Origin: Podarcis melisellensis
Taxonomy: Eukaryota
Assembly: GCA_964234715.1 (NCBI GenBank)
Contig: OZ174282.1
DNA length: 64,000 bases
Reading direction: 5' to 3' (one strand)
The translations under genes and the position numbers were made by a program. Below are positions 1-64,000 of this stretch, piece after piece. Each line of letters begins with the position of its first letter. Position 1 is the first letter of the stretch. The notes below the pieces were generated by a model. That model was not told the DNA's origin, ran no database searches, and worked only from the letters and a program-made list of their open reading frames with translations.

Positions 1-928
1 AAATGAAGGTAGCAAACTGCTGTGGGGACTGAAGATAGCAGGTGTGGAGGAGTTGAAATTATGGTCCTGTTGAAATTGTTCCTCAGAGGCTGTGATTTGC
101 ATTGGGAGGAAATTCCCCACTGGTGCAAATGGTAGCTTCTGGAGAGTGATTATCAACAGGACTTTGACACAGACACCTCAAATATTTGGTTTCATCTAAT
201 GCTGTTTTCAAAGCTTTTGAGATTACTTTTTATCACTTTCTAGGGTGGGTAAAGTTGAGCAAGAAATACAAACTATTTTCATATTTAGGCACAGGTTATA
301 ACATTTTTGGAAGTCAACAGAAAGGGACATACCTAAAGGTGAGGATTGGTGTGTGTGTGTGTTTAATTTCTGTGTTTTACAGAAATTATCCCAGCTGCTT
401 CAGGCCAAAAACATCATTCTGCATTTGGTGGCCAAACACATCATTATGGGAGGACATAGCAGCCCATCTGGGCTCCTGTTGCCTACTCAAAGCACTAAAA
501 GGCTCTCACAACTGAGGCAGCCATGCACCAATCTTGACCCTGGAGTCATCCTCTTCAAGGAATGAAGCTAAGGAGCTGGAGTTTGAGAGGGAACTGCGCT
601 CAGGCCAGTCCCAGATGTATGTAACTAACAGGAACCACTTGTGCAAGAGGAGCCCATTGTGCCAGTACCTCTCTGTCCAAAGGACATCACATTTCCCTCC
701 TCTGACTCAGAGGGTTCCAGTTCAGGAGCCATGGTTGGGCCACTGTCTCCTTTGCTCCATCAGAGTCAAAGCAGGTTGAAACCCTTTAAATGAAGAGGTT
801 CCTCTCACCGCTGAGCTAGCAACTGAGATAGAGCTGTTGCTCATATTTAAGGGCCAGCTTCTGGGTTACGGGTGCTGAAACAACATTCGAGCTTTGCTCA
901 TGTGGAGTCTCCCGCCTGAGCCTCACAT

Positions 929-949
929 GGAGCTGTCCAGGGTACTGAT
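929..949 (-). promoter_or_regulatory. RE1/NRSE (REST-binding) motif
   Basis: GGAGCTGTCCAGGGTACTGAT versus the reverse RE1 consensus GGCGCTGTCCnnGGTGCTGAA; both half-sites present with canonical 2-bp spacing. An extra half-site GGTGCTGAA lies at 871-879. Confidence 0.6.
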
Positions 950-1171
950 GAGGTTTGCCTCACAGCTGAAACCATCACTTAAAACAGAACTGCAGCCATA
1001 TTTTCCCTTGGTGTTTCAGCCCTAGTGGTCTTCTTCCTTTGCAGGGTTGGGGAATACTGAAGCTCAAAACACATCTAATGGTTCCTACACATTTCCCTTT
1101 ATGCTTCATTTGGGTTCAAGAGAATGGAGCAATTCAGTAGCAACAAGTTGGATGCCAAGAATGACAAATGC

Positions 1172-1178
<7 letters not shown>

Positions 1179-1204
<26 letters not shown>
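1179..1204. repeat. (AG)n microsatellite
   Basis: Perfect AG run read directly. Confidence 0.98.
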
Positions 1205-1205
<1 letters not shown>

Positions 1206-1212
1206 TGGTAGG

Positions 1213-1402
1213 AGGGGAATGACATGAGACTGGTGGTAGAGCATCTGCTCTGCATGCCGAAGGTCCCAGGTTTAATCCCTGGCATTTCCAGCTACACCTG
1301 GGAAAGACTCCATGTCTGAAATCCCAGAGAGTCACTGCTACTAGTCAGTGAGCTAGATGGCTCAATGGTCCATCTTGGTATAAGGCAGCTTCCTATGTTC
1401 CT
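1213..1402 (+). mobile_element. tRNA-derived squamate SINE (Squam3-like)
   Basis: tRNA-like head GTGGTAGAGCATCTGCT...GAAGGTCCCAGGTTTAATCCC (B-box-like) and tail GGTATAAGGCAGCTTCCTATGTTCCT, matching my recollection of a common lizard SINE. Confidence 0.8.
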
Positions 1403-2000
1403 GTGGGACAAGTTTGTCTTTTACCATGAGTAAGGCTGAGTGGATAAGTCTGGCATTGTGCGCAGAGATGCAAAGGGGTTGACATTTGCCGTATTAATTA
1501 AATGTTTAGAATTTACAAGCAAAGGAGAGCCAAGCCTGGCGTTCTGTTTGAATAGTTACTTTATTAGTTTTGAGTTAAGCATGTGCAGGACTGAGTTCTG
1601 TATTTTAAAATAAGCTATGCAAGAGGTTGGGTGTCAGAATTAAAAGTTTAAAATTTGCCAGCATATGTTTTATTAAAGACTGACCCACTACTGACTTCAT
1701 CTTTAGGATCCTCTAACTTGCAGAGGATTCGGACCAAAACACCAAAGAAACTCCATGGGGACACAGAAGCTGCTGCAAGTGAAACACAAACATCTATACT
1801 ATAGAGTACAGCATCTTTACCGTTTACATGTCACACAAGTTAAGGTGAGAGCCTTACTTATTGGTGCACAAGTGAATTTGTAAGCTCCTTAACTCTTTTT
1901 TAAAAAACTGAAATGTATATATTTCAGTCCTAGAATGTCTTCATTGTTTTTAATGAAAGCAAATTTGCTAAATTACACGAGCCAGTTCAATGGGAAAAAT

Positions 2001-2062
2001 ACTATACTATACTATACTATACTATACTATACTATACTATACTATACTATACTATACTATAC
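2001..2062. repeat. (ACTAT)n pentanucleotide microsatellite
   Basis: About 12 perfect units; explains the YYTIL repeat in ORF 1935..2216. Confidence 0.98.
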
Positions 2063-2325
2063 ACACCAGCAGCAAAACCATCTATCTTACTCTCACATAG
2101 GCACACACAGCAGCACTTCTTTCTCTTTAACATACCACAGGCACACAGAGCACCCTTCCTCACAAACACATCCATGTTTCTCCCTCTTGCTCTCTGTCAC
2201 AAGTATGTGCTCCTAGTGTGCTCATCCTCTGCTTCCACTGGTGTTCACTAGTTGAAGGATAACAATATGCAGAGATCCATCTTCTTCCAGTCCCCTGGAC
2301 TAGATCACAAATTCTCTCTCTCACT

Positions 2326-2327
<2 letters not shown>

Positions 2328-2365
<38 letters not shown>
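2328..2365. repeat. (GA)n microsatellite
   Basis: Perfect run read directly. Confidence 0.98.
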
Positions 2366-2369
<4 letters not shown>

Positions 2370-5300
2370 AAAAGCCATAGTCTTGCTCTGCCACAACTTA
2401 CTTGCTGGGTGTGTCAGCTTTTAACTACCTTGTAAATGCCGCCCTATCCTGCCAATCCACCTGCATCCAGGTTTTTTTTCATTTCCAACTAATCTCTTGC
2501 TTTGCGTCTTTTCCTACCTGCTATTATTCCAAATCACCCACTGTACAACTGGAAAAACAAACCTGCTTGCGTGTCTTACATGCATAACTGTTAATTTACC
2601 TAATTAAATGTAATCTTGTTAAACTGTGTGTATCTTTGGAGCAGGAAATCAACTGACAACCAGGGTCAAAATTGAAAGCAACAGTGTGAGTCAAGTCCCT
2701 GAATCTCCCATGATGGGAAATTAAGTGCAGCTTTCAAACAGCCTCCTGATTAGCTATTTATCTTAAGCCATTTTAGGTAGAAACTGATACTGTAACAAGA
2801 GGTAAATTATTTTACAAGAAGTTTTTCCCCTTTCTTTCTAAAGAAGTGCAGTGCCTCATTCAAACCGTTTGTTTCTCTGCTTGTTTAGGATAAGTGAAAG
2901 ATGCTGACAAGCCCAGTTAAGCTACAGCCACGTTCTTTGGACTGAGCAAGTCACAGACCGGGGTTCTTTGCTTCTGCGTTGTCTTGGTCAGACAGAGAGC
3001 TTCTTACAAGCATCATCTAAATACCCCTGTTGTTGTGATATACATTGAAAAGTCAGCATGAAACATTCCATGCCAATAAAAATCAACAGAGAGAAAAAGA
3101 GAAGAAGTCCTTGGCCTGAGAGCTTAAATAAATTACCATCTTTGTAATTCTGTAATAAATCCCTCAGTTGGGCTATAATGATTTAGTGTTTGCTGATTTG
3201 GCACAAAGATAAATGTCTGGTGTTGCTTAATGGATAAAGTGTTGCCTTTTCACCTTCCTGACCCTGTTTCAGCCTCTGCTCCAAGGACTCCCCTCAGCTC
3301 TTGATGGACAGCAGCAGCAGCAGAGGAGCTGGAGAAATGGCCTCTGAGAGGCACCCGCTCCAGAGTCAGGAAAGGGGCAGAGGGTGGGTGAGTGTGTGGA
3401 CATTAATGGAATGGAGGCCCATCTTTCACACCTTGTAGAAGGAAGTCCAGACTTCTTGCCAGCATTGTGCCTGTCAGGGCTTTGAGCTTCAAAGGCAGAA
3501 AGTTAAGCACTCCACAGGCAGCTGCTGCAAAGCAGCTTCTTCCCTCCCAAAAGGACACCCACAGAGTTAGGGAAAGATATCAAGTTCCTCCTAGGTGCCA
3601 GCTTCAGGTTTTTAATGGAGACGGGCACCAGCACCAGAATGGGGCTGAAATAAATCTTTCCACTTCCCTGACATTCTGCTCTGATTTCTAGGCACCAGGT
3701 TATCTGTTGCCTGAATTTTCCCCAAACTGGGAGGCACCTGTTCAGAAAAGGCAGCCCAATTCTTTCCCGGGGGGGGGGGTGTCCCCACATGTCACTTGGG
3801 ATACAAACTGTCTATTTTTTAGCATCAGGAGGAGATTGCACAAGGAAGGAAAACCCAGACGGGTTCCGGGAATAAAAGTTTCTCTTGCTTTATTCAATTA
3901 GGCAGGAATGGGAGGAATATTTTTCAGGGGACACACATTCTCTTTTGCGCAATATGCTGAGGGCGCATTTTGGCTGCTGTGAGATGTGCTGCTTATATCT
4001 CTTTACTGTTTTTCATCTACGTTGCTCTAATCTCCTTAAAGAGGAAAAAGTGGGGTATAAATTATTTTAAAACAAATACAAAAATAAAACAATGCAACCA
4101 GATGTTGACTCTGTGGGAGATGGTTGTCAGTGATTAATGAATCACTAGGGATGCTGCTAATCATTGCATGCTCATTTCTCATTAGAAACTCTTCCTATAA
4201 GGTGTGAAGATTCTCTAATCCTTGAATTCTTTGGACAAAGGGACACATTCTCCTTTGATGAGAGGAAATGAATGTGGTTGTTTCCCATGATACAGGTTAA
4301 GAGAATGCTCAGTTTGCAATCAGATGAAATCTCTTAGTTAAAGCTGGTCATCTGGATTACAGAAATGCCTTTTGGGGATTGCTTTCTAGGTGCAAAGAGC
4401 AACACATCTTTAAGTCAAAGCCCTTTGTGCAGGCTGCTCTATGGTGCACCTCCAGATAAGGAGACAGCATCCCCGCCAGGCCTCCCTAGACTGCCCCACA
4501 GGGGGCTCCTCTGGCCCATTTGCTCCAGTGGCCTTCCCTTTCCAGCCGTTAGTTAGCATTAACGGGAGAGGACAGCAAACCCCCAAAGGCTGTGTCAAAA
4601 ACGGGGAAGAGAGTCATTCAATAGAGCACAGAAAAGACCTAAATTGGAGGTCAGGAAAGCCGGTCAAAAGCCGGGTAGGAAGGAGGGTAGGTTTGCTTTG
4701 TCCTGCCGCCATTGGGAGCAATGCAGCCAGAGATCTCTCCAGCCCTGGGGGAATGGGGGCTATTGTCTTCAGCTGCCCATAGATGTAAGCTCCATATGCC
4801 CAGAGCCCTCCCCCTTTCCTGACCCCAACAAGGTCAGAGGCACAGACATTGGTCTTGAACTCTCCGTCTGTTTCCCCACTTTCTTTCTGCCATATTAATT
4901 ACGGCTCCTCTCTATCAAATGCATCCTCCCCCCTGGCATTCACGTGCATTAAGAAGGGCAAGCTGCTTGTTCTGGCTGCCTGATCCCTCTTCCCCCACAG
5001 AAAGGCAGGCTGAGTGGAGGACAGCCTAGAGATGCTTTTCTCCATGGGCTAAAAACAACACTTGCTCTGATCTCCAAAGTGCTGCAGGGATCAGCAGGCA
5101 AGGGAGGTGGAGAAGGCAGGGTGATGCCACACTGAGGGGCGTAGATGCACAGATTATTGTGGAAAATCCAGCAGAGATTCTCACTGGCTGGGAGATCTCT
5201 TGTTGCCAGTGTTTCCTGGAGCTGCTCCTTCTCCAAACACTGCAGAGCATTTCACGTTGGATCACTGCAAGTTTTGATGAGGGTTGAGGAAGGCCCCCCC

Positions 5301-6384
5301 CCTTGATGTGAGCCATTGACACGCACACCCCACTTCCTACCTGCAACACCCAGCCCCAGTGGCACTAAAGGATTACAGAATCAGAGCTAAAGAAACAGGT
5401 TAGTCCCCCTCCTCCAGAAAGCTTGCCAACCACAGAAACCAGGCAACCATGATGCCTCTTTCTGCTTCTTACATGTATTCCAAACTGTGGAAAAGAACGG
5501 GCAGCTGCTCTCCAGTGCCAGCCCTTCTGCCTTCCAAGGGTGAAGGAGCACAATGCACTGGCCCAACTGGGTGAGGCCTCCAGTGACCTCTTCAATGCAC
5601 CAGAAGGTTCTCATTGACCTGCATGGGGATGGCACATGAACATGGAAAGAGTGCCCAAAGAAGCAAGAGTGCACGGTGGGTAAGTCATAGCCAAAGAACT
5701 GGGTCCCAACAGTATTTGTGTGAGAGTGTGTGTGTGTGTAAATGCTGCTGAGTTCCTGGAACAAACTCTTTCTTTGGAGAAGCACCTTCCCTCCTTATTC
5801 CCCAAGCTTTATAAAAATAGAAAGAACACATGTTCCCATTAGTCATTTGCTTGAGGGGAGCTTTGGGGTATGTGCTGACAGTCTGTACATGGAGGCCTAA
5901 TTTGAATACTATTTGCATATTGCAGGTAGACAAAGTGCCACTGTCTTAACAACACTCACAGACAGGCAGGCAGGCAGGAGGTGGAGCTGAACAAAGCAGT
6001 GTGAGGAAGACCCCCCCATGACCCCCCCTGGCAAGCAACCAAGTCAAATCCCAAGCAGCAGCTCCCTCCACCCACTCACCAGCACCACCCCCGGCAAGCA
6101 ATGCCCAACGTGGCCGCCGTATTCAGAGATGCTTTTAATTAAATGCTTGCTTGCCAAGAGTGGTTTGTAGATGCCTAACAGAGGACACGGCTTCCCTCCA
6201 GGGAACGTTACAGGCAGACACGGTCCCCCTCCCTTGATAACACCATTTGCAAGTCCTGAATGAGGAAGAGGAGGGGGCGAAATTTTCTGGAGGATACAAG
6301 CCAGTTGGTACTGCCTGACGCTTCTACCCCAGGCCAGAGATTTGAAAGTGTCCTGAAAGCCCCCTTCCAGAAGCCCCCTGCCCC

Positions 6385-6735
6385 TGGCATCCTTTGATCT
6401 CATCCAGCTGAATAGCCTCTGCCTTGGACATAACCTTGGGGAGTTCAAAGGTTACGTTTGAAGGATGCAATCAGTGTCCGTGCGAGACAGAACAAGAATG
6501 CGAGTGGGAGGGCTCCTACAGGTGCCTCCATTATCGATGGACCACTTTGCATTACAGGATGTGAAATGCTGTTCATGTCCCCAGTGCCTTTGATCTGACC
6601 TGACCTCTGCAACCCCGTCAGGCCCAGCGGTCAGTAGTTATCAGCTGTCAATAGGCAGCGGAAAACGTTCCTCATTCCGACCTGATCAGCTGTTATTACT
6701 ACAACTCCTATAGATCAACTAATCAGCTGCAAACC
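6385..6735. promoter_or_regulatory. Candidate enhancer (E-box / TCF / TALE motif cluster)
   Basis: CAGCTG at 6405, 6642, 6687 and 6724; CCTTTGATC at 6391 and 6587; TGTCAA at 6646; tandem TGACC(T) half-sites at 6596-6606. Confidence 0.45.
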
Positions 6736-7305
6736 ATCAGCCTCAGATTTTGTGACTTAGCCTCAAGAGAGTGTCAGATGCTGATTCACCTCTAGTTCCA
6801 AAATATGCCAGAAAACAGAGAGGCGGCTTGCAGCCTCACCCCAAGGATGTAGGCCACTTATACACCAGCAATAAAAAAGAGAGGGTGATAGATAATTTGC
6901 ACATGATGATTTTTATATATAGATGCAAATTCATAAATAATTGCTAGACGTCAAAAGAAATACATACATGTTACCACCGTGGGGAAGAAGGCTGTGGTCA
7001 GGGGCCCTGTGTGACTGCTCAGCCTATTGTCCAGGAGCTGCTCACTACTGCTGGCTGGAAACTTCCAGCCTTCACCCCTGCTCTCCTTTCTTGTGACTCT
7101 TTATCTTTAAACCAGGCTTGGACTGGGCATGCCATCAAAAAGAGAACTATCCTCTGCAAAGTAGGAGAGCTGCTCCCCCCACCGTCACTAGGCTTGCTTG
7201 GAAGTCAGCTCCAAAATTCCAGTGGAATTCACTTCCAGGGATGCAATCATGCGTAGTGACACCAGAAGGAGGGAGATAGATACTGAACTTCAGCTTCCTC
7301 TAAAC

Positions 7306-7441
7306 CAGGGTTTCCCAAACTTGGCCCTCCAGCTGTTTTTGGACTACAATTCCCATCCTTCCTGACCACTGGTCCTGCTAGCTAGGGATGAAAGGAGTTG
7401 TAATCCCCAAACAGCTGGAGACCCCAGTTTGGGAAACCCTG
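7306..7441. mobile_element. Non-autonomous hAT (Charlie/MER5-like) palindromic MITE
   Basis: 16-bp perfect TIR CAGGGTTTCCCAAACT / AGTTTGGGAAACCCTG; perfect 8-bp TSD CTCTAAAC at 7298-7305 and 7442-7449; near-palindromic body. Confidence 0.95.
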
Positions 7442-8264
7442 CTCTAAACCTTCCTATTAACTAGCTTGCCTTAGCAAAAAGCACAGTACCTTGGGGTCAG
7501 AAATGGTTTTACTGAGACAAATAGCAGGCTTCATGGCACTTCTGTGCCAGTCCAATGATGATGCTCTGGAAACACTTTTGGTTTCGATGGTGGCAGAGTT
7601 GGCAACAAGTGGTGTAAGAGCTTTGGAGTGGAAGGACACAAAGTTCAGAGAGGAAGGAGGGTGTTGCTTTTGACACTTCCTAGTGGGATTTGGGGTTAGG
7701 CCTGGAGCAACAAGTGCCGTGGAAGGTGAAGGCCAGGAAGACCTTCCAGCATAGCCAGAGAGAAAAAGAGTCTTGGAAGAGGGTTTGGGATGCTGAGAGG
7801 CTCCAGACAGAAAGACAGAATGCAGATGGCTGCATTCAGAAAAGAATTAATGAGTAGGTGTCTTCTACGACTGTGATAATTACCAATTTTCTGTATTTAT
7901 GAAAATGTCATAAATATTGAAGTGTGGCACTATTATCTCTATAGATACTGATTTAGCATGAATATGGAAATTTGTTAATTATCGCTAAAGCTGTTCATTA
8001 AATTCTGAAAGTTTTTTTTAATTAAAAAAAAACAGCAAATAAGTATGTCATTTACTCATTGCTTCATTGCTTCAAACCAGACATTTCCATATTGACCTGC
8101 TTTGTTTGTTTGTTCCTTTCATGATGCAGGTAGAAGAGATTCACTCCAAAGAAAAGGTTCTCTCTTGCTGCACAAGCAGAATTATGCAGTTGCCCTGATC
8201 CAGCAAAGGAAACCCATGCACAGAAATAGGATTCAGCGCTGTGCGTTCAGAAGGAGAAGGACAG

Positions 8265-8460
8265 CTGAAAGGCCCAGCTGGATCAGACCAAGCCAGGCAG
8301 ATCCTCCTGCTCTAGTTTTCTGCTTTCCACAGTGACTGCACAGATACCTCTGAGATCCTCAAGCATGACACATGAGCACAATTAAAGGCCCCTTCCACTG
8401 TCACTCCCACTTCCCACCAGCAACTGGTATTCAGTGGCATATTGTCTTTAAATCTGAAGG
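8265..8460 (-). mobile_element. Degraded CR1-type LINE 3' end
   Basis: CTGGATCAGACCAA...CCAGCAACTGGTATTCAG resembles the antisense 3' UTR of a common squamate LINE; related pieces at about 24880, 30510 and 53893. Confidence 0.55.
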
Positions 8461-8659
8461 CTGCATCTGCTAATCTGGTTTCTGGGTTGCAGCTACCAGA
8501 AGAAGAGTTCAGGTTGCAATCCTAAACATATTTTTTTCATGTTCACACCACCCACAAGTCCCAACTCAAGCCAGGCTTTTTCATATACCCCTTCCCTGCC
8601 ATTGCTGCACTCCAGATAGAAATGCAACAATATCCCCTAACAAGTTCATTACGAAAAAA

Positions 8660-8915
8660 GGATAAATAATCAAGACAAACAAAATCACAGAACAGACAAT
8701 TTCAATAATCAATACAAAAACACTCAGTTCCTAACAATTCATTATACTAGAATAAGTAACAATGCTGTAATGACAGCATTAAGCGGCAAGTCACAATTCA
8801 TTCATACGAACAAGCAAAAATCACCAGCAAAGCTTGGCAAAAATTAATACAAATAAATGAAAATGCCAGTGTAATCGGTGCAATTAAGATGTTAAATGCA
8901 CAATCTTATTGAAGG
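8660..8915. promoter_or_regulatory. Candidate SOX-rich enhancer
   Basis: Five same-strand ACAAT cores in about 210 bp plus the inverted repeat AATGCTGT-N4-ACAGCATT at 8761-8780. Confidence 0.35.
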
Positions 8916-9995
8916 CAGAGGGACTTCTGAGTAAACATGCTGAGGACTGAGCTGTCAAATTAGGAAACAGAGGGAGAAATGCACTACTGGCTGTGAATGC
9001 CTGCTTGGCAAAGCAGATACTCTGCTCAGAGGGGAAATTTGCTACATTCTTTGCTCTCTTGGGCCAAATTTCTAGGCCTGATAGAAAGGAAAGTGCAAAG
9101 AGGGCTCAGCAGCGGCCAGAGAAGGTCTGTGAGAGGGCAAATCTGTATCTAGTCACCAGCCACGCAAACTCAAATCATCACTTGTGCAGAGCACAGATAA
9201 CATATAATTTGGGAAGCCGGGAGAAGCCTTGAGGAATCTCCTATTGGAGCAGATGGGCCTATGGACAAAAGCGAGCTGCACTCTAAAAGCTGAACTTATC
9301 CTACAGCTGCCCTCCCTCCTGCCAGTGCAAATCTGGCAGGAACTCAGGAAGCAGCTGAACCACTTCTTGGTGTTCAGCCTCACTGCAACATTCCCAAGCG
9401 GAACATGGGCGCATCGCATTGCTCTGATCTGCACATCAAACCACGCAGAAAGTAACATGCAATTATACAATTAGGCTGATAACACAAGCCTCCAGTTAGT
9501 GTTTATTCCTCTTGCCAATCATGCTGCTGGCTGGGAAACAGGCCTCTTGGAATTTGCAGCTTGACAGCATTTTTCTCTTCCATTTGCGGAGCCTTTGCAA
9601 CCCTACCTCCTGGTGGAGGTTTCCATTTCCTTGGGGCCCTTAAGGGTTTCCCATTACGAAGTCAACTGGAAATGGGATGGACTTAGTCCCATCTCCTGTG
9701 TGAACAAGGATGAACAGGGCTTTAATTGGTCCTTTCCTCCCTCCCTAGGAACAGGAAGCCCACCCTCAACGTGCGCATAGGCCTTATGTTGTGCAAGAAG
9801 GAGCTAATAGAGCTAATATTCTCCCATCTCATAGCATATTCAGGACAGTTATCTGCAAGAGCATATATGTTGTTTGCTCTGCAGGCACAGGCACCCACAA
9901 GTATCCCTATGGGGACCTACTGTAGATTGAACCGGTCAGGGGTAATGTGCTCTTTCGTCACAGGATTGAGAAACAGCACGGCCCCAGCCCACCGC

Positions 9996-10509
9996 CAGGG
10001 GCGGAGGAGGGGGGCAGTCCGCCCTGGGTGTCATCACTGAGGGGGGTGACATTTGGCGCTCCGCCCGCTCGTGACTCCCAAACGTACCCCGAGCCATCGG
10101 GGGAAGGGGCAGAGCTGCACTGCCTTGCCAGTGGCCTTCCCCCCTTCCCCCTTTGTTTTGACAGCTCGAGGGAGGCTTGGGAGTCGCACCGTTGACCCAA
10201 GCTCCCGGGCTGCTTCCTGCGGGAGGGAAGCCTCCCCTGAGCTGTCAAAAGGAAGAGGGAAGGGAGGAAGGCTGCTGGCAAAGCGGTGCAGCTCTCTCTC
10301 TCTCCCCCCCCACCACCACCCAGGAAGCAGCCCACCATGGGGGTGGCTCGCTCCACCCCCCATGGGCAGCTCGTTCCACCCCCATGGGCATTTTGCTCCC
10401 AGGATGCTCGTTCTGTCCCCTGGGATGCTTGCCCCGCCCCCATGGCCCCGCCCCTGGGTGCACAGCATGTGTGACGCTCCGGGTGCTAGAGTAGCTAGCT
10501 CCGCCTCTG
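9996..10509. mobile_element. GC-rich non-autonomous hAT-type element
   Basis: TIRs CAGGGGCGGAG / CTCCGCCTCTG (10/11 match); 8-bp TSD CCCACCGC (9988-9995) / CCGACCGC (10510-10517); long internal inverted repeat. Confidence 0.85.
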
Positions 10510-10775
10510 CCGACCGCTATCCATCCGACCTGCCCACAAAGACCTGCCTGTCCGACTCCGTTTCTTCTTTCTTAATGGGACTGGCTTCCCCACTCTTTCC
10601 TCTCAGTCATTTCAACCTCCCACCTTAACTCACTGGGCTCTGGGACTGCTGGCTCTTCCTTAATACATTTGTAGATTAGCTGCTCCTTCCATTAGCAAAT
10701 TAGAAATCCTCCACCCCACTAGTTAGGGAGAGGTTTCCTCTTCCTTTCATGCGTGTCTAGATCCCAGCCTTGCCT

Positions 10776-10985
10776 GCAACAACAGCAGCAAGGATACTAC
10801 TCGCTAAGAACTGGAAAACTCAAGATCTACCCACACTGGAAGAATGGCAGATGCAAGTGATGGACTATATGCAACTGGCGGAGATGACTGGCAGAATCCG
10901 AGACCTGGGAGAAGAAAGGATAGAAGAAGATTGGAAGAAATTCAAGATTTATCTACAGAAGCATTGTGATTTAGTGGAATGTTAA
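10776..10985 (+). pseudogene. L1 ORF2 C-terminal coding fragment
   Basis: ATTAARILLAKNWKTQDLPTLEEW...EEDWKKFKIYL resembles the C-terminus of non-mammalian L1 ORF2p. The ORF's start codon falls inside the TSD, so it is not a real gene. Confidence 0.85.
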
Positions 10986-11282
10986 GAAGGATGCTTGGTT
11001 ATAAATAATTGGCCATCACTAAATTGGATCAGGACTTGATGATAAGAGAGATTAAGAGAAACAAAATTTGTAGGAGAATTATTTCAGTGTATTTAAATAT
11101 TTGGTTATAAAATTGAAAATAAGATGATAATTTGCTTGACAAAAACTTATTAATGATGTAAGTGGGAGCGGGGGATGTGAGGAAGTCTAAAGATGTTATG
11201 AAATTATGTAAAAACAAAGCAACGCTGTTTGTTATTTTTGTATTTCTTTTATTAAAAACTTCAATAAATATTTAAAAAAAAA
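10776..11282 (+). mobile_element. 5'-truncated L1-clade LINE insertion
   Basis: Perfect 18-bp TSD TAGATCCCAGCCTTGCCT (10758-10775, 11283-11300), ORF2 C-terminal remnant, AT-rich 3' UTR, AATAAA at 11263 and A9 tail at 11274-11282. Confidence 0.93.
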
Positions 11283-14200
11283 TAGATCCCAGCCTTGCCT
11301 ACCATGTAAGCGTCCATGCCTCTCGTGAAAGAGGGACCATTTTGAATCAAATTCTGTGGCTTTTCGGGAAATGGTTGGTTCTAGACAGCAATGTCCCTAC
11401 GTTTCGTTAAGGAGAAAATTCATGGTAGGGGAAGTGTAATTCACAAAAAGAGATTAACAGAAGACAACGGTGGGCATGTCAACCAGAGCGTGGCAGGGCT
11501 CACACCTTCACAGCAGAGGCTGTAGGAGAGGGTGGCTTGAGCAGGACAATGACTGGGAAGGGCAGGAAGGATGGGGGCTGCCCCCAAATGCAGAAGCAAA
11601 CCCGCTTCCTCCCAGTTTGTGCTGTATCAAAACAACTGGGATCCACTTTGAGCCTTCCAGAGAAGGTGGGTGTGAAATAATCGAATGGTCACGCAGAGCA
11701 CCCACTCAGCTCTTCCACCATCACTGCTTTTGCAGTTGTGGCAACCAGTTTCTAATGGCCATCTAATAATAATAAAATATAATTTACACAGATCGCTATA
11801 AAGAGTGGGTCATTCTGAGGTTTTAAGTGGAGTCACAAAATCTGGGAAGCTGCATATTGAAACAAGATAAATAAAACCCCAGGTGGATCCCCTCTTTCTA
11901 TGGCACAGAACTGGTCCTTGAGCTGTGCACAGCTAGTGCTAGTCCCAGGCTATCAGGAGGTACTTACAGTTCAACGACCCTTCAGGAGCTCTTTGGGGGC
12001 TGCTCCAGAATGGCCAGCAAAGGAGTCCTACAACACTCCTGTACCATGTCTCTAAACTCAAACTGCCTGTGCACTTGAATGCCAGCATTTCAATATCAAA
12101 GGCTCAGGTCCCTTGGTCAATGCTGGGGATTACAAGCTTTATGAAAAATCAACATGCAGATTGATTTTTGGTCAGATAATGTTTTGCCATGTTTTGAACC
12201 CAAGGATGATAAAGGCATAAACTGTTCAATTTCTCCCAGATGCAAAATTTACCCAATGTAGCAGAAGCTTTTTGTGCACCTGAAAGTCAAAATAGCTTCT
12301 GACAAAAGTTAGGATGGAGAGCAAGCCATGAATGCCTGAGGATTCTACCTGACAGAGAGTTTAGAAGAACCAAAATGAAACCTCCAGCAGCCAGGTGAGA
12401 TACCTCTCCTGGGAGATGCGAGATCCTGAACAGGGCAGAAGGCCCAACCACCCGGCCACTCTGTGCCTCTTATCTCTTCCTTTCATTGCTTTAATCTAGC
12501 CTGCAGGTCCATGCTGAACAAACCCCAACAAGATGCTGTGCATACTCTTCTGAGACTCCTTTGCAGGCAACAACCCCCAGCCTTTAGTGTGCTGTTGCAG
12601 TCCCAGCAACAACACCCAAAAGAGAGAAGGACGTTTTGTGCTGCTCAAGAGTGTCCGTTTAAGCCTTCTTGGTCTCACGCGGCAGAGAGGCAGGATGTGC
12701 AAAGAGTTAAACAGCTCACATTTCCATTACACTTTGCCACTGGGCACAACGAATTTGATGTAATTAAGAACCATTTAGGAGGCAAAGTGTGAATGGATCC
12801 AACTGCACTTCTGAATTTTTAAACGGATCCTAAGTGGGAGACAGTGGCCGGCTGCAGCCTCTCTCCGGAACACAAAGAGCTGCTCCTCTGCCGTGCTGAG
12901 TGGAGCCCTCGGAGCAAAGGTAGGGGATGGGGGAAGCAGATTACAAAATTCAGTCACATTTGAAAATTTTCTGCTACAATAATTCACTTTATGTAGAATT
13001 AATGTGGCTGATTGAACGTTTGTGCTGCAATTTACTTATAATTAACATTTTATGGTGAACAGATTTCACCATCGCCTTCATGCTGGGAACTCCGAGCCAT
13101 AGGTCAAAAACAGAGATGAAACAGAGAAGCACAAAATATTCTCACTGAAATATTAATGAGATTTTAATTTACTGCTTTAAAAATACATCTTTCATCAACG
13201 TCTGTATATCAAATCATTATTTCAATTTCCCCCCTCAAATCACATTAAAACTATAATGAACTTTTCTGGCCTTTGAAAAGCTCTGAGGGAGAGACATTTG
13301 TTTTGAAGGAACATCCCTGGGGAGGAGCGCCAAAGCACCCCCCTCCAGCCCATGGCTCTCTGGCTGACCAGGACCATTTACTGCCCGACTCTTGGCCCAC
13401 TGGCTTCTGCAGCCATTGCTGCACTCTGGAAAGGAAGGTAAAGTGAGGGTCAGTCAAGAGGCTCACCCAAGATCCCCTTCTCCTTACTGAAAGCCAGGGC
13501 CCCAGGGACTGAAGGGAAACTCCAGCTGGCCAGCCCTACATATTCACTTACTGGTTTTATTTCCCATTGCTTTGAGATGTTTCTCAGGAATGGGGGTGGG
13601 AGAAGCAGGGGGGGGAATCTAGGCTGCTTTTCAAAATAAGGATTTCCCCCCAAGCAACACACAACATTAAAAGCAAAATTATTAAAACAAAATGTAAATT
13701 CAAAAGGCAGCATACAAACATTTGAACCTTAACAAGTAAACCATTCCAAATTCAAAGCCACCCAAATCCACAGTCTTCAACAGCAACAGCTAGCAGCCTT
13801 TGCAACAGCCTCAGGTGCTGGATTGCCACTGCTCAAGTAAAAAAGCAGTGTTTTAAGGTGTATTTGTGAAGATATCCTGCTAAGGTTGCCATATGTTCTC
13901 TTTTTCCAGGACACGTCCTCTTTTTCATGAGCAGAGTTGTCATAGCAATCCATAGTTTAAAAGTAGAAATCAGCAAATGTGTCCTTTTTTTTTTTTTTTG
14001 CTCTTCAAAATATGGCGACCCTATCAGCTGAATGCTGAAGAGAAGGGCACAGTGAATTTCTGCCTGCCACACTGCTGTTGAAGGTAAAAGAGCCTTGCTC
14101 TCCTCCACTGCCAACTCTTAAACCATACCAGTGGGTTTCTTGAGCTTCAGAACCAGTTATGTTCCTGTAGCTATTGCATCCATTGATCTTAGGCTGGCAA

Positions 14201-15651
14201 TATGACATTCAGCGCTAGACCAGGTCTGGTATTTCAGATGGCAGAGGCGGGGGTGGAGGGGTCAAAAGAGATTGAAGAATTACAGCAGTCAAGGCTCAGA
14301 TGCTGCCCGAGCTTGCATAAATTCAAGATTAAATTGTTAAAAAGCATTCTAAGAGCATTTGCTTCGGTTATTTATTTAAATCTCATAATAATAAGTACAA
14401 CAATGTCATCAGCCCAGGTCAAGCAGGCGCCCTTTGATTTTACTTTTTTAGCAAAAAGGATTTGATGCTTTGACATTAATGTATATACCAGAACAATCCA
14501 TCCCCAAGAATTTCCCTAACCTACCCTCCTGAAAGCAATTAATCCCCCTCCCATGTTGCTGCTACAATCAACTGATCAGCATCTACATCTGTATTTCCCT
14601 TAAAAAAAACCCAACACACCAAGAGCCTGAATAACAACACTAGTCTACACTGCAGGGTTGTCATGCACTACTCTTTCTCAATCCTCCCGTCACCCCCACT
14701 TTAGCAATATTAGTATAGCAACTCTGAGCTATTTTGCATGGCTGATGTAATCCATGCTTTCTCAACCATAATATCCTCCGTGCAATATGGATATACTAAT
14801 CATGGATTTTATTTGTATTTCCATTTGCAGGGTGTCACATGAAATTAATCCTGTGCTACGAAGAGCATGAAGTCCTGTCCTCATTGCACCCTTTTGGTTT
14901 GGCTGGACATGCCGCTGCCTGGTCACTGCTACACTAAAATCCTGGATTTCCAAATTATTATCTCTGATCAACAATTACTTGTCTGTTACAGAAGAAGAAA
15001 GCATCAAAAAGACTCAGCCATTCCTTTATCTGTTGTTTTGAATCTAGCAAAAAAAAAAAAGTTTGAGCCACAGAGCTTCAAAATGACCCAGGAAGTCCCT
15101 TCTCCATTGTGTGCAGAAGGGGTTTCCTGGGTCACGCTGGAGCTGCTTTGTGCTCTTCTCTGATGTGTGGGTCACTCTGCATTTATCTGTAGCACTTGCC
15201 AATCACAGCGGTGATCACTCACAGCCTACAAACACTGAAAAGTGGGAACAGGCTCATATTTCATGAGGCTTTTGGGGGTGGGGAATAGTGCCTGCACAGC
15301 TTGCTTCATAACATTTGTTCTACAAGGGCTAGAAATTTACTTTTAAAAAAAGAAAAGAAAGCTCAGAGTCTGCTCTCCTGCTGGCTCTGGGCTCGGTCCC
15401 TCCTTCTCTGGTTGGGTGCTGCAGGAAACAGAGAAAGTGTCCTTCTCTTGAGTCAGGCCATTAGGTCATCTAGATCAGCACTGTCAACACTGACTGGCAG
15501 CAGCTCTCCAAGTTTCAAGTTAGAGGAAATTCCCAGTCCTATCTGGAGGTGCCATTGTTTCTCCACTTCTAATTTTATTATTTTCAGAAGCATATAATAA
15601 TATAATAATATAATAATATAAACCTTTGTATATTGGTGGCGGTGCAATTGT

Positions 15652-15705
15652 GGATTGAACCAGGGGCCTTCTGCATGCTGAGCAAAGGTTTGACCATTTA
15701 GCTAC
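15652..15705 (-). mobile_element. tRNA-derived SINE head fragment
   Basis: GGATTGAACCAGGGGCCTTCTGCATG...GACCATTTAGCTAC is the reverse complement of the SINE head seen at about 1230-1280. Confidence 0.6.
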
Positions 15706-15717
15706 AATGCGCCTTCC

Positions 15718-15763
15718 TATGAACAGGATGCTAGACTAGGTTGGCCTTTGGTCTGATCCAGCC
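15718..15763 (+). mobile_element. CR1-type LINE 3' UTR fragment
   Basis: GAACAGGATGCTAGACTAGGTTGGCCTTTGGTCTGATCCAGC, the sense version of the 8265 and 24880 remnants. Confidence 0.5.
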
Positions 15764-15938
15764 CTAAGGCGCTCCCGCCCATATCACATCAAAAACATTC
15801 ACCGACATTTCTGCCTCAGAGTTGTAGGCTCTTAAGTTCAGTCACCACTAGCAAGGAGTGCGGCTGGCTATGCAGAAGAGGATATTACCATTATCATACA
15901 TACGAACTGGGGAGGAAATAAGATGGTAACAATAAGAA

Positions 15939-15944
<6 letters not shown>

Positions 15945-15986
<42 letters not shown>
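15945..15986. repeat. (AG)n microsatellite
   Basis: Perfect run read directly. Confidence 0.98.
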
Positions 15987-15991
<5 letters not shown>

Positions 15992-16319
15992 AAGAGAGAA
16001 AGAAATCAAAGCAACCTTTCCTTGTTTCTCTCGTAATAATCTGGTTTTTGCTGCAAAGATTGCAAGAACAGCCCCCTCACACACCATCCCCTACCAATCC
16101 CAGGCCTCGCTTTGAGTTCATTCTGTGCATTTACACATTCTGAAAGAAAGAAAGGAAGGAAAACCTAATGAATATACTCAAAACAACAACCTTGTCTGTG
16201 TTCAAAAGGCCCTGGATTTTGCTCCAAAGTTGCTGTTCCATAGTAGAAAGATAGAAACATCCCTGGGAATTATTACTAATTTTTAAACAGCACTAAAGAA
16301 TTAAAGCACAAGAGAAAAA

Positions 16320-16480
16320 NNNNNNNNNNNNNNNNNNNNNNNNNNNNNNNNNNNNNNNNNNNNNNNNNNNNNNNNNNNNNNNNNNNNNNNNNNNNNNNNN
16401 NNNNNNNNNNNNNNNNNNNNNNNNNNNNNNNNNNNNNNNNNNNNNNNNNNNNNNNNNNNNNNNNNNNNNNNNNNNNNNNN
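16320..16480. other. Assembly gap (161 N)
   Basis: Run of N. Confidence 1.
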
Positions 16481-18039
16481 GGAGGGAAAATGGGTTGGGG
16501 GGGCATTTCAGCTTAAAAGGAGACTTTATTCATTCCTGATCAGCTTCTCCTTCTATTCTCTCTTTTATTCTTAGATATCTTTTTTTTTTTTTAAGGCGGC
16601 CCTTCAGATGTTACACATCCAACCCTGTGAATCCCACCTCTGGGCAGTGAGGGTGGAATTCAGCATCCAATCGGCTCTTTCTACAGCCCTGAAAAACCAA
16701 TTTGCTCATAAAGATTTTTTTTTTTAAGGGAGAAGCACAACAAGAGGGGGCTGGAGTTGCTCTTGGAGGAGAGCTTCAATTTCACTGTAATTGTCAGAAG
16801 AAGGGCTGCTTTGATCTACAGAATCATGATTATCTTTCAAATGTCTGTGCATTAATGCAGCAGCTGCACTTTGGCAGGAGGGCATCAAGAGGGTGTTGCA
16901 GGATAACCTCCGGCTTTGGCCCTGCTTAGCTCCCCCCACAAGCCTCCCTCTTCACTCTTCCCCCCACCCCACTTATTATTTCCAAGGCCACTTAGCAAGA
17001 TGCCCCACAAGCAGCAGCGGCAGATGTAAAGCTCTTCATCACCAGCCTTGGTGTTTCCAAGAGGGTCCCACCAAAGGTTTGGGAAGGAGCTCTCCAGGCA
17101 ACACAAGAAATGCTCTTGCCTGTCAAGCCCCCATCCCTGCCCCCAGTCCCAACCCAGGCAAAGGCAACTGTGAGGAGACTTGAATGTTGGGTGAAGGCTC
17201 ATCTTCTGATCTTCATATTTACGTTCTCCATCCTGCATTATCCAAACAGAAGAATTTTCTTCTCTTTGTGTTGCATGCTGTTGCTACAATCTTCAAACCC
17301 AGTTCTGGAAATCACGATCCACAGCATGATCTGGTTGGGAAGATGGAGCCTAGGAGAGGCCCTCATCTGTGCACCTGCAGCTGCCAGGTGGCAAGACTAA
17401 GGGCCCGGTTACACCCTATGGGGACACTGGATGGCTGCCAGAGACCCGCCTCCCCAAAGAATTACTGGGCAAAAGACACAGGTGCCACTGTATTCCATGA
17501 TCTCACCACCACCACCACCATTCCAGTTCACTGACTGCCACTGACTGGAGGAGACAGTGCACTGGATGCATGGATCCATGCCACATGTTTCTTTTACCAA
17601 ATGCTACTGAGGGGACACAGCTTGGTGGGAGCTGCGTCCCCCTCCCACACACATGAAGCCCACCCTAAATCACTGGAAGATAAGCAGTCACTTTCATTTA
17701 TCTGATGCATTTTTTTTGGGCCCTCAACCCCAACACTACATTACTCCTTGATTCCCTGATTCCATTTCTCTGCTGCCCATCCAAGGCTTAAGGCTCCTTA
17801 TAGCAGCTACTGACTGTTTTGTTTTTGTGAGAAGTGGGGCATCTGCAAAGGGGAAGAGGAAGACTTGCTTGGGAAAGCCAGTAGGCCCACCAACCTCACT
17901 TTCCCACCTGCCCGTGCTCCCCACCTAACCTTATGCTAATTAGCCATGCAGCCCCACCAAGAGCAAAGTTGCCTGCCACATCCCCCTCCCTCACCATGAT
18001 TTATGTTCAATTTGTACAAATGGAGAAAATGAGATTTCT

Positions 18040-18370
18040 GATTTCAATGCCATTTCTGCAATGAAGTGATTAAAAGAGAGAGAGAGAGAAGGAGAGAGAG
18101 TAGGGGAGAGGGAGGCACTGCGTTCGACTGTATAGAATATTGATCCCGGCGCTATTTTCCTTTGCAATAACCATTAGCCCTGTATTATTTGCAAACCTCT
18201 AATGTGAACCCGGGGATGTAATTTACATTTCTGCTTTCCTTATTTGCCTTAACAAAACAACAACAAAAAGCTTTGGGCCTTTCAATCTATCCACATTGTC
18301 AATAAAATCAGCAGCTGATAGGAATTTGTGCATATGCTAAACTGTCATCTCCATGTAAACGACAGAGGGT
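18040..18370. promoter_or_regulatory. Candidate conserved non-coding element
   Basis: High-complexity AT-rich block with retained CpGs and homeodomain/SOX/E-box-like words (CATTGTCAATAAAA, CAGCAGCTGATA). Conservation is inferred, not shown. Confidence 0.4.
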
Positions 18371-18503
18371 AAAGTGAGGAGCAGAGGGGACTAGGAAGGC
18401 TTCAGATTGCCTATACTTGGCACAGGTCTCCTCCGGTGTCCATCCTATACCTGTTATTTGCTCTCCCCTCCCTGGCAGCACAGTCCTGGCTCCTGGAAGC
18501 AAT

Positions 18504-19000
18504 GCACAGAAAGCCATGCAGGCAATAGGCCTGGATGTGGCCTGGGGAATATAGCCACATAACAAACTCAGGGCGCTTCCAGATTTTTGAGTAGGATTCA
18601 GCCACAAACTGGCAAATGAAGGCTGCACAGTTAAAGTGAGAAAATGCACTGGGATAATATATCCTCCAAATGTCCTGATTTTCCAGGGACAGTCCTGGAA
18701 TTACAGAAGCCGCCCAGTTTCTGATTTGATCCTGGACTGTCCCACTTTTCCAATAGGACGTCCCTATTTTCATCGGAGAAATGTCAGAAGAGATGGAGGA
18801 TGACATCCCTCTTTTCATCAGAGAAATGTTGAAGGGTATGGGATAACACTTGCTTTGATGCAACATCATCTAACCACCCCTCAAACAAACTGGAAAGAAT
18901 GCTCACTGAATGGCCAGCATCATCTAATCTGCCTGCAAATGAGTCGAGATGGATCCTTAGTAAAGAGGTTGTCTCAAAGTGGCATCTCACACCATTTTAC
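18504..19000. mobile_element. Ancient interspersed repeat, copy 1 (possibly MER121-like), interrupted by a MITE
   Basis: Collinear same-strand similarity to 61899-62290 on both sides of the 18658-18840 insertion, e.g. ACTTGCTTTGATGCAACATCATCTAA and CCTGCAAATGA[G/A]TCG. Confidence 0.7.
18658..18840. mobile_element. TIR-bounded non-autonomous DNA element, short form
   Basis: Ends TATATCCTCCAA / TTGAAGGGTATG; flanking duplication GGATAA (18652-18657, 18841-18846); internal direct repeat TCCCTnTTTTCATCnGAGAAATGT; homologous to 26522-26922. Confidence 0.8.
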
Positions 19001-19041
19001 AGCCAGCCATTTCATCACTCCAGATCCTGGAGGGGGCACAT

Positions 19042-19160
19042 CAGGGGCACCTAAGCTGTGACCCTCCAAATGGTCCTGGACTACAGGTTCCATCACCCCA
19101 AAATGTGGGTGATGTTCACTGCAGTTCAGCAACATCTGGAGGGCTGCAGATTAGCCACAG
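19042..19160. mobile_element. Degraded hAT-type palindromic MITE
   Basis: CAGGGG start and CCCTCCAAATG...GGACTACA...CATCTGGAGGG fold-back; same architecture as 7306-7441. Confidence 0.55.
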
Positions 19161-21199
19161 GGACACTTTGCAGAGGGTTGCAACTGCAGCCAATAAACTA
19201 CAGCGAAAGAAGGTGTTTCAAATGTGCTCTAAAGGTATAGTGTGTACACTGAAACAGGCACATTGTAGGGTAGATGATGCCCCTTGTTATGTGATGGGTG
19301 GCCAGTGTGACTGAGCTGTGCCCCTCCCTACAAAGGTCCAGCTCTTTGTTAATGGGCTTTAGGTTACGATGGTGGACCTATTCCAGTTCATAAGCACCCA
19401 GCCAGCCATCAAAGAGGCAACAGGCAGTAAAAAAGCCCAAAGAGGTGTGTGTGTGTGGAATGGAGAGGTACTAGAAACAGAAAGGCAGGTGTGGGGACAG
19501 GACAAGCAAGGTAGCTCTTGCCCTTCAGCAAGGAGGGATGCAACACTCTTGCCTCTGAATCAGGAGGACTTTGTCAGGGTGGGGAAAACAGTCATGCAAA
19601 GGTCCAAATCCACCTGGGACTCTCATGCAGAGATTGCTGGAAAAGCCCTTACTGAGCTAATTGCACAAGGAGTTTGTAACGCAGGTACACACACCTGCGC
19701 CACACACACCAGTCCAAGGAGAATCAAGATGGGGAGGCAGGGTTGGAGTCCTGAGAAGTTGTCAGACATCATGTTGCCACTTGGGTACCAGCTCTGGACA
19801 AAGGAGATGAGGAAGTTTCTAGGCATCCCCAAAAACAAGGAGAAGGAAAGCAGGAGAGGGAGCCCAGCCCAGCTAATGACCCTTAATTGCCACAAGCAGC
19901 ATGGCACTGAGGCCAGGCGGCTGCTTTGCATTCTTGGGATGTAGGGTATGCAAATGCCTCCCAAGGGCTGACACAGTTTCTCTATTGTGGATCCTGAGGG
20001 TAACAAAATTAGCCTTTGGCAGCCATGGTAATTGGGAGGTGCGGTTCCCATTAGGAGTCCTACAAATTATGAAGAAAAATGGACCAGGGGCTTTGTCGCA
20101 AATAATAATAGCAAGAAGAAAAGAGCGGGCGCCTGCCTCTGTTTCCCCCCCCCCCACGCCAAATCTCTCTCTTTATTTCTAGATGGTGCAGTTAATGCCT
20201 CCTTGTTTAGTAACAAGAAAATAGTCTGCAGTCCCCTGCTGGACTTTTCCAAGGCAAGATCACATGGTGGATAATATAAAATCCAATCTGAAGATGGAGT
20301 TGCAGCAGAGCCAAAGTGCCAGTGGCTGATCCAGACAATGTTCTTGTCCCTGCTTCGCCCCCGCCTTTGTTGTGAGTAAGGACTGAGACCTGCAACAACA
20401 TGGAAGGATGTGCTTCCTGGTCCCTGAAGGGCTAGACATCTTTGAACAGTCCCAACCCATGACTTCTTCTTTCCCCTGCTGCAAATGGGGGGTCCTAGCC
20501 TGCTCCCAAATGTGCCTGCCCGGGATGAAGGTCTCAGCCGCTGAGAACTTGAAATGCTCTGCCAACATCTTCAATGGCTGCTGACCCTCTCACAGTGCAG
20601 ATACTGCAAGTCAGAAAATGAGTGGCCTCTTTGATCTCCCTGCCAGGAGACCAAATGTCACATTCAAGAAGCCCCAGCCGCCCCCCCCCCCAAGTTTACA
20701 CCTGAGACTGTCTTCCTCCCGAGTTCCGAGGGTTTTCCATACTACTGGGTCGGGGTAGTAGAGAACGTGAGAAGTTTCACATACATAGTGCAGCAGGCCA
20801 CCTGCTCTGCAACTATGCTGTGTTTCCTTTTGCAAGAAAACTGCAAGATGTGCCCAAGGTTCACTCAGGTTTGTGGATGAAGCTAACAGGAACAGAGGAA
20901 GTGAGGCAGATGTCCAAGGAAGGCCTCCCTCCTTCCTTCTGAAGTGCACGAGGCCATTGCCAGTCACATCAGGACCCAGCCAGAGGGCTCTGGAATTTGG
21001 CTGAGCCAAAGTTCCCTTGTTGCATGGTGTCCAGAGAAAGGCCTGAAGCCAGATGATTGGGTCTGTGCCTGCACAGTATCAGCACTGGGTGGGGGGTAGT
21101 TTTGGGGGATGCCATGAATGCAGCTCTGAGCCAGCAATAAAAGGGGAAATGAGGGATTTGGGAATATTGAACTGTTGCAGTCACATTTGTGCTTTGAAC

Positions 21200-21300
21200 T
21201 GCAATTTGTTAAGGGTGCTGGGAATTATAGTTCTATGAAGGATAAACTACAGTTCCCATGATTCTTGGGGGGAAGCCATGTGCTTCTGATGTGTGGATGT
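21200..21300. mobile_element. Common squamate interspersed repeat fragment (unclassified)
   Basis: TGCTGGGAATTATAGTT...AACTACAGTTCCCATGATTCTTGGGGGGAAGCCATGTGCTT, an internal inverted repeat familiar from lizard genomes. Confidence 0.5.
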
Positions 21301-22614
21301 GCATGAAACTCAACCAGGTGAGCAGATGTGGAGAATGCTGCTGCTGCGGCTGCTGCTGAGATGTCCCTCTCAAAGGAGCGTCAAGACAGAGGATGTCTGG
21401 GGCAGGAGTGTAAAGAGCCATCACAGGCCACACCTCATCCTGAATTCTGTTTCTGGTCCACCCACTAAAAGAGGAACTCCACATACCCTGAGCTGTTTCT
21501 CATTCCTTTCCGCTCTCTACATTCTTCTTCTTGTTTATTATTATTTCAAACCAGGCAGCACAACAGCAGCCATTAAACAACACCAATCAGGGAGGCACCC
21601 ACAATGCTGGGAGGACTAAGTCTGCATGAGGACGATCCTGCAAGCGACACAGGGTGTGTGGCAGAATGAAAGAGGAGGAACAAACTGTGCCTGGGGATGG
21701 GGGGCCCATTACCTCTCCCCCAGGTTCTTGGGTAACAGGCGGTCAGCCTCCCCACTCCACTCCTGCAGGAATCCAGGGCAGCCCTAAGAGATTACGAAAT
21801 CCCAAACCCAGAAAGGCTCCCTGAGCTGTGCAGACGAATTGAAGGGAACAGCTCACTCACACAATGACAACAATGCTCGACTTTTTCATACTTATGCTAA
21901 CTCTCCATCATAGAAACCGCCGCAGTCAATGTCTTAACCCCAGATCTTTATTTTTTCATTGTTTCCCCTCAGGGCCTCTTTAAGGAGCCGGCAGAGGAGC
22001 CACTTTCCACGTCGGGCGCAGTTGGCACGCCGGCCAAGTGTACTTAAACTTTGCGTCTGATCAAGTTATGTGTATTGGATCTGAAACCAGCGAGTCAATT
22101 CTTCCAGGTCCCTAAGTGGCGATTTGTGGTAATGTCTACATCAATACGAAGAGAGCGGTTTGCTAGCTGGTTTACGTAAAGCAAATGCCTGCAGGATGGG
22201 AGGGGGCCTCCAAGGGTTCTCCCAGCTAATGGTGTTGTGCACATATGTGGGGGGGGGGGAGCACAAGCAGAGGCCAAGCAGGAGAGGGTGCTTTTTATGC
22301 AAACCTCCATGCAAAGGAACCACCACAACCACCACCTCCTCCTAACTGAAGGGTTCTTTCCCATTTCCACCAAAGCTTCTCTTTCCCAGCCTACCAGCAT
22401 CTCTCTGCCACCTTCCTGGCAAGCACCACCCACCTGTCCTGAGGTGGAGATTGATGGGGAGCCTCTGGAGGCGACCTGTGGGCCAGGCCAGGAGATGAAG
22501 AACTGGGTATTCTGTCACAGGGACTTCCCCAGAATGGCAGGCTGTGCTTTCTCTCATTTGCTTGGTTTTTTTTGGGGGGGGGGGCTCTTGGCACACAAGG
22601 CTGTGTGAAAATTG

Positions 22615-22880
22615 ATTTATGGGATCCACTGCTGTGGGATGCAGTGATAGCCCTACAACAGAGAGAAAGAACAAGGAGGTTTAAAGGGGGATTAGAGGAA
22701 TTCATGGGTGAGTGGGGAGATCTGTCAATGGCTGTTTGTCATGGTTGGTCTGTGGAAGATGCTCTGGGTTTAGCCTATACTGCTCCTAACATTTGCTGGC
22801 AGGCACAGAGCAGGGAGCACTTATCCCTGCTTGTGGGCCTCTTGAAGGCATTGCTACTTGGTGGGGCAGATGAACTGAGG
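22615..22880 (+). mobile_element. Degraded CR1 LINE 3' end
   Basis: GGTTTAAAGGGGGATTAGAGGAATTCATGG...ATCTGTCAATGGCT resembles the CR1 ORF2 end (FK..LD.FM) and its 3' UTR. Confidence 0.6.
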
Positions 22881-23569
22881 TGATTCCTGCTTCTGATCTC
22901 TCCCCTGAACAAGCCTTCTGGTGTGCCTTCAACAGCATCGCTACTCTATACCAGACACGCTCCCCTGCCCACATCTACCTGGCCACCTGGCCTAGCCATA
23001 TGAAGAAGACAAGAGAAGAAAATTTGAGAAAATTCCACCCGAGTCCTGGCTACATGTAAGATTTCCCAGAATGCTAAGCAGCACTGCTCACATTCTTCTT
23101 TTGAAAGCGTTAACAGGATCCCCTTGCCCTCGGTGACTCCCAGCTCCTCTGTGGCAGTGCAGGGCAGTGGGAATTTCTTACATTCAGTTTTAAGACACCA
23201 GATGCCCATTGCATCTGTGTGCTTTCTTGTGAGAATCAGCCCAACGTCACTGAAGTCCTTAAGTTAGTCATAAACATCCCTCAGATCTAGGAAGGCTCTC
23301 GAGAAAGACTAGCTCGCAGCAATGACCTCAGGAGAACCTTCTTATGTCCTCTCTAGGATTTCAGGACAACCTTCTCTGAGCTGCCTCCTCCTTCTTCATT
23401 TTCTTCCTTTCCTTGACCTCTGGACCAGTTTCACCCAACTGAGATGCCCTCCGGGTGTTTTGAACTACAACTCCTATTAGCCTCAGGAACATGTTGGCTA
23501 GGAAGGAAGGTGTCACAAAGGAGCCACCACTGCAGCAAAGATTTCCATAGGTGGAGAGAATCTGCTTAT

Positions 23570-23900
23570 CCATTTGACACTGCTAAGTTTAGTCTTCTTA
23601 AGTACCAGCTCCCCGCTGCCTGCTGCTGCCACCATGACAGTGATTCTCTTCTATTTCCCATTAATTATTCGTTTTGCAATTGTACATCTCCATCCCTCTG
23701 GGATTGTGCTGCTGCTGGCATTTGGCACACAATTTATGGAAAGTTTCCATAAATATGATGCTGTTCAGAAACGGAGCAAGATATTAGTTTAGAATTTGCA
23801 GACTATCACAGGCTGAGGACACACCACTGATTTATCGTCCCCTGTAAATTCAGAGGCACGGCTGGTGCTGCACTCATAAACTGCAGATGAGCGGGGTTGG
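23570..23900. promoter_or_regulatory. Candidate Hox/TALE enhancer
   Basis: Palindrome ATTTATGGAAA-G-TTTCCATAAAT (23732-23754), TGATTTAT (23828), TGACAG and CATTAATTA. Confidence 0.4.
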
Positions 23901-24302
23901 CGTTTCTCTCAAGCCCAACCGACTGCTGGGAGGACTCAACAGCCACCAACTGCAGAGATGGCGGCCTACTCTCCTCTGGCCTCTTCGGCCTACCTGCTAG
24001 AGTCAGGGATTCTTCAGCAGTCATTGCCACTAGGAATGGTTGACCTAGATTCTTTTGCTGGACAAGGACTCCTCTGAGGTCCTGGGCCTGCCATGATTGA
24101 TTTCAGCTCCCCACTGCTCTGCTCACACCTTCCTCCCACAAACAGCAGCAAACCAGGCCTTAGCTGATACTCCTACTCTATCCCATAAATGCTTTGCAGC
24201 TGCATACCCTCCAACATGCCACAGAGGAAAATCCGGCTGTATGTCTTTTGGGGCTGCATGCCGTGTGAGTCACGTGACTCCCATAAGAACACAGCTCCGA
24301 AA

Positions 24303-24373
24303 AACTTACATCTTTTCAGAGCCAGATAACTCATGTGAGAGCATAACTTACATCTTTTCAGATCCAGATAACT
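24303..24373. repeat. 29-bp direct repeat, period 42
   Basis: AACTTACATCTTTTCAGA[G/T]CCAGATAACT at 24303 and 24345. Confidence 0.95.
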
Positions 24374-24878
24374 GGGGGGCCCCAAAAACGAGTGTCTTTG
24401 GGGGCTGAGATCTTGTGGAAGCCAAACAGGACATTCTGGGATCCAATCAGAAGCTGGGATGGCTTCCGTAATTCTGCGATGTCTCGCTTCAAGTGGGACA
24501 GTCGTGGGGAATGGCAGCTGACAGGGCTGGAACACCCAGCTGGACAGGTTTGCAGTCTTGGTAGCAAATGGCAGCAGGGAAAATGTTTTCTAATGCAGGT
24601 TTCCCCTTGGGGGAGCTGGGGGGGGGGGAGCTGCAACATTCCTTTGGGAATTTTTGTAGCCACAGCCATCTGTATTCATTCAGCTACTTGACAGCCCACA
24701 AATCCTGCTCCTGTACAAGAGGAAACGAAGGAGTTCCGATGCTGTACTTCATTTTAAAACTGGGCAGAGCTTGCTAAAAACTCTGGCCTAAACAGATCTG
24801 CAGACAGACAGATTCACCTTTTGATGATGCTGTGAACTGCCGACAGTGGTTGTCTACGCAGCATCTCAGTTCTGCTCC

Positions 24879-25005
24879 CATAAGAACATAATAGCAGCCC
24901 TGTTGGATCATGCAAATGGTCCAGCTACTCTTCCATAGTGTCCAGTTGGGTGACCCTCGGAATCCTACAAGCAGGACATGAAGACAACAAGCCCCCTCCT
25001 GCTTC
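24879..25005 (-). mobile_element. CR1-type LINE 3' end
   Basis: CATAAGAACATAA tail motif followed by GCCCTGTTGGATCA...CAAGCAGGACATGA. Confidence 0.65.
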
Positions 25006-26521
25006 TTGCCTCCCTGGAAACTCAGGCTCAGGAAAGAGACTAGCTCTTCATATGTCCCTATACACTGGCAGCATCCATAAGCGCGATGAGCTGGATATTG
25101 TGGGTGGTGGGTATCTTACTCCCCAGTCAGATGCTATGCACAAGATGCCATGTGTGGCTTTGGAGGATTGCTTTGTACAAAAAAGAAAACAGTCCAGCAT
25201 TCAGCTACAACCTTCCTCTGTACATCTAGGAAAAGAGGTCACAGCATGGCTTGTATGGGTGAATCCCAGACCCAATGGTGAGCTTTGCCACAAGTTCAAC
25301 AGCCACATTTGTCTGAAAAATGAATCTGAAAGGAATAGGCACCCTTCCACTGGGGAGACAAACTCTCGGAGGGGCTTGCACAAGCCCAGTTTCTACAGGA
25401 CAGGAATAGCAGCAACTGACCTTCCTAACATGGCATAGCTGAAGGGAGATATGAGGTTGCTGCCTGCCCTGAGGTTAAGATGAACTGGGCCATAAAACCC
25501 AACTTTTATACTTCAAATGTTTGTGCTCCTCCTCCATGAAGGAAAAAAGAGAGCAGTTTCCAGAACAGCAAAGTTGGTCCAGTTTAGGAGTAGAAAGAAT
25601 GCCTGCCGTGATCAGATTTACTGCTAGAAAGGAACATGCATGCATCATGGCAAGCCTGAAATGTGTCATTATGAAACATTTAACCAGTTTAAATCTCTCT
25701 CTCTCTCCCTTCTCTGATGCCCTTCTGAGTGTCTGCGATTTACAGCTCTCAGTCGATAATCAAGCCCAATAGCGTGGATGAAACTGACAATCAGAGGAAG
25801 CATCTAAATGAAACAGAATTGGAGTCACTTTCGAAAGATCCATTAAAGTAAAGAATTCTACTGAAGACTCTATGACAGCACTTATTAGAAACACCTCAGA
25901 GCAAGAATCAAACTGTGAACGGAATGGAAAATCTCAATGAGTGCTCAGAATTAATTAGGGAAAGTTTGGAAGAAGAGCTCCCTTGTAATCAGGGGAATAC
26001 CTATTTGGGGTTTGGCAGGGATGGGGCTCATTTCTTTCCATATGTAGTGCACCTTCCAAGGCTAACTGATTTGGAGGAAGCCCACCTGGCTTGCAAAGGC
26101 TGCTCTGGGAGCCATCAAACAGGGCTTGGACCCAGGCCCAGGCAACTGCCCTTGCTTCAAAGCCAGAACTGTTGCTTCTTGGCCAGAGGGCATCTCTGGA
26201 AAGCACTTGGGCCTCCCTCCTTGCTGAGTCCCCATCAGGCCATCTCCCCTCTCAGATAGCAGCACCTTTGCTTCCTTCCTCCCACAGCCCTTGGATAATT
26301 TCCCTGGCTATGGACTCCAGCCTGACCTCAGAATTGTGGTCTTGTCTTTGCAGGGAGCCACAATGTTCTTAGCTTCTCATATCTTAAAAGTGCCCTTGTC
26401 CCCTTCTGCATCTTGCCTGAGGCAGCCTTGTCTTGCCATCAGGGCCTTCTTGGACTGGCTCAGGTGAGATGAGGCTCAGGCTGGATACCAGCAGGCCAAG
26501 GCAAGAGTGGAGGCAGGAGGG

Positions 26522-26818
26522 CAGACCCTCCAAGTGTCCCTATTTTCCAGGGAGTTCTGGATTTACAGAAGCCATTCTGATTTGACCCTGGAATGTCCTA
26601 CTTTTCCTTAGGATGTCCCTATTTTCATCTGAGAAATGTTGGAGGCTATGGAGTTCTGTGACCCTCAAGTCACAAAGATGGAACTATACAAGCTTTAGTA
26701 GACATCTGAAGGCAGCTCTGTACAAGGAAGTTTTTAATGCTTAATGTTTTATTATGTTTTTATATATGTTACAAGCTGCCCAGAGTGCCTGGGGTATCCC
26801 AGTCAGATGGGCTGGGGA

Positions 26819-26865
<47 letters not shown>

Positions 26866-26922
26866 AGTAATAGAATAGAATAGAACATCCCTATTTTCAT
26901 TGGAGAAATGTTGGAGGGTATG
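26522..26922. mobile_element. Composite TIR element carrying an internal L2-type 3' tail
   Basis: Ends CAGACCCTCCAA / TTGGAGGGTATG; ~36-bp direct repeat at ~26616 and ~26888; between them lies an L2-like tail (AAGCTGCCCAGAGTGCCTGGGG...CAGATGGGC) with (TAA)n at 26821-26863. Confidence 0.85.
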
Positions 26923-27324
26923 GGTTCTGGCTGAATGCAGGGGCTCTGGCTTGGCTCTGTGGCCACACAGCTCCTATGTTGCTTCAGCAGGGAACAAACT
27001 GAACCTCACCCAGCCCTATGTGGCTGCAGCAGAACAGCTGTCTCCTAACCACAAGCCTGGCAGGCACTGGAAAGTTCTGCTTTGCTTAAAGGGCCCAGCC
27101 CTCTCCATTAGTCTCTTGCTGCAATGGAGTGGAGTCTCCGGTTGCAACGAGTCCTGCATGGAGCCTTCCAAGCCTGAGAATGGCATCCTCTGGCTGCAGG
27201 GTGAGGAGGAGGACACTGGCCCTGCAGGCTCCTCAGGTAGGAATGCTTCAGAGGGTGCCTACATACCCTTCCCCTTCTGCTTCAGAGTCTTACACTTCAT
27301 CACCTGAAGAGCACTCCCTCTCTT

Positions 27325-27353
27325 AGTACCAATTTGACCAGTACCAATTTGAC
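27325..27353. repeat. 15-bp tandem duplication
   Basis: AGTACCAATTTGAC(C) twice. Confidence 0.9.
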
Positions 27354-27774
27354 AAATCCGTATAACAAATATATTTAAGCAAGCACCTGCTCACTTCATT
27401 TTGTTTGTTTTATTATACAGTGTTTATATACTACTTCATTGTAATAAAACCCAAAAAGACTCATTTGACTACCACCACCACTTACTCCACCATGCTGGAG
27501 GCCAGGCCCTTCTATGGAAGTCCAGTTCCTTTTCTGAAGCATCTTAGCAGGGGCCCAAACCCTTGATGGTGCCTCTGGCTAGGTTTTGCCAGCAGGACCC
27601 CTAACCAGTTGGGGACAAACCAGACCATGCAAATGGCCCTCGGCTGCACTTCCTGATTGAATGGGGTGCACGTGGCAGAGTGGAAAAATGTCAGAAGTAG
27701 CTGCATGAGCATCGTTCAAAACCAGGTGTAAATCTAAATGATCCTGGGCACTCAGAGGATGGATTTGTCATTGG

Positions 27775-27915
27775 TTAGAAATATGGGTGAATCTGTAAAT
27801 TTCGGTTTCTCTCAGCTTTTCCTTTTTTGCAGATTTTTTAAAAAGAAGTCCTCATGAAAATTCATCAGTATTTTAGTGTGAATTTCTCTGAATTTATACA
27901 TTTTTGTTTGCAATG
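27775..27915. mobile_element. Degraded squamate DNA-transposon-like repeat fragment
   Basis: AATTTCGGTTTCTCTCAG...AAGTCCTCATGAAAATTC...TTTTAGTGTGAATTTCTC resembles a frequent lizard repeat (from recollection). Confidence 0.5.
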
Positions 27916-28899
27916 CTACCTACAATTTTACTGAGTGCAGGATGGAGGACTTGTGATGCATCATTGCTACAAATGTAAATGGGATGCAAAGCAGCCCCTG
28001 GTATGTTGTGACTGCTTCTTTGACCACTCTGAGCCGTTACAAATATCCACAACCATAAAGACAGGTAGAATTGCACACACCTGAATGACACCTTCTGCCT
28101 CCCTCAAATGGACCCGACTCCCCAGCTTGAATCTGTTTCTCAGTCAATTCCTCTTTAGCGGGGGTTACCTAAAGTTGACTTTGCCTCCCCATATCCTGCC
28201 TGGCCTGTTCCCTCAGGGTCACTTTGTGTTCTCAGGGAGTCAGGTGGGCCCAGATGCCTGGGATCTGGGATCTTTAGAAGCCTCGATTGCTGTAGCCAAT
28301 TCCTCGCCATTCTGGTTCAGGGAAAGTAATAGCATCTGCGGCAACGACCCAGGTCATTCTCAAAGCCACACAGAGACCCTGTGACCAGGCTCTGCAAGGC
28401 CTCTTGCCCGGGGTCTATACGAATAGCAAATGGATAGCCACCTCCTCTCCTGCTTAAAAGGAATGTGCTCAGGGACATGAAGGCCTGCCCTTTGATCCAA
28501 CTAGCCTCTCCTATTGCCTCTCTTTCACTGTGCAAAGGCACCCCCCCCCGACAACACACACACCCTCCCCACCAAAGCTTTGCCAACAGCTGGAGAATCA
28601 CCTCTTTAATTCTGACACACGAAGGATGGTGGAAGGCACCCACCAGTTCACCTGCCTCCTGGAATTCAAAGCAATTCTTTGAACGTGATAAAAGACCCTC
28701 TTCCTCTCCCCGTTCCTCTCGCCTCCTTGAAGCCTGCCCAGGCCCAGAAAACCAGGTCTCCCCAGCCCTTAGATCCCCGCCATCAAGGGGTTCATTTTCT
28801 GTTCAAAACATGGCAGCTTAAACAAACAAAATGAAACAGAAATACAAGAGGAGAATTATCAAAGGGAAAGGAAGAGCAAGAAATAAATGAGAAATAGGT

Positions 28900-29660
28900 G
28901 AGCGGGGGTCGAAGGCGACAAAGCGAGGCGCTTGACCCACCTGGAGAGCAGACCGGGCCATCGCGTCCGTCTTGGCCAATCATGCGAGCTTTGCAACGGG
29001 CAGGAAAATCCACATGGGTTCATTTGGCTGGAGAGGGTGGCTCATAAACCTTACAGTGCTGCTATGAAAGCTCTCCGAATCTCCCCACGTTTCCCCTTGT
29101 CATACCGTGGAGATTGGCTGCTGGAGAAGTGGTGTTGGTGGTGGGGCGGGCAGGCAGGAGGGGGATTGGACTGATGTGTGTTGTGGGGGATCAGCTGGTG
29201 GGGGGGAGAGGGATGGCCAGAATTATTTTTTTTTTTAAACTGCGTAAAGCGAACGAAGAAAACAGTTTATACCTTTAGGGTCATGTGAGGGAGCCACTGG
29301 CAAAGATATATGCAAGACAACAGCAAAAGAGGGAAGAGGGAGGGGGAGAATGAGTGCGAAGGAGAGAGGCAAAAGCTTTCTATTATTCGGGACATTGGTG
29401 ATGCACACGGAGGCAGTTGGAAGATTAAATTAAGTATTATATCTGCTGACCCAATTGCCATGGTTACCGGACAGCGGAAAATATTAATCAAGCCAAGCCT
29501 TTTCTGCTGAACATTCTGGGGGAGGCGGAGGTGGGTGGCGGGTGGGGGGGTGGAGAGAATGCTCAATATAAATATATACATATATATATATAGGCATTGC
29601 TCCGTCACACAAATGCTGTGGAGGAAGGCACCTGATATTGTCAAGATAAACCATTTAAAA
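28900..29660. promoter_or_regulatory. Candidate conserved non-coding elements
   Basis: CpG-retaining, repeat-free blocks with GATTAAATTAA, CCAAT, GATAA and TGTCAA words. Confidence 0.4.
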
Positions 29661-30327
29661 ATATTGCTGCTGCTGCTACTATTATTATTATTATTATTAT
29701 TCAGAGGAGAGCAGATGTCACTGCAGAAAGCTATGCTTGGAGGACAAAGATATGGCAGCCTCCAGCTCCTTCTTCCAGCTGTTTTTTAAAAAGTATTTAT
29801 TAATGGCAGCAAACTATGACATTTGGCTGATTGCAAAGGCAACGGCATCTCCAAGGCTCTTTGCATCCTTCCGCCCAGGAAACATCACTGCAGCTGAGTA
29901 TCCCTCCTGACAGGAAAGGTAGCAGCCTGGAGAAATAAATGATGGCCCAGGTAGACAATGAGCAAAGACCGGCTGGAGAAGGCTGCCTAGGTGTGTCTCC
30001 TGCCAGCTCCTTCGTGTGCAAGACTAAGCCTCTGTTGCTACCACATCCATCTGCAGCTGCTGCCATTGCACACAGAATGAGAGCCATGCATACCTTCAGG
30101 AATGGTCCGAGTCTCACAACTGAAGACTGAAGCTCTGGTTCCACCATGTTAAGAGATGTAGGAGCTTGGTGATGAATTTGAACCAGACGCTATCCTTTGA
30201 TAAGTTCATAGACAACTGCCGCCTTCCCTGTCTGTGCTTTCAAAATGGGGGTGAGAGCAGGGGTGGGGCATGAACCACTGAGCCCTGTAATTTACCTGAC
30301 AACAGCCACCATCTTGCTGCTACTCCG

Positions 30328-30346
30328 GGGCCAGCAGGTGGCACTG
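30328..30346 (+). promoter_or_regulatory. CTCF core motif
   Basis: GGGCCAGCAGGTGGCACTG matches the consensus CCASYAGRKGGCRS. Confidence 0.6.
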
Positions 30347-30507
30347 TAGCTTCATCTGCTTCTACTCCCAACTGGTGGTTAGGCCGAAACAGGAACTTCT
30401 TCTTGATTGGCTCATTCAGATTATTTAACTTCCTGAGTCACTGAGTCCTGGACCCTGGTTGGGCAGGGTCCAACCATTTTTTCCTTTACCTTCCTTCTAG
30501 TGTAAAG

Positions 30508-30675
30508 CAGAAGAGTTCCCATGTCAGAGCAGACCAAGGGCCTATCTGACCTAACTCCCCTGCTCCCAACAGAGACCAGTCAGATCCCTCTGGGAAGCTC
30601 ACAAGCAGATGAGCCAGCTGCCCCTCTGCCCCAGTTATCTGAACATGGAGGTTCCACTTATATGTCGTGGTTAAT
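30508..30675 (-). mobile_element. Degraded CR1-type LINE 3' end
   Basis: CAGACCAAGGGCCTATCT...CAGATCCCTCTGGGAAGCTCACAAGCAG...TCTGAACATGGAGGTTCCA, same family as 8265 and 24879. Confidence 0.55.
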
Positions 30676-31366
30676 TATTACAGATAGATGTATCCTCCTC
30701 CTCCTCTTCTATGTATGTGTCTAATCTTTACGTTGTCAGCAGGACAAAGCAAAATGCAGTATCAGGCATTCAGTGGTGTATGCCTGCATGTGAAGATGGA
30801 GGGTCTGTTGGTCTGGTTTAGACTCCTAAAATATGTAGAGCTCTCTTTTCTTAGTCATCTTGCCCAGCATCTTCCTCCAACAGTGTATAGCCTAAAAAAG
30901 ACCACAAGTAGGGCATGAAGGCCTCCCTGGCTGTCCTCATACACAGGATTTGGACCTCAGGAAGCAGGCAGCCTCTTCAACATATGCAAATGAGGAAGGC
31001 ATCTACTTAAAGAAGCATTCTTTTCGTACAGGCCTTCCCATATTAATTCAGTGTACCGTATTTTATTTTTCTCCACTGCTGGCATTTTGATCACTTGGAA
31101 ATTGTTTTTATCTTGTCTTTATGATATATTGCTTTTCTCTTTAATATACACTGGTTTGATATTTTCTAATAATAATTGGTTAAAAAGTCTAGCACAGAAA
31201 TGTGAACAGAAATTCAGCTCCCATCTCATCGTTCTCAGACTGTCTATCGGGGTTTCATAATCTTTTTGGCTGTAGATATTTTAAATGCTACTCTTTTGGT
31301 CTTTAGTTTTGTAAGGTACCAGAAGTAAGTGATTGCTTGATTCCAGGTGTTCCAAATGTTCTGAAA

Positions 31367-31525
31367 NNNNNNNNNNNNNNNNNNNNNNNNNNNNNNNNNN
31401 NNNNNNNNNNNNNNNNNNNNNNNNNNNNNNNNNNNNNNNNNNNNNNNNNNNNNNNNNNNNNNNNNNNNNNNNNNNNNNNNNNNNNNNNNNNNNNNNNNNN
31501 NNNNNNNNNNNNNNNNNNNNNNNNN
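31367..31525. other. Assembly gap (159 N)
   Basis: Run of N. Confidence 1.
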
Positions 31526-32689
31526 TTATTTTTCCTGTACTGAGATACTTTGGAAGGAAGGGCAGGATAGAAATCAATCAGTCAATCAATCAATTAAATA
31601 CCTGTGTATTTTAGCAACACAGCTGTTTCTGTAAATATACTTCTGATAAGCAGAAGCAAAAGTACTGTGTATTAAAGACAACACTTAAAAAGAGCATTGC
31701 TGCCTTTAAAAAAATTTAAAATTTTTAAAATTAAAAAATGTTAATAATAAATATTCATCATAAAATAAACAGAACTACTCTACTGTATTACACCTTGGGG
31801 CTCCAATAATGTCATCTGCAAAACACTCTTTCCAGAAATACCTCCAGAATTGTAGTCACCCTACTCCAAAGTATTTCCAAAATTGTTTAATTAAATCCTT
31901 GCTTGGTGGTGGGAAAACTGCCAGAGGACGTCACAAGAATATTGCCATTCAAAAACTGTGTTACATATTTCCTATGAATTAAATAACAAAAGGCAGTCTT
32001 TGCAATCCAGTGGAGTGAACAGCAGCTGGCATACTTAAGTCCCATGCAATGATGTGGTTGAAATGCACCAAATTCTGTCTTGGAATGTGGTCAGTAATTT
32101 TTAGTCAATCCATTGAAAAGCAGACTGCGCTAAGTCTCAGTCCAGTGGTGTTGTTCTCTCAAAGGAAATACTCTCCCCATTTATTCCTTGACCCAAGGGA
32201 AACTCATGAAGAAGCTGGAGACCTTCCCCTGCCCCCCCCCCAGTAGTTGCCAGCATCCTCTGTATTGCTGTCTGTTTACTGCTGAGTCTTGCTGCCAAGA
32301 TGGCAATCACCCCATCGCACCCAGCACCCTGATCCCTTGAGTCCTGCAATCTGGAGCTTCTTGGCTGTGCATTCTGGAGTGCCCAGACCCCTGAATCAGT
32401 GGCTGCTGCCTCTGCATAAGCCCTTCCCTTTGGCACTTCAGACATAACTCCTTCCTTCTTACCCCGGCAACTTACTCTGGATTCTCCTCCATCTGCCACC
32501 CTGCCCAGCTGCTTGTGGGATCCTCACAATCCTGCCCAAACGTGCCTCCTTCCCCTTGATCCAGCAACACCTCCCTCCCAGTTTGTCTGTTCCTGGCCCT
32601 GAGTCTTTGCTTTCTTCCACCCCACCAGCAGTAGCCCAGCCGGCCAGAGGCTCATGGGCAGTACCTGTCCGGCCAGTAATCCTTTCCTG

Positions 32690-32960
32690 CCTGGAAAATG
32701 ATTACCCTGCCATGGCCAGTGTGGACGGCTTAGGGCAGCTGTGTCATATAAATTGTCAGCAATGACCATAAGCACTCAGAGAAACACTTTAATTCTTCAC
32801 TCCCGCCACCGTGGGCTGATATATTCTTTCAAGGTCATTACCCAAGGCTAGGGGGGTCGCATGATAAACGAGTGACAGGCCCAATGAGGGACGGTGTGCC
32901 TGAGCAGGCCTTACATTAATTAGACAGAAGCGCTAGAGAGGAAAGGTGGCTGGGCCAAAG
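32690..32960. promoter_or_regulatory. Candidate conserved non-coding element
   Basis: CAGCTGTGTCA, TCAAGGTCA (NR5A/ERR-type), TGATAA, TGACAG and CATTAATTAG within 270 bp. Confidence 0.45.
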
Positions 32961-33699
32961 AAGGGGAGGGGGAGGGCTGGCCCAGGCTCTCTGGGATCTC
33001 TCACCCTTCCCTTCCCCTCCTGCAGGCCAGGAGACCAGTTGGCCTCCCTCCCTTGCCAGGTTTAGCAGCTTTACTTGTAAAACTACATATCAGATGTAAA
33101 CAATACTTCATTTCTGCTTTGCAAGGACCGGGGCATCCCTCTCTGCCTGTGTTCTGCTGGGTCTGCTACTTGCCCCCCACCCCTGCTTCACAGTGGACTA
33201 CAGAAGAGTAACTTGCAATGAATGACACATCCGAGAAACAGCAAAAATAAATTGCTCAAAGCCAAGGAAGAAAGGCGGCACCATGTGACATTTCTCGAAA
33301 GGCATTGTTGACAGGCCTGGTACAGCCACCCGCCTTGTTAGGTTGAAAGAGCAGTAAGAGAATTGCTGGGTCAGTTCACACACCCACATTTGTCACTTGG
33401 TGGCTACACCCTCAAGTATCAACTTGCACATCCAAATGAGGCATCCAGAACCTAAAGTAAATGTACAAGAACCTAAAGTACTGTACAAAATGTCTATGGG
33501 TAGAATCACCGCACACATTCAGCCAACACTCAGCACATGTTGAATAATCAAATTATGAGGAGTCTAGCGATGTTGGTGAATGTGTGAACTCACACACTGA
33601 ATCAGTTTTGTGTGGAAGCTGCTGGGTGCACCTGAGCACTTGGTTCCTTGAAACCAGAAGAGGGGGTCTGGATAATATCACATCTCCCCATGTTGAGCA

Positions 33700-33774
33700 A
33701 AAGATTCTTGTATTTCAGGGGGTTAGACTAGATGATCCTCGTGGTCCCTTCCACCTCTACAATTTGTGATTCTA
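33700..33774 (+). mobile_element. CR1 LINE extreme 3' end
   Basis: GGGGGTTAGACTAGATGATCCTCGTGGTCCCTTCCACCTCTACAATTTGTGATTCTA matches the canonical CR1 tail (GGTCCCTTCCAAC...ATTCTRTG repeats). Confidence 0.85.
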
Positions 33775-35092
33775 AAGATATAGAGCTCAGCCACCTCTGT
33801 TCCAGCTTTTTAATTGGGTGTTACTGCAGGTGTGAAGGGATCCTGGTTACAGCTGCTACCCTTTGGTGAAAAAGGCTCCCAGTTCGTACTGAACCATCGG
33901 TTGCATGTTGTATTTGGGGTGGGGTTGGAGATAGAGTGGAGCAGATGGGTGCAATCCCAAATAGCAACAAACAAAGCCACCAAGTAATGGTGCAATGGGC
34001 TGCACCTCTGGCCTCCCCTGCCCCCTGCCATCCACATTCACCCAACAGCACGTGCAGGAGTGAGGGGTCTTCCTGACTAGTGCAAGCCCTAGTGGGTGTG
34101 GATGGGTGTTCCTCCTTGGGTGCCCACCCATTGCTCCCCACTATGAGAAGAATGATTTGAGATGGCGAGCTGATTTTGTTCTTTATAAATCAACCGCTGG
34201 CTAGTCCTGAATCCAGCACTGCATCTGTTCCTTGCCTGGATCTGTGTACGCATATCAATGATTTCTTGATCTTCCTGCCCTTCGAGGTACAAGTGTAGGC
34301 AGACGTGTAAGGAAATATTTGGTGTGTGCCTGCGTGGGCGTATTAAAAGGGTTCTATGCTCTCGCTTTCTCTTCCTCGTTTTCTCTGGTTACTCTCGATA
34401 ATGCTGATTTTACTGCATAAAAAGAAAGCCCCCCAGAGCATTCGGCTCTTCCCACCCCCACCCCTGCCTGCCTTCAATTCCTCATAAAGCCTCTGGCCTT
34501 ACACTGCTGTTTATCACCTAAGGCAAACTCTCTCTCTCTCCCCTCCACCCAATCCCATTTCTTTAAATCTCTAAACCACAAGGCAGTGTGTGAGCAACAC
34601 CGTGGGTCAAAATATCAAAAGCCGGAGCTTTCTCCGGTTTCCTCGATAACACAAACCATAAAAGGAGGCAGTTGCCCTGACCTTAGCTGGTGATGCTGCA
34701 CGATGGTTCCCGGGCAGCCTGCACCCAGTCACACCGGCAGGTGATGGGACTGGCTGGGGCTCCAGCAGGTGTTAATGATGGAGAGGCAAGAGCAGAGGAT
34801 GAATCTCAACTGCAAGGAGGATGCAAGGACAGCATGGGATGGGTTTCATCCTGCAGACAGCACCAGAGAAAAAGCCGCCTAACCCCACAACCCAGGTATC
34901 ATTTCAGAAACTGTACGCCCCGTTCTGGTGTTCTCGAGGGCGAATGCATCAGAAACAGGAGGGAAGTAGGATGCAACCATTCACAACAGCCCCATCCTTT
35001 TGGACAGCAAAGGTTGCAGAACGGCAGCAGAAGAAGTTCAGTACAAATCTGAAAATGACTGGCCTGCTCTCAGCTTTGCAGCTTGGCTACAC

Positions 35093-35094
<2 letters not shown>

Positions 35095-35160
<66 letters not shown>
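35095..35160. repeat. (CT)33 microsatellite
   Basis: Perfect run read directly. Confidence 0.98.
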
Positions 35161-35165
<5 letters not shown>

Positions 35166-35278
35166 CCCCCCCCCCCACATAACAGTGGTTGTCCATTCCC
35201 ATCCTCCAGCCCACTCCAACTCCCCAAAATCAAGCATACATTTACAACTTTTGTTTCCCAATGTTTGGGGCGCCATGC

Positions 35279-35337
35279 CCCTTAGTGTATTTTATATATA
35301 CCCTTAGTGTATTTTATATATACCCTTAGTGTATTTT
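35279..35337. repeat. 22-bp minisatellite, ~2.7 copies
   Basis: Unit CCCTTAGTGTATTTTATATATA at 35279 and 35301, partial third copy at 35323. Confidence 0.95.
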
Positions 35338-38179
35338 TGAAAAGCGACAGCCACTCTAGAAGCTGGCATTTCTGCAGGCCTGTAATGTGCCCTGGGGTGC
35401 TGCTTTGTCTCTTTGGGCATTCAGCCCCTCTACTCTTTGCACTTAGAAAGTCTTGTCTCTAACAAGCCTCAAGAACGTGAGAATGAGGGCCTGAAACTGC
35501 CTGTCACCAAAACTTCAGAAAAAGTCCTTATGTTGGCTGGCTCAATCCAAGCCCTGAATCTGAGTCTGCTGGCCTGGTCTTCCTGTAGTGACTACAGGGC
35601 CAGACTCAATAAAATGTGGGCCACACAGAACATGTACATATCTCACACCTATGCAGTCAGTGTGCACACATGGCTGAATCACCTGCCCATAAAGCACACA
35701 AACATGTAGAAGGGCACATCTAAACCACGGCCGGCAGCAGCACCTCCATGAAGGATGGGCTTCAGAGATGAAAGAGACTTGTCTCACGCACGTCAGGCAA
35801 AGGCTGCCATTTTGAACAGCACTTTCCCTTCCATCAGAAGAAACACCCCAAAGACCAGACTTCTTTCCCACCAAAGGGCACGTCCGCCTCCTGTCCGCCC
35901 CTCCCTCCTGCCCCACTTGAGGGCATGAACCAGCCGTGCGGAAGGAGTGGGGAGGGCAGCTGCTGCCCCATCTCACCTACGTCCTGTCAGCCTATGGACA
36001 GGCATTTCCACACAGCCTCTCTTATTTACGCACACGTGCAACGCGTCTAGGAGGAGAGAGCGCCTATCTCTGTGGTTATGCCTGCTTGTCTCCAGGATGA
36101 AAAAAAATACACAGCACAGTTACTCAAACACATGTAAATATCGCTCTAATCCCATTTGTTTGGCAGACCATATAAAGGCTAAGAAATGAAAAATGCACTC
36201 ACACGCCCTCTGACACCCTGGCCCAGCGCATGGAGGGGAGCGCTCTCCCAGTGGCTGGCTCCTGGCTCCCTCGCCTCCCTCGCGCTTTGCTGCTAAGAAG
36301 ATACTTAGAGCGCAGGGATTGCTCACAATCTGGCTGTGTGATCCACATACATGAGTTGTAATATGCCTGCTCCTATTTCGCTGCCTCTCCCTCTGCCTCT
36401 CTCCCCCCCCCCCGCCAGCCCATCTCTCTTGTTCTCATGTTCAGTGGTTATTTTAGCTTAATGCAATGACATCACACGGCTCCCTTCATTAGGCAGAGCC
36501 CTCGCCGTGCTGCGCGGCTCCCCTGATCACTTCCAAATGATGAGATTTAGGGAGGTTGGATATTTATTGCCGATCAGTCTTAACGTGGGACGCTCAGCTC
36601 CAGGGTGGCGGGGTGTGTGTGTTGGTGTGTCAATTTCTCTGCCCAAGGTGTACACAAGGGGGGGGGTTGCACAGCGCGGGTGACAGCTGTGTTGTGGCTG
36701 TTTGTGTAAGCTGGCGGGGGGTGGGGAGAGAGAAGGCGAGAAAGTGAAAGGGGGGCTTTATTACACATTTTCATTTTTATACAGCAGGCTCGAATAGCTA
36801 TAGGTATCTGCCCATAGCTCAAGCCTTTAATCGGTGGAGTTTTTATATCAAGTCTGAATGAGGAAACTCCAGTAGGCCCTGGGAGGGGATGGCGGGTGCA
36901 GGGGGGAGAAACCTCGCTTTTCAGCATCGCATAACAGCATCACAAAGCATCAGTATTAAAATGTGCACAATATATTATTTGCTTTGATAATTGCAATAAT
37001 AATATTTTTTAAAGTAGTTGTGGTGGTGGTGGTTGTTATTAATTGTTAAGCTGCTGCTGCTGCTGCTGCTACTAATACTAGTAGCAACAACAACACCCAT
37101 TTTTCTTTTTATTTCCTGCACACACCCTTTTATGTTTTATCTTCTACCTTCTGGGCTTTTGGATATCTCCATCATTTTATCAAAAGCGGCAAATGCTAAA
37201 GGACCAGCAAAGGCCAAGCAGTGGTTCAGCAGGAATGCTGAGGAGGAGGGAGAGAGATGTCATCAAATGAGCTTCCCATTATTATGGGCTGTGGTGGACT
37301 GGCTGGGTTCCTGGGACGCCAGAGAGCCCTGAAACCCTAAATAATCAGGTTGCCAAGAAGGCTAGCCTGGGGAGGGCGAGGTTCAAAGTCTGCTCCTGGA
37401 AAGACAGACAAACGCCGGCGTTTCTCCTGCAAAAGGCTATGGCTTCATTCAAGTATTTTCCTTCAAAATCAGGCCAGCACAAATCCCCGCCTGCAGAATA
37501 TATACTCTGTGCCCTCCCTCGATGGGCTAGGTAATCCCTTGAATTAAGATTTCTTCTTTTTCCTGAGGGTTTTTATTTAACTGTTCTTAATAAATGAGAG
37601 CATTTAGGCACGTTTTGTTCTGCAGCCCTTGCTGGGACCAAAATTGCTACATTTGCTGAAACGCCGTTCCAGATGGCGTGTCCCCCACCCAGCTCCCTCC
37701 CCAAAAGGGCTTTTCTGCTTCTGCTTCTGGCTGCCTCTCTTTCGCTGCTGCTTGGCTGGGACGGAGGGGCAGCCGCTGCGGGACCTGGACAGCTCCCTCG
37801 CAGAGCCACAAAGCCAGGCAGGAGGAGGCCTGGCTGGCTGGCTGGCTGGCTGTCGCAATGGAGCCCCTCCATACATTTGTAGCAGCAGCAGCGGCAGTCT
37901 CTGGACTTGAACCCCCTGCCCTCTCACCTCAGGGTCTGATATGACTCCTCTCTCTCTCTTCCCCCACAACTCCCTGCCCCCACTCTCTTTTCTTCCGGCT
38001 CCTCTATCAAGCAGTGATGTACTCAGGCTGGCTGTGAATAAATGTAAGTGACCCCCACCCAGCCACCCCCACTTCCCTGAGCCTTCTGCAACTGCTGGAG
38101 AGGGAGAGAGAGAGAATGAGAAAAAGAGAGAGGAGGAATGAGAGAGAAGAAAGTGAGGGAGAGAGAGAGCAAGCAAATG

Positions 38180-38900
38180 GCCCCGACTTCCTCCCAGGTA
38201 ATTAAAGGGTCTGTTTTCAAGGTTGCGTGGGTAAAAGACAATTTGGCCTAATGAAGCATTGATCGGCCAGCACTAAAGGTAGAAAAAGAGATGCTGACTC
38301 TCATCCATTCAAAGGTACCTTTCACTGCTGTAAAGCAGAGAACCGGGGATTGTTCTGGCTCAGCTGTCATTGCCTATGACCTGCTTTAGGGGGGGAAAGA
38401 TGAGAATTTGCTTTAAATTTATTTCGATTCTGTAATGGCGCCGAGGTATATTATATGTCAGGCTGGGTACGATTATTAATCAGTGGGAAATTATATTTGC
38501 ACGTGTGCGTGTGTGTGCTCTTCTCTCCACCCCCTTCCCCTTTTCTTCCCCCTTTTCTGCTTCTACCGAATATTGCGTCCTTCATTATTCACATTAAGAC
38601 CCCCACCAATCAGCTCTTCGGATGCTGAATGCGTGAGGTCAGTTATGGAGATGCAGGAAATTACTGCGGATTGGTGGGGACATTTTTGTCAATTTGTAAG
38701 CAAAAGCCGGCGTTATTGCAAGGTTTTCATCACTGTCGATTTGTGCCGGTACAAGATATCTCAAAACAAAACCCTCCAAGGCACTGATGGCGGACGAGGC
38801 AAAATATCTGAGCAGAAATCTTTAGGCGCCGATATTAATGTTCCGGCAATCAGAGAGAGGAAGTGTGTAATTTTTCCACTTGAGACCAATCCAGTTCTAA
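38180..38900. promoter_or_regulatory. Long candidate conserved non-coding element
   Basis: About 700 bp, repeat-free, moderately AT-rich yet with many CpGs and TAAT/TGTCA/ATTGAT words; no credible reading frame. Confidence 0.5.
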
Positions 38901-39928
38901 GCCAAAAGCCCTAAAACCTGCCTCCGGTGGCATTTAAGCCTCATCCCAGCCAGGTTCTGGAGCTGGCAAGCAGGCGGACAGCGGCCTCCGTACATTCCCC
39001 TCAGCTGCTGGCCACCCTGACCCCTCTGACCCCTCAATTATTTCATTCACCAAAGGACCAAGTGATCATAAATGGGGGAACGGGAGGAAAATGGGGTACA
39101 GCAAATTTGGGTGAGGGAGGCAGGAGGGGGACCTGTACCGATTGCGGGACAAGCTGAGTCTTCTCCAGCGAGCCTTTGCTCCAAACCGGGCACTGCTGCT
39201 GGGTCTTGCGAGAGGCCCCTGGGCTCAACAATGGAGCGTCCCTTCAGAGCACCAAACACAAAGGGGATTTGCTCTCACGCTGTCCGCATTGTGCAGCTCC
39301 TCTCGGTCTAAACGGGGCCGCTTTTTGCCCTGATTAAGACGAGGAGGGGAAAGAGAAACCGAGCCCCGCATCTTTTCTTCTGCAATACAGATGCCGCGTT
39401 TCTCCCTCTCCCTCACGCACGGTGCAGTTCCCTGCTCTTTCTAAGGTGCCTTCTGCAACCCATCCTCATACCGACTGTTGCATTTCGTAGTCTCTTTAGG
39501 TGAGCATCACCCCTCTGCCACCCTAACACTAAAAAATAAATAAATAAAATGGAAGGGGGTTCAGAGGAGAGGGCAGGAAGGTGGACAAAGGACAGAGAAG
39601 CCAGTTAGGAAAGAGGCCGTGGGAGGCAGCTCACATACAACACATTTTGTCATGTGTGGGTCCTTTTCTTTTGGGAACAGTGCTGCTCTAACGTGTAGGA
39701 TTTCACAGATGTGCAAAGTGCTGATCTCTCTTCCTCCGTTGTCCCCCTCCCCATTCTAAGCATCCTTCAAAATGGCAAAACGGTGGCTCCCCCGATTGTG
39801 TCTGCACAAGGAGGAGATGTTGCCGGGAGGCCGGCGGAAGGCAAGCGGCTCCGAGCTCCCGGAACTGATGGAGACAAAGGCCACTTCCCTGTCACCTTCG
39901 CCCAGCTTTTCAAAAGAGCATCCCCCGA

Positions 39929-40100
39929 NNNNNNNNNNNNNNNNNNNNNNNNNNNNNNNNNNNNNNNNNNNNNNNNNNNNNNNNNNNNNNNNNNNNNNNN
40001 NNNNNNNNNNNNNNNNNNNNNNNNNNNNNNNNNNNNNNNNNNNNNNNNNNNNNNNNNNNNNNNNNNNNNNNNNNNNNNNNNNNNNNNNNNNNNNNNNNNN
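39929..40100. other. Assembly gap (172 N)
   Basis: Run of N. Confidence 1.
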
Positions 40101-40722
40101 TCTCTGGCAATATTAAATCCCCCCTCCCTCCCTGCCTTGCAACGGGCCCACCTTCCTCTTATTCCAAAGAACAAGACGGCAGAGCAAAACCTCATTTTTC
40201 TTTTCTAATCTTTTCTCTCCCCCCCCTTCCTCCCAAGGCTTATTAAAATGTATTCTTTTCTATTGCACACCAGGCAGTTTGCAGGGAAGCTGGGGGTGGG
40301 GAGCAGGGGGGGCATTCAGGAAACCCCATTACAGCTGCACAGTGAGCGGCAAGAGGCCGAGGAGGCTCTGCTGCTTTATTAAGGGAGGCGAGTTAGAGTT
40401 ACGGGGCTGGTGGGGTGGGTGGGGGTGATGCAATCAAATGTGAAGCATTTTCTGCTAATGAAAGAGGCATGCATGTCTGTGCAAGGGGGTGTGATTGGCA
40501 GGGCTGCAGATTGGGAGCCACAGGAAGGGCCTTACCTCAAAGCCACTGTGTGAGAAAAGGCAAGGGGTGCTATTTTCATCAGGCAGACATTTGGGAAATG
40601 ACCACAGCAAATTTAATCACAGTTGGAACAGGGCGGGGGGTGAGGAGAGAGAGAGAGCACCAGAGTCGCATGTTTTATTTATTTGTTCAAAGTCACGGTC
40701 ATCCTATTGTGTCATTCTGTCA

Positions 40723-40725
<3 letters not shown>

Positions 40726-40756
<31 letters not shown>
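40726..40756. repeat. (CA)n microsatellite
   Basis: Perfect run read directly. Confidence 0.97.
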
Positions 40757-40758
<2 letters not shown>

Positions 40759-42982
40759 CCTCCCTATTTCCATTGTTCACGCAAGGCACAGGAAAAAATA
40801 TATATAACCCCCCTCCTTTTTGGGGGAAGACAATCCAGGAGAGGCCAAAGGTTTGGCCAGAGAGAGAGCAAAATGGGGGCTTTTCATATTCAAATCATAA
40901 AAGCAAAATGCATTCTACATTGTGATGCTAAAACCTGCATCTTTCATGCATCTGCTTGACAGGCTGCTTGCCTTGTTCCCTTGTCTTCATCCCCTCTCTG
41001 TTTTGTGCAATATAGCCTTTTTAAATGGAGGGGGGAACTGCCATCTAAGCCCCTTGCAAGGGTCTGATTTGCAGCGGGTGAGGAGGCATTCTTAGTGCTA
41101 ATCAAAACAAATAGGAGAAAAGAAAACCCAGGGAGCTCACGGGAGGCAGCCTCCCCTCCCTCCTCGCTTCCTTCTGTACATAGTTCCTGCTTCTGCGCTC
41201 CAGGTCTCCTCCTCCGATTTATTCCTAAAGCTGCCCCATGCCCTGAAATCTGTTGTCAATGTACTGCTCTCTGCTGAAGCCCGGTGGAGGCACACAGTCG
41301 CCAGGAAGGCAAGAGGATGTGGGCCTGGGGAGGGTGAACGGGCCCTGTATGTGGCTTTTTCCCCATCCCACCCCACGCCTAGAAAATATGTCATAACATA
41401 TTTTAATATTTTCCTAATTGTTTGAGAATTGCTTCCAATCCTCACCCTGTAAAAAAAAAACCTGGTTTAGGACCAAATTTGAGACTATCACTACTTTGAG
41501 CTATTTTCTTGCCTGTGTACTGCAATCCACCTGAAATGTGTCCCTTGTCCAGGATAGGTCATGCTGTCTGCTGAAGGCAGGCAAAGCACCTGCACCCATT
41601 GGGGTCCCTCTGCAGGGTCACAAGCACCTGTTTCACATAAGCAGCAAAGATGTAGGAATTGTGGCGGCAGTGGGAGGGAGAGGCTTTTATATTGCAAAGC
41701 CAGCACGATTGCATACTTTAGTTCCTGGTCTTTAAATGAGAGGCAGACCCATATTCAAGTGGACCCTTGTATGCTTCATTCATAAGAGGAGGAATTTCAT
41801 ATTCATAAGAGAAAAATGCAGGTTGCTAACAATTGATCAGATCCCCCCCCCCCCCGCTTCAAGATACATGGCATCTACTTTACAAACCCCCCACTCCAAT
41901 GCACCCCATTCTGTAAAAACCTTAATTGCACCAACTCCTTTGAAGAAGAAAATGCAGGACACCTAATCTAGAAAGCAACCTAGAAAGAAGTAAAAGCTCC
42001 TTGCAACCATATTTCAGGAGGGAAAATCCTTTCGTGTGTAAACTTGGTTTTTCTTTGCTTTCCAATACTTTAGAACTAGCTGGTTAGATGGCAGGTAGAT
42101 AATAGACAGACATATGCCACTGTATTTCTATATTTAAAAATCCATTTAATTGAGGTCTAAATAATTATCCTATTTAAGCATTTTCTAAACATCTTTAGGA
42201 AAATTTGTAACAGATTTGTGTACAGCTAAATTAATATATTGGAACCTTAAGAAAGGAATCAAATATTTAAACCATGCATATATCTCTGGGAGATCCCACA
42301 CATATTCAAACCAATTCATATATGGCACATTTGCTAAAATACTAGCTTAAATATCAAAATTATTTGGCTCTTTTTCTCTGCAATTTATTTCCATGTTTTT
42401 TCCTCATAGGATGTTGGGTTTAGAAACATGTTTGATGCCTGTCAGCATATTTAAAACAAGGCTTCCATGCAGTTATTTTTCTCGATTCTGTCTTAAACTT
42501 TATTTCAGAATATATACATTTTTAAAGAAAACTGTTTCAATTATCTCTTGAAATCCCTTGCCAAGAAGGGATTACATTTTTGTATGAATTTTACCCAAAA
42601 TATTAAATGTGCAGGATCAGCAGAGACAAGAGATCAGAGGAGGGAAATATTCTATTTTCAAATTTAGGTGCAAAAAACAAAATAGAAAATAAATACTGTG
42701 CAACAAAAATATTCAAGAGAGAATTGATACAGCTATCTGACAATTAATAATGTTTGTATGAGAAATGAAATTATTATTACAGTGTGGAATAGCAAGGAAC
42801 AAACTTACAGGTATAGGCTTTGAACAGTTCTCCAAAAGGAAACAGCTGCTCCTATCCTGGTGGGGGAAAGGAAAATACTTCAAATGTAATTTCTTAAAGA
42901 AGGAGGGAAAGGGGGGGACCAAAAAATAACTATTTTTTATGGGGGGGATTAATGCACCGTTAAAAGGTAATAATAAAATGTG

Positions 42983-43033
<51 letters not shown>
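42983..43033. repeat. (ATT)17 microsatellite
   Basis: Perfect run; explains the poly-Ile ORF. Confidence 0.98.
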
Positions 43034-43034
<1 letters not shown>

Positions 43035-43159
43035 GTGTGTACTGTTTCAATACCTCCTGCTACACCTTTTCTGCTTTACACACACACCACACACATATTC
43101 AGATGAGCAGCCGAAGGAACACACACACCCCAGCCGTTCCAGGGGACAAAAGGGGGAAC

Positions 43160-43990
43160 AGCCGAGTGAGTGCCGCCAAACAGTTTAATCTGGATTAATC
43201 TTGCACTACATTGACTCCCTAAACCTCACATTTTCGTTATGCAAAAGCCAATTGGATTTGCCTGCCCTCGGGCTCCTTCGGTCTGGAGTCTCCAGGTTCA
43301 GACCCAACCATTTATCTTGATCGTTTCCAAGCTACTTGGACAGAAGGAGCGGGAGGGGGGGCGGAGGGGGGAGGCGATTGTTTCGTTTGTTGTCAGAGGG
43401 CATTGATCCGCCCTTCTGTCTGCTGGTCACCGAGGGGAGGGCAGCCCCCGGAGGAGCCCTTCCAGGCTCGGCCAGGTCAGCAGAGAGACAGAGAGAGAGG
43501 GAGTCCTATTGAGCCATGACCCAAATGAGCGCTCATTGAAGGAAACGGGGATTGGCGTCGGGATCGTTCGGAGACACCCTCCGTAACACTTAAACAAGTC
43601 CACTCTGTTAATGCCGGGTCACCAGGGACCCATCAAGACCTCTCTCCTGACCATTAGACCCTTTGATGGAGTGGACGATAAACTTCCCAGGACAGCTCGG
43701 ACACTGGACTTGAACGTGGCTGCAGGACGAGGCCTGCCTGGGATGGCACAGATGGCTGCTGACTGCCCCCCCTGCCCCGGTGGGGGGGGGTGACTATATG
43801 TATCGGGACTGGAGATTAGGCAGAGCCAAAGCAAAGCCACGTGGCCGGCACAGGCCCCCTGGAAATCACGGCTGCAAACGCAGCCAAATTCCAGAGGCTG
43901 CCGGCTCCCCCCCCCCCCCACAACTGCCTTTGCCGTAGCAATCTCCGTTCCCCCAGCCAGATCCAAGGCCGGGCATTTGGGTATCTTTTG
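43160..43990. promoter_or_regulatory. CpG-rich promoter- or enhancer-like region
   Basis: Sharp switch from AT-rich to GC/CpG-rich sequence; TAATCTGGATTA, octamer-like TATGCAAAA, CCAAT, GC-box GGGGCGGAG and G-tracts at ~43351-43374. Confidence 0.45.
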
Positions 43991-45149
43991 GCTGCTGTTG
44001 CTTCTATTCCGCGTGAAGGGAGGAGGAGGAAGACAAAGTCTTTCTCTTTCAGAGGAAAAAATAATGACAAATCTGAGACCCATCAACTGGTTTGGGGGAC
44101 ACGATAATGTCAAGGCAGTGCCTAAGAGAGAATTAGTTAAAATGTTAAAATCCTAATTGTTTCAATTACAAAAGGTGATGTTTATAGCAGTCGGCACAGC
44201 AGAACAAATACAATACTCTAATTAGTCCAAAATAATAATAAAAATGCAGCAGGGGCTATATGACCGTTTTGGTGTTTTAATCCATGTACTGATATATTAG
44301 TATTTGCACAGATTCTTCCCAGGTGCTCACTAAGATTTGCTGTTTCAATTTTTCCACAAGCCAAAAGGATGCTACTTTTTTTTTTGCAGAGTACTTGCTT
44401 GAATTATCAAGCTTTTATCCTAGTTTTACCACCTTGCCTCCTCCTCTCTGGAGAATTGACTGATTCTGTGTTAATACAGGAAATGACACCAAATTTTGCA
44501 GAGACCACACTAGGAGAAATTGTCATTTCTTGCAAAGCTCTTCTGAAAGATTTTCCCTCAAAGTAATGAATATTGCATTGATTTGCAACGAATATTTAAG
44601 TAATTAGCAGAAACAGTCACTAATAAATGGCTAAGGAATTTGGCAAAATTCACTGGAAAATGAAGCTGGCCTTTATTTAAAATATTTCATGAATAAATAG
44701 CTGCAGGATATTATTTTTTACCTAGCATGTAACTAATGGTGGCACGGCAAAAGAAAATGTCAGAATAATTCTGATTATTTAAACATCCCTCTCCCAGTCA
44801 AACCTGAAGAGCTTTTGACTGAAGAAACAGCCGTGTCCTCACTGAGGCAGCTTGTAACCTTTCCAACTTGTTCAAATTTAGGCTGTTTTAAATGAGCCAC
44901 TTTCAGCGTGACACAATGGTGCCTCTCCCCCCCTTTTGTGTGCTGAATGCACCGTGGTTACTCAGCGATGACAAGGAAATGGCATTTCCCCAGAATTCAA
45001 AACATGCAATATTTTGTTACTGGGGAAATGTTAACACCTCTTCCTCCCCCATCCCAAACCCAGCACACCCTATTGCAACGCTCTGGTCAGCTAGTTGACA
45101 CTCACATTTGTGACAAGCCCCCCACCCCACAAAAAACCCATTCCTGTCT

Positions 45150-46140
45150 CATTTAGTGATTCTCCCCCTCCCAATTTACATTGGGTTAGTTGCGCTTCGT
45201 AGCCCTTGGAATCAACGGTGCTGTAAATTGTGGTCAACTTATCCCCCACTTTTCAATGAGACCAAAGTTCATCTAACTCAGCCTCGATCCAAATCATTAT
45301 TTTCCGCATTTTCGCCAGAGTTCCCTCCTCCTAAGCCACGGGTCAAGTTGCAATGACGAAAACAAGCAGAAAACCGCTGGACACCAGCAAGTCGCCCCCC
45401 TCCCCCAGTGACAGCAGCCGGGTTTTTCCACGAATCTTTTGCATTTCCTTGTTTTAAATGCAATTTTTCAGAGCCTGAGAGCTGCCTCTCCTCAGCATGG
45501 GAACTCTGCCTCGCTGAATGAAAGGAAGAAAGGCTCAAACAGTCCCCCCCCCCGGTCCACTGAACACTCAGAAACAAACGCACAGGCTGCCGTAACCATG
45601 TGCTTGGCAGACGTGTGGGGGTATCACACCGCAAGAGTGTGTGGCTATTAAAGTGCTCGGAAGGGAAGGTGTTGCCTTTCCCTGCCCTGTGGAGAGGGCT
45701 GTGGCTTTCCAAGGAATGCACCCCCAGCGGAAAGAAACCTTTCATGCCTGCCATTCAAGTTCCAGCACTTTGCAAAGTGATCTCTCTCACTTTCGCAAAT
45801 GTCTCGAACCAAGAATCTGGTAATGCCTCTTCGATGGCATCATCACTTCCGACGCTTTTATCCTGCAATGCGAATGATAATCAGGCTGATAGGCAAAGCA
45901 AAGCACCCCCTAATCCCGCCCTCTCCCCAGCGAATTGTTCCTCTGGGCTAATGCATTCCCATTCACATGGCTGATGTCTGTCTGTCTCTCTGTGTACCCA
46001 TGCAGCCTTTTGCAGAGAGAACAGGTGATTAGGAACTTTATCATACGAAAAGGAAAAGCCAGAGGCAGGCGGAGCGCGCACGGGGCGGGGGCGATCAGGA
46101 ACAGAAAGAACAAACGCAGCCCCACTAGATCGGAAGTCCC
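45150..46140. promoter_or_regulatory. Candidate conserved non-coding elements, CpG-retaining
   Basis: Repeat-free with many CpGs, GC-boxes (CCCGCCC ~45916, GGGGCGGGG ~46082), and TAATCC and GATAA words. Confidence 0.4.
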
Positions 46141-47087
46141 TTTTGTAAAGTCATCTCTTTGTAGGGTAAAATCCGGCAACCTCAGAGATCCAACAAGATG
46201 TGACTCTGCAGCAGGACCCCCACCCTCCCGAGAAAAAAAACCAACCTCTCCCGCTTTTGTACATTGCAGTTCCCTATGATGTCCAAGGAACTGCACAGCA
46301 GGAGATAATACAGATAAATCTTTACGTCGAGCAATCATTAACAGAGTACAAAGTTGCTACCACTGTACTTGTCACTGTTTAGAGATTTTTTTTTTGCCTA
46401 AAAGCACATTTTACACCCTGAAATATACCTTGGCATAACAAACCTGAAGGATTCATTCACAGCAAATAATGGAATTTCTCTCTTCTTAGAGTAAAAATAT
46501 AAAATATATATTGCCAGGTTTTCTTAAGTGCATTACTATTTAAAATGTTCATAAGTTGCCTCCTCTCCAAAATGAAAGTGACATATACCCCCATACAGAT
46601 ATATAAAATCTGGGCACTGTGTCCCCCTGCAGATGTGCCAGGCAGATAGACAGAATTTGTCCAAGTGGCACAGGTGGCACTTACAAATGCCCTCATCCTG
46701 CAGCCCCGTTTCAGGCCCATGGAACAAGCTTCAAGCCAAGGCACCTTCTTGAACTCTGGGAACTTTGTGGCAGGGATCAGGTACAGAGGGTAAATAGTAC
46801 AATGGGATTGTGTACATTCGAGTTCATTTCTGGAAGTGGCTTTTTCCTGAGATTTATTAGCACTCGTGGAAACTGGGCATTTTCTGTTTTGTTTCATTGC
46901 TTGTCACATCTCTTTCGCTCCCAACATAATGCACTTTGAGTGCTCTGATAGCACATAGAACACTGCCAAACCAATGCAAGAAAAACTCTCTTTGCAATCT
47001 GAGTGAATTTCGGAAAGGCTTTTAGTCACGCTTACACATACAACTGCACCAGGTTCTGCAAGGTGACACTAGACAATCATTTAAGAT

Positions 47088-47184
47088 AGCCTTTCCCAAC
47101 CTGGTTCCTTCCAGAGATTTTGGACTACAAACTCCAGCACCCCAAAGCAGAATAACCATATGATGCTGGGTTGGGGAAAGTTGC
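47088..47184. mobile_element. Degraded hAT-type MITE
   Basis: CTTTCCCAACC...TTTTGGACTACAA...GGTTGGGGAAAG, an internally deleted relative of 7306-7441. Confidence 0.6.
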
Positions 47185-50100
47185 TTTCAGGCACCCTGGA
47201 GTTGGTAATGTGTGACTGCTTAAATGTCAGGCATGGAAAAAGCTACGTCTGAGTTTAGAAATAACACAGAGAAAAGTAATATTACTTTCTGTAATGAAGA
47301 AAAGTGGAAAGCCTAAATGTTGCATAAATGCATTTTTAAGAACCTTATTTGGGAAAGTGACAAAGGGCTGCCCTCCTAGCAAAGATTATTATTATTAAAT
47401 AAACCTGCTCAAAGAGGCATTTCTCCAGCCTGCATCCAGCAGCAGCCCTGAGCCCCCAATGGTCTTTCTTGCCACACCCAGGACTGCTCTAAATATCCTT
47501 CTCCGCAAAGCTTTCAAGGATTTTCAAAACCACTGCAAAGCACATCCCAGGTTTCTTGGTCCTCTGCCATCCTCCTGAGGCAGATTAAGACACTCTGTAG
47601 CTTCTAAGTGCTAGTGAAACACTCATTTGCTAATTGAGATGGGATTCCTTGAAGATCAACCATTGTTTCACATGGTTAGAAAAGAAAAAGATGAGTACTT
47701 TTAATTATAGGCCTAGTCAAGGTTTTCCTATATGTTGTAGATAAATCTAGCTTGGAAAATACTCGGCCCTTTACAGAATTCTCCTACAAATGCATGAGTG
47801 AGCCTCGATTTGCTTCCTAAATATCCAGCTCATACAAATACGTATGATTCAAACGGCTGTGACATGGCTGTAAACAGAAATGAATTCCACTTTTCAAAGC
47901 CCTTGCAAGTGTGAGGCACAAGCAGATCCGAGTGACCTTGCACCACCCCCGCCTTAGCGCACGCGCTCCATTAACCCCCTGTCTGCTGAGAGCTGGAAGC
48001 AGAAATTAAGGACCCCACTGGGTGATTGATGCACTTCAGAGTAAAGCGCCATCACGGGCAGCCTCAAGGCAGACTCTCCTGACGAACAACATCACAAGAC
48101 CAGAGGACATGGTCTTGGGCTACTATGGTAAAACAGGAGCTCTTCCTTAGAATGTTTGGACTCTGAGAAATCTGTAACTGACTGATTCAGGAGGCCTAGT
48201 TTTTACATCTGGGAAATGGACAGCAAACCAAGCATCTCAGAGTTTCTCAGAGTACCTCATGTATTCCAGAGGTTAGGGATGGAGAAGGATTCTGGGGGGA
48301 AAGACTCATTACTGGGAAGGGTGGCAACAAAGAGGTGCTGTAGGGCCGGATTGTGCTCAAGTGCCTCCTGGCTATTCTGGGACAGAGCAAGCTCTCCTCA
48401 GTCAAGCTGATATGCTGCCTTGTGGCAAGTGTTTGGGATTAAAACTAACAAAGATGGCTGCAAAGCAAAGCTGTAGCTGGGCCTGTATCTTTACCCGGCT
48501 GACTGGGAGCAGAAGCAGCTGAAGGGAAGGAAATGCAGGCAGGCAAGAGGGAGTTAAGTAAATAATTTTTTTTCCTTTTCTTTGTCGATATGTTTAGTTC
48601 TCTTCCTGCCAAGACTCATTTCACTCTGCTATCTTGTGAGAGACACATATGGTGCAGTGAAATTGCCATCCGAGAAAGCATGCCCCAGCCTGTTGAGACA
48701 TCATCAAATAAGATTAAAGCAAAGCAAAAATAAAAAGATAGAACGATTCCCCCTCCCTTTTTTTTTCTTTTTTGCAGCAAACATCTGATGAAAGTCAGTA
48801 AGGTACTTGAATGCTTCTAAAGGTTTTGTGGCTATTTCTTTACTTTGCCTGGTTAACAAAAAAGGCAGAACAGGACTGGCCAATCTCCCCCTTTTACTTC
48901 TTCAAGTTAACAAAAAAGTGCTTAATAGTATTGCTTTCAATTCTCCTCTGATAAATAGCACTTAAATGCACCAAAAACAGCTCTATTGCTCTATCGCTCC
49001 CTTCCTTTCCCGCTTCTGTCTTGGAGTATAATATGAAAAGCCTTTGGGTGCCAGTGTGCCATCCTCCCTCTGCAAAAGACCGCACCAGTTTTTAAAGGCT
49101 TTTTTTAAAAGGCTATGGCTGTAATATCTGCTCTAGAAAAGAGAAATTGCCTTCCCCCTGGGAGCAGGCACATCATAACATGGAATCATAAAAAGCTGAG
49201 AAAAGCCACCCATTTCTCAGATGAGAAGATAAGAAATTTGTTTGGAATGCTTACATGTAGATCCATTTAATAGCCACTCCTCATTTGGTACCATTCTCAG
49301 GCCAAGGCATGAAAGGGAAAAGACTTGGATGTTTTCATGGCAAAAGAGACATTTCCTGTGGTCCCACTTCTTCCAAAATGGAAACCTGGTTTCTGGGCAC
49401 CTGAATTTCACTCACTTTGTCAGTCAATTACTTAAGGCTCTCCTTCTCTGGCTGGGCTGTTCCATGTTGAGAAGGCCTTCTTGAAATTGTTTTCATTCCT
49501 GTTTTTATTTATTGTGTTAAGGACAGTCCAAAGGAGAACAACAGTGAAGCCCACAGTCAGAACTGAAGCTGCCTCTGTAAGGGCGAATAGATGCATGTGG
49601 ATGGAGCAGATAAGAGCAGGCAGGCAGGAGATGCTGTAGTTGAGTCTGGAGGAACATGAGGGGCTGCCTTAGACCAAGTCAAACAAATAGGTTCATCCAA
49701 CTCCATGCTGTCTACACTGAAGGGCAGCAGCTCCCTAGGGGTCCAGAGCACCTCATAGGGATTTTAACTTGCTGCACCTGTAAGGTGTATAAAAATTTTC
49801 TATTTTTGTTTTATGGTTAATGTATATTAATAAGTAACAGCCCAGTGATGACAAGCAGGCCAGAAAAAACAAAACATTAAGACTGCTTAGCAGTGGCGAT
49901 GTCTGCCAAGTACCAAAGCCTTAGAGCCATCTCCACATTTTGATATATAACTTCCTTTAGAAATTTCCAATTTACTTATTTCCCTGCCTAAGGAATGCTT
50001 AGAGTATGAGCCCCCCTGCTGGCATGGGCCTTGGTACATGTGTACCCCCTTTACTTCCCTGTTGGCAACCCTGGCCTCCACCTTCTCGTGTGAACAGCAA

Positions 50101-51184
50101 ATGATGGAATAATTGTGACTATCAGAACTGAAACAACACAGGGGTACAGGTGCTCAGGTGCCAATTGCACACACAGAAAATTCAGATCGGAACAAACACA
50201 TCTAGAAGACAAAAAAAAAAACAAATTTCATGGAGCTTAGAGTCAATTGCTTCAATAGCCTTGAGCAAGAATTAGAGGAGAAACCCAAAGAAAGAAAAGA
50301 CAGAGGAATATCCCCATGGCCTAGACCCACGGAAATGTAACAGGGGCTCATGTGATATCATCACAACATTAACTTCTCTCCCTCCTGACCATGCCTGAAG
50401 TTGAGACTCAAAATACAAGTTATCTTCAGTTACTTCCAAGGGCCTATTGTGGAGCTCTCCACCGGTGAGACTTTTGCCTGCCTGCCATCCATTTTTCTGC
50501 CTTCCCCAGATATGTCCGAAAGCGGGGAGAATATGTGATTATTGTTCTCCAGAGAGGTGGAGGAAAGGTGTTTCAAAAAGTGACTTTATCCATATGTAAG
50601 CAGATGGTTTGTCTGGAGAGAATGCGAATGCAAACCTTACTCACTGGCGCATGCACACACAAACACACACATGCCCTTGGAGAGGCTGCTTCTTTTAAGT
50701 GGGCCCTTTTGCTTTCTGAATTGGTGGTGGTGATGTGTGTTACGTGTTGAAGAAAGCATGATGTACTCACACATCTCCTATTATGAATTACTGCACTTGA
50801 TAATTATAGTAGGAAAGTGATCATCTGAGCATAGAGTTAATTTCAAAAGCCTCCTGTCAAATGTAGTTGGCTGAAGAGAACATATTTCTCATTTCATGGG
50901 AAACCGACGATATAGCTCTTGTTGTTTCAGAATTTCATAGTTAATATCTTCAACTTCTCTCGGAAGAGTCTCGCGTTATTTCAATTGCAAATTGAGTGTG
51001 CGGGGTGGGGGGAGAGTGGGAAATAGGTTGTGGTGAAAATGTGTAAAAAGGAATAAAAGTTGTGCTGAACTTGAATGAAAGAAACCCTAAAACTACCCAT
51101 CTGTTTTTACAGTGATGTGATTATGGTAGAGCCAAGTCACAGCCACCTGGCTGCCCCATGCAATGGTTAGGATTTGGTTGTGGA

Positions 51185-51359
51185 CAGTGCTTTTTTCTGG
51201 GGGGGACACAGGGGTACACATACCCCTAAACATTTTATGAATCTTTGTACTTTTGTCCATTTAGTGTATTTATTTTTCCTGTTTTGAACTATAAAATGGT
51301 GATTTTCTTGAGTCAAAATGAGACTATCCCTAAACATTTTTTTCAGGAAAAAAACACTG
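51185..51359. mobile_element. Non-autonomous hAT-type MITE
   Basis: TIRs CAGTGCTTTTTTC / GAAAAAAACACTG; 8-bp TSD GTTGTGGA (51177-51184) / GTTGTAGA (51360-51367). Confidence 0.88.
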
Positions 51360-51558
51360 GTTGTAGATATTCCCACACTAAAAAGAAAACATGAATTTGC
51401 ACTGAATCTGAATTTTTGTTCGTTTTTTAATCTGAATCTAATTTTTTGGCTCAGTCCCAAACATTTGGGTTTTGTATCATGGACGCTTTGAATTTTAAGA
51501 TCCACAAATAGGTTTTTGTATTGAAAAGGCTGTTTGGTGCTTTCTCCTTAACTCTTAC

Positions 51559-51671
51559 GAGGCGGCCCTGTTTAGGAAAGTTTTTAATGTCTGATGCTGT
51601 ATTGTTTTTAATATTTGTTTGGAAGCCGCCCAGAGTGGCTGGGGAAACACAGCCAGATGGGCGGGGTATAA

Positions 51672-51721
<50 letters not shown>
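51559..51721 (+). mobile_element. L2-clade LINE 3' end with (TTA)n tail
   Basis: GGAAGCCGCCCAGAGTGGCTGGGGAAACACAGCCAGATGGGCGGGGTATAAAT stem-loop followed by (TTA)n; typical lizard L2 tail. Confidence 0.85.
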
Positions 51722-51722
<1 letters not shown>

Positions 51723-53157
51723 AACATCTCCCTAGGCAGAGCCTACAAAAGACTCATTTCACTGTGGATTTGGGATTACCTCCTCTCAGGCAAGGCAATC
51801 TCCTTCAGTGAAGTGGGGTGAAGGAGAAGGTTTGCTTGACAACAGCAAAGGATAAAATGTTTGGTGGAGGGTGGAGGCCAACGCAAAGGGGCCTGGGGGA
51901 AAATAGAGCTATCTAAAATATGAACCTGTTGTAGGCTAAATCCACCTAAATGTCACATGTACAAATCAGACCAATAGTACCTTTCAAGTGTTAACAGGGT
52001 GAGGGTGGGCAGGCAGGCAGGAGGGAATCTAACCCAGGTGGTTCTGTGGTTTGGGAACAGAGTTAGGGAGAATAAATGCTGCTGATTAAGTTCCAAAAAA
52101 TGGGGAGCGAAGCATAGCAAAAATATAAATCTATCACTATGGGCAGCAAATGGAAAGGGGTGCGTCAGAAGGGGGGGGGGGTAGCAGAAGCCGCCTGCCA
52201 CCAGGAAAAGGTGAAGGAGAAGAAGGGGGGTGGAGAAAGAAAGAAAGCCGACCTCTGGCGCAATAATGGGGTGCAAACGTCTAAATCTCTCACATTTTAT
52301 GGGCAACGTCTAATGCTTCTACCCCCTGCCATTATGACATTTCCACTGGCTCTGATCTTTATTTTCAGTTTTATTGCCCACTGAGTAACAGGTTTCTCCA
52401 AGAGTGAAAGAAAGAAAGCAGACTCCTCTAGGAAGCTGGGCAGTTGGAACTCAGGCAGCTCCCATCTCCGTCCTCTTGCTGGAGGGACAATTTCCCAGGC
52501 TCCATGTGGAACTCCAGCTAGGATCAGGCCCAAACAACCCTTGAGAGGGACAAGGCCAGGTCTTCAAGTACAGGTTGAAAGCAGGTGTGTATGTGTTGGG
52601 TGGGAGAGTGCTGTTTAAAGTCCCAGGGGGTGGGGGTTCAGATCCATACTTTCATCTCATGCCTTTCTGTCCCCAGTCCTGCTCTCTGGGAATTTTTCTC
52701 CCAGCGAGACCCACTTCCGGTATTTCAGCTGAGATGCAAAGGGCCATGGGGCCAAAGTGCTGTGAGCAGCAGAGAGGGCACTTTGAACCCCCTTTGAGAG
52801 AGGACAGAGCAGCGGGCCTCACTTCTATGCTGTTTGGCTCTCTGTGATACCTTTGCCCTTGCCCTGTGTCTGTGTATGCTACAAGGAAGCCAGAGTGGCT
52901 GAGGGGGGCACAATGCAGCCAATAAGAATAGCTCTCAGGACCCACTCATTTTAATCAGAGAAAGAAGTTCATGCACCTTCAGTGCATCACCATGTGTTTC
53001 TTGTACAAGCCACCATGTGATCCTGGGAGCCTTAAAGCAGTTATTCCTTCAGTCAGAGTTTGTGATGCAAATCTAAACCCTGAAACTGGCCAGAATGCTC
53101 ATCTGCATTACAAATGGCTGTCTTGTGCTTTCCTTTCTCTTTTTAAAGCACTATACA

Positions 53158-53220
53158 GAAGGAAGGAAGGAAGGAAGGAAGGAAGGAAGGAAGGAAGGAA
53201 GGAAGGAAGGAAGGAAGGAA
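53158..53220. repeat. (GGAA)n microsatellite
   Basis: About 15 perfect units. Confidence 0.98.
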
Positions 53221-53892
53221 GAAGCGAGCTTAAAAGTGATCTGAAATGCTCAAAAATGTGGAGAAAGAGTCAAGAATCTCTGTGGCCACAGCTGTCCCTC
53301 CTGCAGGAGGGACTAGGAGGAGCAACGGTGCAAAAGTTGCCTCACTGGAGAGACATCTGGATCCCATTAGCTTACAAACCAGAGCATCCGCAAACTTGTC
53401 AGCTGAAACCCACAACAAAGCCTGGGGAGGCGATTTGCCTTCTGACAGGAACCCGGCTGCTCTGTTTTACAAGGCAAATATTATCTGTTCTCATTTCCAG
53501 GGCGCCACATTATTAAAAGCTGGATGTAATCTAAGAAATTAAAAAGGGCTTGTTTCATTTGACATTTCATCTCTTGAATTCCCCAGAGAAAGAAAAGCCC
53601 AATATGTGCCTGGGTCTTGCTTGTCAAGAATTGTCTTTTCACTTGTGAATCTGTTCTCCTCTGACCTGCCTTGTCTGGCAGCCAATCGCAGCACAGGGAA
53701 ATGCACCTCCCTGTGCCTTGCGAGCCACACCCTCCCTGGGGCTGCAGCAGGAGGGAGCCTTTGCTCGCCACCCAAAGGGAAGAGGGTTTTCGTTTTGTTT
53801 TTACATAGAGGATATAGATTGCTTGCCTGCGAGGACACGCTGTGCAGTGGGCCAAATTCAAGCTAGAAATAGTTATGAGCATCCATAATTAC

Positions 53893-54008
53893 GCTTCTGG
53901 ATCAGGATGAGGCGCCTGCTTTCCAATGATGTACCTGGAAGATCACAAGCCTATTTGTCACCAGCATCTGGTATTCACAGATAGACTGTCTCTGGACACG
54001 GAAGACAG
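53893..54008 (-). mobile_element. Degraded CR1-type LINE 3' fragment
   Basis: CTGGATCAGG...CCAGCATCTGGTATTCACAG, as at 8265. Confidence 0.45.
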
Positions 54009-55952
54009 TCCACAAAAAGCTTATTATTGGCTGCACCCCATCGGATTGATTATTCCTGAACCCTGAACCAAACTGGCTTGTGTGCTATCTTGAAGTCCCA
54101 CAAGTCGGGGCAAGGCTCCCAGATTATGCACCCCTCCCAGTCCCTTGCAGCCTTGGAGTCCCACTGGGCACTCCTCTTGCACTTCTAACAGCTGCAATGG
54201 CACATGCCATGAACTGGATTTCTCCAACGAGGTACCCAGAGGAGCTTGCATGCCGGCCAGCCACCCAGGATGAGTGGAGGAGTGGCCTCGGGAGCATGCA
54301 GATGGGCAGGCTCCCAGCTACTCCAAGCCAGAGTGGAGAGGTGCAATTTTTGCGCCCCTCCTGGGCCTTGCTCTTGGCAGGGGCCAGCCTGACCAACCAC
54401 CAACCCCTGGCTGGGGGCTGACCCATACAACTCCCTTGGCCCCTTTCTTGAGACAATGAGACTGACCTACCCTACCTCCCCTTATTGTCTATTTGTGGTT
54501 TCAACAGCTGTCAAATGGCTTAAGGCGGCACATCGCTCTTGAGCACTGTTTTGGTTTATTTGCAAGGATGAGGGACGGGTTTTTATTCAAACCGGGGCGG
54601 ACTGTGAATGGTTCTCTACATAGTAAAGTCAACTTGGAAGAGCTTGACTGGGTAAAAAAAAAGGACTGAGGCTGTTTCCCTACTAAGGCATCCATGGGTA
54701 GCTGTTTTTGTCTCTGTACTTGTGTGTCTTAGTCCACACACTTTCAATTTTATTCCTCCAAAATCTGTATTGATGTTTCCCGTCCACAGGAGTGGGCGCC
54801 GCTTGATGAGATGTAGTCTTGCTGCTTTCTGCCCCCCCCCCATCCACCGTAAATTCCAGTAAGCTGAGGTCTGTTGTGGGCATGCATGCAAGTGTTTGTT
54901 TATCTATGCATGCAAACCTTTAAAAATAATAAATGGTTCAAAATAAAAGTTTTTCAGTCTACTAGATTTGCACAAAAGAAAAGTGAATAATAACAAAAAT
55001 ATTTGTGCTTCAGAAACCTGAGGTCCATTACGGGCAGGCAAGCAGGCATTTGTTTACCTGTGCATGCACACCTTTTTTTAAAAAATTAAAACCAGTTTTT
55101 TATATATACCAGATTATATATGTGTGTTAGAGAGAGAGAGATTCCAAGCCAGTCAAGGTTTTGGAATTGCTTACATGAAAGGCTGCTGCTTCCTTTCCTG
55201 CCTATTTCCCTTCTCACTTCCTGTACCTGCAAGGACACACTTTATTTTTATTTTGAATACAGCTGCCTTGTGCAAGAGCAATTTTGTGCAGAACTGCTTT
55301 TAAAATTGGCACACTGCAAATGTGGCTTCAGCAACGAACAGCGGAAAAAACCTTTTTGGCTGCTGGAAACAAAATGGAAATAGGAGTTGTGGCAGTAGAC
55401 GGCACCCAGTGAAACCCTGCCACACACAGGGGGAGGGGGATCATCCACACAATGCACTCCACAATCAGGTAACATGCAGTTTTATATTGGATTTTCTTCC
55501 TTTATCAGATCAAAAAAACAATGCATTTCATGGGGGCTGAGGAGAATGCCACAAAAAATAAACACACAAGTAGCTCCAAATCCACATTAAACTCCAGTGT
55601 GGATGAGCTGCAAGTTGTTTATATTGGCTGAGTCCTGCAGCTTGGGATTCAAAGTGGGTGAAACAACCAGCAAATGTTGGTCGGGGAAAAGGTCTCTCCT
55701 TTGGTTCTACGACCAAAATTCCCAGCTGAAACTCCTCTACAATGTAGCTATACAATGAGCATGTCAGAGGTTCATGCCACACTGAAGCAGCGGTGCAGGC
55801 GCCACTGTAACAAGTGGCCAAACCTTGGGGAGCAGCAGGGCGAGCCCTCCAAACTGAACCCCCAGAATCCAGAGGCTCAAGTCAGAAGGAAAAGCAAAAT
55901 GTCCACTCAAAGCCATCCAAATTGTGAAGTGAGGGTGGGGATTGTTCAGCCA

Positions 55953-56020
55953 AGAGAGGGAGGGAGGGAGAGAGGGAGGGAGGGAGGGAGGGAGGGAGGG
56001 AGGGAGGGAGGGAGAGAGGG
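55953..56020. repeat. (GGGA)n purine microsatellite
   Basis: Read directly. Confidence 0.97.
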
Positions 56021-56845
56021 CAATAGAGAGGCTCCTGTTTGACATTCCTGCAGGCCTATTTATTAGTGGTGAAATACAAACCATGTTATCAAGAATCTCG
56101 AGGAAATGGATTGATGTTAAGTGATACTTCAGAATCCACCCCCTAGCAAAGCTGCTACACCATTGCAGGCAGATAAGTGGAAAATCCTTCCTGCAGACGG
56201 CGGAGATGCTGTAAAGCCTTTGGATGCATTTCTGCGGCAAAATACCAAGCAGCCTTGGGTACCTTGGGGGGTTGGGGAGGAGACAAAGTACATGAAGACT
56301 GCAGAGGAATGTTACGAAATCAAGCTAATAATCTTGAAATGTCATAACATGGTGTTCAAAGTCACTCTCGATGTTATGAATCTCTGCCTTTTACGGAACA
56401 CTCATTGCTCTTGAATGGACCTCCTACAGAAGTGAGGGGTTCAAGAAGAATGATATTCGCTTGATTCATAATCCAGCGGCAACACAGGTGCAACCTAGAG
56501 CTCCTCCCTGGCATAAGCAGGTGATGTTTTTGGGTCCAAAAAGGAGGTCCATGAGCTTGCAACACAAAGAACCATTGGAGTTGCTAGGGTGGCCTTTGGC
56601 AAAACCACACCTGCATCATAGCCTTGGAGGTATCTGTTCTCTGCAGTGGGACCTCTGCTAACAGCGGCAACCTGGCTGGCCTAGGCCCCTTCTTTCGGCT
56701 GCCTTCCAGATAGTTGGGCTGCTGTTCATCCCCCCTGCTGAGAAGCCACCCCCCCATGTCACAGCCCTGATCCATGTGACACCTGGGAGGAAGCCCTGGA
56801 AACAGAGCTCCCCACAGTGGGCAGGAAGCACAAGCACCCCCAAGC

Positions 56846-57088
56846 CAGGGGTAGGCAGTCTAAGGCCCGGGGGCCGGATGCGGCCCAATCATCTTCTCAA
56901 TCTGGCCCACAGATGATCCAGGAATCAGTGTGTTTTTACATGAGTAGAATGTGTGCTTTTATTTAAAATGCATCTCTAGGTTATTTGTGGGGCCAGGAAT
57001 TTGTTCATATTTTTTTCAAAATATAGTCCACCACATGGTCAGAGGGATGGTGGACCGGCCCATGGCTGAAAAAGGTTGCTGACCCCTG
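56846..57088. mobile_element. Non-autonomous hAT-Charlie MITE (MER30-like ends)
   Basis: TIRs CAGGGGTAGGCA / TGCTGACCCCTG with subterminal GGCCC/GGGCC motifs; 8-bp TSD CCCCAAGC (56838-56845) / CCCTAAGC (57089-57096). Confidence 0.9.
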
Positions 57089-57979
57089 CCCTAAGCAAAC
57101 ACCCCACACCCCACCCCACAGTGTATGCAATTTTTATTTTTATTTTTGAAAAAATGTGCTGCTATAGGGAAGACCAGGGTCTCTGACACACACATGCAGG
57201 AATGTGCATCTATTGCTTTCCATATCAGGAAAACCATCTAAAAATTACTGTAAATGTAAATGGGAAAGGAGGGGGGGGGGAAAACCCAGGATGTGTTATG
57301 GTTTCCAAAAATCACACCCCTTTGGAAATCAGGAAAATGTGCCTGGAATCCTGAGAATCCCTGCCTGAAAAGTGGTGGTTTTTTGGTGGGTGGAGCTGGG
57401 AAGAGATAACTAAATTCCATTATGTTCCTTTCCTTCGAAAACCATGTATACAACTCAACTAACACGCATTAGAAACATCCCTCTCTGCCTTTGATCCTTT
57501 CTCATCCTGGCTGTGTGGAGCTCAGTCTTCCTTCGGTTGCTCCTTTGTGCCTTTGGAAGGGCCGTGGGGGGGGGGCGGCGGGAGTGGCTGCTCCACTGCT
57601 TAGCTGGGGAGGCTCAAAGCCTGGGCAGGACTGAGATGCAACAAATAGCTTGCACCGAAATCCATGTTCTCCCCCACCCAGACATTCAGCGGGGGGGGGG
57701 GGATTGAGGTGGGCTGAGGACAAACATCCCACCCCCACAATAAAAATAACGTTTCAAGCGGCTCATTCATTCAATGAAGATGCCATCTCACAGAAGAGCT
57801 CTGCTGATGGCGGATGGCTATTCATGGGAGCGTCCCCTGCTGGGGGGGGGAGCTCGTACACACCCTCCCCCGCTTCCCCCCACGCAGGCAACCAAGTGGC
57901 TTGCCTTTGCAAGGCCTGGGTCCTCGGCAGGATGCTTCCACTTTCAGACCTATCAAAGGAATCTCCGAACAAATTACAT

Positions 57980-58730
57980 GGTGAATTAGAGTCCCTGCTC
58001 TGCCTCCCCCCTCTCCCGCCGCCCGCTTCCCGTTCTGCACGGACAGCAGCCGCGGAGCACCCGGGAAATCCTGCCAGATAAGCAGATTACGGACGGGCAG
58101 GTGCCAAGAGGCGACTCTTGAATTTCACAGCCCAACTTCTGAGGCGAGATCAGTTCATCTCTCTCTAAGATGGGTCACAGGCGGACCAGGCTGTTTTAAT
58201 TAACGCGCCGATTTGCGAGCGGAACAAACCGCGGAGCAGCCCGCGCGCGCGCGGAGGAAGGCTCCTGCGCCTCTCCCTGCAACAGCCCGGGGGGGCGGCG
58301 TGGAGGGGGGGGGCGCGCTGCTGTGGGGCTTTTCACAGAAGCCTTCCCTGTGGGCTGCTTTCCGGCAGCTCATCGGGTTGCTGGCGATGACCTGAATAAC
58401 AAAGCCGGAGAGAAAGGACAAAACGCGGAAAACAAATTAGCATTTTTAAAATAAAAGGGGTGGGGGGAAAGAGCCTGGCTTTTAATCCTATTAAGATCGG
58501 GGTTCTTCCCTTTCTAGGTTCTCTGAAAGAGAGATCCTGATGCCTCTGCTATTACCATAAGTGCTGAAATCAGCGCTTTCTTTGACAGAAGTTGTTAATA
58601 TTTGGAAAGGGCCAGAATTCCAGCCCCGACTTTGATTGTTATTCCAGGCTCCCCTCGCCGGTGCCAAGGTCACCGGGAGATCCACCTGCGCGCCGCGCGC
58701 AGCCCAAGCGCCGGGCCGCAGCGCATGTAT
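57980..58730. promoter_or_regulatory. CpG island (promoter or orphan/enhancer island)
   Basis: Highest CpG density in the window, with cores at 58200-58430 and 58650-58730; (CG)6 at 58242-58253; TTAATTAA at 58196. Confidence 0.7.
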
Positions 58731-59087
58731 AATTGAACACCAGCCTCTCCAGGACCTCCCTGCATCCCGAAAATTATTTTATTACAATAACAAATTGGTT
58801 TCAAAATCATGCATTATGGATTCTGAAATTAGGTCTGCCAACGGAACCTGGAAACACAAACACGCACTTCAGCCACGGAAGGTCCCGAGGAAAAAAACCG
58901 CAAGATGGATGGGGGTGGGGAGGAGGAGGAGGAGGGGGCGCTGTGTGTGTGTGTGTCAGGACGAGAAGAACATTCATTCCGCCTGTAAACTCCTCGAACT
59001 CTTCTTTTATTACCCTTAATCGACAGAGTTAACAAGAACAAAGCACTCCTTGGGCACGAGAAGTGCGTAGGAATCCCATCGCACCTA

Positions 59088-59134
59088 TTCCTGCATTGCA
59101 GGGGGTTGGACTAGATGGCCCTTGGTTGACCCTT
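59088..59134 (+). mobile_element. CR1-type 3' tail fragment
   Basis: TTCCTGCATTGCAGGGGGTTGGACTAGATGGCCCTTGG. Confidence 0.75.
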
Positions 59135-61898
59135 GATTGTACCCCCCCCCCCTTCATCAGGCAGGGACTCTGCAGCCAGATGGGGCTGTTCTGCACAACC
59201 CAGGACTGCTGTTGCCATTCAGGCTCTTGCTGCTAAACGCCCTGCCCCCAAGGCAGCTTTTAGGAAGCCCTGCAGGTATTCTCCTCCGAAAGGGTTAACC
59301 TTGGCTTCTCTGCACCAGCCGGGCCTGCCCTGCCCAGCTAATGCACTTCTGTGATAGACGGTTGTCTCTTATTTGCAAATTTCATTTTAAGTTAAATATA
59401 CATTGATTTAGCATTCTTTTACAGCACAAATATTCTTTTTTCTCATGCAAAATAAGCATGTTTCTTGGTCAACTGACATTTTGTGAAAATGGAGTTGAGG
59501 TAGCTATTTATGAATAATTAAGGCTAAAATGTTTTTCTGATCCCCTCAATGTCTTTTTATTTTAAAACATTTATATCATGTCAGAAAGGACTTGTTGTAC
59601 CAAAAAGTAAGCTTTCCATTAAAATAATGCGGAAAATGACATCTCTAATGTTCCTAATAGTACCTACGGCTTCTCAGCTGTATTCTGGATCCCCACTTGC
59701 AAGCGAGCAAGGGAGGAGGCAGGCGGATGGGCAGGCAGGCAGCCTTCCTTCTGTTCTTAAGGGGGGGGGGAGTTCATTTTCTGCCTTATCCACTCTGGTG
59801 TTAAAAGACTTCATTTGAAATATTTACAATGTGACAAAAAGCCCCAACTAAGAACTCTTTTTTAAAGTACTTACGCTGGCCAAACCCTTCCGATTTTCAG
59901 GAGAGTGCATTTTTCTATTAATGGGAGAAATGCAAATTGACAGAAATTGCCATTAGTTTTAAATGGTTTGGTTTTATATATTTATATCTATATGGAGACA
60001 TTTAAAAAAAGAAAGAAATTGGAAGAACATGTTGCAAGCCCATACGATGTTTTAATATTACCAGTCCTAACAGTGCAGTGGTTACCTGCCATTCCTCATC
60101 CATATAGACATTTTCTGGCAGAAAAAGAATCAGAACAGAATTAAAAAGTTTGAAGATTTTAACGAAGGACATTCTAAGAGAAAACATAAATGTCTGCCTT
60201 CCCTTTCTGAAGGCATTTGTAAGCATGCTTTGTTTTTCCTCTAAAGAAATGTCTGTAGAAAAACTGATCTGTAATTTCATTTAGAAGCAATGAAGGGAGT
60301 AATTTTTTTCCCTTTAGTGAAATTAAGATGAATAATTATCTCTAATCTAATCAGTATTATCTGAAAAAAGATGTTAAACAGCTTAATTTTTGTGATTTCT
60401 TTAAAAGCCTCTTTTGATGCTATTTAGACTGACATGCTGAAGGGTGGCTTTTCTAAAGAAACAATTAAGAAATTGTTGATAGTTATTAAACGTTACTGGC
60501 AATTCTGAACAATTATAAATGTATTTTTTTAAAAAAAACACTTCTGATTTTTTACACACATGCTTAAATATCAGACAGTGAAAAGGAGTAGAAAGAACAT
60601 TTTACCAAATCTATTATTGTACAAAATAAAAACAGGATTCATAAGAGAAGCAATTTCTCCCATGATGGGTGTGTGTGTGTGTGTATTTGAAAATCTATTA
60701 AATTGGGGGTGGTAACTAATGTTCCCTGCATATTTGGTTATCAATATTTTTTTAAAAAATTCAGCTGAGGGCTATTTTAAGCTGACTCTTACAAGCCTAC
60801 TCTTTTAAATGTTATTAAAGTCTGCTTCCACGTGCATGGATTCCTCGCATTTCACCACAAGCACCATTTCAGAAAAGGGGGGGGGGAATAAAGTCAAAAT
60901 TATCCTCTCATCTAGAGAAAGCAGAGAACTGCCCCCTGTCCCTGGTCAAGATTTCCCAGGGGGAGGACTGGGAGCTGTGTTGGTGAGGATCTAACGAAGA
61001 GAACTGCGTGGAACAATATTTCCCCTGCCATAAAGGCGGCTCCGCAGCAGGTTCACAAGATTTCCAAATCGGCACAAAGGATTAGAGGGGGAAATGGACG
61101 GGGTGGACGACATGGTCTCGAGGGCAAGCCCCCTGGAGTTTCATCCCAAGCTTAGTCTAACGGGAGAGGCGGCGGCTGCTCATGAGAAGGCAAGCAGGCC
61201 AAAGCTCGGCTGGCTGCAGCAGAAGTCCAGGGTTGAAGGGGTCACTTCACAGGGAGAAAAAAGACAGAAAAGAAGATGAGCCACAGTAAAAAGAGGGAGC
61301 CTGATGTGGTGCACAGAGGCAGCCCAGCCGCCTCTCTTAGCAGCGGCTGTGCTGGCAACTCGGCTGACTGACACCATTAACTGGTTGCTATTTGGAACCC
61401 AGAACATCCCCTTGCAGCAGCACCAGGCGGGAAGCTGGCTGCCAGGAAAGGGGGAAAGTTTGACACTGCATCCACCAAGCAACCTCACATCAAAGGTTTC
61501 ACAAATAACATAACAATAAAGACACTTGTTGTTCTTCAGGATGGTAAACCTCTGCTTTCTCTTTATGCATCAGATTCTGCCAGTTCTCTCTCTCTCTGAT
61601 TTTCCATGGCCAGCCTTCAGCGCAGAAATTCAGACACATAAAAGAGGAGGGAATACTGTCTGCAGCGGGGTTCCCTCCTCTTCTCCTGCAAATTCTCTTA
61701 TTTCCCTGGTCAGCTGCAATGCAAAAGGCAATTCCCTTCCTAAACATCATATAAAGCTAGCGGAGGGTGGTACCTGGTTAGCGTGAAAACCTGCAGAAAA
61801 GGGCAACGGGTGCCAGCACCCATGGCAGCAACAAGCAGCTAAACCAGCCTAGGGCACACTCCGCAAGGAGCACCTCACACGCAAGCCCTGCATCCTTC

Positions 61899-62290
61899 TG
61901 CACAGTAGCCATTTGCATTAATGCAGCCCAGGCTGGACCAACGGAATTGTCCTCCTTGATGAGGACAATCCAGTCCATCCAGACTGTCACTGTTTTCAGG
62001 TGCGATTCAACCACATACTGGCAAATTCAGATTGCGTTATTACAGTTGGTCAGGAAGTCTTGTGCAAGAAATCAGCCTCCCCAAAGATCAGACTTTTAAG
62101 GAGGAAAATGAAAAGCAAACTGGAAAATGCAGGAATAAAACTTGCTTTGATGCAACATCATCTAATCTCCCCACAAATGAAAGAGAAGCAACAAATTAAA
62201 TAGCCAGCCTCATTTAATCTCCCTGCAAATGAATCGGGATGAACACTCAGTAAACAGGTTGTCTGGAAGTGAAATCAAACAACAATTTAC
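61899..62290. mobile_element. Ancient interspersed repeat, copy 2 (possibly MER121-like)
   Basis: Collinear with 18504-19000. The core GGAAAATGCAGGAATAAAACTTGCTTTGATGCAACATCATCTAATC...GGGATGAACACTCAGTAAA resembles my recollection of MER121. Confidence 0.7.
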
Positions 62291-64000
62291 CTAAGGGTGA
62301 AAATACCACTTTTGGCAAAGCATTTCTCCCACCAGGAAATAATTATTATTAGTAGCTGCTGTCCCCCCCCCCTCAATTTTACAATGTATATAAAACGCAG
62401 AGAACAGTTATAACAGAGGAAAATTAAAACATGAAAAACAAAATTGTAAAATGGGCATGTATAATAAACACAGTTACATGTGAGTTAAAATAAAGTCCAA
62501 GTCATAAAAGAAAAAAAGTGAGAATAAATGTTGTCTTCATGAAAAGACAATCAACATTATTTGATTATCAAGTATAGTTCCAGATTTGCCAGGCTGGTGA
62601 CAAGGGTTGAAAATAATGGCTTCATTCTGTATATAATAAAGGAATGCCAAATCATATAAAATGTGTCTGGGGGTTTTAGGCCTTGTTGAAATCTTAAATT
62701 ATGTGCAATTCTCTCCATTATAGGTATATTCCAGAGTGTGTGATACAGTACTAGTTATTTTTATTAAATATTATTATTTATGATGATGATCTGCTGTTCC
62801 CCAAGGGGCAAGGCAGTTTACAATGTGCAAATAGAAAACATTGCAACCAGAGTTTCAACTAAGCTCTGCCCTTGAACTCCTCTCCTCCCTGCCAGGCCAC
62901 ATCCCTGTCCACTTGCCCTGCTAGCTCTTTTGAACATAACATTCTTTTGTTCTGTGACCATGGAAGGGATTCTTCCTCTCCTTCAGCATACTTGCACCAA
63001 GATTTTCTTGGCTGTCGCATTCTGTGTTGGTGACTAAGAAGTCATGCATATCTTGCTACTTTTTAATCATTCCTGTGTCAGGTTTTCCCATGTTCCTTCT
63101 ACAATTGTGCACTGATCATCATCATAATGATAATGGTGATCACTGCCATCCTTCAGATGCAGGAATGGGCAGCAAAAAAGCACAGCCTGCTGTCCATGCA
63201 CTACCATAACTAGAGGTTTCTGGGTGCTATACACATCTTTCTAAATTATTATTATTTTATTTATTAAACTTATTAGTCACTAATTTACCGCAGCAACTCA
63301 AAGGAACTTACAATAATTTTAGCAAACACATACATACATGAAAATAGCATTAAAAAAAGAGTAAAACACAATTCTATTTTTTAAAAAAACACCCTTGAAT
63401 TAAATATCTCACACACGCAAAAAGGCTACAGATAAGTAAAAGTGAAAGGCCTGATGGAAAATATGTTTTTGCAGTGTGTGTCCCCAAATAAGCTCCACCG
63501 TACAGCTCAGAAAGAGCGGCAAATGCGAAGAGAGCTGGGCTGCCTAATGGAAGCAGAGTGATCCTGCCCTCAGTGTTGCTTTCCAAGAAAAAAAAATGTG
63601 GGGCTTCCTGGAAAGTTCACTTCTCTCTGCTTGCAGTTCAGAGTCTCCATCTCCTTTCCCTTTGATAGGTTTGGGGTGAAATGTCAGGCCATGATAGCGA
63701 TGTGCTTGCTGTTCTATTACAAACCCTTTTCCCTCAGTGGCTTTTAAAGGCACATTCAGCTCCCATCCCCCCCCTTGCCCCTGAGTCAGGGGGAGCTCAC
63801 CCCTGGCACGGGTGGGGACCCCTGGCCATATCTCATGCTCCCAAGCAGGCGCCCTGGCAACCGTAAATCCAAGCCACTGTAATTCTCGCCCTAGACGGGC
63901 GTACATTTTAAACAGCTACTTAGGGGGAGGCAAGCGCCAAGTGCTCCGGCAGGGACCACGCTGAGTTTTGCTTTCCTTTTATTGTGCCTTTTAGGTTTTT

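What the first reader, a model, noticed from the sequence alone, without database searches (positions are those of the whole stretch)
18504..19000. Two diverged copies of a ~400-bp ancient element 43 kb apart (copy 1, split by a MITE)
Seen: GATTCAGCCACAAACTGGCAAAT (~18595) pairs with GATTCAACCACATACTGGCAAAT (~62004). GAAAATGCA..GGATAA|CACTTGCTTTGATGCAACATCATCTAA pairs with GAAAATGCAGGAATAAAACTTGCTTTGATGCAACATCATCTAA, and similarity continues to ~19000/~62290. Homology spans the MITE at 18658-18840, so the MITE is younger; copy 1 also lacks about 75 bp present in copy 2. Identity is patchy, with near-invariant cores. Known: ancient low-copy repeats such as MER121, UCON and Eulor are often exapted as enhancers near developmental genes. 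Inference: two copies in one locus could be a redundant, TE-derived enhancer pair, with the MITE as a natural perturbation. The MER121 label is from memory only.
Basis: partly seen in the sequence, partly recalled or inferred. Interest (0 to 1): 0.7.

Follow-up and report, generated by a model that had tools for sequence, protein, structure and literature searches.

The report
Old two-copy lizard repeat, MITE-split
Two decayed copies of a roughly 300-base non-coding stretch really do sit 43 kb apart in this wall-lizard DNA, one later split by a small mobile element, but nothing testable here shows they are an ancient conserved repeat or a pair of gene switches.

Summary
Copy 1 (18578-18657 plus 18847-19000) and copy 2 (61978-62290) are homologous in the same orientation. 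The right block is 78% identical over 159 nt (blastn E about 1e-30) and the left block 78% over 49 nt. A 181-nt MITE (18658-18838) with a perfect 8-bp target-site duplication, TGGGATAA, splits copy 1, and copy 2 keeps the empty site. Copy 1 lacks about 75-83 nt that copy 2 has.

Corrections: the element is about 300 nt, not 400, and homology starts near 18578, not 18504. Both copies share an internal 55-nt tandem duplication.

There is no third copy in the window, no collinear homology in the flanks, and no terminal inverted repeats or target duplication at the element's ends. There is no RNA-structure or Rfam signal. The pair's divergence (K2P 0.26) lies inside the range of ordinary decayed repeats in the same window (0.15-0.34). 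The "invariant cores" are only nominally non-random (P about 0.03).

The MER121/UCON/Eulor label, the genome-wide copy number and orthology in other amniotes could not be tested. Most likely these are ordinary old repeat relics. This scan has already filed similar two-copy cases in this genome. Interest is low.

The parts
18578..18657 (+). Copy 1, left part of the element, up to the MITE insertion site. Its last 8 nt are the target site TGGGATAA.
   Evidence: Local alignment to 61978-62131. blastn 18585-18637 vs 61993-62046, 72% over 54 columns. nhmmer E 4.5e-17.
18658..18838 (+). A 181-nt non-coding MITE inserted into copy 1. It is flanked by a perfect 8-bp target-site duplication, TGGGATAA (18650-18657 and 18839-18846), and has imperfect terminal inverted repeats.
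   Evidence: Target duplication, inverted ends and the empty site in copy 2 were checked. Family members lie at 26527-26925 and 24203-24474.
18847..19000 (+). Copy 1, right part of the element. It holds the perfect 26-nt run 18848-18873 and the two internal ~55-nt units a (18856-18910) and b (18911-18965).
   Evidence: blastn 18840-19000 vs 62132-62290, 77% over 161 columns, E 4e-32. 78% over 159 aligned nt, one 2-nt gap. Unit alignment.
61978..62290 (+). Copy 2, uninterrupted, same orientation as copy 1. Secure homology runs 61993-62290. Internal units are a (62148-62200) and b (62201-62255).
62048..62122 (+). Segment present only in copy 2, absent from copy 1. Whether it is a deletion in copy 1 or an insertion in copy 2 is not resolved.
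   Evidence: Gapped alignments. No significant match elsewhere in the window.
26527..26925 (+). Second copy of the MITE family, itself interrupted by a SINE-like insertion at about 26654-26880.
   Evidence: blastn 82% over 136 nt and 90% over 40 nt to the MITE in copy 1. Sequence read.
24203..24474 (-). Third, more decayed relative of the MITE family on the opposite strand.
   Evidence: blastn hits to both MITE ends in reverse orientation. Sequence read.
19051..19154 (.). Short palindromic element with the same CCCTCCAAATG end motif as the MITE. It lies 50 nt beyond the right end of copy 1.
   Evidence: Inverted repeat I1 with 48-nt arms, 73% complementary, and shared words D4 and D7.

Best explanation
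The two stretches are relics of one old, non-coding, dispersed repeat. Most likely they are two copies or fragments of a mid-aged interspersed (transposon-derived) family of the lizard lineage, and they have been decaying without detectable constraint.

The ancestral element already carried an internal ~55-nt tandem duplication. After the two copies separated, copy 1 was hit by a hAT-like MITE that made an 8-bp target duplication. One of the two copies also gained or lost about 75-83 nt.

Shown here: the homology, its sharp limits, the order of events, and the lack of RNA structure. Inferred: the transposon origin and the neutrality.
For: - **Homology far beyond chance, with sharp ends.** E is about 1e-30. 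No collinear similarity appears in 6-9 kb of flanks searched with 7-nt words.
- **No third copy** in the 64-kb window, even with a profile HMM.
- **Ordinary divergence.** K2P is 0.26 for the right block and 0.27 for the left. That falls among the plainly mobile repeats of the same window: MITE pair 0.15, SINE-like pair 0.29, palindromic elements 0.23-0.34.
- **Old internal duplication.** Units a and b are 59-66% alike within and across copies, while a1/a2 are 71% and b1/b2 80% alike. The internal duplication therefore predates the split, as expected for a family consensus.
- **Tolerated disruption.** Copy 1 carries the 181-nt MITE, differs from copy 2 by the ~75-nt indel, and has a second small MITE 50 nt from its end.
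- **No RNA signal.** Rfam gives no match at gathering score and only one chance-level hit at E 0.86. Folding z-scores are +1.1 and -0.9.
Against: - Genome-wide copy number is unknown, so 'family' is an inference.
- The element shows no terminal inverted repeats, no target-site duplication, no poly-A or microsatellite tail and no tRNA-like head at the limits defined by the two copies. No transposon class can be named.
- The window is otherwise very repeat-poor, with only three dispersed pairs. Two independent insertions of one family in 64 kb need either a fairly abundant family or a local copying event.
- The mismatches in the right block are mildly clustered (P about 0.03), whereas five control repeat pairs are not (P 0.19-0.96).
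- The right block has only one small indel in 159 nt.
Confidence: 0.5

Rival explanations
1. This is a local, non-transposon duplication. A roughly 300-nt piece of unique sequence was copied once within the locus, by repair-mediated or template-switch copying, and the two copies have since drifted. The genome would then hold only these two copies.
For: - The window is repeat-poor, with just three dispersed pairs.
- The two copies are in direct orientation in one locus.
- No transposon hallmarks appear at the ends.
- Earlier notes of this scan describe comparable old two-copy duplications in this genome.
Against: Homology stops abruptly with no extended flanking similarity. A 43-kb jump of only 300 nt is an unusual size and distance for segmental duplication. 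Nothing tests it directly.
Confidence: 0.3
2. The two copies would belong to an ancient, low-copy, amniote-wide repeat of the MER121/UCON/Eulor kind, kept by selection as a redundant (shadow) enhancer pair flanking a regulatory block.
For: - Mismatches are mildly clustered around a perfect 26-nt run, 18848-18873 = 62140-62165 (P about 0.03), while control repeats show none.
- There is only one indel in the 159-nt right block.
- The shared CpG in unit b is kept in both copies (alignment).
- The window looks like a conserved-element-rich, transposon-poor locus with three masked stretches.
- MER121-type repeats are reported near developmental genes (PMC2689173, citing Lowe et al.).
Against: - Divergence is no lower than that of ordinary repeats in the window.
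- Copy 1 carries a 181-nt insertion in its middle and differs from copy 2 by a ~75-83-nt indel.
- The element has no hAT-type ends, although MER121 is classed as non-autonomous hAT (PMC5753468).
- Neither copy is masked, while three other stretches of the window are.
- Exact scans for both cores in the metagenome collection found nothing, which is weak evidence.
- The perfect run was the reason the pair was noticed, so its P value is inflated by selection.
Confidence: 0.1
3. The copies are two paralogous genes or exons for a structured non-coding RNA.
For: None beyond the paired conservation. RNAalifold draws 22 pairs with one compensatory change.
Against: - No Rfam family at gathering score. 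The only hit at E up to 1 is snoR127 at 17.8 bits against a threshold of 37.
- Single-sequence folding is no better than shuffles on either strand, with z of +1.11 and -0.93.
- The consensus energy is only -10.6 kcal/mol over 161 columns.
Confidence: 0.02

Closest known systems
Decayed copies of an unclassified interspersed repeat (the kind that Repbase/Dfam hold as 'Unknown' families)
   Same: Short, non-coding, sharply bounded and dispersed copies with about 20-25% pairwise divergence. They share an internal tandem duplication, differ by large indels, and carry nested younger insertions.
   Different: Only two copies are known, and no ends diagnostic of any transposon class were found. Family status is inferred, not shown.
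MER121 (mammalian conserved repeat; classed as non-autonomous hAT in Repbase per PMC5753468; 865 blocks analysed in PMC2689173)
   Same: A non-coding element a few hundred nt long, lying in what looks like a conserved-element-rich locus.
   Different: No sequence comparison with the MER121 consensus was possible. The element has no hAT-type inverted ends or 8-bp target duplication at its limits.
UCON / Eulor families (ultraconserved-element-derived and euteleostome conserved low-frequency repeats; PMC5753468)
   Same: Possibly low copy number, and a location among conserved non-coding DNA.
   Different: These families are defined by conservation across distant vertebrates. Here none was shown, neither copy is masked, and exact-core scans found nothing.
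Shadow (redundant) enhancer pairs and duplicated conserved non-coding elements (own knowledge: Hong, Hendrix and Levine 2008; McEwen et al. 2006)
   Same: Two related non-coding modules in one locus, with short shared blocks.
   Different: No activity, chromatin or cross-species conservation data exist. The block pattern is barely beyond chance, and one copy is structurally disrupted.
hAT-like MITEs of lacertid lizards (for the inserted element only)
   Same: 181 nt, non-coding, a perfect 8-bp target duplication, imperfect inverted ends, and several relatives in the window.
   Different: The terminal motif (TA..CCCTCCAA) is not the usual hAT end. The superfamily rests on the length of the target duplication alone.

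Membership tests
MER121 | Significant sequence similarity to the MER121 consensus | not testable with these tools
   No Dfam/Repbase library or mammalian sequence was on hand. No consensus is printed in the papers read.
MER121 | Non-autonomous hAT structure: terminal inverted repeats and an 8-bp target duplication (class as given in PMC5753468) | tested here: not met
   No inverted repeats link the two ends of either copy, and no direct repeat flanks them (flanks read). Caveat: both copies could be truncated fragments.
MER121 | Hundreds of copies, kept with low substitution rates across mammals (PMC2689173) | not testable with these tools
UCON / Eulor | Orthologous copies conserved across distant vertebrates (PMC5753468) | tested here: inconclusive
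   Exact scans for a 25-nt and a 26-nt core in metagenome contigs gave 0 hits. Neither copy is masked, unlike three other stretches. Both results are weak and indirect.
Interspersed repeat (transposon-derived family) | Multiple dispersed copies with unrelated flanks | tested here: inconclusive
   Two copies have unrelated flanks, and there is no third copy in the window. The genome-wide count is not available.
Segmental / tandem duplication | Collinear homology extending into the flanks | tested here: not met
   Only the element itself aligns between 12000-21000 and 55300-64000. Other hits have E above 0.03 and are not collinear.
MITE, hAT-like (the insertion 18658-18838) | Short and non-coding, with terminal inverted repeats, an 8-bp target-site duplication, an empty homologous site, and several copies | tested here: met
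   - 181 nt long.
- Target duplication TGGGATAA is 8/8.
- The ends align as inverted repeats over about 20 nt with mismatches.
- Copy 2 shows the empty site.
- Relatives lie at 26527-26925 and 24203-24474.

The hAT assignment rests on the length of the target duplication only.
Structured non-coding RNA | An Rfam match, or a fold more stable than shuffles with covariation | tested here: not met
   Rfam gave nothing at gathering score and one chance-level hit. Fold z-scores are +1.11 and -0.93. One compensatory pair out of 22.
Shadow / redundant enhancer pair | Both copies drive overlapping expression, with open chromatin and cross-species constraint | not testable with these tools
   No expression, chromatin or comparative data were reachable. 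The only related measurement is mismatch clustering at P about 0.03.

The most novel reading that the evidence does not exclude
The two copies are a selectively maintained pair of cis-regulatory modules derived from an old low-copy repeat. They would sit in direct orientation on either side of a transposon-poor, conserved-element-rich regulatory core (about 29-47 kb of the window), with the shared 26-nt core as a retained binding platform. That core includes a TGATGCAAC word resembling a C/EBP-ATF site, a resemblance that rests on memory only. The MITE in copy 1 would then be a natural spacing perturbation.
Probability: 0.08. Interest if true: 0.55.

Novelty: new member of a known kind. Interest (0 to 1): 0.15.

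Why it matters
**If the ordinary reading holds.** This is one more decayed dispersed repeat with a nested MITE. Its use is as a small relative-dating marker: the element split first, the MITE insertion came later. It would also be an entry for a lacertid repeat library.

It would be a reptile example of a transposon-derived redundant enhancer pair with a natural insertion allele. That is a known phenomenon in mammals and would be moderately interesting, not surprising.

**Methodological point.** Two-copy 'patchy' similarity inside a conserved-element-rich locus is not evidence of constraint unless it is compared with ordinary repeats in the same window.

Tried and rejected
1. **Sequencing runs.** It was not tried again, so read laying could not be used. 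No read-depth copy count, polymorphism or expression data were obtained.
2. **Translated frames as bait.** I used translated open frames of the element to look for spurious ORFs on lizard contigs in the protein collection. The element gave no candidates. A control ORF spanning the clearly multi-copy MITE also gave none. The trick does not work here and the blank says nothing.
3. **Metagenome scans.** Exact scans of metagenome contigs for the 25-nt and 26-nt cores gave 0 hits. This is weak negative evidence only. No contig, human or otherwise, was fetched.
4. **Earlier findings.** A search by sequence was blank.
5. **Paper search.** A full-text search for four core strings gave 0 papers.
6. **RNA gene.** Rfam and folding were negative.
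7. **tRNA-derived SINE head.** ARAGORN found no tRNA-like sequence.
8. **Tandem array.** TRF found nothing, and a unit profile finds only the two units per copy.
9. **Coding exon.** Several frames are open over 60-80 codons, but no frame is preserved between the copies. The window's ORFs look like noise.
10. **CTCF-like site.** By eye, the left block matches only about 10 of 15 positions and lacks the key G. Dropped.

The N runs were left untouched.

Full report
**1. The observation**

The window reads as the finding says.

- **Right block.** blastn between the two neighbourhoods gives one strong same-strand match, 18840-19000 against 62132-62290, at 77% over 161 columns with E 4e-32.
- **Left block.** A second collinear match, 18585-18637 against 61993-62046, is 72% over 54 columns.
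- **Other searches.** The pair is found again when either copy is searched against the whole window, by the repeat finder (family D4), and in a whole-window self-comparison (E 2e-28).
- **Gapped alignment.** With the insertion taken out, a gapped local alignment joins the blocks into 230 aligned positions at 80% identity. It runs from about 18578 to 19000 and from 61978 to 62290.

The homologous unit is thus about 300 nt in copy 2 and about 234 nt in copy 1. The finding's start at 18504 lies about 75 nt outside the homology, and '~400 bp' is too long.

**2. The inserted element**

- The stretch 18658-18838 (181 nt) is flanked by a perfect 8-bp direct repeat, TGGGATAA, at 18650-18657 and 18839-18846.
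- Its two ends align as imperfect inverted repeats.
- Copy 2 carries the uninterrupted site (GGAATAAAACTTG against TGGGATAA|CACTTG).
- Relatives of the insertion lie at 26527-26925, itself split by a SINE-like insertion, and in reverse at 24203-24474.
- A short palindromic element with the same CCCTCCAAATG end sits at 19051-19154.

The insertion is therefore a MITE, hAT-like by the length of its target duplication, and it arrived after the two element copies had separated. The MITE is not very young: it is 87% identical to its relative at 26527 (K2P 0.15).

**3. Anatomy of the element**

- **Indel.** Copy 1 lacks about 75-83 nt that copy 2 has at 62048-62122. Which state is ancestral cannot be told from two sequences.
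- **Internal duplication.** Both copies contain the same tandem duplication of about 55 nt: units a and b at 18856-18910 and 18911-18965, and at 62148-62200 and 62201-62255. Units a and b are 59-66% alike, while a1/a2 are 71% and b1/b2 80% alike. The duplication therefore predates the split.
- **No larger array.** A profile of the four units finds nothing else in the window, and TRF finds no array.
- **No class hallmarks.** At the limits of homology there are no terminal inverted repeats and no flanking direct repeats. There is no tRNA-like head and no A-rich or microsatellite tail.
- **No coding signal.** No reading frame is shared between the copies.

**4. Surroundings**

- Between 12000-21000 and 55300-64000, nothing but the element aligns collinearly. 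This is not the visible remnant of a larger segmental duplication.
- A profile HMM built from the two copies finds no third copy on either strand in 64 kb.
- The window is repeat-poor. At E below 1e-6 it holds only three dispersed pairs: the MITE pair, the element, and a SINE-like pair at 26710-26863 and 51560-51713.
- It contains three runs of N, at 16320-16480, 31367-31525 and 39929-40100, which I left untouched.
Both are unchecked leads.
- Earlier notes also identify the genome as a lacertid wall lizard.

**5. Neutral or constrained?**

- **Divergence.** The right block has 17 transitions, 18 transversions and one 2-nt gap in 159 aligned nt (K2P 0.26). The left block has K2P 0.27. Control pairs from the same window that are plainly mobile DNA have K2P of 0.15 (MITE), 0.29 (SINE-like) and 0.23-0.34 (three palindromic elements). 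The element is thus exactly as decayed as the ordinary repeats around it. That fits a mid-aged, neutrally evolving repeat. It would fit an 'ancient' element only if that element were under constraint.
- **Clustering of mismatches.** The only hint of constraint is a perfect 26-nt run (18848-18873 = 62140-62165), with P 0.033 by permutation, and a windowed identity variance with P 0.037. The five control pairs give P of 0.19-0.96. This is nominal.
- **Structural disruption.** Copy 1 carries a 181-nt insertion 10 nt upstream of that core and differs from copy 2 by the ~75-nt indel.

**6. RNA**

- Rfam gives nothing at gathering thresholds for the whole window.
- It gives only a chance-level snoR127 hit, 17.8 bits against a threshold of 37, around copy 2.
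- Copy 2 folds no better than shuffled sequence on either strand, with z of +1.11 and -0.93.
- The two-sequence consensus fold is weak, at -10.6 kcal/mol with one compensatory pair.
- A structured RNA is rejected.

**7. What could not be tested**

Neither was available.

I did not try further, so there is no read-depth estimate of copy number.
- Translated-frame baits found nothing, but a MITE-spanning control also found nothing, so that route is uninformative.
- Exact scans of the metagenome collection for the two best-kept cores returned nothing. No contigs were fetched, so no human material was met.
- A look-up of earlier findings by sequence and a full-text search for the core strings were blank.

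From the literature: MER121 is now classed as a non-autonomous hAT element (PMC5753468). It was analysed as 865 slowly evolving blocks in mammals and is reported near developmental genes (PMC2689173). The element here shows no hAT ends, but it might be a fragment.

**8. Verdict**

The most likely reading is an ordinary old dispersed repeat, either two relics of an interspersed family (about 0.5) or a small local duplication (about 0.3), with a nested hAT-like MITE. The exapted-enhancer-pair reading remains possible (about 0.1) but has only a nominal, selection-biased signal in its favour.

This scan has already followed up comparable two-copy cases elsewhere in this genome and reached the same kind of conclusion. 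I repeated the control comparison used in one of them, on this window. Interest is low.

Noticed in passing
window 16320-16480, 31367-31525, 39929-40100: Three runs of N, 161, 159 and 172 nt long, in an otherwise gap-free, repeat-poor window. They were left untouched.
   Followed up: no
window 26710-26863 and 51560-51713: A SINE-like pair, 74% identical over 156 nt and ending in trinucleotide (TAA/ATT) tails. The first copy is nested inside the MITE copy at 26527-26925, which gives a second nested-insertion chronology in the window.
   Followed up: partly
window 10099-10307, 7301-7446, 61929-61986: Small palindromic elements with arms of 80, 63 and 26 nt, 77-81% complementary. They are probably foldback MITEs. 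The last one abuts the left end of copy 2.
   Followed up: partly
window 18848-18873 = 62140-62165: The perfect 26-nt run contains a small inverted repeat, TGATG-CAA-CATCA. It also contains the word TGATGCAAC, which I recall as matching the C/EBP-ATF composite site. This rests on memory only and no motif library was available.
   Followed up: no
window 15935-16003 and 35095-35172: Long GA and TC dinucleotide microsatellites on opposite strands, 19 kb apart. They dominate the inverted-repeat output and look like ordinary microsatellites.
   Followed up: no
window 37600-38200: A G+C-rich stretch with long spurious open frames on both strands. It could be a CpG island or promoter inside the transposon-poor core, but no gene could be named in the window.
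   Followed up: no
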